Positions 1 through 64,000 of a stretch of 64,000 bases of DNA are shown piece by piece. Location of the stretch: NCBI GenBank assembly GCA_963848135.1, contig CAWKCK010000017.1, positions 62,001 to 126,000 on the forward strand, read 5' to 3'. A program made the position numbers and the translations under genes. This DNA is from an uncultured delta proteobacterium (GTDB lineage: Bacteria; Desulfobacterota; Desulfobacteria; Desulfobacterales; SG8-13). Position 1 is the stretch's first letter; each line of letters opens with the position of its first letter. The notes beneath the pieces are model-generated. The model made no database searches and was not told the origin of the DNA. It was given only the letters and a program-made list of their open reading frames with translations.

Positions 1-1113
1 ACCCATACTCACGCTGCCATGGCCTGCTTCCGGGGACTGGCCGACGATTTACCCTTGATGAACTGGCTCAACGATCATATTTTCCCGGCCGAGTCCCAGC
101 TCGACGATGACACCGTTTTCAGTGGTTCGTTGCTGGCGTGCGCTGAAATGATCCGATCCGGCATCACCTGTTTTTGCGACATGTATCTGTTCGAAAATGC
201 CGTGGCCCGAGCCGCGAGTGGGGCCGGCATGCGCGCGGTGGTGGGCGAGGTCCTGTTCGATTTCCCTTCACCCAATTATGGACCGATAGACAATGGGTTT
301 TCCTACACCGAACAACTGATTGAAACCTGGCGGGATGATCCGTTGGTCACCATTGCCGTGGAACCGCATTCTCCCTATCTTTGTGCACCCGATCTGCTCA
401 AGCGGGCCAGTGCCCTGGCCAGAGAAAACGGGCTGCCGCTGGTCATCCACCTGGCGGAAACCGAACATGAAGTGTCGCAAATTCGAGACAAGTATCATCT
501 CACACCGGTCGGCCTGCTGGCCGAACTCGGGATCTTGGGCGCGAACCTGCTGGCCTGCCACTGCGTGGTTCTGGATGCCAGCGACATCGACCTGTTAAAA
601 CAATTCGATGTCAAGGTCTCCCACAATGCCGAAAGTAACATGAAGCTGGCATCAGGGATTGCTCCGGTGCCGCAGATGTTGCAGGCAGGCATCTGTGTTG
701 GTATCGGTACCGACGGCTGCGCCAGCAACAACAACCTCGATCTTCTCCTGGAGATGGACACCGTTGCCAAACTTCACAAGGTCAACACCCTCGATCCCAC
801 TGTATTGGACGCTCTCACTGTTTTGCGAATGGCCACCATAGACGGTGCCCGGGCATTGGGTCTCGATCGGATCACCGGTTCATTAGAGGTCGGTAAGGCT
901 GCCGACCTGATTGTCATCGACACAAGGAAGCCCCATTTGACGCCCATGTATAACCCGGTCTCGCATCTGGTCTATGCCGCCAGGGGCAGTGATGTCGCTG
1001 CAGTGGTTATCAACGGCAGAGTGGTCATGGAGAACGGCAGCCTGCTGACCTTAGACGAGCAACAGGTGATGGCAGACGTCAACCGTATTGCTGAGCGGTT
1101 CCGCAATCGGTGA
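1..1113 (+). CDS. mtaD: Amidohydrolase, MTA/SAH (5'-deoxyadenosine) deaminase family; 5'-partial
   Basis: The frame is open from base 1 (THTHAAM, metal-binding HxH). Motifs FRGLADDLPL, HSPY, IHLAET, HNAESNMKLASG, GTDGCASNN and GSLEVGKAAD. Confidence 0.8.
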   Translation, partial: THTHAAMACFRGLADDLPLMNWLNDHIFPAESQLDDDTVFSGSLLACAEMIRSGITCFCDMYLFENAVARAASGAGMRAVVGEVLFDFPSPNYGPIDNGFSYTEQLIETWRDDPLVTIAVEPHSPYLCAPDLLKRASALARENGLPLVIHLAETEHEVSQIRDKYHLTPVGLLAELGILGANLLACHCVVLDASDIDLLKQFDVKVSHNAESNMKLASGIAPVPQMLQAGICVGIGTDGCASNNNLDLLLEMDTVAKLHKVNTLDPTVLDALTVLRMATIDGARALGLDRITGSLEVGKAADLIVIDTRKPHLTPMYNPVSHLVYAARGSDVAAVVINGRVVMENGSLLTLDEQQVMADVNRIAERFRNR

Positions 1114-1125
1114 GCATGTAGATAC

Positions 1126-1374
1126 CCGGGTCCAGAGGGCCCGGCACTGGTTCCTCCCTGAAAGGGAGTGTTGGTTTTATTACATCAAAGTGACTGAAGT
1201 GGACTAAAATGAGCTAAAGTGCCTAAAGTTAAGGAATTCTATCTCTTTTTATAAACGACAGAGCGAAGCGATACGTAAACTTTAGATCACTTATAACTCA
1301 TTTTAGTTCACTCCACACTTTGTATTATTTTCTTGGCAGAGCCCATTATCTCTGACCTGGCCCAAAGGACCCGG
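1126..1374. repeat. Nested inverted-repeat (MITE-like) intergenic element
   Basis: Outer imperfect IR 1126-1144 / 1356-1374. Inner ~44-bp imperfect IR 1187-1230 / 1278-1321, built from CTAAAGT-like units. Confidence 0.7.
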
Positions 1375-1421
1375 TTTTGGATACAGAATAAAATTCGGCA
1401 TTCTTCCTTCAATAGCCCAAC

Positions 1422-2750
1422 ATGCGCTACGACATCGTCATCCACAACGGCACTGTTCTCACCGTAGACGATCAATTCACGATCCTCGAAAACGGTTTGA
1501 TTTGCATTGTCGATGGCCGGATCGTGCGAATCGCGCCCATTTCATCTGATGACCGGCCGATTCCGGATGCAAAAAAAGTCATTGACGCCGCGGGAGGAAT
1601 CATCCTGCCTGGCCTCGTCAACACCCACACCCACCTCCCAATGACGCTTTTCCGCGGCCTGGCTGACGACCTGCCTCTCAATCAGTGGCTCGAGGAGGTC
1701 ATATTCCCGGCCGAGACCGCACACATGAGGCCGGGAATTGTCCGGATCGGCACGTCTCTGGCCTGCCTGGAAATGCTCCTCTCCGGTACGACCACCTGTT
1801 GTGACGGTTATTTTTTTGAGGACGACGTGGCCCAGACTGTGGCAGACTGCGGTTTACGGGGTGTCCTGGGACAGGGGGTCATCGATTTTGCGGCCCCGGG
1901 AATCGAGACCCCCAGCGATGCCATCGCCATGGTCGAGCGATTTGCTGTGAAATGGAAATCCAGATCCCCGTTGATCCGCCCGTCTGTTTTCTGTCATTCC
2001 CCTTACACCTGTTCCGCGGAAACCCTGACGGCAGCAAAACACGTGGCCGATGAACACGGCCTGCTCTTTCAAATCCATGTTGCCGAAACCCGTGCCGAGC
2101 ACGAAACAATCGGTGCACGGCATCGAACCTCGCCCATTGGATATCTGGATCGTCTCGGTCTCATCGGCCCGAACTGCCTGCTGGTGCACTGCGTGTGGAT
2201 TGACGATACCGACATTGCAGCGATCGCCCAGGGCAAAGCGATGGTGTCTCACAACGCGGAAAGCAACATGAAACTGGCCGCCGGCGTTGCCCCTCTCTCC
2301 CGGCTGCACGCCGCCGGGGTCACCGTCGGCATCGGTACCGACAGCTGCGCCAGCAACAACAACCTCGATCTGTTTCAGGCGATGGACATCACGGCCAAGC
2401 TGCACAAGGTCCACATCATGGATTCCACGGCAGCCGACGCCCGCACCGTACTCGAAATGGCCACACGGGACGGTGCCCGTGCCATTGGCCTGGAAGCGGA
2501 GATCGGATCGCTCGAAGCCGGCAAAAAGGCCGACCTGATCATCGTCGATATTCACCGCCCCCATATGGTACCAATGTATCATCCGGCCTCCCACGCGGTC
2601 TATGCCGCCAAGGGGAGCGACGTCAATACGGTGATCATAGACGGATGCCTGCTGGTTGAAAACGGCGCACCCGTTCACCTGAACAGTCTGGAAATCATGC
2701 AGCGAGCCAATTCGGTGGCGAAAATCATTGCTCAAAAGGACATTCCCTAA
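1422..2750 (+). CDS. mtaD: Amidohydrolase, MTA/SAH deaminase family (second tandem paralog)
   Basis: PGLVNTHTH, FRGLADDLPL, HSPY, IHVAET, HNAESNMKL and GTDSCASNN; 442 aa. Confidence 0.8.
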   Translation: MRYDIVIHNGTVLTVDDQFTILENGLICIVDGRIVRIAPISSDDRPIPDAKKVIDAAGGIILPGLVNTHTHLPMTLFRGLADDLPLNQWLEEVIFPAETAHMRPGIVRIGTSLACLEMLLSGTTTCCDGYFFEDDVAQTVADCGLRGVLGQGVIDFAAPGIETPSDAIAMVERFAVKWKSRSPLIRPSVFCHSPYTCSAETLTAAKHVADEHGLLFQIHVAETRAEHETIGARHRTSPIGYLDRLGLIGPNCLLVHCVWIDDTDIAAIAQGKAMVSHNAESNMKLAAGVAPLSRLHAAGVTVGIGTDSCASNNNLDLFQAMDITAKLHKVHIMDSTAADARTVLEMATRDGARAIGLEAEIGSLEAGKKADLIIVDIHRPHMVPMYHPASHAVYAAKGSDVNTVIIDGCLLVENGAPVHLNSLEIMQRANSVAKIIAQKDIP

Positions 2751-4462
2751 TGGAGCCAAAAGAAATTATCCGCTGTGCGCGCGGCGATCTACCGGCCGAC
2801 CTTCTGATCACCGGCGGACGTTTGCTGAATGTATTCAGTGGCGATATCCTACCGGGCAACATCGCCGTCAAGGACGGGGTCATCGCCGGCATCGGCGACT
2901 ACCGGTCCCGTCACACGGTGGATCTCGATGGCCGCTTTGTCGTACCGGGATTCATCGACGCCCACGTTCACATCGAAAGCTCGATGACCGGGGTAAGCGA
3001 GTTTTCCAGGGCCATCGTTCCCCACGGCACCACGACGGTAGTGGCCGACCCTCATGAAATCGCCAACGTTCTGGGTGTCGATGGCATCCGATACATGCTT
3101 TCGGTAAGCACCGGTGCGCCAATCAACGTCTACTTCATGCTCTCCTCCTGCGTGCCGGCCACCGACATGGAAACCGCCGGCGCCCGTCTGACGACCGATG
3201 ATCTGCAGCCATTGATTCATGAAGAACGTGTTCTCGGCCTGGCCGAGATGATGAATTTTCCCGGTGTGCTGTCCGCCGACCCGGACGTCTTGAGTAAAAT
3301 CGCCATGGCTCAAGATGCCCGCAAACCGATCGACGGGCACAGCCCAGGACTGTCGGGCGCCGCATTGAATGCCTATGTCGCTGCCGGAATATCGAGCGAC
3401 CATGAATGCACTACGGTCGAGGAGGCGCGTGAAAAGCTGCAGGCCGGCATGCACATCATGGTGCGCGAGGGAACCGCCGCCAAAAATCTTGCCGCGCTAC
3501 TGCCCCTAATCGACCTGCACACCTACCGCCGTATGATGTGGTGCACGGACGATCGCCATCCCCACGACTTGCTTGCCGAAGGGCACATCGATTTTATTGT
3601 TCGCAGTGCTATCGGCCAGGGCCTGGACCCGGTCATCGCGGTACAGATGGCGACCCTCAACCCGGCCGAATACTTCGGACTAAAGCATCTGGGAGCCATA
3701 GCCCCCGGCAGGCAGGCCGATTTTCTTATCCTTGACGATTTGAAAGAACTTGATGTCACGCAGGTCTACCGCCGTGGTCAACTGGTGGCAGACGGTGGCC
3801 GCATAGTTGGTGAGGATGTGAGGCCGCGACAGGATGATCCGCCCCGGGTAATGAACCTCATACCGGCGGCGATCGACTTTTCATTACCCGCCCGTGGCCG
3901 TTCGATGCGGGTCATTGACATCGTGCCCGACCAGATTATCACCCGCGAAGTCATTGTCCCCGTCCGGATAGAAGAGGGCCTGGCGGTCGCAGACCCGCAG
4001 CGGGACATTCTCAAAATCGCCGTGGTGGACCGCTACAGCGGCACCGGTCGCACCGGTTTGGCCTTTGTAAGGGGCTTGGGATTGAAGAAAGGGGCACTGG
4101 CATCCAGCGTGGCTCATGATTCCCACAATATCATTGTCATCGGAGCCGACGACCGCGACATGTCCATCGCCCTTCAAACCGTTGCTAAAAACGGTGGCGG
4201 CCTCGCAGTCATCTCCGCAGGCCTCCCCCGGGCTGTATTGCCCCTGCCGATCGGAGGTTTGATGTCGGACGCACCGCTGGAAAAGGTGTGCCAACACCTT
4301 GATGATTTGCTCAGCGCTGTTGGCCGACTGGGCAGTCCCCTAAAAAATCCTTTCATGACCTTGTCTTTTCTCGCCTTGCCGGTCATCCCGAAACTCAAAA
4401 TCACCGACCGAGGCTTGGTCGACGTGGAAAAATTCGAACGGGTGCCACTATTTGTCAATTAG
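2750..4462 (+). CDS. ade: Adenine deaminase
   Basis: PGFIDAHVHIESS, DPHEIANV, LAEMMNFPG, DGHSPG, DHECTT, TDDRHP and SVAHDSHN; 570 aa. Overlaps the previous stop (TAATG). Confidence 0.93.
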   Translation: MEPKEIIRCARGDLPADLLITGGRLLNVFSGDILPGNIAVKDGVIAGIGDYRSRHTVDLDGRFVVPGFIDAHVHIESSMTGVSEFSRAIVPHGTTTVVADPHEIANVLGVDGIRYMLSVSTGAPINVYFMLSSCVPATDMETAGARLTTDDLQPLIHEERVLGLAEMMNFPGVLSADPDVLSKIAMAQDARKPIDGHSPGLSGAALNAYVAAGISSDHECTTVEEAREKLQAGMHIMVREGTAAKNLAALLPLIDLHTYRRMMWCTDDRHPHDLLAEGHIDFIVRSAIGQGLDPVIAVQMATLNPAEYFGLKHLGAIAPGRQADFLILDDLKELDVTQVYRRGQLVADGGRIVGEDVRPRQDDPPRVMNLIPAAIDFSLPARGRSMRVIDIVPDQIITREVIVPVRIEEGLAVADPQRDILKIAVVDRYSGTGRTGLAFVRGLGLKKGALASSVAHDSHNIIVIGADDRDMSIALQTVAKNGGGLAVISAGLPRAVLPLPIGGLMSDAPLEKVCQHLDDLLSAVGRLGSPLKNPFMTLSFLALPVIPKLKITDRGLVDVEKFERVPLFVN

Positions 4463-4553
4463 CAATATTTGTCTTAATTAATTATGGTTAACTACGATTA
4501 TGTCATGTAAAATATTATATATATGAGAAGGAACCAATAGAAAGGATGGCCAA

Positions 4554-5648
4554 GTGACAAACAATACCGCCCCCAAACGGCCGATCTGGCTGGATGAAAG
4601 CACTGATACGGTCAGGATCATCGATCAAAGACGCTTGCCGCATGAGCTGGCCATAATGGAACTGACGAAGCCGCTCGATGCCGTGCATGCCATAAAGGAC
4701 ATGTGTGTCCGGGGGGCGCCGCTGATCGGCGTGACGGCCGCCTACGGGGTATTTCTGGCAGCGCGTGCCGCACAGGGGGATCTGCAGGCTATCGGCGATT
4801 TCTGCCATACACTCAAGGCAGCCCGGCCCACGGCGATCAACCTGGCTTGGGCAGTCGACCGAATGCGTACAGCACTGTCGAAGGCAAAGGGAGTCGAAGC
4901 TCAAATCGCCATCGCCCGCAATGAGGCCGCTGTCATCGCCGAGGAAGAGGTTGAGAACTGTCGCCGTATCGGAGAACACGGAGTAGCCCTCATCGAAGCC
5001 GTCAATCAAAGCAAGAATGGCCAATCGGTTAATGTGCTGACCCATTGCAATGCCGGCTGGCTGGCCTGTGTCGAATACGGCACCGCGACGGCACCGATTT
5101 ACACGGCCCACGACCGCGGGCTGCCGATCCATGTCTGGGTCGACGAAACCCGCCCCCTCAACCAGGGGTCCCGCCTGACGGCCTGGGAATTGTCACAATC
5201 CGGCGTGCCGCATACCGTAATCGCCGACAACACCGGCGGCCACCTGATGCAGCATGGCATGGTTGACATGGTGATCGTCGGCACCGACCGCACCACCTGT
5301 ACCGGCGATGTAGCGAACAAAATCGGAACCTATCTCAAAGCCCTGGCTGCGAGAGACAACGGGATCCCTTTCTACGTGGCCTTGCCCTCCAGCACCTTTG
5401 ATTGGCAATTGCGGGATGGACTCAGAGAAATCCCCGTGGAGGAGCGCAATCCGGATGAATTGCGGTACGTGCAGGGCGCAGACGGCCATAGCATCCGCAG
5501 TGTCCTGGTGCCCCCGGAAAGCAGCCCCGCGGCCAATTATGCTTTCGATGTCACCCCGGCGCGGCTGGTGACAGGCTTCATCACCGAGCGCGGCATATGC
5601 CGGTCAACCGAATCCGATATCCGGCGACTATTTCCCGAAAAGAAGTAA
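4554..5648 (+). CDS. mtnA: S-methyl-5-thioribose-1-phosphate isomerase
   Basis: VRGAPLIG, ARPTAINL, LTHCNAGWLA, DETRPLNQGSRLTAWEL, GDVANKIGTY and FDVTPARLVT. Confidence 0.95.
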   Translation: MTNNTAPKRPIWLDESTDTVRIIDQRRLPHELAIMELTKPLDAVHAIKDMCVRGAPLIGVTAAYGVFLAARAAQGDLQAIGDFCHTLKAARPTAINLAWAVDRMRTALSKAKGVEAQIAIARNEAAVIAEEEVENCRRIGEHGVALIEAVNQSKNGQSVNVLTHCNAGWLACVEYGTATAPIYTAHDRGLPIHVWVDETRPLNQGSRLTAWELSQSGVPHTVIADNTGGHLMQHGMVDMVIVGTDRTTCTGDVANKIGTYLKALAARDNGIPFYVALPSSTFDWQLRDGLREIPVEERNPDELRYVQGADGHSIRSVLVPPESSPAANYAFDVTPARLVTGFITERGICRSTESDIRRLFPEKK

Positions 5649-5679
5649 TCCCGGTTGTTCGGAAGCCTGGATGGCAAAT

Positions 5680-5828
5680 CCCGTAACCCGCAATTTCAAA
5701 GCTCAAAGTTGAAAGCTCAAGGCTGAAAGGGAAAAAAGAAAGGGTCCAAGGGTTCAAGGATTCGCGGTGGAAAAAAAGAGCGATGGGTTGGAGACAACCC
5801 GTAACACGTAACCCACAACCCGTAACCC
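5680..5828. repeat. Cluster of short degenerate tandem repeats (7-mers and 8-mers)
   Basis: AAAGCTC-like x4-5 (5698-5730), GGGTTCAA-like x2-3 (~5742-5764) and AACCCGT-like x4-5 (5796-5828). Confidence 0.7.
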
Positions 5829-5864
5829 TTGACTTCTTCACCGGAACCATTCTAAAAAAGGGCC

Positions 5865-6365
5865 ATGCTCACGGAACTCGACAAAAAAGTCATTGCCGCC
5901 ATTCAGGGCGACATCATCGTTGCTCGGCGCCCCTATCGGCAGATCGCCGATAGCCTCAACATATCCGAAGAACAACTCCTGGAGGTTCTTCAACGCCTCT
6001 GTGACCGCGGTGTGATCCGGCGTTTCGGGGCCACCATCCGGCACCAGAAATCCGGATTCGCTGCTAACGCCATGGGTGCATGGCAAGTGGACGAAGACCG
6101 CATTGAGGCGGTGGGAAAAATCATGGCCGGGTTTAAGCAGGTTTCACACTGCTATCGGCGCAACCCCACTAATAACTGGCCTTACAATCTCTACACCATG
6201 ATTCATGCCAGGGACAAAGCGTCCTGCCAGGAAACGGCCCGCAAAATGTCAGAAAAATCAGGCGTCGACAAATTCGCTCTCCTATTCAGCCGCAGGGAAC
6301 TGAAAAAGACCTCGATGCATTATTTCTCGGAAGACACCGGCAGCGAGGATGACACGAAAAACTGA
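5865..6365 (+). CDS. ahbB: Siroheme decarboxylase beta subunit (AhbB/NirH, Lrp/AsnC-like fold)
   Basis: RRFGATIRHQKSGF, VSHCYRR, WPYNLYTMIH and ELKKTSM motifs. Confidence 0.85.
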   Translation: MLTELDKKVIAAIQGDIIVARRPYRQIADSLNISEEQLLEVLQRLCDRGVIRRFGATIRHQKSGFAANAMGAWQVDEDRIEAVGKIMAGFKQVSHCYRRNPTNNWPYNLYTMIHARDKASCQETARKMSEKSGVDKFALLFSRRELKKTSMHYFSEDTGSEDDTKN

Positions 6366-6404
6366 TTGCACCGTTTCAACAATCCCCACCAGCCAACCTA
6401 CCGA

Positions 6405-7742
6405 ATGAAAAACGCCCCCCACATCCTTTTGGTCAACCCTTGGATCCACGATTTCGCCGCCTATGACTTTTGGGCCAAGCCCGCAGGGCTCTTGGCGCTC
6501 GCCGCGCTGTTGCGGCTCCATGGTTATGCCGTTTCCTTCATTGATTGTCTGGACCGATTCCATGCCCGAACAACCAAGGTCGACCCTGCGGCACGTTTTG
6601 GTCGCGGACCCTACCTGAAAACCTGTATTCCAAAACCGAAGGGCCTGACTGACATTCCGCGCCATTTTTCCCGCTACGGCATCAAGCCCGCCTGGTTCCG
6701 GGAAGACATCGACGCCCTCCCCCGCCCCGATATGATTCTGGTTACATCGATGATGACCTACTGGTATCCCGGCGTCCGGGAAACGATCTCGATCCTGCGC
6801 GAACGCTTACCGGGTATACCCCTGGTTCTTGGCGGCATCTATGCGACGCTTTGCCACGATCACGCCCGCCAGACGTCCGGGGCCGATCTGGTCTTCAAGG
6901 GCCCAGCCGAAAACGTGCTACTAAAATTGGTCGGAGAATTTACCGGATATCACCCCAGCGCGAAGTTCGATCCCGATGATCTGAACACCTACCCGTACCC
7001 GGCTTTTGACCTTCAACCCCATATGGGTTATGTTCCACTGCTCACATCCAAAGGTTGCCCGTTCACTTGCGCCTATTGCGCGGCGAAGGTGCTGAATCCC
7101 GACCGCAGAAACCGTAATCCAAAACAGGTGGTTGAAGAAATTGACTACTGGCAGCGGCGGTGGGGCATCGAAAATTTCGTTTTCTATGACGATGCTTTAC
7201 TCATGGATCCCGAGCGCCATGCGGCCCTAATCTTTGAGGGCGTCATCCGATCGGGGCTAAAGGTAAGGTTCCATACCCCCAATGCCCTTCACATCCGCTG
7301 GATCTCCCCAAAGATTGCCCGACTGATGCAACGGGCAGGTTTCGAAACGATCCGCCTCGGCCTCGAAACCGCCCGCACCGACAATCGACCGGAGCACGAC
7401 CCCAAGGTGTCGATGGAAGAGTTTCATCAGGCGATCGCCAACTTGAAGGCGGCCGGATTCCAAAAACACCAGATCGGGGTTTATCTTCTCGTAGGACTTC
7501 CCGGTCAATCGTCCGAGGAGACAAACTCATCGATCCAAACGGTCAAAAACAGTGACGTCCGCCCGGTACTGGCCCACTATACCCCCATTCCCCACACAGC
7601 ACTCTGGCCATCGGCTGTCGCAGCTTCCCGTTACGATCTTGAATCGGATCCGATTTTTACCAACAACGCCGTCTTTCCCTGTCAGAAGGATTCATTCTCA
7701 TGGGAGAGTGTCGCTGAATTGAAAAAGCATGCTGCCGATTGA
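6405..7742 (+). CDS. B12-binding-domain radical SAM protein
   Basis: ILLVNPWIHDF N-terminus, LGGIYAT, SKGCPFTCAYC (CxxxCxxC) and FYDDAL. ATG at 6405 is preferred over TTG at 6366. Confidence 0.85.
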   Translation: MKNAPHILLVNPWIHDFAAYDFWAKPAGLLALAALLRLHGYAVSFIDCLDRFHARTTKVDPAARFGRGPYLKTCIPKPKGLTDIPRHFSRYGIKPAWFREDIDALPRPDMILVTSMMTYWYPGVRETISILRERLPGIPLVLGGIYATLCHDHARQTSGADLVFKGPAENVLLKLVGEFTGYHPSAKFDPDDLNTYPYPAFDLQPHMGYVPLLTSKGCPFTCAYCAAKVLNPDRRNRNPKQVVEEIDYWQRRWGIENFVFYDDALLMDPERHAALIFEGVIRSGLKVRFHTPNALHIRWISPKIARLMQRAGFETIRLGLETARTDNRPEHDPKVSMEEFHQAIANLKAAGFQKHQIGVYLLVGLPGQSSEETNSSIQTVKNSDVRPVLAHYTPIPHTALWPSAVAASRYDLESDPIFTNNAVFPCQKDSFSWESVAELKKHAAD

Positions 7743-7918
7743 AATCTTGCAGGATATTGGTATCCAATCTGACTTGACTAGAAGTTGAAAACTATATCCA
7801 CAGTTATTCATGCGAGGCACAAAGTACTTTCTATCATAAAGTGAAAAAACCGAACTTCCCCCTGGGACCTAATTTCTTTCAAAATTGAGCGCCAACCCGC
7901 CATTCGCCACGCTTCCGC

Positions 7919-7947
7919 TTGACAGCAGTTTCACCCACCGGTATGGT
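7919..7947 (+). promoter_or_regulatory. Putative sigma70 promoter of pepA
   Basis: TTGACA-17 bp-TATGGT, followed by an AAGGAG RBS before ATG 7996. Confidence 0.55.
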
Positions 7948-7995
7948 GCATAGACACCACAAAGATTCTGACCTCATAGAAAAGGAGAGACGCCC

Positions 7996-9468
7996 ATGGT
8001 CTATCTGAAACAACTTGAACCGGCGGCCGCTGAAACCGACATGCTGGTCGTTCTGGTTTGCGAGGATGTCGAACTGAATGACCACCCCCTCCTCTCTTCC
8101 ATAGTGGCTCGGTTTCAAAAACTCAGCGAGTTCAAAGGCGCAAAAGGGGATGAGGTCGTCCTGTACGATCCTGCCGGCACCAAGGCGCGTCGCGCTCTTT
8201 TGGTCGGGCTGGGACCGGCAGCGAAAATAGATCGCGAAGCCCTGCGATCGGCGGCTGGACGAGTTGTAAAAGGCGCGATCAAGAAAAAGCTGAAAGACAT
8301 CTCGTTTATCATTCCCAGCCTAACGCCTCCGGGGATTGAGATCGAAACCCTCGTCGAGGCAATGATGGAAGGGGCCGGCCTTGCGAATCACCGCTTAGGT
8401 CACTATAAAACCAAAAAAGACCCTATTTCTCTGAAAAGGATCGACTTCCTTGTCCCACCAGACACGGCCAGAGCCTTGAAGAAACTGCCCGCAAAAGTGA
8501 CGGCCATCTGCCAGAACAGCCTCCTGGCACGCGACTGGGTCAATCTTCCGTCCAATGACAAACTGCCCGCAGCGTTGGCGAAGGACATCGCCGGCCACGC
8601 CCGCAAAGCCGGCCTCCAGGTAACGATTCTCGGCAAGAAGGAACTACAAAAACAAAAATGTGGCGCCATTCTGGCCGTGTCTGCGGCCAGCCAGAGCACC
8701 CCGGCCATGGTGGTTCTCTCCTACGCTCCCAAGGGCGCCAAACAAACCGTGGCCCTTATCGGTAAGGGGGTGACTTTCGACTCCGGTGGTATGAATCTGA
8801 AGACCACAAAAATACTGAACATGATGAAGGTCGATATGGCCGGAGCCGCTGCGGTGGCCGCTTCGCTTATGACTGTTGCCAAACTGAAGCCGAAGTTGAA
8901 AGTTATCGGTGTCCTGCCCCTATGCGAAAACATGCTGTCTGGCTCGGCAACCCGCTCAGGCGATATCATTCGTACTCACAGTGGTAAAACAGTCGAGATC
9001 GGCAATACCGATGCCGAAGGCCGATTGATTCTGGCCGATGCCATGTCTTATACCAGAAAACGATTTAAACCGGATGTGGTTGTAGATGTCGCCACCCTGA
9101 CCGGCGCCTGTGTCACGGCTTTGGGCGAAGGCATCGCCGGTCTGTTCTCAAACGATGACAACCTGGCAGAAAAGATTCTGCAGTCCGCCGAAATAACGCA
9201 TGAACGTTGCTGGCGGATGCCACTGCCGGAGGACTACAAAGACCTGCTTAAAAGTGATCTGGCGGACATCAACAACATGCCCAAGACTCCCAGGGGCGCC
9301 GCCATCACAGCGGCGCTTTTCCTGTCGGAATTTGCCGGTGAGACCCCTTGGGCCCATATCGACATTGCCGGACCGGCGTACCGCAAGAACGGCAGCGACT
9401 ACTGCGGTCCGGGAGCCACCGGCTTTGGCGTTCGTCTTTTATGTGAACTGATCAACCGGCTCGAATAA
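7996..9468 (+). CDS. pepA: Leucyl aminopeptidase (M17)
   Basis: GKGVTFDSGG, MKVDMAGAA, NTDAEGRLILAD, ATLTGAC and WAHIDIAG. Confidence 0.95.
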   Translation: MVYLKQLEPAAAETDMLVVLVCEDVELNDHPLLSSIVARFQKLSEFKGAKGDEVVLYDPAGTKARRALLVGLGPAAKIDREALRSAAGRVVKGAIKKKLKDISFIIPSLTPPGIEIETLVEAMMEGAGLANHRLGHYKTKKDPISLKRIDFLVPPDTARALKKLPAKVTAICQNSLLARDWVNLPSNDKLPAALAKDIAGHARKAGLQVTILGKKELQKQKCGAILAVSAASQSTPAMVVLSYAPKGAKQTVALIGKGVTFDSGGMNLKTTKILNMMKVDMAGAAAVAASLMTVAKLKPKLKVIGVLPLCENMLSGSATRSGDIIRTHSGKTVEIGNTDAEGRLILADAMSYTRKRFKPDVVVDVATLTGACVTALGEGIAGLFSNDDNLAEKILQSAEITHERCWRMPLPEDYKDLLKSDLADINNMPKTPRGAAITAALFLSEFAGETPWAHIDIAGPAYRKNGSDYCGPGATGFGVRLLCELINRLE

Positions 9469-9509
9469 TTGCGATTGTTTTCGCTTTATATCCCTCCAGA
9501 ATTATTTTA

Positions 9510-9716
9510 CCTAAAGTGATCGTTTCAAATTTTAAATGGAGGGGGAACTGTTTTATTAATAAGGAATTCTATCAGAGTTTGATTTTAAAATTTGAAACCC
9601 ATCGGGATTGCCGATCTTGCCGCATTACGGCGTCATATGCCGTCCTGCATAGCTGACTATAGCGGAACGACATCTTCCTTGTATCTGCGGCAACCTCGAC
9701 AATCGCTCAAATTAGG
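9510..9716. repeat. Composite palindromic MITE/REP-like element
   Basis: Perfect 15-bp IR 9522-9536 / 9584-9598; imperfect IR 9606-9624 / 9686-9704; outer ends CCTAAAGTGATCG / CGCTCAAATTAGG. Confidence 0.65.
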
Positions 9717-9743
9717 TTAGATTCACTTTTCGGGCCTATATGC

Positions 9744-9887
9744 ATGAACCGCTTTGTGCTGATCCTTTTTGCCGTCATCGGCTTTCTCGATCTGCTATAT
9801 GGCCTGTTCTTCCAGGACCGTATCAGCATCGTCGTCGGACTACTCATCACCGGCATTGCGATTTATGCTATAAAATCAAAAACATGA
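9744..9887 (+). CDS. Small two-TM membrane protein (47 aa; absent from the ORF track)
   Basis: Hand translation MNRFVLILFAVIGFLDLLYGLFFQDRISIVVGLLITGIAIYAIKSKT*: two hydrophobic helices and a basic tail. Confidence 0.55.
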   Translation: MNRFVLILFAVIGFLDLLYGLFFQDRISIVVGLLITGIAIYAIKSKT

Positions 9888-9946
9888 CCATTTCGATGCG
9901 GCCGATACATTCACGCAAGCCAAGTTAAATTTTGTATGGAAAGAAT

Positions 9947-10353
9947 ATGGGGCCGCTGATTATATCTCAATTTGTCGTCTGCGGTACTTGTCTGGCCATC
10001 GGACTTCTGCATCTGGCCATATACGCCCGTCTGCCAAAACGCAAAGCCGATCTGTTCTTTGCCCTCATGTGCTTCCTCAGCGCCGGGGGGGCCTTTCTCG
10101 AAGCGTATTTACCGGCGCGATTATAACGATCAACCCTTTATATATCGAAGAGAATTCAAGCGGGCTCAAATGCCTGACCATCAACGTTTCGGTAAAAGAC
10201 GACATCGCCCTGACCGACAACACGATAACCCTCAATACCAACAAAATGGGTGTTCCTCTACCCTTCTTTGTGAACCTGAAGACTGAACAATTCGATCTGG
10301 TTATCCAGCCCATGGCAAAAGATAGTTTGAACATCGGTGACGAACTGTTATGA
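9947..10353 (+). pseudogene. Probable gene remnants: hydrophobic N-terminal fragment abutting an unrelated C-terminal fragment
   Basis: 9947-10126 encodes two TM-like helices and then stops. A second frame gives protein-like sequence only from ~10110 to 10353. Confidence 0.3.
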
Positions 10354-10750
10354 GACCTCTTGCGGATCTGGGGCACCCTATCGGAGCTGCAAACGAAAAA
10401 TGATCCCGGGGGCGTCACAAAAACACCAGTTCCCTTGGAGTAGAGGTGACGGCCATCGGGCTGAAGGCATTGTTCAAGGGCTCAAATCCAAATTATCGAT
10501 TTCACCTAGACTTTTTTTTCAATCACTCGCAGAAAAGTTTTTATTTAATTTTCGGGTTACCCACAGTAACCGTCGTGGTGCTGCACTCACAGACTGTTGA
10601 GCCTTTGGTAATTGACAAACGAACACGCTAAGGTATATAGCGCATGTCGAAAACCGGTTGAAGGAAGTTGGTACGGTCAAGGACAAGCCAATACCATCTT
10701 TTTAAGTTTTAATAATGATTCCATTCCCTTGATGAGGATATCTCAAGTAG

Positions 10751-11362
10751 ATGCTTAGAATAACTGTGCGAATCTGGGTGGTTGTTGTATTGGCTGGAGC
10801 CCTGTCCTTGGGTATGTACGCAAACGCAGAAGCGGAGGCGGAGACAAAATCAGACACATTCAAGTGGGGTGTGCACCTTTATTATGCCTGGCTCAATGAT
10901 GGAACCCTCGGCGAAACGCTCACCTTCAACACCAATACAGAGGACTCAACCCTGATGGTTCTGGGGTTGTCCCGAAAATTTTACACCTTCCGTGACTGGT
11001 TCGATCTCGGATTCGAATTCGATGTGGGCAAACATTTCCAGGACCAGGACCACTGGGAGTTCGATGCGCTGGGTACCTTTCGCTGGATAAAATTCCCATG
11101 GAATCGATATGTCGACACGAGCCTCGCGGTCGGCGCCGGGGTGTCTTATGCGACCCAAGAACCGGAAGTCGAATTGAAGAATCACGGAAACGTATCACAG
11201 TTCCTTGGTTTCCTGATGTTCGAAGCCGCATTCTCCCTTCCGCAGATACCCCGGTGGGCCGTGTTCGCCCGCATACACCACCGTTCGGGCGCGGGGGGGA
11301 CGTTCAACGATGTTACGGGCGCCTCGAATGCCTATGGCCTCGGGCTACGTTTTAAATTTTGA
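10751..11362 (+). CDS. Outer-membrane beta-barrel, PagL/acyloxyacyl hydrolase-like
   Basis: Signal peptide, amphipathic beta strands, IHHRSGA motif and a C-terminal Phe (GLRFKF). Confidence 0.65.
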   Translation: MLRITVRIWVVVVLAGALSLGMYANAEAEAETKSDTFKWGVHLYYAWLNDGTLGETLTFNTNTEDSTLMVLGLSRKFYTFRDWFDLGFEFDVGKHFQDQDHWEFDALGTFRWIKFPWNRYVDTSLAVGAGVSYATQEPEVELKNHGNVSQFLGFLMFEAAFSLPQIPRWAVFARIHHRSGAGGTFNDVTGASNAYGLGLRFKF

Positions 11363-11412
11363 TTTTTCGTTTCGATTCTTTGAACCTCTAAAGTGAGCGT
11401 TTCAAATTAAAA

Positions 11413-12934
11413 ATGGTTGGATCGATACGTAATTTCTTGGGTGTAACCGCAACTTTTCTACCTCGCCTGATGCCTTGCTGCCTGACCGCATTTCTGTTTA
11501 TCGCAATGTTTCCCGGCACAATCTTGACCGTCCAAGCAAACTCACCGGATGACCAGATGGAGGAAGCTCTTTTACAACAGCCCACTTGGATTGGCGATTT
11601 CGACAAAATGGTCGAAAAAAAGCGGCTTCGTGTGCTTATCGTTCACAGTAAGACATTTTATTTTCTGGATCGAGGAAAACAACGTGGCCTTGCCTATGAA
11701 ATGGTCAAGAAATTTGAGCAATTCATAAACAAAAAACTCAAAACCAAAACGTTGAAGGTGCAGGTCGTTTTTATCCCCGTTAGACGCGACGAACTCATAC
11801 CTGGTCTAATCAACGGACGGGGGGATATCGCCGTCGCCAACCTGACCGTTACCCCTGAACGCCTCAAATCAGTTGACTTCTCAGATCCCTTATTTTCGGA
11901 CGTTAGTGAAGTCCTTGTCACCGGACCAGCAGCCCCACCGCTCAGTACCATAGACGATTTGGCGGCTAAGGAAATTTACGTCCGCCGGTCGAGCAGCTAT
12001 TACGAGAGTCTGGTCAAACTGAACACGACACTTCGAAAGTGCTGGAAAAACGCCGATTAAATTGGTTGTCGCCGACGAGATGTTCGAGGACGAAGATCTG
12101 TTGGAGATGGTCAATGCCGGACTCATCCCCATGATTGTGATGGACAGTCACAAGGCGCAACTCTGGGTGAAGGTCTTCGACCATATTCGGGTGCACCCGG
12201 ACATTGCTGTAAGAACCGGTGGGCGAATCGCATGGGCATTTCGCAAGAAGAGCCCCGAACTCGCGGCCATCATCAATGAATTTGTAGCCAGCCATAAACA
12301 GGGAACCCTGTTCGGAAACATTGTGTTCAACCGTTATCTTCGCAACACCAAGTACATCAAGAACTCCGTATCCGAAGCTGAGTTGGAAAAATTTGATGCC
12401 ATGGTGAAACTTTTCAAAAAATACGGTGACCGATACGACTTCGATTACCTGATGATCGGGGCCCAGGCATATCAGGAATCCGGACTCGATCATCAAAAAA
12501 TGAGCCCGGCCGGGGCTGTCGGGGTGATGCAGATGTTGCCGGCTACGGCTGCGGACCCGAACGTCGGCATCGCCAAAATCGAAAAACTGGAAAACAACAT
12601 CCACGCCGGAACCAAGTATATGCGGTTTATCATTGACCGGTATTTCAAAGACGAACCGATGACAGACCTTAACAAAACGCTCTTCGCCTTCGCCGCGTAC
12701 AATGCCGGACCGGCACGGGTGATCCAATTGCGGAAAAAGGCCGTTGAGATGGGGCTGGACCCGAATGTCTGGTTTCAAAATGTGGAAATCGCCGCTGCCC
12801 GGGATATCGGCCGCGAAACGGTCCAATATGTTGGAAACATTTATAAATACTATATCGCTTATAGTAAAGTCGTTGAACAGCTGGAACAGAAGGAAAAGCT
12901 ACTGCAGGATAAGGCAAGCCAAAGAAGCGAGTAG
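11413..12934 (+). CDS. mltF: MltF-like lytic transglycosylase (SBP family 3 + SLT domain); net +1 frameshift near 12030
   Basis: GDIAVANLTVTPER and VRRSSSY in ORF1; AYQESG, GAVGVMQM, AYNAGP and ETVQYV in ORF2. Removing one base gives a continuous ~506 aa protein. Confidence 0.8.
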
Positions 12935-12952
12935 ACCAGACCGTTTACTATA

Positions 12953-13085
12953 ACCTATCTCAAAAGTAGGTAGAGTGCACGGCACGGCACGAAACGGCCA
13001 AAAAGTGGAGCATACTTGCAGCATGTGAGCATTTTGGGCCGGTTCGTAACACCGACATGGGCGCTTATAATATTTTTGAGATGGT
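12953..13085. repeat. Palindromic MITE/REP-like element
   Basis: Terminal IR ATCTCAAAA 12957-12965 / TTTTGAGAT 13074-13082; inner IR CGAAACGGCCAAAAA / TTTTGGGCCGGTTCG. Confidence 0.6.
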
Positions 13086-13118
13086 AATAAATGACAGGAC
13101 GCTAGTCCCTGAAATGCG

Positions 13119-13144
13119 TTGGGCGACCGAAAACGGTCGCCCAA
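13119..13144. terminator. Strong hairpin, possible terminator
   Basis: TTGGGCGACCG-AAAA-CGGTCGCCCAA, a perfect 11-bp stem between convergent mltF and mpl; no clear U-tract. Confidence 0.4.
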
Positions 13145-13248
13145 ACAGAGAGGAAATATGAGAAAAGGGCTCAAACGAGCTTGGTAATAAGGTAAACTCT
13201 CATTTGGGTGATGTCAAATGCGGCGCCAATTAATTTTTAGAGAATCAC

Positions 13249-13273
13249 AAAAACCCGCCCGGCAAACCGGCGG
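13249..13273 (-). terminator. Rho-independent terminator of hemL-mpl
   Basis: Minus strand CCGCCGG-TTTG-CCGGGCGG followed by GTTTTT, directly after the mpl stop. Confidence 0.65.
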
Positions 13274-13276
13274 CAG

Positions 13277-14701
13277 TTATTGCAGTGTTTCCAGCAGCCT
13301 CTCGTGGATATTGTCGAACCCACCGTTGGACATGATCAACACCACATCCCCACCACGCGCCTCTTCAGCCAGAAACGCGATGATGCCGTCGGTTTCGGCA
13401 AAATAATAAGCGGCCTTACCGCGCGCCGTGAGATCCTCGACGAGTTTCTCGGATGAAAATCGCCGCCCTTCCGGAATCTTGCTTAACAGCGGCGGTCGAC
13501 GGATGCAGATGAGGTCTGCTTCGTCAAAACAGTCGGGGTAAACATCCTGGAAAATATCTCGCATACTCGTGTTGGTTCGCGGTTCGAACACGGCAATTAA
13601 ACGACCTTTAGGAAAGAACGGGCGCACGGCCCGGATGGTTTCCCGTACCGCCGTGGGATGATGAGCGAAATCGTCGATTACGGTAATTCCGGCCTGGCGA
13701 CCGCGAATTTCCTGGCGCCGTCGCACACCGTTAAACGCCTTCAGGGCCCGACCCAGCACCGTTGCCGGTATGTTTAGATGACCGGCCACCGCAACCACGG
13801 CCAGGGTGTTGAGAAGGTTGTGCCGCCCCATCAGGCCCGTGCGATAAAGTACGGCGTCTCTATTGCCCCTTGAGACTTCAAAAACCGTTTCAGGCGGTTG
13901 AACCCGAGTATTGCACAATAGCCAGTGTGAATCCGGGCGCATACCGTAATACTCGACAGCGCATCCGGCGCCCTGCAATACATCTCTCACATCTGAATCA
14001 TCATCGAAGGCAATGAGCGTGCTATCCGGAGAAATACCGCTAACGAATTGCCCGAATGCATTCTTGACGTGCTGCAGATCCGCAAATATATCGGCATGAT
14101 CGAATTCGATACCGGTCAACACAGCCAGATACGGATTAAAATGGAGAAATTTTGGTCCTTTATCGAAAAAGGCGGTATCATACTCGTCACCTTCGAGAAC
14201 AATGTAGTCTCCGCCTCCCAGGCGATAATTGCTGTTGAAATTCTTAAGGATACCACCGATCATGAAGGATGGATCCAGTCCGGCTTCCACAAGCAGCCAG
14301 GCAATCAGCGAGGCGGTTGTGGTTTTTCCGTGGGTGCCGGTTACGACAATGGGCTTTTTACCGTCTGCCACAAAGTGGCTAAGGGCCTGTGGCATGGAGC
14401 AGAAACGGAGGCCGGTCTCCAACATGGCGCTGACCTCGGGATTGTCGATTGAAACGGCATTGCCGACAACCACGAGATCCGGCTGGTGAGACAGGTTCTC
14501 GGCACGGTAACCACTGGTCACCGTTATCCCCTTCCCTGCCAGGAATTCGCTCATGGGCGGATAAACATTCTGGTCAGAACCGGTAACGTTGTAGCCGAGA
14601 TCTTTGAGCATCGATGCCAGGGCGGCCATCCCCGTACCACAGACGGCTGTTAGGTGAATGGTTTCTATTTTTGCAGGAATCTTATTTAATTTCATATTCA
14701 T
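13277..14701 (-). CDS. mpl: UDP-MurNAc:L-Ala-gamma-D-Glu-mDAP ligase (murein peptide ligase)
   Basis: CGTGMAALA, GSDQNVYPPMS, GTHGKTTT, EGDEYDTAFFDK, EFDHADIF, DDFAHHPTA, FEPRTNT and MSNGGF. Confidence 0.93.
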   Translation of the reverse strand: MNMKLNKIPAKIETIHLTAVCGTGMAALASMLKDLGYNVTGSDQNVYPPMSEFLAGKGITVTSGYRAENLSHQPDLVVVGNAVSIDNPEVSAMLETGLRFCSMPQALSHFVADGKKPIVVTGTHGKTTTASLIAWLLVEAGLDPSFMIGGILKNFNSNYRLGGGDYIVLEGDEYDTAFFDKGPKFLHFNPYLAVLTGIEFDHADIFADLQHVKNAFGQFVSGISPDSTLIAFDDDSDVRDVLQGAGCAVEYYGMRPDSHWLLCNTRVQPPETVFEVSRGNRDAVLYRTGLMGRHNLLNTLAVVAVAGHLNIPATVLGRALKAFNGVRRRQEIRGRQAGITVIDDFAHHPTAVRETIRAVRPFFPKGRLIAVFEPRTNTSMRDIFQDVYPDCFDEADLICIRRPPLLSKIPEGRRFSSEKLVEDLTARGKAAYYFAETDGIIAFLAEEARGGDVVLIMSNGGFDNIHERLLETLQ

Positions 14702-14824
14702 AATTAGTATCCGGATTCAATGACCTCCGGCAAACCCGGAGGTATGCTTTGTGAACCGCTCAAAGCGGTCTTTTATAGTGATTTAAGTTTCACCCGCAAA
14801 TTTCACGGTATCTTGGCGCAATGG

Positions 14825-16114
14825 TTATTGGCCCAACTCACGCATGACCTCTTTGGCGGCAGCGGTGGTTGCGTCGATTTTGTCATTTGTATGAGCTGCA
14901 GAGACGAACAGGGCTTCGAACTGTGAAGGGGCAAGATAGACGCCACGTTCCAGCATCCCTTTGTAGTATGCAGTAAATTTTTTAAGGTCGCTGGTCTTGG
15001 CGTCCCTGAAATTTCGAACTGGCCGGTCTGAAAAAAACATCCCCACCATGGAGCCGACCCGGCTGACGGTAACGCGCTGACCGCCGGCCTCTGCAGCACG
15101 TTTCAAACCGGCCACCAGTCGTTCGGAAGCGGCATCGAGCGTTTCGTAGAAACCGGGCTGCTGCAACTGCTTCAGTGTCGCAATACCGGCGGCCATGGCC
15201 ACCGGATTCCCGGATAGCGTCCCCGCCTGGTATACCGGCCCCTGGGGTGCGATGTGGGCCATGATATCGCGCCGTCCACCATAAGCCCCCACCGGCATAC
15301 CGCCGCCGATAATTTTACCGAAGCAAGAAATGTCGGGAGTAATACCATAGAGCGCCTGGGCACCGCCATAGGCCACTCTGAATCCGGTCATCACTTCATC
15401 GAAAATAAGTAGGCTGCCGGCCTTGCGGGTTTCTTCCCGCAAGGTTTCAAGAAAACCATCCACTGGTGGCACCAACCCCATATTTCCAACCACCGGCTCA
15501 ACGATAACAGCGGCGATATCCGCACCCTTTTCCTGCAATGCCCGGCGTACCATTTCGATGTCATTGTAGGGAAGCGACAGGGTCAGGGCCGCAAAGGCAC
15601 CGGGAACACCCGGGCTCCCTGGAATGCCCAGTGTCGCTACCCCGGATCCGGCCTCGACCAGCAGCGAATCAGCATGGCCATGGTAGCACCCATCGAATTT
15701 GATGATCACCTCTCGCCCGGTAACTCCCCGCGCCAACCGAACAGCGCTCATGGTGGCCTCGGTTCCGGAATTCACCATACGGACCATCTCCACGGAAGGA
15801 ACGGCACCCACGACAAGCCTGGCCAGTTCCACCTCGAGATCCGTCGGAGCGCCATAACTGGTTCCGCGTTCCAGGACCGCGTGAATGGCCTGAATGACAT
15901 CCGGATGTCTATGACCGAGTATCATAGGACCCCAGGAACCGATGTAATCGATAAACGCGTTGCCGTCAGCATCATAGAGCATGCAGCCTTCTGCGCGCTG
16001 GATAAATAACGGATCGGAACCCACCGACTTGCAGGCACGCACCGGACTGTTGACCCCTCCCGGAATAAAGTCTTGCGCTTCCTGAAACAGCTTGTCCGAT
16101 TGTTTTCGAATCAT
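14825..16114 (-). CDS. hemL: Glutamate-1-semialdehyde 2,1-aminomutase
   Basis: [45 protein letters not shown] and QAGTLSGNP. Confidence 0.97.
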
Positions 16115-16487
16115 TTTTAGCCTGTCCTTTCCGATGAAATAATTTCTATTGAGGTCGAACCTGAAAAATTGATAATATGCTATTATTATACCGGGTTAAA
16201 TTTTTTAAAATATTATGTTGAATAACGCCAGCCGTCGTTTCTAAGCGCTCCGTCATGTTCCTGTACCGCCAGCAGTCAAAACCGGTTGACTTTTCGAACA
16301 TTTGATGACTCTAATCATTAATAAATTTAGCCTGAAGGCGTTTCTGAAATAAATGACCCGATCATTTTTAATCTTACAGCGCTCAAAGTAGGTATCAAAG
16401 ACCTTGAAACAAATCAAGCAACGGATCGCAAGACCTGCGTATCTAACGAGCTCCCGAAAACCCACAAACGACCTCCAGTAAACGACA

Positions 16488-17243
16488 ATGAAATCACAAC
16501 AATCAGTCAAACATCTCGAAAAATTATTGACCTATGTTCTGGGTCGCCGACCGGATGAATTCGGGTTGGTACCGGACGCGAAAGGTTGGATCAAGATCAA
16601 GGAACTGCTCAAAGCTGTCAATGAAGAAGATGGCTGGCGGCATATCCGCCGGGCCCATATAAACGAATTATTGCTGAGCCATCCGGTATCGGAAATCGAG
16701 ATCGGCGACAACCGTATTCGCGCTAAATCTCAAGACCATCTCTTCGCAGCCAGACCAGCGGAGAAACTCCCGAAGCTCCTTTACACATGCGTCAGGCGCA
16801 GAGCTTATCCCGCCGTTCAGGAGAAAGGCCTATCCGTATCCGAAGAAGACAAGATCGTGTTGACAGCAGACCCGGACTTGGCCCGGCGAATCGGAAAACG
16901 CCGCGATCCGAACCCGGTCCTTTTGACCGTGAGAGTCGACCAAACGATTGAAAACGGGGTGGTTTACCAGCAGGTCGGCGAACAGATGTATCTCGCCGAA
17001 TTCATCCCGGCCGAGACGTTTTCCGGACCGGCACTGGCAAAGGAAAAAACAGAAAATAGCAAAAAACCAACCACAGAGGCGCGATCATTTAACCCCGATG
17101 CCGGTTCATTCTTGCTTGACCCCACAAGGGTCGATCCGGATGACCGTCCGAATGAGAAGCAAAAGAAGCGTAAAGAGCAGGATTGGAAAAAAGATCGCCG
17201 CCAACAGCGCAAACACAAAGAGCGCTCCCGCGACACATTCTGA
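16488..17243 (+). CDS. RNA 2'-phosphotransferase (Tpt1/KptA)-like protein with divergent active-site motifs
   Basis: YVLGRRPDEFGLVPDAKGW, NRIRA and ARRIGKRRDPNPVLLTV follow the KptA layout; long basic C-terminal tail. Confidence 0.7.
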   Translation: MKSQQSVKHLEKLLTYVLGRRPDEFGLVPDAKGWIKIKELLKAVNEEDGWRHIRRAHINELLLSHPVSEIEIGDNRIRAKSQDHLFAARPAEKLPKLLYTCVRRRAYPAVQEKGLSVSEEDKIVLTADPDLARRIGKRRDPNPVLLTVRVDQTIENGVVYQQVGEQMYLAEFIPAETFSGPALAKEKTENSKKPTTEARSFNPDAGSFLLDPTRVDPDDRPNEKQKKRKEQDWKKDRRQQRKHKERSRDTF

Positions 17244-17305
17244 TTCTCTGCCGGACAAAAAATAATTGACAGTGACGACCAAAGTTGGTACCAACCAGTC
17301 TCTCC

Positions 17306-17382
17306 GGGCCGTTAGCTCAACTAGGCAGAGCACCTGACTCTTAATCAGTAGGTTGAAGGTTCGATTCCTTCACGGCCCACCA
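17306..17382 (+). tRNA. tRNA-Lys (anticodon CTT)
   Basis: Acceptor stem GGGCCGT/ACGGCCC plus ACCA; D-arm GCTC/GAGC; anticodon loop CTCTTAA; T-loop GTTCGATTC. Confidence 0.95.
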
Positions 17383-17409
17383 AGGGAATCAAGGGGTGAG
17401 CGTTAAGAC

Positions 17410-17893
17410 CTCAGTGATGAGATTGAAGAAAAAATCCTGGCTCTGTATGGCCTGGGGATGAGCTATCAAGATATATCCGCCATCTTGAGGATATCTATGG
17501 CATTGAGGTCTCAAAGGGCACCCTGACGGCGATTACCGATAAAATCATCCATACAGTAAAAGAGTGGCAGGCCCGGGCATTAGAATCGATTTATCCCATT
17601 GTCTGGCTGGATGCCATTCACTACAAAATTCGTGAGGACGGCAAGGTCTTCAGCAAAGCTGTTTACACGATCCTTGGTGTCAATATTGAAGGCCGCAAAG
17701 AAGTCCTTGGGCTGTATATTTCAGAGAACGAAGGGGCCAACTTCTGGTTGCAGGTTCTGACCGATCTATCCAACCGAGGTGTTGACGATATCCTGATCGC
17801 CTGTATCGATGGTCTTAAGGGATTTCCGGAAGCCATCGAAACATCTTTCCCCAAACGGAAGTCCAACTTTGTGTTGTGCATCAAATTCGCAAA
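17410..17893 (+). mobile_element. IS256-family transposase internal fragment (truncated at both ends, frameshifted)
   Basis: Hand translation gives EEKILALYGLGMS, VKEWQAR, YPIVWLDAIHYKIR, GRKEVLGLY, EGANFWLQVLTDLSNRGV, IACIDGLKGFPEAI and QLCVVHQIR. Confidence 0.9.
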
Positions 17894-18226
17894 TTGAACA
17901 GCGCTCTCCCCTTTTTTGTTTTGTAATATTTGTATAATAAATTTATGCCATTATGACCCAAGTTGATCGTTTCATATTTTCGAAAGCGGTCAGTCTTCAG
18001 CACATTATTCCCCTAACGGACATATTATACGAACACGCTATCGAACGGGATAACGAATTAACTTTCTTTCCCCTGCCCATCGAATCTTATTGTTATTTGC
18101 CTTTTGCAGTCTTATTTTTTGATATTCATGGGTGCAGTCGGATGCACCGATAATCCTAAATATATACAAATCAATCCGAAGGAAAAAAGATGAAGCAATG
18201 GAATCGGGAAAAAAGGGAGATAAGAG

Positions 18227-18556
18227 ATGCAAAAGAATTCTTATTTGTATGCACCTACGATCCTTGCCTTCGACGACGGAACAGAAATTATCTTATGCAA
18301 TGACTGTTTCAGAGAGACGTTCGGTCACTATGAAACTCGGGAAAGAAAGGAATTTAGCACAAAGAATCCGGATAAAAAGGAGGGCAAACCCCGGTTTTGT
18401 AGTCTTTGCCGAAAACGAATTATTGTGAACAGACGGAGCGGTGCAACTCGGCGTGTCACCAATTACAATTTCCATCTACCTGAGAGACGAAAGAGAACAA
18501 AACGAGTAACGGACATTGTTGCACGGCAGAGATTGAATGTTACTCAAAAGCATTGA
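18227..18556 (+). CDS. Hypothetical small protein with two CxxC motifs and an Arg-rich tail
   Basis: GGGAGA RBS; CNDC and CSLC; NRRSGATRR...PERRKR. Confidence 0.5.
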   Translation: MQKNSYLYAPTILAFDDGTEIILCNDCFRETFGHYETRERKEFSTKNPDKKEGKPRFCSLCRKRIIVNRRSGATRRVTNYNFHLPERRKRTKRVTDIVARQRLNVTQKH

Positions 18557-18596
18557 TCCCGTCTAATTCTGGATCATTAAGTCAGTGAACCGGAAG

Positions 18597-20135
18597 TCAA
18601 TAAACCTGGGCGGGCTGTCTATCGGCGGCTTTCATGCTGATATTGTTCATTTTAGCCGGAAGCTCGGGTTGATGTGCAAAGGTGCGCCGTTGAAAGGGAC
18701 TTGAAAGCAATTTAAAAATATCGGATGCTTTCATATAGCGGCCAAAATCACGCACCAGTTTGTAGGTTTGAATCGGGCGCAAGAAGATCCTCAGGAGAAA
18801 CAATAAGGCATAGCCCTTCATGCGCGCACTGTTTACCACTTCGCCGGGAAGAATGGTCGGGTCTATATCGGAGCACTTGAACCATTTAAACCAGTCGCGT
18901 TCATCGTCAATGATCCCGCGGTCAATATACTCCTGCCACAGGGGCGTACCCCGGTAAACGCAAAGGCGATTAAATCCGAAAGTATCCAGCTTCAAGCGGG
19001 CTGCAAACCGAAAACTTTCCATGATATCCGCTTTGGTTTCCCCGGGAGAACCGACCAGAAAAAAACCGTGGGCCCTTTCAATGCCATGGCGTTTGGCCTC
19101 GCTGACCGCATATTCGACCTGATCCAAGGTCTGGTTTTTACACAGCCGATCCAGGATCTTTTGGGTGCCGGCTTCGACGCCATATGCCAGGAACGTACAG
19201 TTGGCCTTGCCCATGATGGGCAGTTGGTCTACGGCAACCGAGTCCACCCTTCCCTCGCAGCCCCAGCGGAATTCGAGACCCCGGTCGATAATACCGTTGC
19301 AGATATCGCTAATGCGCTTACGCTTGAGCAAAAAATGATCATCGGTGAGATAGATGGAGCGGTAGCCCGCATCGTTGAGCATTTGCATCTCTCCGAGCAC
19401 ATGTTCGGCCGAGCGGTGGCGCCATTGGCCTTTTGACAAAGAAGGAATATCACAATAAATGCAGCCGTAAGGGCAGCCCCGCGACGTCTGAATCGTACAG
19501 AATTTGTCCAGAGAAAGCACCGCGGGAACGTCAAGGGGCAATGACTCGATATAATCAATCGGCAGACTGTCCCGGTCCGGGTAAGGAAACTGATCCAGGT
19601 CCCGGAGAATGGGGCGGGGGGGATTGGATACGACATTGTCACCGTCACGCCACACCAGGCCTGCCACTGAGCCGGGGTCATCCATATGGTCTAGATAATC
19701 CGGCAAAAGCGCCTCGCCTTCTCCGACCCCTATACAGTCCACAAATAGGCAATCCTTTAAGATGTGTTCAGCGTTCATAGAGGCAAAAACGCCCCCCAGG
19801 ATAATCGGAGTGTCCGGCGCTGCCGATTTAAGGCACTCGGCCATGACTTTGGTCGGCGAATAGGTCGTGGTAGAAAGAAACGACAAGGCAATGACATCCG
19901 GATGTTCTTCTCTGACCGCCCGGGCAATATTCTCCCCCTTCATCTCCGGGTGACAGGTGTCGAACATCCGCACATCGTGACCATGCTGGCGCACAGCCGG
20001 TGCCAGGGTTTCAATGCCGAGCGGCGGGAAGGCCATAACCTTGACCCGTTTATCGCCGGCCTTTGAACCGCCGAGTTCTTCCGGTAAATATTGATAGTAG
20101 TCCTCATCGCGAATATAGACTAAAAAGATTTTCAT
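18597..20135 (-). CDS. B12-binding-domain radical SAM protein (class B methyltransferase-like)
   Basis: PPLGIETLA, ILGGVFAS, GEGE, TSRGCPYGCIYC, TDDHF and GVEAG. ATG at 20135 is preferred. Confidence 0.88.
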   Translation of the reverse strand: MKIFLVYIRDEDYYQYLPEELGGSKAGDKRVKVMAFPPLGIETLAPAVRQHGHDVRMFDTCHPEMKGENIARAVREEHPDVIALSFLSTTTYSPTKVMAECLKSAAPDTPIILGGVFASMNAEHILKDCLFVDCIGVGEGEALLPDYLDHMDDPGSVAGLVWRDGDNVVSNPPRPILRDLDQFPYPDRDSLPIDYIESLPLDVPAVLSLDKFCTIQTSRGCPYGCIYCDIPSLSKGQWRHRSAEHVLGEMQMLNDAGYRSIYLTDDHFLLKRKRISDICNGIIDRGLEFRWGCEGRVDSVAVDQLPIMGKANCTFLAYGVEAGTQKILDRLCKNQTLDQVEYAVSEAKRHGIERAHGFFLVGSPGETKADIMESFRFAARLKLDTFGFNRLCVYRGTPLWQEYIDRGIIDDERDWFKWFKCSDIDPTILPGEVVNSARMKGYALLFLLRIFLRPIQTYKLVRDFGRYMKASDIFKLLSSPFQRRTFAHQPELPAKMNNISMKAADRQPAQVY

Positions 20136-20178
20136 TAATGCTTGATCCTTTATCTTAGAGCTTTGGCAGTTTAATTCC

Positions 20179-20216
20179 AAAAAAAAAGCGGATTCAACAC
20201 AGTGTGAACCGCTTTG
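20179..20216 (-). terminator. Rho-independent terminator just upstream of the radical SAM gene
   Basis: Minus strand AAAGCGGTTCA...TGAATCCGC followed by a ~10-nt T tract. Confidence 0.55.
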
Positions 20217-20269
20217 CTGTATTTATTTTTCGAAACTGACTGTAAAATACTGTTAGAAACAGTTAGATA

Positions 20270-20412
20270 GTGTCCGCCAATAAATAGTCCTTTTTCCCCT
20301 GTGCGGCGTTCTCCGCGGGTTTTGATCCTCAACGTAGCCATGCTAAGCTTGCGGTCAAAGCCCTTGTGCGGCCTTGCCCAGAGAAAAAATTACTCATTTA
20401 TGAATCGGACAC
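20270..20412. repeat. Palindromic MITE/REP-like element
   Basis: Ends GTGTCCG..ATAAAT / ATTTAT..CGGACAC; internal GGCGTT...CCTCAACGTAGC-CAT-GCTAAGC...CCTTG. Confidence 0.6.
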
Positions 20413-20645
20413 ATACATAGGTGCCCATCGATTTTTACAACAATCGTGGATGGGCACCAGATAACCATACATCAAATCGCCAAATTTTCAATCTAGAAAT
20501 AAATTGAGCTTAATCCACACTATTGGGGGGCTTTAACTTGAGACAGCTTGACAATACCCCAAATCGACTCAGCATTCAAATTGAAACGGATGTCTGTATC
20601 CTGTCGGATCTTAAATTTTAAAATGGCGGATATAATTCGTTTTTT

Positions 20646-21080
20646 TCAGTTACTGGCCCGTATATGAGCGAAATCAATAATCCGTGCCGAATGGCCCGAG
20701 ATGAGCGCCAGGATTATGGCTCCATCTTGTGTATTGCGCCAGTGGATCGTAACGCTATCCCCGATGTTGAAATCGAGAATGCTGGATAGACGCCCATTGG
20801 CATCAAAGCGCACGTCGGATGATAATTTTCCTTTTAAGGTTATTAGAAACCTCTTACCCATCGACAACTCAACGGCAATCGAATTCGTATCGCTACAGAT
20901 TTTCAGGATCTGGCCGCGCCCGACGTGTACCGTATTTGGGGATGCCATCGGGCATAAGGAGGCTTTTTTGGGGCTGACCTGGTTACCGGTCGGATGATCA
21001 TAACAGACTTTACCCTCCAGTGAAAATCGGGCAAATTTGTTGTGACGCGTATGGTTGCGATTATGCCGCTTTAAAGTCAT
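20646..21080 (-). CDS. Hypothetical protein (beta-rich C-terminal domain)
   Basis: 144-aa ORF co-oriented with the upstream cluster; no recognisable family. Confidence 0.4.
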   Translation of the reverse strand: MTLKRHNRNHTRHNKFARFSLEGKVCYDHPTGNQVSPKKASLCPMASPNTVHVGRGQILKICSDTNSIAVELSMGKRFLITLKGKLSSDVRFDANGRLSSILDFNIGDSVTIHWRNTQDGAIILALISGHSARIIDFAHIRASN

Positions 21081-21167
21081 TTCAGTGACCTTTTAAACGC
21101 TGTTTTCGATTTTGTTGTCACGGATGATAATCCGCCCTATTCGAACCATCTCGCCCAAAGGGACCAT

Positions 21168-21647
21168 TCAGTTGGGTTGGCAGGATTGGGCGGGCAATCC
21201 AACCGTGTTGAGCGCCTCGCACAACACCTTGGTCCCAAACGGTTTGAAAAGCCATTTATCAACCACTCCGGTAACCATGTATTGGTAAACTTCTGCTTCG
21301 CAGGCCGCTGTCATGATGACGACAATCGTGTTCGGTGATTCCTGCTTGAGCCAGGCCGACAGGCGGTACCCGTTCATCAACGGCATTTCAAAGTCTGTAA
21401 TCACCAGATCGTATTGCGAGGTCGCCAAATGGCTCATGGCGGTGATGCCGTCGTCGGCTTGCGAAACCTCATACCCGAAAGACACCAATATTTTCGTAAC
21501 CGCATCGCAAATATTGGTGTCATCGTCGACCACCAACACCCGGAAATTCGCTGGTTGATTTTCTGCGTGACGACTAAATCGCCTCTCCTGGACATCTTGT
21601 CCCATGCGCGTTGCCGAACGATCGATTTGTGCTTCATTTTTTCCCAT
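21168..21647 (-). CDS. Single-domain response regulator receiver protein
   Basis: RVLVVDDD, DLVITDFEMPLMNG, IMTA and FKPF. AGGAGG RBS before ATG 21647. Confidence 0.88.
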   Translation of the reverse strand: MGKNEAQIDRSATRMGQDVQERRFSRHAENQPANFRVLVVDDDTNICDAVTKILVSFGYEVSQADDGITAMSHLATSQYDLVITDFEMPLMNGYRLSAWLKQESPNTIVVIMTAACEAEVYQYMVTGVVDKWLFKPFGTKVLCEALNTVGLPAQSCQPN

Positions 21648-21720
21648 ATTGATGCCTCCTGCTTGAAAAGCGCGTTTACTCATTCTGGAGGTCGAAGCCA
21701 TCGTGGATCTGATGGCGGCG

Positions 21721-21951
21721 TCAATCAATAATTTCAAGCATCATGCGCTTCTTGTTTTTGGCCGCCGCGGCAGTGAGGATCGTCCGCAACGCTTCAGCTG
21801 TGCGCCCTCGCTTGCCGATGACCTGGCCCGTATCGCCGATTCCGACCTTCAACTCCAGTAAAGACGCATGATCCCCGCCAACTTCGGTAACAGCCACATA
21901 CTCCGGATGGTCCACCAAGTGCCTGGCAATAAACTCGATCAGTTCTTTCAT
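21721..21951 (-). CDS. khpA: KH-domain RNA-binding protein, KhpA (UPF0109) family
   Basis: MKELIEFIARHLVDHPE and GQVIGKRGRTAEALRTIL; 76 aa. Confidence 0.9.
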   Translation of the reverse strand: MKELIEFIARHLVDHPEYVAVTEVGGDHASLLELKVGIGDTGQVIGKRGRTAEALRTILTAAAAKNKKRMMLEIID

Positions 21952-22186
21952 GATTACCCCCTTTAACTGTAGCCCAACCGGCTTTGCCCTTATTGTCCCG
22001 AATCCGCCGACTTAACCTGTAAGCTTTTGTTCGAGAATCCGTCCCTGCTTCCAATGCAATGCTTCACTCATGTATCGGGTGAGACCGGTGAGGGATTGTT
22101 CAGGGAACTATGTAGTACTTTCGAGTTTTGTTGTGAAAATTACAAGACGGGTTGGCTATGGGCTTATTGTGGGGGTAAAACCAATA

Positions 22187-24037
22187 TCATGTAAGCGAAG
22201 TCAAGTAGGTGGCGAGGTTGATGCCTTTGTGTTTCAGGCCCAGTTTTTTGCGGATGTTGTGCCGGTGAAAATCGATGGTGCTGGTCGCCAGGCCCAACAA
22301 ATCGGCGATTTCCTTAGTGGTCCGACCCTGCCGGATAAGGTTGGCCACCTGGGTTTCCGCTGGGGAAAGCCGGACGAGTTCGACAGTTAATTTGCGGGTC
22401 AGGGGCGAGACGATGTCTTCGAGGTTTGATTCGATGACGCGAAGAAGGCCTTTTTCCTTCTGCCCAAGATTTTTGTACATCAGTTTGGACAGGTGGGGCC
22501 TCACAAGCTCATTAATATTGATCAGCAAGTTCTCTTCGAGTTCACGGCGGTCTTTGTCACGCTGTTTCAATAGCACCCTCAGAGCGGCGTTGACTTCTGC
22601 CAGGCTGGCAGACTGGACCTCCAGCTCTTGGGTTTTATCCAGCAAAGATTTTTCGGTCTCTTTTCTTATAGCGATTTGCGTTAACAGTTTCCGGTTGGCG
22701 TCCTCCAACTCTGCGGTGCGCTCTATTACACGGGTTTCCAATTGGCCGTGCGCTTTTTTAAGGGCCACACGGGCACTTACTTTGTCGGTGATATCGCGTC
22801 CGTAAAGGTTTAGATAGCCAGTTTTCGTCGCGTCCGAAAGCCCGAAAGAATAAACACTACCTGACGGTGAACACATCTCGAATTCTGATATTGACTCATT
22901 ATCCGCGGCACCTTGCACCGCCCTGAGGATCGCATCCGGCGGCGGACTGTCTTTCTTCCAACCCATGCTCTCCAGCAACACTATCGCAGCTGTGTTGGCA
23001 TAAAGCACCTCCCCGCCGGCAGAAATCCGCATCACAGGATTGGGATTTTCTTCGGGAAACCGGGCAATGCTTTTAATCTCCTCCAATACCTGTTTCTGGT
23101 CAGTAGTGTCTCGAAAGGTTATCGCCAGATGCCCTGCGCGGGGTTGAAAGGCAGATAACACATAAAACCGCCCCGTACTCCGATGGTAGTTTTCTATAAG
23201 CACAGGTTCCCCGGTCCGCACCACAGAAGCCAGTCCCTCGAACCAATGGTCTTCTGTTTCTGGCCAGATTTCTCGGATTCGTTGGCCTAAAAGTTGGTTG
23301 CGATCAATCCCTATAATTGTCTCATATGCAGAATTGACTTCCAAAAAACGCGCATCCACCAGTTCACCTTTTCGGCCTTGGATGACCTCGAAAAGTGCGG
23401 CGCCGCTGACCATCTCAGTAAACAGCAACCGGTATTTCTCCTCACTTACAGATAGAACCTCGTTGGCGTTAATCTTTTCAGTGATATCGGTAATCGCTGA
23501 CCGAAATTCATGGTTTTCGTCTGTTAGCGACGGCCTAACGATGCTTTTCAGAATAACGCTGACCTGCGTGCCGTCCTTTTTGAAGATCTTCAACTCGCAC
23601 ACGTGCTGAATGCCAGTTTCCAACACCTTCTGGCGATGCAGGTAGAACGTTCTCTGGCTTTCTTCATCGAGAAAGGCACTGAAGCCCCTTCCAATCAGGT
23701 GCCGGCGATCAATCCCCACATGATCGGCACCAGCCAGATTCACTTCGACAATCAGGCCCTTGGTATCGAAGGTAAAATATCCTACCGGTGCAAAATCGTA
23801 GAGGTCGACATATTTCTGGCGCGAGTCTTCCAGCTCGACTTGAGCGCGGCGAAGCTCCTCATTTTGAAGCTCCAGCTCGATTTGATGAACCTGCAGTTCG
23901 TGAACGAGGCGCTGCAATTCATCGCCCGAGGACACCGGAACCTTATCGGTTTTTCCTCGTAATAACTCTTCCGCCTCCTTGCGCAGGCGCGTGATGGGCT
24001 TGGATCGGTGGTGCTTCGTTTTCATGGAAAAGTCCAT
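22187..24037 (-). CDS. Multi-PAS domain LuxR-type HTH transcriptional regulator
   Basis: [17 protein letters not shown] coiled coil; three PAS-like repeats ([15 protein letters not shown]); C-terminal [25 protein letters not shown]...[10 protein letters not shown]. Confidence 0.9.
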
Positions 24038-24052
24038 TGTCAGTCATTAATA

Positions 24053-24241
24053 GAAGTGGTTTCAAAACCTCATCTAACACCCAATCCGCCAAAGGCGGAC
24101 AAGTTGCGGTGTTGTGCCCCTCCTTGGTCAGTGTCAGGGGGCCCTGCCCCTGTCACTGAATACATACGCTCATGTATGCGGCGTTTTTTCGCCGGCCCAC
24201 GCCTTGCACTTGGACGTGATCTAAGGTTTTGAAACCACTTC
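24053..24241. mobile_element. MITE-like element with perfect 18-bp terminal inverted repeats
   Basis: GAAGTGGTTTCAAAACCT 24053-24070 / AGGTTTTGAAACCACTTC 24224-24241; internal hairpins; no transposase. Confidence 0.7.
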
Positions 24242-24249
24242 GAATGACC

Positions 24250-27200
24250 TCAACCTTGAGGGGTCACATCTTCGAATGCCATCAGGATCAGGCTTTCTGT
24301 CTCGACCCCGCGCTCAATTTTACGGGCATTGAGCAACAATTTTTTCTGGCCGATCTTATCGAAAAAGTGTTCGACCGAAAAATCTTCCATGACAGTGCCT
24401 TCCGCAGCAACCTTTTCGAGCAGCTTCTTCAGGTCGGGAATATCCCACTGCCGTTTCTGCAGATCGAAAATTTTACGCCCGACAATGTTGCCGGAGCTGA
24501 CTTGAAATTTGGCGTAAAATGCCGGGTTGGTTGAGACAACCTTCATTTGGCTATCGAGAACGAGCATGGGCTCGCGCAGGGTCTCGATGATGCTCTCGGC
24601 ATAGGCGCATTGTTCACTCAATGCCCGATTCAATCCATCGATCCGATCGGAAGCCATCTTTTGTTCATGGATGTCCATAAATATGATCACCACGCCGTCG
24701 ATGACATTGTCGATGGTACGATAGGGAAGAATCCGCATACGAAACCAGCGACCCTCTTTGGTCTGGACTTCTATTTCTCGGTATATAAGGGTTTTGAGAA
24801 CTTCCCGGGCATCTGCCGGCAACTGGTCATAGTTGAGATTGGAGGCGATGTGGTGAAGGGGCCGTCCGATATCGGTATCGATCACGTTGATCACCTCGGT
24901 GGCCTGGGTTGTAAAACGCTTGATCTTTAGTTGCGTGTCCAGAAATATCGTCGGCACCTCGACACTATCCAGGAGATTGCGCATGTCGTTATTGGTAATT
25001 GTGAGTGCATCGATTTTCTCCTGCAACTCGGCATTGACCGTTACCAGTTCTTCGTTGAGAGACTGCTGCTCCTCCTTGGATGTTTCGAGTTCCTCGTTGG
25101 CACTCTGCAACTCTTCGTTTGTGGATTGCAGCTCCTCGTTGGTCGACTTGAGCTCCTCGTTGGAGGTCTCCAGCTCTTCGATCGTGATCTGCAGGTTCTC
25201 CTTGGTGTACTTCAACTCCTCTTCGAGAACCTCGATACGTTTGCTTGGTTTCTGACCGGTCGTTTGTTTCGCCGCGGTGCGTTTCTTTCCTGAAGCCGGC
25301 GGCGTCTCCTCGAACACCACCAGCAGCATACCGGTCGCAGCCTCTGTCAGATTCAAGGGCTTGACCGTCAAATCGATGGTCCGCCATCCGCCGTTGTCTT
25401 TGACTTTCATTCCTCTCTGGATCACGGTCTGCCTTAAATTTAACACCTTGCGTACCGCCAGGTGGAGTTCCGGCTTGAGGCCTTCCCGGGCCATTTCCAT
25501 CAAGTTCCAGCGGGCCTCTCCCGGTGCCGGCTCCAGAAAGGCGCCGGTGCGACCATGGACGTAAAGAATGTCGCCCTTTTCGTTAATGATCACACCGGGT
25601 GGAGCATAATTTTCCAACAGGATTTTTTCCGCCATCCGGGACAGGTTGAATTCTTTGGGTTTTACAGCGTTCTTGTCGGCGCCTGTTTCAATCTTTGAGG
25701 GAAAAGGAAATTCCACCGCTGTATGATACGCAACGGCGGTTTGCTTTCGCCGGAAGATTTTCCATTTTTTGTCCGTTACCTCGAAGAGATCGGCAAAACC
25801 ACCGATGGTCTCTGAGGTCCCCAGAAACATCGTGCCTCCAGGATTCAAGGCATAATGAAACAATGGCAGCAGCTTCTTTTGGATAACAGGTTCGAGATAT
25901 ATCAACAGATTGCGGCAACTGATCAGATCGAGCTTGGTGAAGGGCGGGTCCCGGATAATGTCCTGGGGGGCGAATACCAGAGTCTCGCGGATGTTCTTCT
26001 TGATGCGAAATGTGGTGTCCTGCTTTGAGAAGAAACCTCTCAAGCGTTCCTGACTGACATCCGCTGATATGCTGGCCGGGTATACACCGCTGCGGGCCAC
26101 CTCTATGGCATCAGTATCGATATCGGTCGCGAAGATCTGGACCCCTAAGTTTCGACCGATCTCATGCAAGCACTCCTGAACCAGGATGCCTACCGAATAG
26201 GCCTCCTCTCCGGTAGAGCAACCAGGCACCCACATCCGCAATGTGTCGTTGTCCGATTTATGCTTTGACCAAATCAATCAGACATTTTTGTTTAAGGGTC
26301 TCGAAGGCTTCTGAATCCCTGAAAAAATTGGTGACGCCGATCAGAAGTTCTTTGAAAAGAAGGGAGATCTCCTGGGGGTTCGCTTGCAACAGGCGAACAT
26401 AGTCTGCTACCCGGTCGATCTGGTGCAAGCTCATACGCCGTTCGACGCGCCGGCCGATGGTGTTGGGTTTGTAAAGGCTGAAATCATGGCCCGTGTGAGA
26501 TCGCAGCAGAATGAATATTTTTTGCATGGCGGAGGGAAGCGCATCATCCGCCGGATGGTGCGCTGGAAGAGCTTTCTGTCCAACATGCTGAACATACTTA
26601 ACGAGCTGCCCGGCCATTTTCTCCGGCGGCAGGATGTAATCCACCAGGTCAGTGGCGACGGCGCTTCTGGGCATGCCGTCATATTTGGCGGACTGGGGAT
26701 CTTGAACCATGGCCATGCCCAATTCGCCCTTGACGGCCCGAAGGCCCATCGTCCCATCGGTGCCCATGCCGGTCAAGATCACCGCGATGGCCCGATCGCC
26801 GGCATCCTGGGCCAGTGTGCGTAAAAAATAGTCGATGGGCATACGGGATCCGGGATTGTTTGTCGTTTCCAACAGCTGCAGCACGCCGTGCAGTATCGCC
26901 AGATTCTTGTTTGACGGGACGATGTAAACCGTGTCGGGTTCGACAGTCATACCGTCGGCAATCTCCCGCACCGGCATCCGGCAATATTTCTGAAGTAGCT
27001 CGGGCATGATACTGATGTGGGTGGGATCCAGATGCGGAACCAGTACAAAGGCCATGCCGTTTTTTGGGGGCACATTCTTAAAAAGTTTCTGAAGCGCCTC
27101 CAATCCACCGGCCGAGGCGCCTATCCCGACGATATGGAGGTTCTCATGTTTCTTCTGAATTAACCCGGAAGGTAATCTCTGCTTTTTGGGAACCGTGCTT

Positions 27201-27256
27201 TTAACGGCGGTCTTTTCGAATTTTGAATGCGATGGTGTCTTTTTTCCGCCAGCCAT
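24250..27256 (-). CDS. CheB methylesterase-CheR methyltransferase-coiled coil-PAS fusion (CheBR); net +1 frameshift at ~26265
   Basis: CheB motifs GASAGG, PHL and TGMGTDG; CheR motifs GVTNFFRD, GCSTGEEAYS, FATDID and DLISCRNLLIY; NEELQST heptads; PAS domains. Removing one base gives ~1001 aa. Confidence 0.9.
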
Positions 27257-27641
27257 AAGGCACTCCTTTATTTTTCAAAAACGGCTGTCATTATAAAAGC
27301 TTGAGAGGAGGCGTGAGCGACGATGTGCTGATCCTTTTATGGCATGGAACCGCGTTTATTGCAACTACCCGCAAGAGGAGTATCGACTGGCGGATTAACC
27401 GAACCAACTGTATTTATTGATCCTAACCGTTCAACAGCTGACCCAAAACCAGATGAGCAGCGGATAGTGCCAACGACGATTACCCTGCCGTAGTTTTACC
27501 CTATCGAAATGATGAAATTGCCGTAAATTGTGAAATAGACTTTACATTTTCTGTCAGCTTATTACATTTAGTATAGAGCAATACAACCGATAACTTATTT
27601 AAGACACTGTTATTAAAACGGATTTAGTTTTATGGGTTTTC

Positions 27642-27657
27642 TGGCATGCAGATTGCT
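27642..27657 (+). promoter_or_regulatory. Sigma54 (RpoN) -24/-12 promoter
   Basis: TGGCAT-GCAGA-TTGCT matches TGGCAC-N5-TTGCW with exact spacing; AT-rich upstream region. Confidence 0.65.
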
Positions 27658-27667
27658 TTATATTATA

Positions 27668-27883
27668 GACAAACAAAAGCCGAATGGCTCCTAACCACAA
27701 CATCATAGATAAGAACCACGTCGTTCCGCTAAATGCGGACGCAAAGGTTACCATTTAAAAAAGGGTTTTCGGATTCATTCGGACAGCGTTTCTCGGGCGT
27801 AAGTGCATCTCACATGAAAAACTGCGCTGCGGGAAACCACAATATGAAAAAGGCAAGTCTGAGAAGGCTTGCCTTTTTCATAT
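27668..27883 (+). ncRNA. Candidate sigma54-dependent small RNA (~210 nt)
   Basis: Lies between the sigma54 motif and a strong terminator. Both flanking genes are on the minus strand; the longest ATG ORF noticed inside is 24 codons and lacks an RBS. Confidence 0.4.
27842..27883. terminator. Bidirectional rho-independent terminator
   Basis: ATATGAAAAAGGCAAGTCT-GAGA-AGGCTTGCCTTTTTCATAT: 19-bp stem with A and T tracts. Confidence 0.8.
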
Positions 27884-27931
27884 ATTGATACTTTGTTTTT
27901 CTGGAACTTCCGTTGGATGAACTTAACGTCT

Positions 27932-28961
27932 TTAATTGTTAAATTGGTATCCCAAAAGGAGCATAAATTTTGAGTCCCATTTCGATATGGCGTCAGGTGA
28001 AGGATTGTTGTTGTAGTCGTAATTATACTGAAGTGTTGTGAAAAAGCCTTTGTATAAAGGAAAGCGCAGACCTTGACGGGTGTTAATCAACCAGTTGCTC
28101 GCGTCATCGAGACTGATGTAGCCGTTACTGGTGTGGAACAGTTGCACGAATTTATTAAAGAAATACTGATCATACTGGATAATCCACTGAGCACCCGGAA
28201 AGTCGTCGTCTTCGGCCTCAATGTAATTTTCGAATATATAGGCCAAGCCGGCCGAAGCCGATAAATTCAAGCTCGTCGGATTCGAAAAACTGGTGCCCAC
28301 CGCCGGCACCAAGGGTTGTCCGAAGATCAAGGTCGGCAAACTCGTCATGCTCGAACAGGGAGCTGGCGTATAAAAACCACTTGGGCTTGATGAAGTAATC
28401 GTACATTCCGTAGCCTTTCCAGTTCGCCACGGTCGTGGTGCTGTCAGCCCGTTGCTTGTTAAATTCGCCACCAATGGTAAACCGTTGTTTTTCGGATCGC
28501 GCTATTAACTGTGCGTCTATACGGTACTGATTTGTTTCGGTGTTGCCGCTTTCACTCGTTATGCCGACGTTGGCAAGGCTTTTTATTTTTATTCGTGGTT
28601 TCGGTTCGGTATAGATGTCTTTTACTTTTGCAATGTTGATATCCGTCGGGCGTTTCTCAAACTCGGGCCTAACATCGTCAGCGGGTGACTCTCTGTAGAA
28701 AACCGTTCCCTTGCGGGTGGACCCATCGAGCAGCGTGGTTTCCATCGGTTTGTCAGTGGCCAGACGTTTCACATTTTCGGCCTGAATGGTAATCTCGCCG
28801 GCATAATCGGTCTTGAAAACAAGTTGACCCTCCTCCAACCGTACGAACTCACCGGTGATCCTGTCACCATTATCGAGGACGACTTCATCGGCGACCACAG
28901 GTTGAGTGGCTAAAACCAATGAAATAAAGACCCAACTGAAAAACTTAGGTAGTCTTCTCAT
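27932..28961 (-). CDS. DUF481/YdiY-like outer-membrane beta-barrel; net +1 frameshift at ~28270
   Basis: Signal peptide, DEVVLDNGDRITG, SGNT, EHDEFADLDLR..LGAGGGHQF and C-terminal LGYQF. ~342 aa when joined. Confidence 0.75.
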
Positions 28962-29149
28962 TTCTAAGCCCCATGGTTTGATTTAAAGTTGATTTATGGA
29001 TTGGGGAGATAGTGAATCCAAGCGGGCAGTGAGTTCATGTCTAAGTATCAACGACCTCATTAAAATGAAAACCCCATTTAACTACCCAATTACGGGGTTG
29101 TGGTCCTTCTCGGTCAGTGTCGCGGGCCCTACACCCTTGACCTGGATTT

Positions 29150-30703
29150 TCAGTGCTTGAACTCCTCCGGCACCGCCAGTCCGCTTCCCCGGCCCTTCGT
29201 CTTTCGCCATAGCGACCATGTCAGAGCAGCGATTGCCAAAACCAGCAGAACAGCGGCAATGGGGCTTTGAAGGAAAATCAGTGGATCGCCGCGCGACATC
29301 AATAGGGCCGTGCGGGTGTTGCGTTCCAGGATCGGCCCCAATATAAATGCCAGAATGAAGGGGGGAATGCTCATGCCCATTTTGCGCATGATGTATCCCA
29401 GAAAACCCAGCGCCAGAAAAATCCGCAGGTTGAAAACATTGAATTCCTCGGCATAGACACCCACCACGCAGCAGACCACCACCCCCGGGAAGAAGAGGGA
29501 ATAATTTAAGGATTTGAATATCCGCTGAACCACAGAAATAAATGGCAGCGCCACAACAAAGGCACCGATGAAATCGGTCAGAAGAAGCAGGACAAAGAGG
29601 CCGTAAATGATTTCCGGGTGTTCCTGCATCAGCATGGGGCCGGGGATCATACCCTGAATCATAAAAGCGCCGTACATAACGGCCGCGGCCACGCTGCCGG
29701 GTATGCCCAGAGTCACGAGGGGAATCAGAGACGATGCCGCCACGGCGTTGTTGCCGGCCTCGGGTGCGGCAATGCCCCGGGGATCGCCCTGGCCAAAGCA
29801 GGCATCACCTTTGGCCGACCGCCGGGCCTCACCATAACATACGAAGGCCGAAGTCGTGGCCCCGATGCCGGGCAGAGCCCCCAGCAAGGACCCCACCAAG
29901 GAGGATCGAATAAGATCTTTTAGACAGACTTTCAGGTCGGACCAACGCTTCTTCCAGGTGTATGGGATGGCAGGCGCAACGTCGTTTCTGGCCGCCTCCA
30001 AACTGAAATTGCCAACTTTTTCGGCCTGTATGAATACCTCGGAGAGGGCCAGAAGAGCTATTATTGTCAATACAAACGGCACACCGTTATCGAGGTCTTC
30101 GAGGCCGAAAACATAGCGCCGCGAGGCACTCATGTTGTCCAATCCGACAATCGCCAGCATCAGACCCATGGTGATTGATATAAACCCCTTCCAGATGTCC
30201 ATGCGGCTGTCGCCCAGCAAGGTAATCACGGCTGTCAGCGAAAAGAGGATCAGCGCCGCAATTTCGGCCGGGCCCAGCCTCAGGGCCACCTCGGCCAGGG
30301 GGGGTGCGGTGAAAATCAGCAACAGGTTGCTGATCGTTCCTCCGATCAATGATGCCCACAAGGCGATTTCCAGGGCGCGTTTCTGGTGCCCCTGCTTAAA
30401 CATGGGATAACTGTCCAGAGCCGTTGCGGCGGCCTCGGGCGTGCCGGGAATGTTGAACAGGGTGGCGGTGATCGACCCGGCATAGGCGCCACCTTTGTAG
30501 ACGCCCATCAACAGGGCGATGGCAAACAACGGTTCCAGTGTAAACGTGTACGGTAAAATCAGCACCATGGCCGTAACGGCCATGATGCCGGGAATCGCCC
30601 CGGCGATGATGCCGATCAGGTAGCCGATAACGATCGCAAACAAGTTCCAGGCCGATACCGCATAGCGGGCCCCTTCCCACAGATGACCGAATATTTCAAG
30701 CAT
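29150..30703 (-). CDS. tctA: Tripartite tricarboxylate transporter large permease
   Basis: GAIPG, GSITATLFNIPGTPEAAATALDSYPM, GALPGIG, APEAGNNA, LGIPGS and PFILAFILGP. Confidence 0.93.
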   Translation of the reverse strand: MLEIFGHLWEGARYAVSAWNLFAIVIGYLIGIIAGAIPGIMAVTAMVLILPYTFTLEPLFAIALLMGVYKGGAYAGSITATLFNIPGTPEAAATALDSYPMFKQGHQKRALEIALWASLIGGTISNLLLIFTAPPLAEVALRLGPAEIAALILFSLTAVITLLGDSRMDIWKGFISITMGLMLAIVGLDNMSASRRYVFGLEDLDNGVPFVLTIIALLALSEVFIQAEKVGNFSLEAARNDVAPAIPYTWKKRWSDLKVCLKDLIRSSLVGSLLGALPGIGATTSAFVCYGEARRSAKGDACFGQGDPRGIAAPEAGNNAVAASSLIPLVTLGIPGSVAAAVMYGAFMIQGMIPGPMLMQEHPEIIYGLFVLLLLTDFIGAFVVALPFISVVQRIFKSLNYSLFFPGVVVCCVVGVYAEEFNVFNLRIFLALGFLGYIMRKMGMSIPPFILAFILGPILERNTRTALLMSRGDPLIFLQSPIAAVLLVLAIAALTWSLWRKTKGRGSGLAVPEEFKH

Positions 30704-30747
30704 CGACAAACTCCAAATTTAGGTTTCCGGTACAGGTTCTGACGCGA

Positions 30748-31248
30748 TCAGGCCCCCTTTTTAAGCGTCGATCGGATCATTTCCTCCAGCGGGCCTTCCG
30801 GCAGGATAGAGTTCAGGCCGTAAAAAATAAAGTAAATCACCAGCGGCATGATCACGCTCAGGGCCAGGGTCTTGGTCCAGCTTTTTGATCCGAATACCCG
30901 CGAGGAAATGGCCAAGAACAGAAAGGTGGAGACCAGAAACCCCAGCCGTTCCAAGCTCAACACCCAGGCCCCGGTAACCAGAAGCATGATGACCGGGCGA
31001 AGCGCTGCACTCATCTTTACTGGCCGGGTGTTTTCCTGTCGATCGGTTTTGCGTGTTTCTTTTCGAAGTGCACGGATACCTTCGACCAGATAGGCCAGCG
31101 AGAAACACAGCAGCATCGTATTAATGAGATGGGGATAGACAGGCGACGTGCCTTCGGCAACCACCTGGGTGGGAATTAAGTAAATGTAATTGACGATGCA
31201 AAAACCGATGAGAAATCCGGCAACAGAGATTTCCGAACGGACGTTCAT
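30748..31248 (-). CDS. tctB: Tripartite tricarboxylate transporter small subunit
   Basis: 4-5 TM helices, LERLGFLVST and LPEGP; lies between tctC and tctA. Confidence 0.85.
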   Translation of the reverse strand: MNVRSEISVAGFLIGFCIVNYIYLIPTQVVAEGTSPVYPHLINTMLLCFSLAYLVEGIRALRKETRKTDRQENTRPVKMSAALRPVIMLLVTGAWVLSLERLGFLVSTFLFLAISSRVFGSKSWTKTLALSVIMPLVIYFIFYGLNSILPEGPLEEMIRSTLKKGA

Positions 31249-31305
31249 AACGGACCCCTCAACCACGCCGAGCAGAGAGAACCTGCTTAACTGGCACTGT
31301 TTGGG

Positions 31306-31350
31306 GAGCAATCACGCCGGACCCGTTGGGAACGGGCCGGCGTGATGCTC
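31306..31350. other. Intercistronic stem-loop between tctC and tctB
   Basis: GAGCAATCACGCCGGACCCGTT-GGG-AACGGGCCGGCGTGATGCTC with no U tract; probably an mRNA stability element. Confidence 0.5.
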
Positions 31351-31392
31351 CGGTGATAAAACGCATTTCTTCGATAGGGACTGCTCGTGATC

Positions 31393-32356
31393 TTAGAACT
31401 TCTTAAGGCCGACTTCTTTGAGTATTCCGCCCCAGATCCCCCAGTATTCGTCACACAAGGCGCGATACTTCTGGCCGTCCAAAAAGTCGATGCTTATGTA
31501 AAGTTCTTCCTTGGCTTTCTGTTGAACATCGGGCTGAGACACCGCAAATTTAATGGCCTCCTCGATTTTTTTGCGGATCGCCTCCGGCGTACCCTTGGGG
31601 AACACCGCCCCCAGGCAGGAGAACTGCGAAAAATCATAACCCATCTCCTTCAGGGTGGGCGTGTCAGGGGTCAGAGGAATTCGTTTGGCACTCATGATGG
31701 CGAGAGGTTTGAGTTTGCCGCCCTTGTAAGCCGACACCGAAGCTGTGGTCGAGGTGTTGCAGAATTCCACGTGCCCGCCCAATACCGCTGCAACGGATTT
31801 GGGATTGCCTTTGAAAGGAATCGGCTGCATTTCCAACTTTTCATTATTGGCCAGCCACGCCACGCCCAGGTGATTGGTCGTGCCCAGGCCCGGTGTGCCG
31901 TAGGTGACGTCCCGGGTTTTGACGGGCATAGGCGATCAGGTCTTTGAGGGTGTTGTGGGGGGAGTCGTTCTTGACGTAGAGGATGTAGTCATAATGCATG
32001 GGAGAGGCGATATAGACCAACTCCTTGGGATCATAAGTCAGCTTGCGCATCTGGGGAATCGTCACCAGGGTGGGCAGGTTGGCCCAGGAAAAAGTGTAAC
32101 CGTCGGGTTTGGCTTTGGCCAGCGCGGAGATGGACACGGCGCCGCCGGAACCGGGTTTGTTGACAAGCACCAGGGACCCGCCCAAATACTTCTCCATATA
32201 GGGGGCAATGGTGCGCACAAACACGTCGGTGGTTCCACCGGCGGCCAAGGGGATGTAAGCGGTGATAGGTTTCTGGGGATAGTCCGCGCCGGCAGCCGGC
32301 AGGGCAATCAGGACCATCAAGATCAGGCTGACCATCACTCCCAAAGTTTTTCTCAT
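31393..32356 (-). CDS. tctC: Tripartite tricarboxylate transporter substrate-binding protein (TctC/Bug); net +1 frameshift at ~31912
   Basis: Signal peptide, YPQKPI, AAGGTTD, VNKPGSGG, KPDGYT, TYGTPGLGTTNHL, IPFKG and PDTPTLKE. ~320 aa when joined. Confidence 0.9.
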
Positions 32357-32409
32357 GTCATTTCCTCCTTTTGTTTAACGTTAAGTTTGATGCTTTACGT
32401 GGTCGGCCA

Positions 32410-34003
32410 CTACCGAAGCAGATAAGGGATCTCCACCCAGAGGGCATCATGGGGACATTCCACTTCGCACGGCAGGCAGAACCAGCAGGTGCGGTACTTG
32501 CCGAAAGGCGCCCCGCAACCGTAGCAGCGACCGGCTTCCTGTCTTGCGGCTTCCATCGGCAGTACCGTTTCCACTTCCTTGAAATCACCCTTCCCCGTGA
32601 ATCGGCGCCAACGGGGCTGTATGCGTTTGTCTGCCGATCCCCGGGAGGTGTCGATCTCGAATTCGGTTTCATAAGGTCCCGGATAGGCCCGGCCGTAGGC
32701 CAGATGCTGTCCACTGAACAGCCGGTGGACACTTTCGGCCGCCCGGCGTCCGGATGCCATGGCCTCGACGATGGTCGACGGGCCGCCCACCGCATCACCG
32801 GCCCAGAAGACCGATTCCTCATCGGTCTGCAGTGTCAGTAGGGTCACACGTTGCGGCCTGTCGGGCCAGGGCCGGTTCCCGATCCTGGCCGATGGCGATG
32901 ATGACCATATCCGCATCGACCGACTGGAGCGCACACTCGTCAAATCGCGGCGCAAACCGACCCAGGGAATCGAACACGGCCAGGCAACGCTGCAGCTCCA
33001 CGCCCGAGACCTTCTCGTCCGTCGACAGTATCCGCAACGGCCCCCATGACCCTTCCAGTTCCACGCCTTCGGATTCGGCCAGATCCAATGCTTCGCGGCT
33101 GGCCGGCAATATATCGCGGCTTTCGAGACTGACCACCCGAACCTTTTCGGCACCCAGGCGAAGAGCGGTCTGGGCGGAATCGAGGGCCACGTCCCCGCCG
33201 CCGATCACCACGACATGTTTGCCTATTTTCGGCGGGTTCCCGTCACGAACCTGCCGAAGAAAATTCAGGGCATGGACGACGCCTTGCGCGTCTTCGCCCT
33301 GGATGCCCAGCTGTTTGGGCCGGGGGCAGCCGGTGGCCAAAATCACGGCATCGCAGGTTGCGGACAATGCGTCAAGATCGAGTTCGCGTCCCAAATGTTT
33401 TCCTCCCACAAATTGAACGCCCAGCGTCGCAAGCTTTGCCCATTCGGCCGCTAATACCGATTCCGGGATTCGAAAGGCTGGAATCGCCCAGCGCAACATA
33501 CCACCGGGTTCAGTTTCGGCATCGTAAACCGTCACCCGGTGTCCCCTCACAAGCAGGTCAAAAGCAGCCACCATACCTGCCGGTCCGGATCCGACCACCA
33601 CACAGTGTTTTCCAGTCGGCGCTGCCTTGTCCGGAACCCTCGGTGAACTGCCGGCCACCAGGTCGCTGACATAGCGTTTCAGAGCCCGGATCGCCACAGC
33701 TTCGCCCTCGGTGGTCTTTCGATGGCAAGTGGTTTCGCACGGGGCCGAGCAGAGACGCCCCAGGATGGCCGGAAAGGGCAGCTCCCGTTCCACCATTTCC
33801 AGGGCCTCCTCTTCGCGGCCGCGCAGAATCAGCTGAACATATCCCTGGCAGTTAACTTCCAATGGGCAGGCCTGGCGGCAGGGTGCCAGTTTCATCCGCA
33901 GGTTGTCCAATATACAGGTGTCCACGCAGATTCCGCAAGTCGTGCATTTATCGGGATCCACGACGATGTTATCCGACAGGGCTTCGAGGAGATTTATGCG
34001 CAT
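32410..34003 (-). CDS. Fe-S/FAD NAD(P)H oxidoreductase (GltD/NfnB-like core flanked by ferredoxin half-motifs); net +1 frameshift at ~32840
   Basis: CTTCGICVDTC, APCRQACP, RLCSAPCETTC, VVGSGPAG, VIGGGDVALD, AGDAVGGP, EAGRCYGC and CWFCLPCEVECP. ~530 aa when joined. Confidence 0.85.
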
Positions 34004-35676
34004 GCGGCACCCCCTTTGTCCTTCATTTTGACGATCTCTTTGTGCGAGATGTCGATGTCGTCAACCGCCGCGCCCTTTTTGAGAATGATGTGTTTGCGCC
34101 AGTTGGCGTCGTCTTTTTCGGGAAAATCGCTGCGAAAGTGCCACGGCAACCAGCGACTCTCGGTCCGCTCGAGGGAGGCGGTTGCACTCAAGACAGCGCA
34201 CTGGATGATATTTTCAACTTCATAGGTCTTGAACAGATCATGGTGGTCGCGCACGAATACCATTTCATCGAGTTCCTGACGGAAACGGGCCATCCACCAC
34301 AACACCCGATTGAGTTTGTAGGCGTTTTTGGGTGGCGTCAAGTAGTCGCTGATGATGCGCCGCACCTTGTATTCGAACTCCTCTACGGCCACCGGATTCT
34401 GGTGTTGGCCCAGGCGTTTTTGCCGCTTGGCCAAAAAGGCGTCGATCTGGGCCGGCACCGCCTCGGCCATATCAACGGATGCCGCGTATTCACTGGCACT
34501 CTCGGCACAAATTTCACCGTAGACAAAAGCGCCGGAGAGATGGCCCCGGGCGCATAAAGAGGTGTCACCGGCCGCATAGAGGCCGGGCACACTGCTCTCG
34601 CCCTTTTCGTTTATACGCACACCGGTCATTCCGTGGCCGCCGCAAAGATAGACCTCGGTGGGCCAGAGTTCAATTTCACCGGTGCGAAAATCGTTATCCC
34701 GACCGGCGTGAAAGCGCTCGCAAGCCGGCCGCTCGGTTGTGAAGAGAATGTCCTCGATCTCCTTGATCTTTTCCTCGGGCAGGTGATCCATGCGGATGCG
34801 CAGCGGCCCGGAATGGTCGAAAAAGTCCTCCATGCACATGCTTTTTATGGAGGGATGCGATTTGTCGCGCCGCTCGCCAAACGCGTTGAGCAAATGGGCG
34901 CCGCGTGTCAGGGTAATGTAAAGCAGAGGCGCGTTGATGTCCTTTGTGATGTAGTAATGCAACGTGTACTCGAAGCCGCTGAGTTCGGCGCCGGCCCGGT
35001 ACGCCAGGCAATAACCGTCGCCGGTGTTACCGGGAAAGTCATAGACCCCGTAAAGGTTGCCGTTGGACGGCAGGCCAAAGCGGGCCGTCCCTCCGGCGCT
35101 GAGAATCACGCTTTTGGCGCGTATCACCAAGAACTCACCGCTGCGTACGTTGATGGCGATGACGCCCGCCACCCTTCCGTCTTCGATGAGGATCTCGGCG
35201 GCCATGGTGCGGTTGAGCACTTTGGCGCCGCCGTTGATCAATCGCTGGTAGAGGATGGCTTTGAGTTCCGGCTCTTTCATGGTGACGCAGAAACGCCCCT
35301 TGGGGTGTACCTGCAGAATCTCATAACTCCCCTGGTCATCGGTGGGAAAGCACACCCCCCAGTCGATCAGCTTTTTCATCAAAGGCCAGCTGCGTTCGGC
35401 CATGCGATAGTTGACCGGCTCATCCATTATACCTTCACAGGCGAGGGCGTTGGATTCCACATAGAGCTCGGGAGTGGCGACCCCGGGAACCGCAACGATA
35501 TTCAACGCATCCATGCCCCGGGCGATGCACCCGGAATATTTGGCGTCCCCTTTTTCAAGCACGATGACCTCCTGGTCCGGACGCACCTCCTTGGCGCGGA
35601 TCCCGGCCATGGCACCGGCACTTCCGCCACCCACCACGAGGACATCACATTGCATTACAGGATAATCGACAGTCAT
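33994..35676 (-). CDS. AprA-like flavoprotein (succinate dehydrogenase/fumarate reductase/APS reductase superfamily)
   Basis: DVLVVGGGSAG, SGCIARGMDALN, NTGDG, PGLYAAGD and ERTESRW..HFRSDFPEKDDANW. Confidence 0.85.
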   Translation of the reverse strand: MTVDYPVMQCDVLVVGGGSAGAMAGIRAKEVRPDQEVIVLEKGDAKYSGCIARGMDALNIVAVPGVATPELYVESNALACEGIMDEPVNYRMAERSWPLMKKLIDWGVCFPTDDQGSYEILQVHPKGRFCVTMKEPELKAILYQRLINGGAKVLNRTMAAEILIEDGRVAGVIAINVRSGEFLVIRAKSVILSAGGTARFGLPSNGNLYGVYDFPGNTGDGYCLAYRAGAELSGFEYTLHYYITKDINAPLLYITLTRGAHLLNAFGERRDKSHPSIKSMCMEDFFDHSGPLRIRMDHLPEEKIKEIEDILFTTERPACERFHAGRDNDFRTGEIELWPTEVYLCGGHGMTGVRINEKGESSVPGLYAAGDTSLCARGHLSGAFVYGEICAESASEYAASVDMAEAVPAQIDAFLAKRQKRLGQHQNPVAVEEFEYKVRRIISDYLTPPKNAYKLNRVLWWMARFRQELDEMVFVRDHHDLFKTYEVENIIQCAVLSATASLERTESRWLPWHFRSDFPEKDDANWRKHIILKKGAAVDDIDISHKEIVKMKDKGGAACA

Positions 35677-35754
35677 AGTGGCTCCGTAAGTTTAGTTTGT
35701 TGGTTCGTTACTGTTTAATCTCGAGACGTGTCATTACGTTGGTTGAGATACCCA

Positions 35755-36555
35755 TCACGGACCGGCGGTGGCTATTAGCCCTGGGAATTCCCTATAGATC
35801 AACCTATCGGCTGTGTTGCAATAACTCACTTGGTATTCGTAGATCGTGTTCCGCGTCGTGATCGCCATCATCGTAATCTTTTGCACCGGTGCACCGGATT
35901 CAATCTGCAGCATGTTCGCCACCTCGGCAGTCGCCGCCGCGGCGCCAAAGAGTTCCCTCGTGGCAAGGGTCGGCATGCTGTATTCGTTTTCCACCAAACG
36001 GTAGATCGGGGTTTCTTCAAGGTCCTGGGGCGAAAACTTGCCGAAATCTGCAAATAAGTCCCGGGGCAGGTAGGAGGTCACATATACCAGCGGTTGGGCT
36101 CCGAGTAAAAACTGACGGTGGATTTCGAACACCTCGTCGTCCAATACTCGGCCCAATTTGACAGCAATGTCGGGTTGGGAATTAAGGCGCGGTGGATGCA
36201 GGCATTTGATCGTCAGTGCTGGTACTTGATCGTCAAAACCGCCGACAAAACGAAAATACCGAAGAGCATCGCTATGTTCGATTGACTTTCTGACGAAGGT
36301 CCCGCGGCCCTGTTCCCGCGACAGATACCCCTGGGTCACCAGATTACGAAGGGCATTTCGAACAGTGCCCACACTGGCATCGAATATGCGGGCGAGTTCA
36401 CGCTCGGGCGGTATGCGGTCCCCCGGAGTCCAGTCTCCCTTCCGGATTCGATTCAGGATGCTGTCCTGAATCCGACCGTACTTGGGCTTTTGGGCGTCTG
36501 AAACGAACAGGTCAATTGGTGCGTCTGCTTTTTTAAAGGCCACTGACCATACCAT
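35755..36555 (-). CDS. GntR-family (HutC/UTRA) transcriptional regulator; start uncertain
   Basis: PGDRIPPERELA..SVGTVRNAL..QGRGTFV wHTH and a C-terminal UTRA-like domain. Confidence 0.9.
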   Translation of the reverse strand: MVWSVAFKKADAPIDLFVSDAQKPKYGRIQDSILNRIRKGDWTPGDRIPPERELARIFDASVGTVRNALRNLVTQGYLSREQGRGTFVRKSIEHSDALRYFRFVGGFDDQVPALTIKCLHPPRLNSQPDIAVKLGRVLDDEVFEIHRQFLLGAQPLVYVTSYLPRDLFADFGKFSPQDLEETPIYRLVENEYSMPTLATRELFGAAAATAEVANMLQIESGAPVQKITMMAITTRNTIYEYQVSYCNTADRLIYREFPGLIATAGP

Positions 36556-36845
36556 TAAAGGTATTGTTGGTGGTTGTCAAAAAAACGATCCGTTATTCCA
36601 CCGTCTGCTTCACCAACCACTGATACCACCTTTCCACTTTTCAGAATTTATTTTAAAAATCGGTATAAATGTCGCCAGAAATGGCGGGAAAGAAAATTGA
36701 ACTAAACATATATAGCAATTGGGTGTCAAGATCTCAGCGGTACATTTTACAATTTTTCAGCAATCAGTCTCCAGTGTCTTCGGAAGCGGATGAAAACCCC
36801 TTATAGTCGTTGTCAAAAAAACGTTCCGTTAATGGACTTATGGGC

Positions 36846-37913
36846 CTACTTCGGTGCTTCCGTGTGGGCGGGATAGCTGCCGAGGACTTTCAGCGAAATG
36901 GTCAATTTTTCCATTTTGCTGAGAACATCGGCTATCTTCTCATCTTTACCCGAACCTTCGAAGTCGAGGAAAAAACAGTAATTAAGGGGATCCGATCGCA
37001 GGGGCATCGAGGCGATCCGGGTCAGGTTAATCTTGTTTTCGGCAAACAGGCGCAGCACCGCGTATAGCCGTCCGGCTTCATGCGGGGTGGCGAAGATGAT
37101 CGATGTCTTTTCACCTTTGCCTTCAAATGGCTCCCGGGCCAATAGCAGAAACCGGGTGGTGTTGGCCGGACCGTCTTCGATGCCTTCCTTGATGATCTCG
37201 AGGTCATAGAGTTCGGCGCAAAGCCTGCTCGAAATCGCCGCTGCGGCCCGCGGATTTTCCCGGGCCAACATTTTCGCGGCGCCGGCTGTGTCATAGAAAG
37301 GCCGTGCCTCCAAATTGTTGCGCATGAGAAAGTTCCGGCACTGTGCCAAGGCCTGGGGGTGGGAATAGACCAATCGGATTTCGCGATAATCGGTGGCTTC
37401 GGTGGCAAGAAGACAGTGCCTGACGAGGATCCTGGCCTCACCGATCACCTTCAGGTTTGTGGTCGTCAACAGGTCGTTGACCTGGGTGACAGCCCCTTCC
37501 AGGGAATTTTCGACAGGTACCACCCCAAAATCCAGGTATCCCTCTTCGACACCGCGAAAAACATCGACAAATTCAAGGCAAGGAATGAAGGCACCGCCGG
37601 GCATCAGCAGGCGGGCGGCCACCTCACCGTAGGCCCCATGTTCCCCTTGGAAAGCGACCAGCTTACGGTCCTCTTCCTGCAGGCGTTTGCTCTCCTCAAT
37701 AATCGTTTTGAGCAGTTGCCGGGTAAACGAGCGTTCAACCAGGTCCAGGTTGAGACGTTCGGCACGGGTCAGGACATCTTCCTCCCGATTGGGATCGGTG
37801 ACGTTCTGCTTGAACTTTTTAGATCTCAGGGCCATTCCCATTCGTTCCTGCAGCAGAACCAAGAGTTCCCGATCTATTTTATCGATTTTTTTCCTGATAT
37901 CTTCGAGCTTCAT
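36846..37913 (-). CDS. pheA: Chorismate mutase / prephenate dehydratase
   Basis: LEDIRKKIDKID, FQGEHGAY, PVENSLEG, SHPQALAQC, NTTRF and INLTRIASMP (ACT domain). Confidence 0.93.
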   Translation of the reverse strand: MKLEDIRKKIDKIDRELLVLLQERMGMALRSKKFKQNVTDPNREEDVLTRAERLNLDLVERSFTRQLLKTIIEESKRLQEEDRKLVAFQGEHGAYGEVAARLLMPGGAFIPCLEFVDVFRGVEEGYLDFGVVPVENSLEGAVTQVNDLLTTTNLKVIGEARILVRHCLLATEATDYREIRLVYSHPQALAQCRNFLMRNNLEARPFYDTAGAAKMLARENPRAAAAISSRLCAELYDLEIIKEGIEDGPANTTRFLLLAREPFEGKGEKTSIIFATPHEAGRLYAVLRLFAENKINLTRIASMPLRSDPLNYCFFLDFEGSGKDEKIADVLSKMEKLTISLKVLGSYPAHTEAPK

Positions 37914-37946
37914 TCTGTCACCTCGCCTGTTAAACACCCGGTTATA

Positions 37947-38762
37947 TTATTCGGGCAGTTTTTCCATAAATGTCTTCAGCGGTCTCACCCGTTTCATCAA
38001 TTCCGCGAACATCTGCGGAGTGAGCGCCTGGTCCGCATCGCTCAGCGCCTCCTGGGGATTGTTGTGTACCTCGACGATCATTCCATCAGCGCCGGCCGCC
38101 ACGGCAGCCAGACTCATCGGCCCGATCAGGCTGAGACGACCTGTGCCGTGCGTGGGATCGACAATAATCGGCAAATGGGTCAGCTCCTTGATAGAGGGAA
38201 CGGCACTCAAGTCCAGGGTGTTACGGGTGTATTTTTCGAACGTACGGATCCCCCGCTCACAGAGGATGACGTTGGGGTTGCCCTCGCTGAGAATGTACTC
38301 GGCGCAATTGAGCCACTCCTCCAATGTCGAGTACATGCCGCGTTTCAGGAGCACCGGTCGATCAGATCGGCCTACCTCTTTGAGAAGCGCGTAATTCTGC
38401 ATGTTGCGGGTGCCGATCTGGAGAATATCGGCAAACTCGGAAACCCAGGAAACGTCTCTCGGATCGATCACCTCGGTAACAATCGGCAGACCGGTTTCTT
38501 GCCTGGCCTTCTCGAGGATTTTCAAACCGCCAAGACCCAACCCCTGAAACGAATAGGGGGACGTGCGTGGTTTGAAAGCCCCACCGCGCAACATATCCGC
38601 CCCGGCGGCCTTTACGGCCCGGGCGGTTTCGATGGTCTGCGCCTCGCTTTCAACACCGCAAGGCCCGGCGATAACCACAAACTGGTTACCGATTTCAATG
38701 TTACCCACCTGGACAACGGTCTTCTGTCCTTTTTCTCCCGATGCAAGTTTTAGATTTTTCAT
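37947..38762 (-). CDS. aroF: DAHP synthase, class I-beta (no N-terminal regulatory domain)
   Basis: [46 protein letters not shown] and DPTHGTG. Confidence 0.93.
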
Positions 38763-38975
38763 GGCTGATCCAATTGTTGACCTTGAGATATGAATGCCCG
38801 CCGACCCTTGTACCTCGCACAAACCCCGCAAAAGGGGCAATGGACCATTCACGCGTTTGTTTCATAAGGAAAAATTTGTTTATATCGCAGCTTTTTTCAA
38901 AAAGATCAAATTTAAATTCCTTATAAATGAAGCGGTTCCCCCTCCAAGTAATATCTGAGACACTCACTTTCGGTA

Positions 38976-39584
38976 TTATTCAGATTGGGTTGACCTGTCC
39001 TTCGTTAACCATCTGACGGCTGCCGACACAATTGACACTATCCCGGCAATCGGAATGAGCAGTAGTAATATGATGATAAGAGCGCCAATGGCGGGTAACC
39101 CGAACGCTATGAGCAGAACGGAAAAATCACCGGTTTTCGCACAGATGTATTCGCCCTTGAATAACGCCCAGTCAACAGCGGTTGCGACAGGCAGGGAGAA
39201 TAGAGCGATTATGAATATCGTCGCTTGTAAATTGGATGGCGAATGCCTATCAAACCTGAGAAATCCAATTTTGTCCAAGATAACGAAAAGATAGTAAATC
39301 CCAAACGGCAAGAGCAATAGGGGAATGGTTGAGACAATACGGAATGAAAAGCCGAGTTCCGGGCCTGCCCAGAAGGGCAAAGACCCAATGCCGGTGGCAA
39401 CGAGGCAATAAATCGCGAGAAAATATCTGCTTCTTGAAGGGAAAATCCCCTTGCACAATAAAAAGAAAGGAAACCCGGTTAAATATGCCAAAATGGTTAA
39501 TATCAAGGATGATTCAAAAATCCCGAACTGCTCGATAAGTCCCACAAATATGTAGGTATGAATCGCCTCGATCATATAGGGCAT
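38976..39584 (-). CDS. Hypothetical integral membrane protein
   Basis: 202 aa with ~5-6 hydrophobic segments. Confidence 0.55.
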   Translation of the reverse strand: MPYMIEAIHTYIFVGLIEQFGIFESSLILTILAYLTGFPFFLLCKGIFPSRSRYFLAIYCLVATGIGSLPFWAGPELGFSFRIVSTIPLLLLPFGIYYLFVILDKIGFLRFDRHSPSNLQATIFIIALFSLPVATAVDWALFKGEYICAKTGDFSVLLIAFGLPAIGALIIILLLLIPIAGIVSIVSAAVRWLTKDRSTQSE

Positions 39585-39713
39585 TGATCACCAATAAAAT
39601 AGCTTTTAAGCCCAGAGTGAAACTCGCCCACTCTGTCTGAAGGCAGAAACACTTGAAATCAAGTGCATAACTGCAGGCTCTCTGGGGCTGTCGCCAACCG
39701 AAGAGACGCTGAG

Positions 39714-40190
39714 TCAACCCTTTTCCATCGTCTTCATTTTCTCCCCAGTTTGCCATGTCCGATAGCGAACTTCGACGCCTTCAGGAACATATACCACGAT
39801 GGGCAAGCGGCTGTTATAGCGGATGAGATATGGTTCGCCACCGAGCGTGATAAATCGATCGACCTTCGGCGCATTTGGATCGACGCCCATAAGCGTGCCG
39901 GCCATTGGGCCGATCTTGTCGACAGTGTAACGTGGATATCCCCAGCCCGTGATCGTTTCCTTTTCAATATGACCGCCGAAAAAGTACTTGTTCACTTCGT
40001 CAACCTGAACTGTTTTGCCGACGATCAGCTCCACCTTGAAAACGGACTCATCATCCTGCTTCGGAAGCTGCAAGACATATCGAACCATCCCGTCCTTGGC
40101 CGGGGGAAATGCCTTCATGTTGTCCGTCGCTTGGGCTGATATTACTGCACTAAAAAACGATAAAACTGCGATTGAAAACACCTTACTCAT
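39714..40190 (-). CDS. eco: Ecotin-family serine protease inhibitor
   Basis: Signal peptide, FPPAKDGMVR, KVELIVGK, GWGY, GTLMG and RYNSRLPIVVYVPEGVEVRYR. Confidence 0.9.
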   Translation of the reverse strand: MSKVFSIAVLSFFSAVISAQATDNMKAFPPAKDGMVRYVLQLPKQDDESVFKVELIVGKTVQVDEVNKYFFGGHIEKETITGWGYPRYTVDKIGPMAGTLMGVDPNAPKVDRFITLGGEPYLIRYNSRLPIVVYVPEGVEVRYRTWQTGEKMKTMEKG

Positions 40191-40291
40191 ATTTCCCTCT
40201 CATGATGAATGATTAATTTACCGACATTAATCTATTTTTTTGAATACCAACGACATTCCGCTGTCATCCGTCAATACCAACCGACCGTCTT

Positions 40292-40741
40292 TTATCGCGT
40301 AACGTAGCGTCTTGTCCTGGGTTCTTTTTGGCGTGTTAAAATGTAGCGCTCACTGAGGTCACCGGCAACAGGTTTCCCATGAATGTCGCGCAATATTAAT
40401 CCTCGCGGATGCATTTCGAAATACTTCAGCCCGTTGTCGCTTTTATCGAGAACGACGGCGTCACCCTCGATCGTATAGTTTCCCGTTTGAACAACCGGCT
40501 GTTCGGATTTATCCGTGTAGAATAACGATTCAGCGTATGAGCCGTCCTCGCTTAACAGCAGTTCGTACACGATGCCGGGGCAATCGGCGCAAGGGATATA
40601 TCCCTCGTATCGACCCGGCACGGATTCAGGCGTCGGCATGACGCCCGTTTCACCACTGGCGGTTACCATAATGCCTGATAGAAAAACGGTTAGCGTAAAT
40701 ACCGATATGTTAAAAAATAAAATTGATCTGGATCTTCTCAT
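40292..40741 (-). CDS. NlpE N-terminal-domain protein
   Basis: YEGYIPCADCPGIVYELLL motif after a hydrophobic N-terminus; start uncertain. Confidence 0.75.
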   Translation of the reverse strand: MRRSRSILFFNISVFTLTVFLSGIMVTASGETGVMPTPESVPGRYEGYIPCADCPGIVYELLLSEDGSYAESLFYTDKSEQPVVQTGNYTIEGDAVVLDKSDNGLKYFEMHPRGLILRDIHGKPVAGDLSERYILTRQKEPRTRRYVTR

Positions 40742-40795
40742 TGGGAACAGCCGCCTGAATTTAAGAAGTGTGGAAGCATATTCAATCAAAAGCGG

Positions 40796-41932
40796 TCAGT
40801 TTCGGTTGAATTTCATCGTTAGAAATCGTGGATAGTATATCCGATCGTTCTGAACAACGTTATCGAATTTAACCGAGTTCGTCACATAGGTCAGCACCAA
40901 CCCATCGCCATTCAGGTGAGGATGCGCTTTAGCGGCATATATCATGATATCCGTCATGTGGCGTTCCTCCGGTAGATAAAACCGAGTGAGCGGACGCCAT
41001 GGACCGGTTAGCGTTTTTGCCCATCTCATTCCAATCAAAGCAGGACCGAAACCAACAGATTGAATCTCCAAGAATTGGCCAATCTCGGGTTCGAAATGAA
41101 TGCTAAATTCGCTTTGTCCTTCCGCGAACAGTGGTACCGGCGGATCATCGAGTCGTGGCGCGACCTTCCAGCCACTATTCGGCCCCATCCACCACTGTGG
41201 TCGATTGAGCTTTCCGATAACAACGTCCGATATGTGCCAACGCACCGCATGAATATCCCGTGTCGCTGGCCGGTACCCATAGGCATAAATGAAATTATCT
41301 CGACGCAGAACGCTGCCGGAGCCCACGAGCACTCCAAAATTTTGCGACGGTTCTGCCAACCATTTCAATTGCCAGCTTGAAGGCCGGGAGTCAATATTAG
41401 ACAACATGATGCCACGCCATCCAATGGCATCAAATCCAAGCGCGTTGCCGGCGCTTTGTATGACCATCAAAAATATTAAAACCTTTGAATCGAGCCGGAT
41501 GCCGTGCCCGGGCCAATGCCAGGCGCCACTCTTTTCCGGGAAAAAGGACTCTGGATGTAACTGCGAGCCTCTCCAATAAAATTCAATGGTCGCTTTCGAC
41601 GGATCATAACCGCTTTGAATCCCGATGGTATTTCTCACGAAGGTAGATTCACTTCTGAGGCGTTTATCACTTTTTGCGATGAAACTATCACCAAAAAGCC
41701 ACAGGATACGACCGTCTTTCAGGTCGATAGAGTAGGCGTCATCAGCCCCCAGCCAATGGGGGTCATTTCTGAACAATCTATCAGCCTCTTCCCATGTCTC
41801 GGTTTGTATAGAATTTGCGACTGAGAATGGCTGTTCCTCGATGTTGGAACAGCTGCATATAACTGCGATCAACACCAACAAGAAGATCGAAAACGATATT
41901 TTCCTGTACTTCTTCACGATGAAATCAGCCAA
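40796..41932 (-). CDS. Putative lipoprotein, DUF4185/DUF5005-like
   Basis: Lipobox-like VICSC; WLGADDAYSIDL..GRILWLFGDSF; YAAKAHPHL. Confidence 0.6.
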   Translation of the reverse strand: MADFIVKKYRKISFSIFLLVLIAVICSCSNIEEQPFSVANSIQTETWEEADRLFRNDPHWLGADDAYSIDLKDGRILWLFGDSFIAKSDKRLRSESTFVRNTIGIQSGYDPSKATIEFYWRGSQLHPESFFPEKSGAWHWPGHGIRLDSKVLIFLMVIQSAGNALGFDAIGWRGIMLSNIDSRPSSWQLKWLAEPSQNFGVLVGSGSVLRRDNFIYAYGYRPATRDIHAVRWHISDVVIGKLNRPQWWMGPNSGWKVAPRLDDPPVPLFAEGQSEFSIHFEPEIGQFLEIQSVGFGPALIGMRWAKTLTGPWRPLTRFYLPEERHMTDIMIYAAKAHPHLNGDGLVLTYVTNSVKFDNVVQNDRIYYPRFLTMKFNRN

Positions 41933-41967
41933 AATAATTACCCAACAAACGCTGCTCTGACGTAAAC

Positions 41968-43271
41968 TCAGTTTTCTTCAACACTTTCTTTCATATGATG
42001 ACTGTACTTTTCAATCTCCGATCGGATTCGCCGGTATCCGTGGATAAAAAATCCACCAGCAACAAGATAATAAAAAAGGTATTTCCAGTAGGCCACTGTG
42101 GTCAGACCGGGAAAAGCATCCGGTACCGGCCAGCAGAGCATTATGACGAGCAGCGCCAGAACGAAACTAGGACCGGTATCATCAACGCGGCCAGTCGCAG
42201 CTTCTGTTTCGGTCTGGGGTCTAAGGGATCGACCCAAAGCGGCATTGCCAGGGCAATTTGATCGTCGGTGATGACTGATTTTGTTGGGGGTCCTTGGCCT
42301 GAAACAACCTGTGAAAGGTTTTTCGCAACCGTATGGATTCACCGAGGTTTATTACCGCAACGAGGAAAAGGGCGGCAAAGACAATGGGGGCAATCAGGAT
42401 GGCATCGCTCACATCAAGTCCGAATTTACCAAATCGCGTCTTGATGTTTTTAAAGGTACTGTTAAGTTCCATTTCGCGTTTTTTGATCTGCTCCTGTCTT
42501 TGGTTCAGTTTTTCTACGGTTTCTCGCTTCTCAGTCGCGGCCTGTGCCATTTTTTTCCCGATCTCTTCGAACCTGTTATCGTTCCAAAATCTGTGCACTC
42601 CGTCGACCATTCTTTTATACAGGGGAGAGGTTTCATCGAAATTTTTCCAGAACTCCGGATCGGCAGCCACCCTTCTCTAAACATCAAAACCAGCCTCTCC
42701 GTCCCGTCATTTTAAGATCTGTCTTCCACTGATCGAAAGCAGCGATATTGAGGGCTTCAAGAGGGGCGGCAATTTCTTTTTCCAACACCTCTCTGTACTG
42801 ATCGTACTTCAGATTCATATATTGTTTGAGACGGCACGCCATCCAGGCGTCTTTATTATCGGGCAAACCGCAAGTGGACGGATCTGCCTCGAGGCCGTCT
42901 GGCAGCTTTGCCACCGGGCCCCCGCCAGCTTCTTTCTCGAGAGCATCGATGTAACCCTCCAACGGTTTGGGCGTGTTCTCGACTGCCGTAAACAGCTCCT
43001 CGAGACCATTTTTCACTTGGGTGTATGTCGCTATACGCTGCTCCTGTTGGCTCACTTCCTGTGTAAGCCTTACCACCTCAGCATTGGTTCTGGTCTTGTC
43101 GATCTGAAGATAAAGAAAAGGGAAAAGAATCGATAATAGAAAAATGATCGACAGGGATATGTGGCCAATATGAGTCGCATTGAAAACCTTGATGTTGGCC
43201 TTATACCGGTCTTGAATCCGCTTGAGATGATCGTCAATTGTTTTCTGTAGATCTTTGTCGATGTCTGCCAT
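41968..43271 (-). pseudogene. Membrane/coiled-coil hypothetical gene broken by several frameshifts (~42710, ~42672, ~42280, ~42165)
   Basis: Three track ORFs plus intervening frames read as one protein (TM, coiled coil, several TMs); GAGG RBS before 43271. Confidence 0.55.
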
Positions 43272-43490
43272 AGACCACCTCTATTTAGTGTTGACCTGTA
43301 ATGGGGCTTTTTTTACGCTGGCCGGGATGCTATGAACGCCCAGAACATATCCGAATCCTGCTTCCTGGAAATCTTCAATAAGGTTACACACTGCGATGGT
43401 CGCTTATGTCAGCACGCATTCCACGTCCGGAACCGAAACCAGCGGCAGCCAGCTGACACTGATAGAATGATTGCTCATTCCGCTAACATT

Positions 43491-44222
43491 TCATTTACCG
43501 ATCATAAAAAATTTAACGAGAACCAAACCGGCAACGAAACCGCCGATGTGGGCGCCATAGGCCACCCCGCCGCCCGAACCGCCACTGAGCATACCCAGTG
43601 AGCTGATCAACTGAAAAGCGAACCAAACCCCAATGGCCACGAGGGCCGGTACCTCGCTGACAAAGCGTATGATCAGAACGCGTACCCGTCGTTTCGGAAA
43701 CAAAAGAAAATAACCTCCCAGGACACCGGAAATCGCTCCGGAAGCCCCCAAGCTGGGAACGAGCAGGTCGGCGTGCAGGGCTGCGCTCGTAAAAACATGC
43801 GCCAGCGAAGCCAGCACCCCACATGTAAGGTAGAAAATTAGGTATCGCAGGTGGCCCATCAGGTTCTCGATGTTGTCACCGAAGATGTGGAGGTAGAGCA
43901 TGTTACCCAATAGATGCATAAAACCGCCGTGCATGAACATGGATGTCAGCAGCGTCAGGTAAACCGACAACGGTGTTACCCCCAGTCCGGGGACCCGGTA
44001 GCGCTGGCCGGAACCCGGCTCGCTGACGATACTATCCGGTGTGACTATGTCGGTACCGGTGAGAATTTCCTGCGGCACTGTTGCGTACGAATAAGTGAAT
44101 GGCAGGTTACTTCCCATTCCTTGCAGGAAGAAAAACACCAATATGTTCAGCCCGATCAACGCGAAATTGACAACCGGGTGGATTTTGCGATCGGAATTGT
44201 CGTCACCCAACGGTATGAACAT
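43491..44222 (-). CDS. Rhomboid-family intramembrane serine protease
   Basis: SMFMHGGFMHLLGNM, GASGAISG (catalytic Ser) and AYGAHIGGF (catalytic His). Confidence 0.93.
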   Translation of the reverse strand: MFIPLGDDNSDRKIHPVVNFALIGLNILVFFFLQGMGSNLPFTYSYATVPQEILTGTDIVTPDSIVSEPGSGQRYRVPGLGVTPLSVYLTLLTSMFMHGGFMHLLGNMLYLHIFGDNIENLMGHLRYLIFYLTCGVLASLAHVFTSAALHADLLVPSLGASGAISGVLGGYFLLFPKRRVRVLIIRFVSEVPALVAIGVWFAFQLISSLGMLSGGSGGGVAYGAHIGGFVAGLVLVKFFMIGK

Positions 44223-44305
44223 GATTCAACTCTTTGCTACTAAATTTGCCTAAAGTGAGCATTTCAAATTTTAATCAGTAACCATCGGTTTCTGCATCTC
44301 GGCAA

Positions 44306-45712
44306 TCAAAAACCACCGCCCGTGCGAAAACCGCCGCCCCCCATACCGCCGCCGAAACCGCCACCGCCACGGGACCCGCCACCGAACCCGCCAGGAAAAA
44401 TACCGCCACCAAAATCTCGCGGCGTTCGCGGTCGCCGGAACTGTTGCTCCCGGTCGATGCGGCCCCACACGTCGCGGCCCGAGGTCCTACCGGATAGAAG
44501 CATGCCGAGCAAGGCCGCCAATTCGAAACCGCCTGGAAAATAGGAGTGACGGGAGTCGTAGCCGCTGCGCCTGAATTGCCGCTGGAGATCTTCAAACTCC
44601 CGGTAGGTTTGCTGCTGCTGGCGTTCCTGTGATTGCAAGTCTTTGATGTCCTGTGTGATACTTTTCTCTTCCTGTTGCAGGTCGCGGATGCGGCCGACGA
44701 TCACATCATCATCAGGATTGGGCGTTATTTTCGCTTTTGTGTAAAGATTGGCCAGTGAATCATGTTTGATTTCGGAGAGCTGCAATTCGACAGCCTGCCG
44801 GGATATGTCGTCGGCGCCGGAAGAGAACGTTGAGCGCTGCTGCAAGAGGGCGTCATGTTTCTCTTCTTCGGCCTCTAAACGATTTTCGATTTTCTCAAGA
44901 TCTTTCTGCACGGTCTCGAGCACGCTTTTGTTCTCTATGATCTCTGGGACTTGCAGGGCTTTGGCTTCCATGTCGTGCAGTTTTTGCACTTCTTGAGCGG
45001 CTATTTCCTTCTGCCGATCGGCATGTTCGCGTAACCGCACCGGCAACTCCGTCAGCATATAGTAATTACTACGGGCATCCGCATACTTAATTATCTTTGC
45101 CACCCAACCGTCCAAGCTGCGGGTCAAGCCGCTTCCAATGTAGTCCGGTGTCAGGTAGCGACGCTTCCAAAGGTACATGAACAAAGGGTCTTCGCGATAC
45201 GGTTTGCCTTTTCCATCTCGGTCGGCTTCCGACTGAGCGGCTTTTGTATCGGCCCGCTCGGCCTTCGCCGTTGCCTCAGCAAGGCGTTTTTCCTGTTCTT
45301 TATAAAATTCCTGACCACTTAGCTGCGATTTGATGTCGGTGGCATACTCGTCGATCTGCTTGACCAGATCGTCACGTTTTCGAATCGCATGCTCCCGCTC
45401 CTCATTCAGCGGTACCTGCTGTGCATTGGACTGCTCGATAGCTGTATCCAATTCTTGCAGCGCCTGTGATCGACGTTCCAAGAGTTTGAGAATGGCCCGG
45501 TCGGTTTCATCCAACTGAGTGACCACGCGATTGGCGGCCAATTCGTCTAGGCGAAACCGGGCCAGTTCTCGATATTCTTCGGTCACCTGGTTGCGCAGCT
45601 GAACCAGCCGCTGGTTTGCAGATTCCTTGCGCTTGTGAATGGCCTCGAGGCCACTGCGGGCCGTGTTGACGTGCTGGTTGATAATCGCCAGTTGTTCCGA
45701 TCCGTTAATCAT
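44306..45712 (-). CDS. Long coiled-coil protein with a Gly-rich C-terminal tail
   Basis: Heptad-rich; central YREDPLFMYLW...RSLDGWVA motif; ends GGGFRTGGGF. AGGAG RBS before ATG 45712. Confidence 0.75.
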   Translation of the reverse strand: MINGSEQLAIINQHVNTARSGLEAIHKRKESANQRLVQLRNQVTEEYRELARFRLDELAANRVVTQLDETDRAILKLLERRSQALQELDTAIEQSNAQQVPLNEEREHAIRKRDDLVKQIDEYATDIKSQLSGQEFYKEQEKRLAEATAKAERADTKAAQSEADRDGKGKPYREDPLFMYLWKRRYLTPDYIGSGLTRSLDGWVAKIIKYADARSNYYMLTELPVRLREHADRQKEIAAQEVQKLHDMEAKALQVPEIIENKSVLETVQKDLEKIENRLEAEEEKHDALLQQRSTFSSGADDISRQAVELQLSEIKHDSLANLYTKAKITPNPDDDVIVGRIRDLQQEEKSITQDIKDLQSQERQQQQTYREFEDLQRQFRRSGYDSRHSYFPGGFELAALLGMLLSGRTSGRDVWGRIDREQQFRRPRTPRDFGGGIFPGGFGGGSRGGGGFGGGMGGGGFRTGGGF

Positions 45713-45725
45713 GGCCTCGCCTCTC

Positions 45726-47000
45726 CTACCATTCGGTGATCGCGCCACCCGTTGTTGTGACCGTGTAATCCGGTGTGAGATACCCGCGCTTCTTCCTTCC
45801 AACGGTCTTGTTATTCACGATCCCGTCGTCCAGCTTGTCCTGTTTCACCCTTTCGTACACCTGGGAGTCGACCCGCAGCCCCCATTCGCTGACCGCCCGC
45901 ACCTTCCCGTCCTCTTCCGAGGTGATCGGCAGCTTGAGCCGTTGACCGCTCGGGGTAACAGCCTCGACAATCAGATAGTAGTTGCGCGCGGTACGACTGT
46001 CGACCGGATAGCGCCATACACCGCTTTGCGTTCCCGGGCGCGAGACGATTTGCAGTGTATACTCCTGCCCCAGCATGTCTCGGGTGTGCTGTAAGGCCTG
46101 CCGCGCGGTGCCGGCCGTTTCTATATCCCCTGCTTTTATGGCGGCTAAGGCATTGTTGTAAAGCGCCTCGATCTTAGCCACTGCCCCCGGATCAAGGGCG
46201 GCCTGCAACGCCTCCGCGCGCAGTGAGTCGAGGTCCTTGGACGCGGTCTCCAGCGACCGAATGGATTGGATGGCGACCTGGGCATTCCGAAGGTCTCCCT
46301 GGGCACGGTCGATAATTCCCTTCTGCTCGACGAGACGCTGCTGGATGCTCGCTGCCCTGGCCTCGAGGATATCCGGATCGCTTGGTGTGACTGCCCCGAG
46401 TTTTTCAGCGGCACCCAACTCGCGGACAGCCGAGGATAGTGATTGTCGGGCCTGGTCGGCCAGTCGTCGGGCGGTTGCCTGAAACGACCCAGGTACCGAC
46501 GGCATGGTTTTATCCAAATCGCCGGTAGTGGTGCTTATCTGTTCCTGTAACGTATTGATGGTTTCCTGCTGGCCGGAGGCCATATTTTTCAGTTCCTGGG
46601 CCAACCGGCTGCGACCGCGCTCGGCCGGCATAACGTAAAGATAACGGTACCCGGCCCAAACAGCCGCCAGGACAAGCAATACCAATGCCGCCCGCTTGGC
46701 CCAGCGGCCACGATTCACATAGAGCCGCGCCAGCATCATCTGCAGTCCGCCTGGTGGCGGCTGGTAGGTGAACCGCTCCTCGCGCATGGCTTTGACGCCC
46801 TGGGAGATCACATCGTCCGTGACTTCCAGCCCCTGGTCGGCGTAGATCTTTCGCAACTTTTCGATCAACTCGGCTTCGCGGTCTTCAGCCTGAAGCTCTC
46901 TTTCGACGAGCGACTGCTGATGCCGGAGGGTGTCGACCACATCCATGGCCAGCATTACTTCGGAAAGTTCGATTTTTTTCGCTGCCTGTTCTTCAGCCAT
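45726..47000 (-). CDS. Single-TM coiled-coil protein, DUF6384-like
   Basis: VMLAMDVVDTLRH, LRKIYADQG, a TM helix, a coiled coil, NYYLIVEAV and DKLDDGIV. Family assignment from recall. Confidence 0.7.
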   Translation of the reverse strand: MAEEQAAKKIELSEVMLAMDVVDTLRHQQSLVERELQAEDREAELIEKLRKIYADQGLEVTDDVISQGVKAMREERFTYQPPPGGLQMMLARLYVNRGRWAKRAALVLLVLAAVWAGYRYLYVMPAERGRSRLAQELKNMASGQQETINTLQEQISTTTGDLDKTMPSVPGSFQATARRLADQARQSLSSAVRELGAAEKLGAVTPSDPDILEARAASIQQRLVEQKGIIDRAQGDLRNAQVAIQSIRSLETASKDLDSLRAEALQAALDPGAVAKIEALYNNALAAIKAGDIETAGTARQALQHTRDMLGQEYTLQIVSRPGTQSGVWRYPVDSRTARNYYLIVEAVTPSGQRLKLPITSEEDGKVRAVSEWGLRVDSQVYERVKQDKLDDGIVNNKTVGRKKRGYLTPDYTVTTTGGAITEW

Positions 47001-48172
47001 GTGTTATCGCTGCTCCTGAATGAGCCAATTCGGCCATGCGTTTCTTGCTGGTTTCGACTGCAGCACTAATCTCCTGCTCGTTACGCGTGGCCAGTTCCCT
47101 CATCTCGGCGATAAGGGTCCGGGATTTCTCCTGAAAACTGACCACCGAATCAACCAGTTTTTTCACCGATTCGGCTTTAATGGTCGGGCCATATCCCGCT
47201 CTCAAGGCATCCTCCTGGACCTTGTTGCCCACCTCGGCAATGGTTTCCAGGCTCTGGTTGACGCCTTCCTTCATGGCATCCAGCGTGCGCGTGCTCTCGT
47301 GCAGACCCTGCAGGCTGGTGAAAGAAGCGTTCAGGGCCGTGAAAACGGTTTCATTGGTACCGAAAAACGACACCGCCTGGGAATAAACCCGCTCTTTGAC
47401 ATCGGTGGTCTGCGCAAGGCGCGCCATCACCACCTCGGTGGTGTTGTAGCTAATCGACAGGTTCTCGGCCAGGTCCTTGACGATCTGGTAGCGCTTATCT
47501 TCATCTTGAAGCTCCCGCAGACGCTGATCCCGATCCAATTCCAGTCGAGCTATTTTTCCCCGGTCTTCACCCGTATCGCTTTCGACGGCTTTGGATGCAG
47601 AATCCAGACGCCCTTTGGCTGTTCTCGACTTCGGCTTCAGCCTTCTTCAGAAGCTGGAAGGCCATTACCTGGGCCTCTTTGAGGGCCACGCGAAAGTCCT
47701 TGTATGATTCAAGGATTTTCGTCTCGCGCGCAATCTGGTCATTGGTGTCGTTGGTCACATCGAGGTAGGTGTCCTTGATCTTCCGGAAACGATCGGGGAT
47801 GTCGCCACGCGTGACCTTCATCCAGAGGTTTTGCAGTCTTTCCATGGTCGATATCTTGCCGTCATCGAGTTGATCCACCATCGACTTGGCATCGTCACGG
47901 ATGCTGTTGAAAGCAGCGGTGATTTTCTCGTATCTTTCCCCGACATTCATCTGTGTGATTTGTTCCCGAACGACTTCGTTGAATATGGTGGTGTGACTCA
48001 GGGTGCGGGCGATAGCCACGGATTTTTCTTCATCGAGATCGCTGACCTGTTCGATCAAGACCAGAATCGGGGCCTCGTCCGGCTTTGCAGGCATCAACCC
48101 CAGGTCGCGCAGGCCATTGACGGCCTTGTCTAAATATTTCAAAGGGGTACTGATGATATTTGCGGCGTTCAT
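46993..48172 (-). CDS. All-helical coiled-coil protein, distantly TelA/KlaA-like; net +1 frameshift at ~47622
   Basis: AAGGAG RBS. Removing one base joins the two ORFs (EVETAKGRLDSAS...ELDRDQ) into ~392 aa; 8-bp overlap with the next gene. Confidence 0.65.
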
Positions 48173-48187
48173 GGTCCACTCCTTTAT

Positions 48188-48420
48188 TCAATGACCTCCA
48201 CCAAGCCGGATGAAGGGATTTGGAACCGCCTTAGACTGGTCTTTCAACACCACTATCTGGCCGGCCGGCCGATCATTGAATGTTGTTTTATTGTTTGAAA
48301 GCCAATCAGTCCAACGGGAAGTGGACCTTCTGGCCGGGACAGATAAAATCAGGGGATAGCCATTGGCCTTCTCATAGTCGTTTTGGGCAATGGCCAAGAG
48401 GGTATCCCCTTTCTGAATAG
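48188..48420 (-). pseudogene. LysM-domain gene remnant
   Basis: IQKGDTLLAIAQNDYEKANGYPLI resembles LysM; no convincing start, and the sequence degenerates afterwards. Confidence 0.4.
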
Positions 48421-48447
48421 CGCAAAGTGGTGAAAAAAATTCTGATT

Positions 48448-48960
48448 CTATGTGTCCGTTTTGGCCGGGGTTGAGGCTTCCCCGGTTAGAATTTTCTGCA
48501 ATTCTTCCTCATCATCCTTCGACAACGATGTCTTCAGAACCTTACCTCCGAATCCTTTCAGTTTTTCTTCCACCTTGTCCCGGGTCGCCTCTTTGACCAG
48601 CACGCATAGGGCCGAGGTCCCGGGTTGAAAAGTTTCGCCGAGCTCTTTCATGAACTTATCGTCAATACCAATATCGGCCAGTTTGCCGGATAGTGCCCCG
48701 GCACCGGCACCGACCGCGGCCCCCAGCAACGGGTTGAGGAAAATCATTCCGATCAAAGCCCCCCAAAAAGTACCGCCGACAGCACCGGTCGCAGTCAGGT
48801 TGACCGCCTGGTGCAACTTGACTTTGCCATCATTGTCTTTGGTAACAACCACGGCATCTTCCATTTTGATGATGTACTCTTTCTGAAGCTTGACCAGTTC
48901 AGCCCGCATTTCAAAGGCCTTGTGTTCCTCGTCAAATGCAATGACGACTAAATTGCTCAT
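48448..48960 (-). CDS. DUF1269-family membrane protein
   Basis: MSNLVVIAF, DAVVV, GGTFWGALIG..LGAAVGAGAGALSG, DIGIDDKF and GGKVLKTSLS. Confidence 0.85.
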   Translation of the reverse strand: MSNLVVIAFDEEHKAFEMRAELVKLQKEYIIKMEDAVVVTKDNDGKVKLHQAVNLTATGAVGGTFWGALIGMIFLNPLLGAAVGAGAGALSGKLADIGIDDKFMKELGETFQPGTSALCVLVKEATRDKVEEKLKGFGGKVLKTSLSKDDEEELQKILTGEASTPAKTDT

Positions 48961-49170
48961 GTTCTCCTCCTTGTGTTATTTTTGACCTTTTATATTTGGC
49001 CATTGTTAACGTTTGGGCACGAAACCTCAATCATATAATATCGGCTATATGAAAAAGGGTTCGGCCGGTATGCCCGCAGCAGACGACCACGGAAAAGGCA
49101 ACATCGATCTCGCCGACCAGCAGCCTTTCGACCGCAACATTATCTTTCAGTTGCCGCTTATGCAACCCGG

Positions 49171-49329
49171 TTATTTGTCACTACCCCCCAGCCAGCGATA
49201 TCCGAGGCCTCCCAGAACCGCTCCGATTATGGGAGCGATCCAAAAGAGCCACAACTGTTGAACGGCCCAGCCGCCCAACACCAACCAAAAAGTGCCGATA
49301 AATTCAGCCCCTAATTGTTTTATTTTCAC
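49171..49329 (-). pseudogene. aqpZ: Aquaporin Z remnant with a large in-frame internal deletion
   Basis: Hand translation KQLGAEFIGTFWLVLGG-WAVQQLWLFWIAPIIGAVLGGLGYRWL: AqpZ helix 1 joined directly to helix 6; both NPA motifs are absent. Confidence 0.8.
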
Positions 49330-49375
49330 CTCTTAATTCTCCATTCATTTATTAAATTCACCGGTAGAGTATTTT

Positions 49376-49726
49376 TCAACGACCCATGCGCTGATTGTAG
49401 GACTGCGTGACCCGATTGATCAGTTCCGGATCATTCGCCGTGGCGCCAGCGGTATTGAACTCGACGCGCACGCTGCCATCGGCCTGGGTTCGAACATTAG
49501 CGGTGACATCGATTCCGCTTCGGGTCCCGCGCACGATTCCGGCGGACCGGTTCTCGAACGTGATGGGCACCCCCTGGTCTTCCAAAGCACCGACCGCAGC
49601 GGCATACGATCGATCGAACCCGGAGGTGGGCGTTGTCGTGGTGACACCGGGAGCGGTCTGGTAATACGTGCACCCTGCAAACAAGGTGCCTGCCAACACC
49701 AGAAAGAGTATTTTTTGTTTCATCAT
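49376..49726 (-). CDS. Small hypothetical lipoprotein
   Basis: Lipobox LFAGC; translationally coupled to the DUF2950 gene. Confidence 0.7.
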   Translation of the reverse strand: MMKQKILFLVLAGTLFAGCTYYQTAPGVTTTTPTSGFDRSYAAAVGALEDQGVPITFENRSAGIVRGTRSGIDVTANVRTQADGSVRVEFNTAGATANDPELINRVTQSYNQRMGR

Positions 49727-50625
49727 TATGGCGTCACCTCTTCCCAGCTGGCGTCGGGATCAAAGAGCGTCATCGCGCGCGCCTCTGCATCGGTGTCGGG
49801 GCCGAGATCCTTCTGGTAGACTTTTCCGTCGTGGCTGACGACAAACGTCATCACGCCGGTATCGTCGTATCTCACCGGCCATGCCACCAACCCGAAACCG
49901 GCTGACATACGGCCGCCTATCATGTAGTCGTATGCGCCACCGGGTGCGTTACGGCCCTGTCCCGTCAGGATTCTGTAGTAATAGCCATTGTAATCTTTAC
50001 CGGGCTCGTCTTCCCCGAAAAGTGGCCCGAGCGGGCTTTCCTCCTCGCCGGCCGTTACCGGCCAGTAAAGGCCGTCGCGCTTTCCGGGCGTGCTCACCAG
50101 TCTTTGCGCATACTCTAATATCCCGTCGCCGTTGCGGTCGGCAAGAGCATATTCCTTCTGAGCGTCATAATAAGCCAGGACAGCCTGCATGGTCGCCAGT
50201 TCGTCTCTCCCGATACGTCGGGTCCGCATTTCCTCCGCCCCCGCGATGGTATCGAAACGCCAGCGATCTCCCTCTTTCACGATCGGGATCGGCAGGGTCC
50301 AGTCCCCCGGCCCGACCGCCAACTGCACCCGGCCGTAGGCCAGCGGCTTGAAACGGTGGGTCTGATCCCAGGCGGAAATGAAGTTGTCCACGTTCTCTTG
50401 GTCGATGTTGTCGGTCGGAATGAAATTCCTCCAGTTCTTGCCGAGAATCGATGCCATGGTCTGTTCATCGTTAGTGGCAAGGGCTTCGACAAAGGCTTCG
50501 GCCGCCAGGTCGGGACTGCCGAATGTCTGCTGCGCAGACGTACTGGCGGCACTGAACCCAACGGACAATAAAAATATCGAACCGACGAACAGAGCCATAA
50601 GCGTGTGTTTTTTATTTATCAGCAT
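49726..50625 (-). CDS. DUF2950-family exported protein
   Basis: WTLPIPIVK, WRFDT..G.EEMRTRRIGRDEL, YYDAQKEY, STPGKRDGLYW and GFGLVAWP..Y..TGVMTFVV. Confidence 0.88.
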   Translation of the reverse strand: MLINKKHTLMALFVGSIFLLSVGFSAASTSAQQTFGSPDLAAEAFVEALATNDEQTMASILGKNWRNFIPTDNIDQENVDNFISAWDQTHRFKPLAYGRVQLAVGPGDWTLPIPIVKEGDRWRFDTIAGAEEMRTRRIGRDELATMQAVLAYYDAQKEYALADRNGDGILEYAQRLVSTPGKRDGLYWPVTAGEEESPLGPLFGEDEPGKDYNGYYYRILTGQGRNAPGGAYDYMIGGRMSAGFGLVAWPVRYDDTGVMTFVVSHDGKVYQKDLGPDTDAEARAMTLFDPDASWEEVTP

Positions 50626-50639
50626 TGTCGTGTCTCCTC

Positions 50640-51986
50640 CTATCGGCCCCGCCGGCCGCCGCCGGCACGTCCGCCACCGCCTGTGCGCGTCCTTCCGGCA
50701 GAATGACGCTGTGCGGACTGTCGGCTCGCGTTACCGCGATTGATGTCTTGTCGAGTTCGACTTGGATTGCCGGCGCCGTTCAAGGCATTGTCCCGGCTCC
50801 TGTTCTGCGACGTCTGGCGCGTTTTGTTCCGGTCTATGTTCTGGGCTTTTCCACGCGCCTTGTCACGATCGATATTCTGCGCTTTTGACCGGGCCTTGTC
50901 ACGGTCCAGGTTCTGGGCTTTTGAACGGGCTTTGTCGCGATCAACGTTCTTGGTGGCCGCCTGGGCGCGTTCTCGCGTCTGCGGGTCGTTGCGCAGTTTA
51001 TCTCTCCCCTTAGCCGGATCGACGCCGCGATCCTTCATCGTCGCCTGAGCCTTTTCGCGGCTGGCATCGCGTTGTTGGTCACGGCCGCGGAAATCCTTGC
51101 GCTTGTCGCTGCCGGCAACCTGCTTACCATAGCGATCGCGGCTCTTGGCATCACGGTACGGTACGCCACGCCGGTTTTGGGCGTTGTGATTCCAATTGGT
51201 GTTTCTCTGGTTGACGTTGAGCTTTCTGTTGACGTTGATGTTGTTATAACGGTTGACGTTGATATTGACACCGCGTCGTCCCCAGTTACAGCCGCCCCAG
51301 AGCGCATTGGTGATCCCGATACCGATACCGAATGCAATACCGGTGGCCAGCGCCGCACCGAAGACATACCCGGGCGGTGGCGGAAAGTAATAGGGCGGGT
51401 AGCGCGGATACCACCAGGGTCCGTAAACCACTGTCGGATTGTAGGTCGGCACGTATACCACCTGGGGTTGGGCCGGCTCAATAACGATAACGGACTGCTG
51501 GGTCTGCGGTTCTTCCTGGATGATCACCTTCTGCTGCTCGGTCGATTCGAGGTTACCGGCTTTTTGGGCCGCCGCCCGCAGCCTTTGAACCGCGTCCATG
51601 ACATCCTCGGGTTGGGCAAGGAAGGCGTCGCCGAGCTTCTGGACCCAAACGAGATCCTCATCCATGGTGGCCAACACCTGGGGAAAGGCGACGAGTGACT
51701 GCACGCTCGGGTCCCAGGGTTGGTTCTCGACCGCTTTGACCGCCGCATCGCCCTCCTGGCCTGGATTCGCCTTGGACCACGTGGCCGCCTCGGTGACATC
51801 CGCCGGATAGGTGGCGGCCATCAACACTTGCGCCAGCAAGGAATCAGGATACAGTGCGATCGGTGCAAGCATCTGGTCGATCTCTTCCACTGTGAAGGTC
51901 TTACCCTCCTGTGCGTCTGCTGGCAAATCCGTAAACATTGATAGGATGAGCAGCAGGCTCATCAAAATTGATAACGGTTTCATCAC
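50640..51986 (-). CDS. DUF3300-family exported protein with an Arg/Gly-rich disordered tail
   Basis: APIALYPDSLLAQVLMAATYP, WDPSVQSL, LGDAFLAQ and VYVPTYNPTVVYG. Confidence 0.9.
   Translation of the reverse strand: MMKPLSILMSLLLILSMFTDLPADAQEGKTFTVEEIDQMLAPIALYPDSLLAQVLMAATYPADVTEAATWSKANPGQEGDAAVKAVENQPWDPSVQSLVAFPQVLATMDEDLVWVQKLGDAFLAQPEDVMDAVQRLRAAAQKAGNLESTEQQKVIIQEEPQTQQSVIVIEPAQPQVVYVPTYNPTVVYGPWWYPRYPPYYFPPPPGYVFGAALATGIAFGIGIGITNALWGGCNWGRRGVNINVNRYNNINVNRKLNVNQRNTNWNHNAQNRRGVPYRDAKSRDRYGKQVAGSDKRKDFRGRDQQRDASREKAQATMKDRGVDPAKGRDKLRNDPQTRERAQAATKNVDRDKARSKAQNLDRDKARSKAQNIDRDKARGKAQNIDRNKTRQTSQNRSRDNALNGAGNPSRTRQDINRGNASRQSAQRHSAGRTRTGGGGRAGGGRRGR
50826..50951 (-). repeat. Coding tandem repeat, 33 bp / 11 aa (N[VLI]DRDKARSKAQ), ~4 copies
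   Basis: KNVDRDKARSKAQNLDRDKARSKAQNIDRDKARGKAQNIDRN in the DUF3300 tail. Confidence 0.85.
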
Positions 51987-52048
51987 TTCTCCTCTCTGGT
52001 ATGCGCTTTTGTTCGGTAAGGCTCAATTCTCAAATCGCATAATACCCT

Positions 52049-53026
52049 CTAACGGAAGACACGCTTCCAGTCGCGCTGCATGTCCACGACGGTCCAGCCG
52101 TTTTCTTCCGCCGTCTCGAGGGCCTTGTCGAGACGACCGATGGTAGAATTCCTGTCATAGGCATATTCTCGCTCAGCATCGGTGTGGTGGACGATCAAGG
52201 CGAAGCGCAACCCCGACCCGGCTGCCGTCCATTGCAGCATTTGCAAATCGCCGTCGGAGTTCCCGAAGGCGGCAATGGGCTGTCGGCCGATGTGCCGGTT
52301 GATGCCTACCGGCTTGCCGGCCTTGTCGTCGATGAAGTCGATTTCCGGCAAGCGGATGAGAATGGGTTTGCCGTCGCGAATTTCGAATGTGGTTTCGATG
52401 CTGCTGCCGATCACTTGTTCGGGTGGTATGCCGTATATCTCTTCGGTCCAGGGCCTCATAAACTCGATGCCCCCACCGGAGACGATGAAAGTTTTGAAGC
52501 CATTCGCCCGCAAGTAGGCGAGCACCTCGAGCATCGGTTGGTAGACGAGGTCGGTGTAGGGCCGTTTAAATCGCGGGTGTTTTGCCGCGCCCAGCCACTC
52601 CTTGGTCGTTTGAGCGAACGCGTCAGTGGTCATACCGGCGTGCGTCGCCATAATCAGCTCCAGTAGTGCGTGCTCGCCGCCGGCCGCGACGGTTTTGAGA
52701 TCGCCCTCGAGGGCAGCTTTGAAGGGCTGTTTGTCCTTCCATTCGGGGTGGACCGGTGCCAGCGCCTTGACACGGTCGAGCGCGAATGCCAGCTGGACGT
52801 ACATCGGTTGTTCGATCCACAGGGTGCCGTCATTGTCGAACACGGCAATGCGTTCCGGTTCGGGTACGAATTCTTCGCTGCCAATCCTGGTAACGCGCTG
52901 CACAAAATCGACGATGGCCTGTTTGGCTGGGCCATCGTTCCAAGACGGAAGGTCGTCGGCCGCCATAACCACCGGAGCCAACGATAGAATCACGATCAGC
53001 GTCATCATCAGAAAGTTGTTTCTCAT
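52049..53026 (-). CDS. Exported HAD-family hydrolase (nonspecific acid phosphatase-like)
   Basis: Signal peptide, LPSWNDG, FDNDGTLW, IVSGGG, GKPVGI and FGNSDGD. Confidence 0.88.
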   Translation of the reverse strand: MRNNFLMMTLIVILSLAPVVMAADDLPSWNDGPAKQAIVDFVQRVTRIGSEEFVPEPERIAVFDNDGTLWIEQPMYVQLAFALDRVKALAPVHPEWKDKQPFKAALEGDLKTVAAGGEHALLELIMATHAGMTTDAFAQTTKEWLGAAKHPRFKRPYTDLVYQPMLEVLAYLRANGFKTFIVSGGGIEFMRPWTEEIYGIPPEQVIGSSIETTFEIRDGKPILIRLPEIDFIDDKAGKPVGINRHIGRQPIAAFGNSDGDLQMLQWTAAGSGLRFALIVHHTDAEREYAYDRNSTIGRLDKALETAEENGWTVVDMQRDWKRVFR

Positions 53027-53122
53027 GTTTGTTTCTCCTGATTGCACACCCCATCGGTAAGCGCCGTGTCCACGTTGGACACGGCGGGAAAATAGCGTCA
53101 AATACAGATCTGATTTTAGGAC

Positions 53123-54685
53123 TTATTGCGCGCCACTGGGGACCTGTATCTTTTCCATCACCTGATCGAGGCTGAAACTGGCGGCCTTCTGGCGCGGCGG
53201 AAACTCCTTGAACGTTGCCAGGAAATTGCCGACATAGGCCTGGGCCGGCACCAACAGGAAGGCACGGTCGAGTAACCAATCATAGTAAGTGTTGGACGTG
53301 ATCTCCGCCCGCTCGTAAGGGTCACGCCGCAGGTTTTCCATCAACGGTACACGCAACGGCACGAAAGGCTCCATCCAGACGCGGAAGGTTCCCTGGGCTT
53401 TCTGCTCCATAAAGATCATCTTCCAGTCGGCATACCGAAGGGCCGTCAGATCACCGTCGTCTGAAAAATAGAAGATCTCTTTGCGGGGACTCTTTTCCTC
53501 CTGGTTTTGAAGCATTGGCAGGATGTTGTAGCCGTCCAGGTGTACCTTGTACGATCGATTGATCGCCTTGACGCCACCTTGTTTAAGCTTGTCTTTGATG
53601 TCCGGATCACCGGCCGCTGCCAGGAATGTCGGCAGCCAGTCCATGTGGTGAACGATTTCATTGCTAACCGAACCGGTCGGGATCTTTCCGGGCCAGCGCA
53701 CCATGGCCGGAACGCGCCAACCGCCTTCCCAGTTGGTATTTTTCTCTCCCCGGAAAGGTGTGGCCGCTGCATCCGGCCAGGTGTTGTAATGGGGACCGTT
53801 GTCGGTGGAGTAAAAAACGATCGTGTTGTCTGCGATGCCCAGCTCGTCGAGCTTTTTAAGGAACTTGCCGATGTGCATGTCGTGTTCCACCATGCCGTCG
53901 GCGTATTCATCCTGGCCGGATATACCGCGCAGCTCTTCCTTCACGTGGGTGCGGAAGTGCATCCGCGTGCCGTTCCACCAGAGAAAGAACGGCTTGCCGG
54001 CCTTGTGCTGCTTCTCGATGAAGGCAATGGCGGCGTCCGAGGTCTCGTCATCCACCGTTTCCATCCGTTTTTTGGTCAACGGGCCGGTGTCTTCTATTTT
54101 CTGGGTGCCGTCCGCGTTGGCCCAGGAATGGATCACGCCCCGGGGCCCGAATTTCTTGCGGAACTCGGGATTTTTGGGGTAGTCCTCGTTCTCGGGCTCT
54201 TCCTCGGCGTTCAGATGGTAGAGGTTGCCGAAGAACTCGTCGAAACCGTGGTTGGTGGGCAGGTGCTCGTCCTTGTCGCCGAGGTGGTTCTTCCCGAATT
54301 GGCCGGTGGCGTAACCCTGCGCCTTGAGAAGTCCGGCAATGGTCGGATCCTCCGTCCGCATGCCGATCTCGGCCCCCGGCAAACCCACCTTGGACAAACC
54401 CGTGCGGAACACGCTCTGCCCCGTGATAAACGAGGCCCGGCCCGCGGTGCAGGACTGCTCGCCGTAGTAATCGGTAAAAATCATGCCTTCCTTGGCGATG
54501 CGGTCGATGTTGGGCGTCCGATAGCCCACCAGCCCCATGGTATAGGCGCTAATATTGGACTGGCCGATATCATCACCCCATACCACAAGGATGTTCGGTT
54601 GGTTGGCGGCAAGCGATGCTACCGCAAAGATACAGAAGAATAAGGATACGCCGATTCCGGCAATAACGCATCTAAGAAGTTTCAT
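53123..54685 (-). CDS. Arylsulfatase (Cys-type, formylglycine-dependent)
   Basis: Signal peptide, PNILVVWGDD, SCTAGRASFITG (CxAxR), GKNHLG, TDNG and WEGGWRVP. Confidence 0.93.
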   Translation of the reverse strand: MKLLRCVIAGIGVSLFFCIFAVASLAANQPNILVVWGDDIGQSNISAYTMGLVGYRTPNIDRIAKEGMIFTDYYGEQSCTAGRASFITGQSVFRTGLSKVGLPGAEIGMRTEDPTIAGLLKAQGYATGQFGKNHLGDKDEHLPTNHGFDEFFGNLYHLNAEEEPENEDYPKNPEFRKKFGPRGVIHSWANADGTQKIEDTGPLTKKRMETVDDETSDAAIAFIEKQHKAGKPFFLWWNGTRMHFRTHVKEELRGISGQDEYADGMVEHDMHIGKFLKKLDELGIADNTIVFYSTDNGPHYNTWPDAAATPFRGEKNTNWEGGWRVPAMVRWPGKIPTGSVSNEIVHHMDWLPTFLAAAGDPDIKDKLKQGGVKAINRSYKVHLDGYNILPMLQNQEEKSPRKEIFYFSDDGDLTALRYADWKMIFMEQKAQGTFRVWMEPFVPLRVPLMENLRRDPYERAEITSNTYYDWLLDRAFLLVPAQAYVGNFLATFKEFPPRQKAASFSLDQVMEKIQVPSGAQ

Positions 54686-55250
54686 TATGGTCACCTTCGT
54701 AAGTTCATGAAAGTGGCGCCCTTATTCCACCGTTGCAATTCGGCCACGCGGCGGCATAGGGTTACCTTACTCTCAAATCTTTAGTCTGAATGCTTCATGT
54801 AAATTTTCCGCCTGGGTTATATTTCGATACGTCCACGATGCGCAGGAGATAGGACTGACAGGCATTCAAGCAGCGCTGAGTCCATCTTCATAGAAGGTAC
54901 CTAAAACCACGCATGGAATATTCGTCGTCCGGGCGCGGGTCTCGCGCGAATGGTGTCCGTCATTTTATTTGGCCCGATCTTTTGCCTTCATTCCTGGGTG
55001 GGCACTTCTCCAACAGAGGCATCGATCGATGGGCTATGTTTTAGTAAATTTATCTTGGCGGTTAGGCCGGATTCAATGCACTGATTGACTGGTGTAGTCC
55101 CCTTAGACAAGAACAGAAATGTACGCTCTCAGATCTAACATGTTAGACAAATCTAAGGCATTATGGGAAAGGGTCAACCGCTGGATAAAAAAAAGAGTTA
55201 TCGTGATGCGGTTGACCAGAGTCCGCTATCCAGTCATGTAAGGGCATTCG

Positions 55251-55508
55251 CCCGAATATTTCATGAAATCTTTTCTACACTATAAGTAAATTTACGAAAT
55301 TTTAGATACTTGAACTGAAATTGAAGCATAATCGTCAGGGTACAGTTTGCATCTTATGATATTTAGAGAAAAGAAGAAAAGATTTCACCCCTTGGGCACT
55401 CCCTGAGGCATACATTGACCGCGATATCAACGGCTTGCAGTAGTTATACTACGGCTGCACCCTTGTGTGCCTTGCCAATGAACCCCTCAGGGGCATGAAA
55501 TATCCGGG
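55251..55508. repeat. MITE/REP-like element with 15-bp terminal inverted repeats
   Basis: CCCGAATATTTCATG 55251-55265 / CATGAAATATCCGGG 55494-55508 (14/15 match); internal GTAG-TTATA-CTAC hairpin and CCTTG. Confidence 0.6.
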
Positions 55509-55531
55509 TTTGAGTAAAATGACTTATCGGC

Positions 55532-56623
55532 TCATTTTTTAACGACATACCAGTTGTTCTGAATGTCGTGCGCCAATTGATTCGTCACGATCGACTTGAA
55601 ACCGGCTTTCTCAAGGTATTCCCGCGCTTTTTCTTCACCCCACATGGCACCCAGCCCTTCACCACCCTGTGATAGAGAAACCGTCATGCAGTGCATGGTC
55701 GATATAGTATAGATGAACGTGCCGATCGGGTGGTCGACATTTTTGTAGACGTGGCTCGATCCCCTGATGTCCTGCATCAAGTAAACGCCGTCGGGTTTCA
55801 GTGCACGGTGAATGCCTTTGAGCACGTTGAGCGGTTTGATCTGATCGTGTATGGCGTCAAAAGACATGATAAGATCGAAAGCCCCAGGATCCGCTGATTC
55901 ATCGAAATCACTTAAGTCACGAACGATAAACGTGACATTCCTCAAGCCTTTTTGTGTTACATCGGTGCGGGCCGTACCGATCGCCTCCACGGATATATCC
56001 ATCCCGGTAAACCGGCTGTTCGGATAGAGTTCGGCCAACCGGATCAGTATTCGCCCACTGCCGCAACCGATATCCAAAACATCAATGCCTTTATCAAGCT
56101 GGTCGGCTAGGCCGGGGACGAGCGGAAGCACGTGCGACTCGAGTGACGAGAGCACAGACTGCCCGCTGTCTTCTGCCATTACGGCGTGGAATCTCAGGAA
56201 ATCGTCATACGGAACACCGCCGCCTCTTTTAAAACATTCGACGATCTTGTCTTCCACAGAACCCAGCAGGCCGATGTACTGGGTGAAAACAGCAAAATTG
56301 TCTGCACCCGCCGCTCGGGTCAAAAATGCGGCGTGTTCAGACGGCAATGTATATTTGGTGCTCGTCGGATCGACATCGATCACTCCGGCCGTGACCATGG
56401 CTCCCAACCATTCCCGGACGTAGCGCTCGTTCAAGCCGGAGGCTTTCGCCACCTCCTCCGAGGTCGAAGACGGCAGTGCGCTCATGGTATCAAAAATCCC
56501 CGTGCGATGCCCGATAGACATCATCAACGACAATGAGCCGTAATTGAGCGCTGTTAAAAGTTTTTCTGAAAAGGCCTCGGCCTTGTCGGGGTCGAACTTC
56601 TTTTCTATATCTTGTGAAGTCAT
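55532..56623 (-). CDS. Class I SAM-dependent methyltransferase with an N-terminal wHTH (Rv2258c-like)
   Basis: GLNERYVREWL, VLDIGCGSG, FDAIHD and STMHCMTVSL..GGEGLGAMWG. GGAGG RBS. Confidence 0.88.
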   Translation of the reverse strand: MTSQDIEKKFDPDKAEAFSEKLLTALNYGSLSLMMSIGHRTGIFDTMSALPSSTSEEVAKASGLNERYVREWLGAMVTAGVIDVDPTSTKYTLPSEHAAFLTRAAGADNFAVFTQYIGLLGSVEDKIVECFKRGGGVPYDDFLRFHAVMAEDSGQSVLSSLESHVLPLVPGLADQLDKGIDVLDIGCGSGRILIRLAELYPNSRFTGMDISVEAIGTARTDVTQKGLRNVTFIVRDLSDFDESADPGAFDLIMSFDAIHDQIKPLNVLKGIHRALKPDGVYLMQDIRGSSHVYKNVDHPIGTFIYTISTMHCMTVSLSQGGEGLGAMWGEEKAREYLEKAGFKSIVTNQLAHDIQNNWYVVKK

Positions 56624-56985
56624 GGGGTTCACCTCCGTATGGCTCTGTTTTCGATTTTGAGACTGCTTGTTCCGACTGGCAGACAACTTGCCCAGGCCGC
56701 ATGGATAACAATAAGACCAGGTTATTAATTTGCCAATGCCCGATCGTTTACGATCGTGACGCCACGGAAAAAACGGCGACACCCTTTGCGTGCTATGCTT
56801 TCTGGATACCTTTTTGCTATGAGGATCAATGGTTGATAAGTGCAGTCGGGACGGTGAGCGAAGCGGATGGGACAGAGGGATGAGAAAATAAACGTTGAAT
56901 GGTGGCGGTTAATTTTGTTAGCCTCTATTTTTTGCATTGGGCGCAATCATTCTATTGTTGAAGATAACAAAAGCAAGGCAGAATT

Positions 56986-57801
56986 ATGGACAGTAAAGAA
57001 TCTCTTCGATGGCGGCATACTCTACACGAGGTTATTTTTGAAGCAGACACACCGGCAGGCAAACTTTTCGATGTTTTGCTGATTGTCTCGATTGTCGTCA
57101 GCGTTGTGCTGGTGATGCTGGATAGTGTCAGCAACATTCGCACCGTTTACGGCCGACAGCTGTATATCGGGGAATGGATTTTCACTTTATTGTTCACCGT
57201 GGAATACCTTTTGCGACTGCTGTGTGTCGGTCGACCGTTGGCATACGCCACCAGTTTCTTCGGTGTCGTCGATCTTCTGGCAATCCTACCGACCTATTTG
57301 AGCATTTTTTTCCCGGGTTCCCAGTATCTTCTGGTTATCCGATTGTTACGCGTTCTGCGAATTTTTCGTGTGCTCAAACTCGTGCCCTATGTCGGAGAGG
57401 CGCGCCTGCTGATGCAGGCCCTGCAGGCCAGCCGCCGCAAGATAACCGTGTTTCTGTTCACCGTGATGATTCTGGTGGTCATTTTCGGCGCACTGATGTA
57501 TTTAATCGAGGATCCCGACAGCGGCTTCACCAGTATCCCGCAGAGCATTTATTGGGCGATCGTAACGTTGACAACTGTCGGCTATGGCGATATCTCCCCC
57601 CAAACCAATCTGGGCCAGCTTCTCGCGGCACTGATCATGGTGACCGGGTATAGTATCCTGGCGGTTCCCACCGGGATTGTGACCGTCGAGATGGCGCAGT
57701 CCTTCAAGCGGAAAGTGTCGACTCAGGCTTGCCCCGAGTGCAGCGCCGAAGGACACGATGCGGATGCCAGGCACTGCAAATATTGCGGAGAAAAACTGTG
57801 A
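56986..57801 (+). CDS. Voltage-gated potassium channel (6TM) with a C-terminal Cys-rich ribbon
   Basis: S4 segment RLLRVLRIFRVLK, selectivity filter TTVGYGD and CPEC...CKYC. Confidence 0.92.
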   Translation: MDSKESLRWRHTLHEVIFEADTPAGKLFDVLLIVSIVVSVVLVMLDSVSNIRTVYGRQLYIGEWIFTLLFTVEYLLRLLCVGRPLAYATSFFGVVDLLAILPTYLSIFFPGSQYLLVIRLLRVLRIFRVLKLVPYVGEARLLMQALQASRRKITVFLFTVMILVVIFGALMYLIEDPDSGFTSIPQSIYWAIVTLTTVGYGDISPQTNLGQLLAALIMVTGYSILAVPTGIVTVEMAQSFKRKVSTQACPECSAEGHDADARHCKYCGEKL

Positions 57802-58084
57802 GATACTCTCCATGTGAAAGTTTCCATAGGGCAAAAAAATGCCCCCCCTGCAACAAACTTCAGCGTATTCAACCGGTTGTTGATTACTAACTATTGCCCA
57901 TCCACGAAAATTGTTCGTTGATAAATAAACGGGGGATATCCAAAACGAATGCCTCGAAATTTATCAGAAACTGAAAATGCAGATGTTGCCAAGAGCTTAA
58001 GATGGCCTTCGGTTTGAAAACTTCTCGCCCATCTATTCATTTATAGCCAAGCCAGTTTGTGGAGGCTGTATTGGAAGCTGATCA

Positions 58085-58498
58085 TTGGAGACTTTTATAA
58101 AAATTTTGCCCATTATCATTGTATTCCTTGTTGTATTTCTCGTTAGGGAAGTCATCTCGTTTTACAAGTATCTTAAATATTGCCAACTTCATGAAGCAGC
58201 CAAGACCGACAATATCGATAAGGTTCGAAAGCTACTGAAAAAGGGACACCCTGTGAACGCATTGGACTCAAGGTTAGGATTGACGCCACTTCATTTTGCC
58301 GTGCGAAACGGTCGTGTGGAGGTTGCCCAGTTGCTCATTGAAAATGGCGCCAGTCTCACCCAACCATCAACCCAAGGTATAACACCTCTTGATTGGTTTT
58401 CAGAGTATCTTGAGCCCAACCAGCGCAACGCTCTGTTGCGTTTTGCCGCTGGTGACAGGGACGCCCATGATATTCAGGACCAAAATCTGCACATGTAA
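58085..58498 (+). CDS. Membrane-anchored ankyrin-repeat protein
   Basis: N-terminal TM; LHEAA, GLTPLHFAVRNGRVEVAQLLIENGA and GITPLD. Confidence 0.8.
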   Translation: METFIKILPIIIVFLVVFLVREVISFYKYLKYCQLHEAAKTDNIDKVRKLLKKGHPVNALDSRLGLTPLHFAVRNGRVEVAQLLIENGASLTQPSTQGITPLDWFSEYLEPNQRNALLRFAAGDRDAHDIQDQNLHM

Positions 58499-58688
58499 CT
58501 TTTCTGCAAGCCACTTCGCCAAGAACATTGAGACATTGACTGATTATTCAGGGGTCACAAACCATTTCCGAATGGCATGCCCAATCTTTGATAAATTGTT
58601 TTTCAAAGAGGATATTCTTATGTTAATATGCATACAATGTTTAATAGATTTAATAGCTTCCCTAAAATACCTGCTGGGAGATTAAAAC

Positions 58689-59048
58689 ATGAATTATGCC
58701 AAAACCTCCAGAAATGATTTTTCCGCTAATGATAGAGTCGAAAGTATTCTTCTCGAATCGAAAAGATTTAGGGAAGCATGCGCAAAGACGATGAAAATAT
58801 CTAAGGCACTTTCGGATGCTTCTTCACGCAAAATCGATGAGAACCAGATGCATCTGGAACAGTCCATTATTTTAAAAGAGGAGATAATTGCAAATAAATG
58901 CGAAGCCATTTCGATAGCGAAACATGCGATTAAGGGAAAAAAGATCCATGATTTCTACCCTGTTCACCGCAGCTGTAATGAAGAACTAAAAATGGTTGAA
59001 GAAATGCTTGCAGAGTTGGAAAAAATATCCTATTTCAAACGACAATAA
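58689..59048 (+). CDS. Hypothetical helical protein
   Basis: GGGAG RBS; 119 aa; AT-rich. Confidence 0.5.
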   Translation: MNYAKTSRNDFSANDRVESILLESKRFREACAKTMKISKALSDASSRKIDENQMHLEQSIILKEEIIANKCEAISIAKHAIKGKKIHDFYPVHRSCNEELKMVEEMLAELEKISYFKRQ

Positions 59049-59396
59049 AATCCTACAAGACTTACGGAAAGAATTCTTAGCGCTGTCTTTTGTACCTAAA
59101 TCTATCTGATATCATCTATTAGAAATATTGTTACTTTAAAACCGAAACAATGGACTGAAGAAAATTTGCTTCCGCCGCGCTCAATCCCTGCAACTTCCCG
59201 TTCCTGTCCTTAAATCTACCTGTTATATGAAAATTCGCTCAATTTGGGTAGAAACTATATCAAAAACAAATCCGATATACGGAAGGGATGGTATAAGTGG
59301 TTGTAGAATAAAGCGCTCGAATAATCGAACGCTTTTCGACAACCACTATACATGAAAGATTGACAGGCGTCTCACGCTTTTCTTTACCCTTGCCGA

Positions 59397-59978
59397 CTAA
59401 GGTTCGATCTTCGTTCCCAGAACTTCCAGGAAGGCTGCCAACCATTGCGGGTGTGCCGGCCAAGCCGGGGCGGTAACCAAGTTGCCGTCCCGATGGGCGC
59501 TGTCGACAGCGATGTCCATGAATTCGCCCCCGGCCTCTTTGACATCCGGACCCACAGCCGGGTATGCTGAACAACTGCGACCCTTTAGGACGCCGGCAGC
59601 GGCGAGAACCTGGGCGCCGTGGCAGACGGCGGCAATCGGTTTGGCCGCTTCGGCGAAATGGCGCACGATTTGAATGACACGTTGATTGAGTCGGATATAC
59701 TCGGGTGCCCGACCGCCGGGGATGACCAGAGCATCGTACCCTTCGGCTTGGATTTCGTCGAAGCTGGCGTTGAGTGCGAAATTGTGTCCTGGTTTTTCGC
59801 TGTATGTCTGGTCGCCCTCGAAGTCGTGTACCGCCGTCCGGACCGTTTCACCGGCTTTTTTATCGGGACACACCGCATGCACCGTGTGTCCGACCATCTG
59901 CAGGGCCTGAAACGGTACCATCACCTCGTAATCCTCCACAAAGTCACCAACCAGCATGAGAATTTTCTTGGCACTCAT
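59397..59978 (-). CDS. DJ-1/PfpI family protein
   Basis: [22 protein letters not shown] (nucleophilic Cys) and NLVTAPAWP. Confidence 0.92.
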
Positions 59979-60461
59979 TTAATCCTCCTTTAGTTTAGAT
60001 TGTTTCATGAACGCTGAAGCCATATCCTGTAAGGACAAGTGTGGGAACACCTCCCGCCCGCGTGTGTGGGAAACCGGGTGGTGATGAAGAAACATACGAA
60101 AGGAGACGAGACCATACCTCCAGACGGATCGGCCGCAATATCACTACCCCACATCTTAAAAGGAATCTAATCAATCGCCCACAGTGAAGTCAATTGAATG
60201 AAACTATAAAGGGTAAACGATGCAAGCTTGAGAAATGATTCAATGATCTCTGGTAAAGTCGAAGGAATGGTTTGTGCAGCCGCTCAAAGCGGACTTTTAA
60301 AACTGATTATTCCGGACACAACCAACCTGTCATTGAATTATAATAATCATCATCTCCAGTCGTTGTTGACTCCTGGAACTGTTAAAATCTATGAGCCTCC
60401 ACAACAAAGGTTGGCGATTACAGATGATTATTTTGCCGGCAAGGACACACCTGTCCCAAAA

Positions 60462-61913
60462 TCAATCGTGGGCAACGGTTTGAATCAAAACTTTTGTTTT
60501 CGCTTCTCCCATTTCCGAAGGCGTCATCCAGCCTCCCCCCAGCGCCTTGTACAGATTCACATAGGCATTCAAATAACTCTGATTCAATTCGGAATACTGC
60601 AACTGCACATTGAAAAGGGACCGTTCCGTTTCCAAGACCTCCAGATAACTACTGAAGCCCTTGTCGTAACGGGCATTCGACAGCATATTGGCATTCTTTG
60701 CGGCTTTGAGCTGGTTCCCTACTGCGGCGATTTGCCTTTTATACGTCTCGATTCCCACCAGAGCGTCCTCGACTTCCCGAAAAGCATTCAGGACCGTGTT
60801 TTCGTATTGGAAAAGTACTTGTTTGGTGAGGGCCTTTTCAATGTCAACCCGTTGGATATTCTTGCCGAATTCGTAGATCGGCCCCAACAGGCCGGCACCG
60901 ACCGACCAAAAACCTCCCGATGACGTCAAGCCGCCCAACTCCGTACTGGCGACACCCAGCGCACCTGTCAGCGAAATCGCCGGAAAACGCAACGCCTCGG
61001 CAACACCAATAAGTTCGGTCTGGGCTTTGAGAAGATACATGGTCTCGAGGACATCGGGCCGGCGTTCAAGGAGCGTGGACGGCAGACCGGTGGGAATATC
61101 CGGGGGGAGGATCTGGTTGTTCAGTTCTATCCCCGTCTTTATGCTTTCGGGGAGTCGACCCAGCAAAATGCTCAGGGCATTTTCGGTTTGGGCAATTGAT
61201 CTCTGATATAGTGGTATCGCGGCTGCGGCAATTTCCTTCTGAATCTGGGCCTGGTTCAGGTCGAGTTCGGGAATGATACCCTTGTCGAAACGCTGCTGAA
61301 TGATGTCAAGGCTCTTCAGCCGGGATTTGAACGTATTTTGAGAAATGGCCAACCGTTGATGAAAATCGAGCAGCACATAATAGGTGTTGACGACATCTGC
61401 CACGAGGCTGAGCTGCACCGTTCTGAGGCCATACTCAGAGGCGATAAGCTCGGCTCTGGCCGATTCAGTAGCCCGGCGAAATTTGCCCCACAAGTCGATT
61501 TCCCAGCTTAACGGTGCCGCGATATAAACTGTCGAATCGGTAGTATCCGATCGTGCCGAGCCGATAAAATTCCCGGCACTGGCCCCGCCCTGGACAGCGA
61601 GACCCGGGTACTGGTCGGCCCGTGTAAAGCCGACAACCGCACGGGCCTGCTCGATACGGGCGACAGCGATTTTAAGATCCCGGTTGTTCTCAAGGGCCGT
61701 CGTCACAAGGGTGTAGAGAACCGGATCTTTGAAAAGCTCCCACCACTTTAGGTCCTCCGCGGTTGCAACTGGCATCGTATCGAGCCGGTAGCTTTCGGGA
61801 GATTCAACAACAGGTTTTCTAAAATCAGGCCCCACGGCACAACCTGCTAGAACAATCGATGCCCATGCGACCAAAATCTTAAATGCTGTTTTGGTTTGAA
61901 CAAAATTAATCAT
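60462..61913 (-). CDS. RND efflux outer-membrane lipoprotein (NodT/OprM family)
   Basis: LAGC lipobox, WWELFKDP, WEIDLWG, PSTLLERRPD and LYKALGGGW. Confidence 0.93.
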   Translation of the reverse strand: MINFVQTKTAFKILVAWASIVLAGCAVGPDFRKPVVESPESYRLDTMPVATAEDLKWWELFKDPVLYTLVTTALENNRDLKIAVARIEQARAVVGFTRADQYPGLAVQGGASAGNFIGSARSDTTDSTVYIAAPLSWEIDLWGKFRRATESARAELIASEYGLRTVQLSLVADVVNTYYVLLDFHQRLAISQNTFKSRLKSLDIIQQRFDKGIIPELDLNQAQIQKEIAAAAIPLYQRSIAQTENALSILLGRLPESIKTGIELNNQILPPDIPTGLPSTLLERRPDVLETMYLLKAQTELIGVAEALRFPAISLTGALGVASTELGGLTSSGGFWSVGAGLLGPIYEFGKNIQRVDIEKALTKQVLFQYENTVLNAFREVEDALVGIETYKRQIAAVGNQLKAAKNANMLSNARYDKGFSSYLEVLETERSLFNVQLQYSELNQSYLNAYVNLYKALGGGWMTPSEMGEAKTKVLIQTVAHD

Positions 61914-64000
61914 GTTCCCTGCTCTGCTTTGGTTTGCGCATCCCTTTTCTGTTCGTACCGAGCGATCTTACCGATAAAGACAAACAGCATCGGGTAGAAG
62001 AAAACACCTAGCACTGTCGCCAGGGTCATTCCCCCCAGCAAGGCCATACCCATGACCACCCGGGCTTCGGCTCCAGCACCGGAGGCGACGACCAGCGGCA
62101 ACACACCCAGTATGAACGAAAATGCGGTCATCAGGATCGGTCGAAATCTTAGTTTGGCTGCTTTGGTGGCGGCCTCAAACAGCGAAAGTCCCTTGTTGAA
62201 TTCCAGGTTGGCAAATTCAACGATCAAAATGGCATTCTTGGCAGCCATGGCAATCAACATGACAAGAGCGATCTGGGCAAATATGTTGAGCTCATAACTC
62301 TGGCTGTACATCCGGGCCAGATACAACGCCACAAAGGCCCCGAAGATCGCAAACGGTGTTCCCAACAGGATGCTGAGTGGCAGCGACCAGCTTTCGTACT
62401 GGGCAGCGAGGATCAGATAAACAAACACCAGGGAAAAGACAAACACAATCGCGCCGGTGCCGGAGGCCTTTTTCTCCTGAAAGGACATATTGCTCCAGGC
62501 ATAACCCATATCCCCAGGCAATACCTCGGCCGCCACCTGCTCCAAGGCGCTTAGCGCCTGGGCGGATGTGAAACCGGGAGCGGGTCCACCGGTAAGTTCA
62601 ACCGATCGGTATAGATTGAACCGGTTGGTAAAATCGGGGCCGGAAATATCTCTGATCCTGACAAAGGCCGCCAGGGGCACGCTGTCCCCCTCGCTGTTGT
62701 TGACAAAAAACTGGTTGACCATCTCCTCACTCAACCGGTACTCCGGTTCGGCCTGGATATAGGCCTTGTAGAGTCTGCCAAAACGATTGAAGTCGTTCAC
62801 GTACGAACCGCCCAGAAAAGCACCGATGGACGTGTAGATGTCGTTCAAAGAAATGCCGGCCTTGAGAACCTTGTCGATATTGATATCCATATAACGTTGA
62901 GGGACGGCGGCCCGAAAGGTCGTAAACACGGATCCAATCTCCGGTCGTTCCATCGCAGCTTGAACGAATCTGGCAGTCTCGCCGGCAAGGTATTCGGTCG
63001 TATTTCCCCTCCGGTCCTGAACCAGGATGGTAAATCCTGAACCGCTGCCCAACCCGGGTATGGCCGGTGGACCGAAGGCAAACACCTGGGCCTCGTTGAT
63101 ACCCGAGCGAAAATCCTTGTTTAGCAGGGCAACCACCTCATTAGCCGTCTTTTGCCGATCTTTCCAGTCTTTGAGGGCAATAAACAGAAAACCAGCATTA
63201 GACGAATAGCTGTTCGAAATCATACTGAACCCGGTTGCCGCGGTGATAAATTCCACCTCTTCATATTGCCCAATGATTTTTTCGACCTTTTTGGTCACGG
63301 CATCAGAACGTTGCATGGAAGCGGCATCCGGCAATTGAATATTGACCATGAAATAGCCCTGGTCTTCTTCGGGCATGAAACCACCGGGAAGAACATTTCC
63401 CAAATAACCCAACCCGACCACGATAACGACGATGAAGACGAGGCCCCGGACAATCTTGCGGGTAACGATGTTGGTCACCTTCATATAACCATCGGTCGAT
63501 ATGTCAAAGACCTTGTTGAAACCTTTAAAAAACAGGCCCAGCGGACCGCGGGACTCTTTTCGTTTTCTAAGCAGAAGAGAACAGAGCGCCGGGCTGAGCG
63601 TGAGCGCATTGACCGAGGAGAAGACCACCGACACTGCCACAGTGATAGCAAACTGCTGGTAGAGCCTTCCGGTGATGCCCCCCATGACGGCCACCGGGAT
63701 AAAGACGGCCACTAAAACCAGGGTGGTGGCGATAACAGGTGCGGTGACCTCCTTCATGGCTTCCTCTGTGGCCGTTCGGGGGTCCATGCCTTCCTCGATC
63801 TTAACCTGCACGGCCTCCACAACGACGATGGCATCGTCAACCACGATACCGATCGCCAGAACCAGGCCCAGTAGGGACAGCACGTTGATGGTAAAACCGA
63901 TCATCGGAAATACGATGAAAGCACCCACCAGTGAAACCGGTATCGCAATGGTGGGAATCAATGCCGCGCGCCAGTCCTGAATAAAAATGTACACCACCAG
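61910..64000 (-). CDS. RND efflux permease (HAE1/AcrB family); 5'-partial
   Basis: LAIGIVVDDAIVVVE, AVFIP, ALTLSPALC, QYESW, KNAILIVEFA and RFRPILMT; runs off the end of the window. Confidence 0.95.
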   Translation of the reverse strand: MVVYIFIQDWRAALIPTIAIPVSLVGAFIVFPMIGFTINVLSLLGLVLAIGIVVDDAIVVVEAVQVKIEEGMDPRTATEEAMKEVTAPVIATTLVLVAVFIPVAVMGGITGRLYQQFAITVAVSVVFSSVNALTLSPALCSLLLRKRKESRGPLGLFFKGFNKVFDISTDGYMKVTNIVTRKIVRGLVFIVVIVVGLGYLGNVLPGGFMPEEDQGYFMVNIQLPDAASMQRSDAVTKKVEKIIGQYEEVEFITAATGFSMISNSYSSNAGFLFIALKDWKDRQKTANEVVALLNKDFRSGINEAQVFAFGPPAIPGLGSGSGFTILVQDRRGNTTEYLAGETARFVQAAMERPEIGSVFTTFRAAVPQRYMDINIDKVLKAGISLNDIYTSIGAFLGGSYVNDFNRFGRLYKAYIQAEPEYRLSEEMVNQFFVNNSEGDSVPLAAFVRIRDISGPDFTNRFNLYRSVELTGGPAPGFTSAQALSALEQVAAEVLPGDMGYAWSNMSFQEKKASGTGAIVFVFSLVFVYLILAAQYESWSLPLSILLGTPFAIFGAFVALYLARMYSQSYELNIFAQIALVMLIAMAAKNAILIVEFANLEFNKGLSLFEAATKAAKLRFRPILMTAFSFILGVLPLVVASGAGAEARVVMGMALLGGMTLATVLGVFFYPMLFVFIGKIARYEQKRDAQTKAEQGT

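Follow-up and report, generated by a model that had tools for sequence, protein, structure and literature searches.

A GntR-linked operon in a Desulfobacterales genome that may couple organic-anion import to an NAD(P)H-fed flavoenzyme related to AprA

What would a flavoprotein resembling AprA do when it is encoded in one operon with a transcriptional regulator and a solute importer? The operon that raises this question lies on the minus strand at 29150-36555 of the window, the 64,000-nucleotide stretch of DNA analyzed here. The host is a sulfate reducer whose own canonical AprA is encoded elsewhere (C3:552510-554414). The reading that we favor, with somewhat better than even confidence, is that the block is a horizontally acquired uptake-and-redox module controlled by a HutC-type GntR regulator, in which an AprA/PAPS-reductase-like flavoenzyme would be fed by NAD(P)H.

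Gene content, insertion and conservation of the operon

A preliminary description of this DNA had listed six co-oriented genes in the order gntR, flavoprotein, Fe-S/FAD oxidoreductase, tctC, tctB, and tctA. All six were found in that order on the minus strand with matching Pfam domains: GntR and UTRA; FAD_binding_2 and Succ_DH_flav_C; Fer4_20 and Pyr_redox_2; TctC; TctB; and TctA. That account of content and order stands, but it overlooked two one-base frame breaks, one in the Fe-S/FAD gene and one in tctC. The gntR product (35755-36555; 266 aa) has an N-terminal GntR wHTH domain at residues 26-88 and a C-terminal UTRA effector domain at residues 123-248 (72.3 bits each), which place it in the HutC subfamily. 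The intact flavoprotein gene (33994-35676; 560 aa) follows, and its stop overlaps the start of the Fe-S/FAD gene by 10 bp (33994-34003), as had been described. In the Fe-S/FAD gene, the initial frame extends over 34003 to about 32840, and 32838 to 32410 is read in the +1 frame.

The remaining genes encode the three components of a TTT importer in the order tctC-tctB-tctA, which is canonical for TctCBA/Bug-family systems, but here tctC is frame-broken. Its first frame, from 32356 to 31910, supplies the signal peptide along with the first lobe and matches Pfam TctC at positions 2-111 of 274, and its +1-frame continuation runs from 31908 to 31393 (positions 106-274 of 274); the two frames scored 77.2 and 100.3 bits. 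The N-terminal part of TctC is 68-77% identical to its orthologues. TTT systems have a 4-TM TctB and a 12-TM TctA subunit. Here the gene for the small membrane subunit TctB lies at 30748-31311 (60.3 bits); the large subunit TctA (29150-30709; 519 aa) is intact, matched Pfam TctA over its full length (431.3 bits), and is 79-88% identical to its orthologues. The listed tctB ORF begins at TTG; because tblastn matches of orthologues begin at query residues 17-22, the true start is probably an ATG near 31248. A scan for sigma-70-type promoters gave 3 sites against 4.6 expected. The claim that no sat or qmo genes are nearby held among the 165 ORFs of at least 90 aa that were scanned from the rest of the window (116 + 49 of the 236 window ORFs of that length, after the operon ORFs and shadow ORFs had been set aside).

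A block of about 9 kb (27888-36843), consisting of a DUF481 gene and the operon, is missing from the two nearest same-genus genomes. By blastn, the stretches matching window positions 27497-27887 and 36844-38915 are only 97 bp apart in one of them (G007), and those matching 27518-27887 and 36853-38796 are only 692 bp apart in the other (G006). None of the 15 same-genus genomes contained an orthologue, the best match being 29% identical. This absence and the empty syntenic site in both genomes suggest that the block was acquired horizontally. The GC content of the operon is 0.568 compared to 0.505 for the genome. The closest homologues of the block (80-88% identity) are found with the same gene order in Desulfarculaceae-type genomes, and 29 of 401 sampled genomes of the phylum contained a match at E<=1e-100.

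The full six-gene order was seen in 8 of 14 loci in genome contigs (L019-L024, L026, and L027) and in 1 of 20 phylum-genome regions (L066), a recurrence that is more than coincidence. In these nine loci, and in the rearranged relative L031, the flavoprotein gene is immediately preceded by a GntR/UTRA gene. In 19 of 20 phylum regions, and in 12 of the 13 genome-contig loci that extend past the flavoprotein, the next gene downstream encodes the Fe-S homologue; L028 ends inside the flavoprotein gene, and L026 has two copies, both paired. The recurrence of the order supports a conserved unit, self-contained as in the earlier view, made of a regulator, an importer, and a two-subunit redox enzyme.

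Placement of the flavoprotein

The flavoprotein had been called AprA-like, and model scores, a phylogeny, and structure matches agree with this and set it apart from canonical AprA, Frd/Sdh, and NadB. NF006131 (PRK08275, 'fumarate reductase/succinate dehydrogenase flavoprotein subunit') was the best of the 53 NCBIfam models that matched, with 539 bits over positions 8-542 of 577; its cut-off of 587 bits was exceeded in none of the 14 control genomes. Scores against other models were 286.9 bits for NF005331 (AprA-like assimilatory PAPS/APS reductase; cut-off 557), 126.6 bits for TIGR01812 (sdhA/frdA; cut-off 567.3), 101.4 bits for TIGR02061 (aprA; cut-off 641.75), 100.4 bits for the nadB model (cut-off 452.75), and 39.9 bits, over the N-terminal half only, for NF006130 (TcuA; cut-off 369). 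In a FastTree phylogeny of 112 rows, the flavoprotein fell within a 16-row clade (support 100) nested in a 27-row clade (100), which is sister (99) to a 12-row clade that includes PAPS-reductase-like proteins and the genome's canonical AprA. Sdh/Frd/NadB-like proteins fell outside.

The closest solved structure by sequence and by fold is the PAPS reductase alpha subunit of Methanothermococcus thermolithotrophicus (8a8o_A; PMC10322725), which matched over the full length with an E of 5.6e-66 and had a TM of 0.90 to the AF2 model of the flavoprotein (pLDDT 89.2). The TM of the model was 0.86 to AprA (1jnr_A), 0.76-0.83 to Sdh/Frd flavoprotein chains (ranks 3-13), and 0.62-0.70 to L-aspartate oxidase. 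On model scores and the tree, the flavoprotein probably belongs to the PRK08275-type family, although its NF006131 score falls just short of the cut-off; this family is sister to the AprA/PAPS-reductase clade and outside Sdh/Frd/NadB.

The catalytic residues refine this placement. Residues 48-59 of the flavoprotein are SGCIARGMDALN, and A. fulgidus AprA and the genome's own AprA have SGAVAQGLSAIN there, a difference that had been described correctly. The SG..A.G....N loop at the flavin is shared with AprA, as are superfamily and domain order. The roles of the AprA residues Asn-A74, His-A398, and Arg-A265 are taken from PMC2211403; Arg-A265 contacts the sulfate/phosphate of APS. N59 (= Asn-A74) and H348 (= His-A398) are invariant across 38 family members. 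Where AprA has Arg-A265, the flavoprotein has Ile243 and its family varies (I/L/M/V/E/T); the Arg is retained, by contrast, in P0157 and P0160 (8a8o-like, 716 bits), which are PAPS-reductase-like. MtPAPSR has been found to retain the APSR catalytic residues (PMC10322725). The counterpart of AprA's Trp-A234 is Tyr212 or Asp213, according to which aligner is used.

Several known enzymes were rejected as identities for the flavoprotein. Dissimilatory AprA is ruled out by the TIGR02061 score, the change of Arg-A265 to Ile243, the position outside the AprA clade, a GltD-like partner, the lack of an AprB tail nearby, and the absence of sat/qmo among the ORFs scanned. The assimilatory PAPS/APS reductase of the NF005331/8a8o type is closer, sharing non-covalent FAD, the Asn74 and His398 equivalents, size (556-571 aa), and the lack of AprA's insertions. 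It is nevertheless excluded by the NF005331 score and the lost Arg265 equivalent; the window flavoprotein is also in a separate clade, and its partner is an NAD(P)H-binding GltD-like protein of ~530 aa rather than a small AprB-like ferredoxin. Genes for 'AprAB-like' assimilatory complexes adjoin sat/cysC/sulfite reductase genes (PMC8477390), whereas the neighbors here are importers and regulators. Sdh/Frd and L-aspartate oxidase share the fold and the FAD_binding_2 and Succ_DH_flav_C domains, but their catalytic His/Arg set is absent and scores were below the cut-offs: Tyr241 stands at the HPT His, the catalytic-Arg loop is deleted, Val stands at the HY.MGG His, and there is no His for covalent FAD. 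TcuA is excluded by its model score.

The NAD(P)H subunit and the two frame breaks

The partner had been described as an NAD(P)H-type Fe-S flavoprotein, and Pfam, NCBIfam, and PDB matches support this. Its first frame (32840-34003) contains an N-terminal CxxCxxCxxxC motif, Fer4_20 (57.4 bits), and most of the FAD/NAD(P) domains (Pyr_redox_2, 85 bits), with a Fer4 match, and covers positions 46-390 of 566 of NF009410. The continuation (32410-32838; positions 406-529) completes the FAD domain and leads through a linker to the C-terminal CxxC ... CxxCxxCxxxCP motifs. The orthologue scored 390 bits against NF009410, below the cut-off of 516. The best PDB matches were of the GltD/NfnB type, namely 9bov_A (E 1.6e-83), 9n5u_A NfnA, and 8oh5_C, with further matches to 4ylf_B, 6s6s_G, and NfnI 5jca_L; the combination of Fer4_20 with an FAD/NAD(P)H Pyr_redox_2 domain likewise places the subunit, whose gene is split in the window, in this type. 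As with NfnB, GltD, and PreT subunits, NAD(P)H would feed a catalytic partner through [4Fe-4S] clusters, but the partner here is an AprA/Sdh-superfamily flavoprotein and the subunit has the extra cysteine motifs at both ends.

Complex prediction suggests how the two subunits would meet. The flavoprotein-FeS pair scored 0.80 compared to 0.01 for the best of 3 controls. Of 157 solved complexes, 116 attain that mark, as do 2 of 215 mismatched pairs, but these rates hold only roughly here because our own alignment and three chains were used; as the AprAB and PAPS-reductase alpha-beta complexes are already solved, the score may mirror likeness to them and not be independent evidence. Contact agreement between runs was at least 86% and partner pLDDT at least 89. 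The predicted interface brings residues 43-53 and 205-216 of the flavoprotein against both ends of the Fe-S protein: the Cys motif at its N terminus (residues 28-33) and the CWFC motif with the tail at its C terminus. The Fe-S/FAD subunit, with its split ferredoxin domain, is thus predicted to dock next to the FAD as AprB does on AprA, and the Trp of CWFC at the interface may recall Trp-B48 of AprB (PMC2211403).

Since the Fe-S/FAD gene and tctC are frame-broken in the assembly, the module may be inactive in this strain. An extra base at about 32839 in the Fe-S/FAD gene and at 31909 in tctC parts stretches that are contiguous in orthologues, which are single ORFs of about 530 aa spanning the break point and of about 322-328 aa, respectively. 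Both sites are intact in metagenome contigs that are 93-96% alike: at 32838/32840 a single base is missing from the X1 and X3 contigs, base 31909 is absent from those of X2, X3, and X4, and the X1 contig is net one base shorter at the tctC site.

The chance that this copy is a dead remnant, with real mutations in a recently acquired and decaying island, is only slightly below even. In that case, the module informs on the family yet does nothing in the host organism. Besides the two breaks themselves, damage to nearby accessory genes is consistent with decay: a CheB-CheR fusion, the DUF481 gene, an MltF-like gene, an IS-like gene in three pieces, and a transposase fragment. A paralogue-based scan gave 4 split candidates in the 64-kb window against 0.7 expected from 65 in 6.03 Mb, and 9 of 9 long essential genes checked (rpoB, rpoC, dnaE, secA, ileS, valS, uvrA, carB, and gyrA; about 29 kb) are intact. 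However, zero breaks in 29 kb would be unremarkable if the genome-wide density is about 1 per 46-93 kb. Each broken gene also has a single lesion and no stop codons and is otherwise 68-88% identical to orthologues. Moreover, each of the 3 breaks for which relatives were compared consists of one inserted base outside repeats, and the strict split candidates genome-wide fall into a +1 class of 40 and a -1 class of 25, a pattern that fits insertion-prone long-read consensus errors.

Direction of electron flow and possible substrates

Under the favored reading of an acquired uptake-and-redox module, the lineage would have gained the operon horizontally and the HutC-type regulator would control it. 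TctCBA would import an organic anion, which would be turned over in the cytoplasm at the non-covalently bound FAD of the flavoprotein. Electrons would come from NAD(P)H via the NfnB/GltD-type second subunit, passing from its own FAD through two GltD-type [4Fe-4S] clusters to a 2x[4Fe-4S] ferredoxin domain. This domain would be built from the N- and C-terminal ends of the subunit and seated on the flavoprotein at AprB's place on AprA. APS, PAPS, fumarate/succinate, and aspartate are ruled out as substrates. Since no tested function was found for any PRK08275-type family member, the direction and the substrate class are what we infer; we modestly favor NAD(P)H as the net reductant of the imported compound over the reverse, and in that direction the enzyme would resemble NAD(P)H-fed Fe-S flavoenzymes such as PreT/PreA or GltD/GltB.

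The reverse direction would make the enzyme a catabolic dehydrogenase like TcuAB: an imported acid (of the hydroxy-, amino-, or sugar type) would be oxidized to a central metabolite, with NAD(P)+ taking up the electrons. We regard this as unlikely but credible. The layout resembles that of the tcuRABC operon, which consists of a regulator, a flavoprotein, an Fe-S protein, and a transporter, and NadB, from the same superfamily, oxidizes an amino acid. The 2-hydroxyacid dehydrogenases, tagaturonate reductase, alanine dehydrogenase, and aminotransferases found beside relatives are typical of catabolic clusters, but the operon in the window has no downstream catabolic gene, and the TcuA model scored only 39.9 bits. 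In addition, NAD(P)+ is a poor acceptor for C-C single-bond oxidation, which makes the reaction thermodynamically unfavorable, and GltD/NfnB-type modules characteristically feed NAD(P)H electrons into their partner.

The preliminary description had instead proposed organosulfonate import and sulfite release. In this scheme, an organosulfonate, for instance a sulfo-carboxylate, would enter through the importer, and its sulfur would be attacked by reduced FAD as happens in AprA. An N5-sulfite adduct would form, and sulfite would be released for respiration, with NAD(P)H as reductant. The relationship to AprA and PAPS reductase (the nearest solved structure), the retention of N59 and H348, which hold the sulfo group in AprA (PMC2211403), and a sulfate-reducing host with its own AprA are consistent with it, but loss of the Arg-A265 equivalent, kept by PAPS-reductase-like proteins, argues against it. 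A ComA-family gene lies between the Fe-S gene and tctB in L031 (Pfam ComA, E 1.4e-52), and an NMT1/SsuA-family binding protein adjoins a 47%-identical paralogue (L084), yet both hits were under curated cut-offs (152.7 vs 280 bits and 81.3 vs 163.5 bits). Alanine dehydrogenase is near four distinct loci (L030, which is the same contig as L072; L031; L073; and L074) and aminotransferases are near L025 and L070, but the TPP enzyme at L068 fits acetolactate synthase models (365 bits) better than Xsc (250-260 bits).

Other relatives adjoin sugar-type ABC systems with LacI (L067, 81% identical, and L071), a tagaturonate reductase above its cut-off (L074), an MFS_2 transporter (L069), MttB with a corrinoid protein (L079), an Opp-type ABC system (L083), or TRAP systems, and sulfonate-type neighbors are no commoner than these. 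The operon has no sulfite exporter or sulfite reductase gene. Among the 15 papers listed of the 22 that a full-text search matched, none contained the phrase 'reductive desulfonation', and the anaerobic routes in their titles and abstracts rely on glycyl-radical enzymes or lyases. We therefore consider organosulfonate turnover improbable. It is an equally long shot that the flavoprotein and its NfnB-like partner form an unrecognized NAD(P)H-driven class applying AprA's N5-adduct chemistry to organic sulfo compounds; a sulfo-oxoacid with a carbon skeleton able to leave as an enolate would be one example. If true, imported sulfonates would be a source of sulfite for sulfate reducers that requires neither oxygen nor glycyl radicals nor lyases.

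Least probable of all, and by our estimate very improbable, is that the NfnB-like subunit bifurcates, splitting NAD(P)H electrons between a high-potential substrate at the AprA-like FAD and ferredoxin so that reduction of the imported acid conserves energy: its closest solved relatives (9bov_A, 9n5u_A, 8oh5_C, and 5jca_L) include several that we take to be bifurcating or confurcating complexes and it bears additional Fe-S motifs at both ends, but the predicted AprB-like docking domain explains those clusters, GltD and PreT relatives do not bifurcate, and the operon has no ferredoxin gene, Etf gene, or second electron-exit module.

As for the organic anion of the favored module, solved binding proteins labelled terephthalate-binding, BugD, and Bug27, and several whose titles name no ligand, all lie at roughly the same distance from the TctC orthologue (E 1e-39 to 1e-29), and thus a ligand is not transferable to TctC. 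Because the two-gene module recurs beside many different importers, the flavoprotein family has probably diversified its substrates.

Organization, conservation and family of the module

The genes gntR, flavoprotein, Fe-S/FAD (FeS), tctC, tctB and tctA were found in this order on the minus strand at 29150-36555, and both the order and the Pfam assignments agreed with the preliminary description. The gntR gene (35755-36555), the gene for the 560-aa flavoprotein (33994-35676), tctB (30748-31311) and tctA (29150-30709), all on the minus strand, were assigned by Pfam. The other two minus-strand genes each occupy two frames. The FeS gene runs from 34003 to ~32840 and then, in the +1 frame, through 32838-32410 (NF009410 positions 46-390 and 406-529), and tctC spans 32356-31910 and then, in the +1 frame, 31908-31393 (Pfam TctC positions 2-111 and 106-274). 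The 10-bp overlap of the flavoprotein stop with the FeS start at 34003 was also confirmed, as was the flavoprotein motif: residues 48-59 read SGCIARGMDALN, where A. fulgidus AprA (the dissimilatory APS reductase alpha subunit) and the genome's own AprA have SGAVAQGLSAIN. A promoter and terminator scan found 3 promoter-like sites where 4.6 would be expected, placed none of 17 terminator-like sites between genes, and no clear operator palindrome was found 5' of the flavoprotein gene. The gntR-pheA intergenic region also contains a 26-nt direct repeat (36570-36595 and 36806-36831; 92% identity, spacing 236 nt), which may represent paired regulator sites or an insertion scar.

The claim that importer and redox genes form a conserved module was upheld, as the same six genes recur in the same order in 8 of the 14 loci on genome contigs and the FeS gene lies directly 3' of the flavoprotein gene in 19 of 20 phylum regions. 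The remaining genome-contig loci comprise one rearranged operon (L031), one that ends inside the flavoprotein gene (L028) and four with the flavoprotein-FeS pair alone. Within the phylum regions, the full six-gene order was seen once (L066) and at least one component of the TctCBA (TTT) importer in 8. Because the FeS pairing outlasts the six-gene order across loci, the invariant unit is the two-gene enzyme of flavoprotein and FeS protein.

In anaerobes, this two-gene module stands beside many kinds of importer, at times in three copies per genome. The transporters near relatives were TTT, TRAP, TAXI-TRAP, sugar-type ABC with LacI, Opp-type ABC, NMT1/SsuA-like ABC, MFS and SBF, and the enzymes included assorted dehydrogenases, alanine dehydrogenase, aminotransferases, tagaturonate reductase, an MttB/corrinoid pair and a ComA-family protein. 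Some genomes carry two or three flavoprotein paralogues of 47-54% identity. Since importers and neighbors vary and paralogues are multiple within genomes, the pattern suggests a flavoprotein family with diversified substrates. Second or third flavoprotein-FeS modules, 47-54% identical, were located in three phylum genomes (G068, G106 and G393) and in locus L026 (1-7000), where the orthologous operon is directly preceded by the second module, which has its own TctCBA.

The flavoprotein family is large, with 3177 proteins at E<=0.001 among 8000 candidates scored; clustering at 50% identity gave 227 clusters at E<=1e-30. The top NCBIfam model was NF006131 (PRK08275) at 539 bits, slightly below its cut-off of 587, followed by NF010374 (434), the AprA-like NF005331 (287), TfrA (145) and Sdh/Frd (127); the lowest scores cited were those of aprA (101), nadB (100) and TcuA (40). 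By both sequence and fold, the nearest solved protein was the PAPS reductase alpha chain 8a8o_A (E 5.6e-66). The AF2 model (pLDDT 89.2) had a TM score of 0.90 to 8a8o_A and 0.86 to AprA 1jnr_A, and Sdh/Frd flavoprotein chains followed at ranks 3-13 (TM 0.76-0.83).

A FastTree phylogeny with SH-like support was built from 112 rows, comprising full-length cluster representatives (500-640 aa), 5 close homologues, 10 locus paralogues and 4 own-genome paralogues. The window flavoprotein fell in a 16-row clade (support 100) nested in a 27-row clade (100), whose sister (99) is a 12-row clade holding the genome's canonical AprA and PAPS-reductase-like proteins such as P0160. Because the 27-row clade is separate and the Sdh/Frd/NadB-like proteins lie outside both clades, the tree groups the flavoprotein with neither canonical AprA nor FrdA, a grouping that would have counted against the preliminary interpretation. 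These placements assign it to an uncharacterised family, the nearest sister of the APS/PAPS reductases. We found no tested function for this PRK08275-type family, and the work retrieved on AprA-like flavoproteins, which concerned the assimilatory AprAB-like type, had nothing on it. One relative, at L085 (G383:C86:1-14500), is a 40%-identical flavoprotein without an FeS partner, neighbored by a DHH-CBS protein, a NIR_SIR sulfite-reductase-like protein and NiFe hydrogenase subunits. This context is reminiscent of methanogen PAPS-reduction genes, but the tree places the protein in the 27-row clade instead.

Active site, putative electron-donor partner and candidate substrates

Residue roles in AprA and PAPS reductase were taken from PMC2211403 and PMC10322725. 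Asn-A74 and His-A398 of AprA correspond to N59 and H348, which are retained and invariant in 38 family members. Arg-A265 is replaced by Ile243 in the window protein and by I/L/M/V/E/T in the family, and the PAPS-reductase-like proteins P0157 and P0160 retain Arg. The flavoprotein lacks a His for covalent FAD as well as the loop with the Sdh/Frd proton-donor Arg, and has Tyr241 in place of the Sdh/Frd HPT His and Val in place of the HY.MGG His. APS, PAPS, fumarate/succinate and aspartate are unlikely substrates, since Arg-A265 and the Sdh/Frd catalytic residues are missing. R376, an Arg in the CARG loop, is specific to the window protein's 16-row clade; it may bind an anionic group. The putative substrate pocket is surrounded by N59, H348, R53, R376 and Y241.

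The partner has an N-terminal CxxCxxCxxxC motif, Fer4_20, FAD/NAD(P) domains and a C-terminal CxxC...CxxCxxCxxxCP motif. Its best PDB relatives are of the GltD/NfnB type: 9bov_A (E 1.6e-83), 9n5u_A NfnA, 8oh5_C, 4ylf_B and GltD. A complex was predicted from the flavoprotein (alignment A1) and two further chains, the N-terminal 130 aa and the C-terminal 142 aa of the window's FeS protein. It scored 0.80, compared to 0.01 for the best of 3 controls; 116 of 157 solved complexes and 2 of 215 mismatched pairs score this high, a calibration that is approximate for a three-chain run with its own alignment. Contact agreement between runs was at least 86%, and partner pLDDT was at least 89. The predicted interface joins flavin-adjacent loops of the flavoprotein (residues 43-53 and 205-216) to N-terminal residues 28-33, the C-terminal YRTCWFCLP stretch and the tail of the FeS protein. 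The AprAB and PAPS-reductase alpha-beta complexes have known structures, so the score shows likeness to those complexes and is not independent proof of binding. In our reading of the model, the two terminal half-motifs would form a ferredoxin-like 2x[4Fe-4S] domain in AprB's place. The FeS protein is a putative new kind of electron-donor subunit in this sister family of the APS/PAPS reductases.

In the mechanism we propose, TctCBA would import an organic anion; this anion or a product would be sensed by the GntR/UTRA protein. NAD(P)H would reduce the partner FAD, and electrons would travel through four [4Fe-4S] clusters and reach the catalytic FAD, where the anion would be reduced. Reduction is somewhat more probable than the reverse direction because GltD-type modules usually supply electrons to their partner, C=C/C-C couples are too weak to reduce NAD(P)+, and no downstream catabolic enzyme is present in the window's operon. 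The TctC orthologue is about equidistant from solved Bug/TctC proteins with differing labels and, therefore, no ligand can be transferred from them.

That the importer and the AprA-like enzyme act on an organosulfonate is improbable, although several features fit: the family is sister to AprA, both residues that hold the sulfo group (N59 and H348) are retained, the host is a sulfate reducer, and alanine dehydrogenase and aminotransferases occur repeatedly near relatives. A ComA-family neighbor in L031 and an SsuA-family neighbor in L084 point the same way, but both matches are under curated cut-offs, Arg-A265 is missing, and sugar acids or other substrates are suggested by just as many relatives. 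The ComA (phosphosulfolactate synthase) family gene, at L031:4702-5487 between the FeS gene and tctB of a Desulfonema MAG operon, was the only direct sulfonate-chemistry neighbor among the loci examined. The TPP enzyme of L068 was rejected as Xsc, as acetolactate-synthase models score higher. A literature search on APS reductase-like proteins and sulfonates found no papers, and one on reductive desulfonation, covering paper listings and passages of PMC12814064, gave nothing for the PRK08275-type family. Finding the family's substrates would fill a gap in organic acid use by sulfate reducers and their relatives, possibly including sulfonates, and would reveal how the active site of AprA has been put to new use.

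Origin of the operon block

No orthologue was found in 15 same-genus genomes, where the best match was 29% identical. In the two genomes nearest to this one (pheA identity 96% and 94%), the flanks of the block are adjacent: the counterparts of window 27497-27887 and 36844-38915 are separated by 97 bp in G007, and the corresponding segments by 692 bp in G006. The ~9 kb holding the DUF481 gene and the operon is, therefore, an insertion in the window's lineage or a loss in both relatives. We favor acquisition because of the GC shift (operon 0.568, genome 0.505), the names of the best homologues (80-88% identity; Desulfarculaceae, Desulfoferula and Desulfosarcinaceae) and the small share of phylum genomes with a match, only 29 of 401 sampled at E<=1e-100. 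One of the homologues, 85% identical, is from the cultured Desulfoferula mesophila. The operon is a real, conserved and probably horizontally acquired importer-plus-redox module. The island borders carry no tRNA and no Rfam family, and a 16-nt imperfect direct repeat flanking the operon (29065 and 36790) may be due to chance. A hairpin at 27842-27883 (19-nt arms, 95% complementary, 4-nt loop) lies exactly at the left block border, and the ~390-bp segment around it (27497-27893) is present in two copies in the G007 locus.

Frame breaks in the operon and across the assembly

Two of the six operon genes, the FeS gene and tctC, are interrupted, which the preliminary description overlooked. Their orthologues are single ORFs of ~530 aa and ~322-328 aa, respectively, and deleting one base per site gives an exact fit to them (...TCDP|LTLQ... 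and ...NPG|VTYG...). Programmed frameshifting was ruled out because the orthologues translate in one frame.

Contigs of public sediment metagenomes with 93-99% likeness to the operon served for comparison at the two sites; their depth was low (2.5-6.6). At position 31909, covered by four runs (X1-X4) from three studies, the contigs of X2, X3 and X4 have one base fewer, and X1 has a 2-base gap and a 1-base insertion, a net one base shorter. At position 32838/32840, contigs of X1 and X3 have one base fewer, and X2 and X4 lack cover. The site-spanning contigs (X1 record 5, X2 record 12, X3 records 19 and 20) diverge from the window at ~4-7% of positions and, thus, show that close relatives are intact at both breaks but are not evidence on the source strain itself. 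The best public run shares 0.28 of words, and no run represents the source reads; no RNA run was among those that share sequence.

Other genes of the window are also split. The CheB-CheR-PAS fusion (24250-27256, minus strand) is in two ORFs, CheB-CheR_N and CheR-PAS, separated at ~26260 by one inserted base in comparison with G006, which has the gene as a single 1010-aa ORF, and with G007, whose copy has its own frame change at another place. The DUF481 outer-membrane-type gene (27935-28982, minus strand) is broken into two ORFs that overlap, matching profile positions 2-104 and 92-210, and lies within the same ~9-kb block that is absent from the nearest relatives. On the plus strand, an SBP_bac_3 ORF and an SLT ORF (11392-12931, split at ~12040) align to successive stretches, 143-307 and 306-584, of a single 621-aa paralogue on contig C18, and are apparently the two parts of a frame-broken MltF-like gene. 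An IS-like gene (41971-43280, minus strand) is in three frame-shifted pieces, with an intact 436-aa copy on contig C16. A Mutator-family transposase fragment (17427-17894, plus strand; profile positions 122-248 of 379) was also seen, and with the IS-like pieces it belongs to the many mobile-element remnants of the region.

A genome-wide scan for split genes took neighboring ORFs that differ in frame and match successive segments of a single paralogue. Among 379 testable pairs there were 65 strict candidates (82 loose), on all large contigs, with 40 in the +1 class and 25 in the -1 class. All nine long essential genes checked (~29 kb) were intact, which at the genome-wide break density does not discriminate between error and mutation. 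Assembly error and real mutation are about equally probable as the source of the operon breaks. Gene calls in the operon region of this genome should be used with caution, as they are affected by single-base frame breaks.

The source assembly contains two near-equal full-length copies of ileS, on C15 (9195-11687; 960.1 bits) and C18 (5228-7720; 958.5 bits), one on a 46-kb contig and the other at the beginning of a large contig. C15 is also linked to C18 and C4 by the split-gene scan. These observations suggest that the assembly holds redundant contigs.
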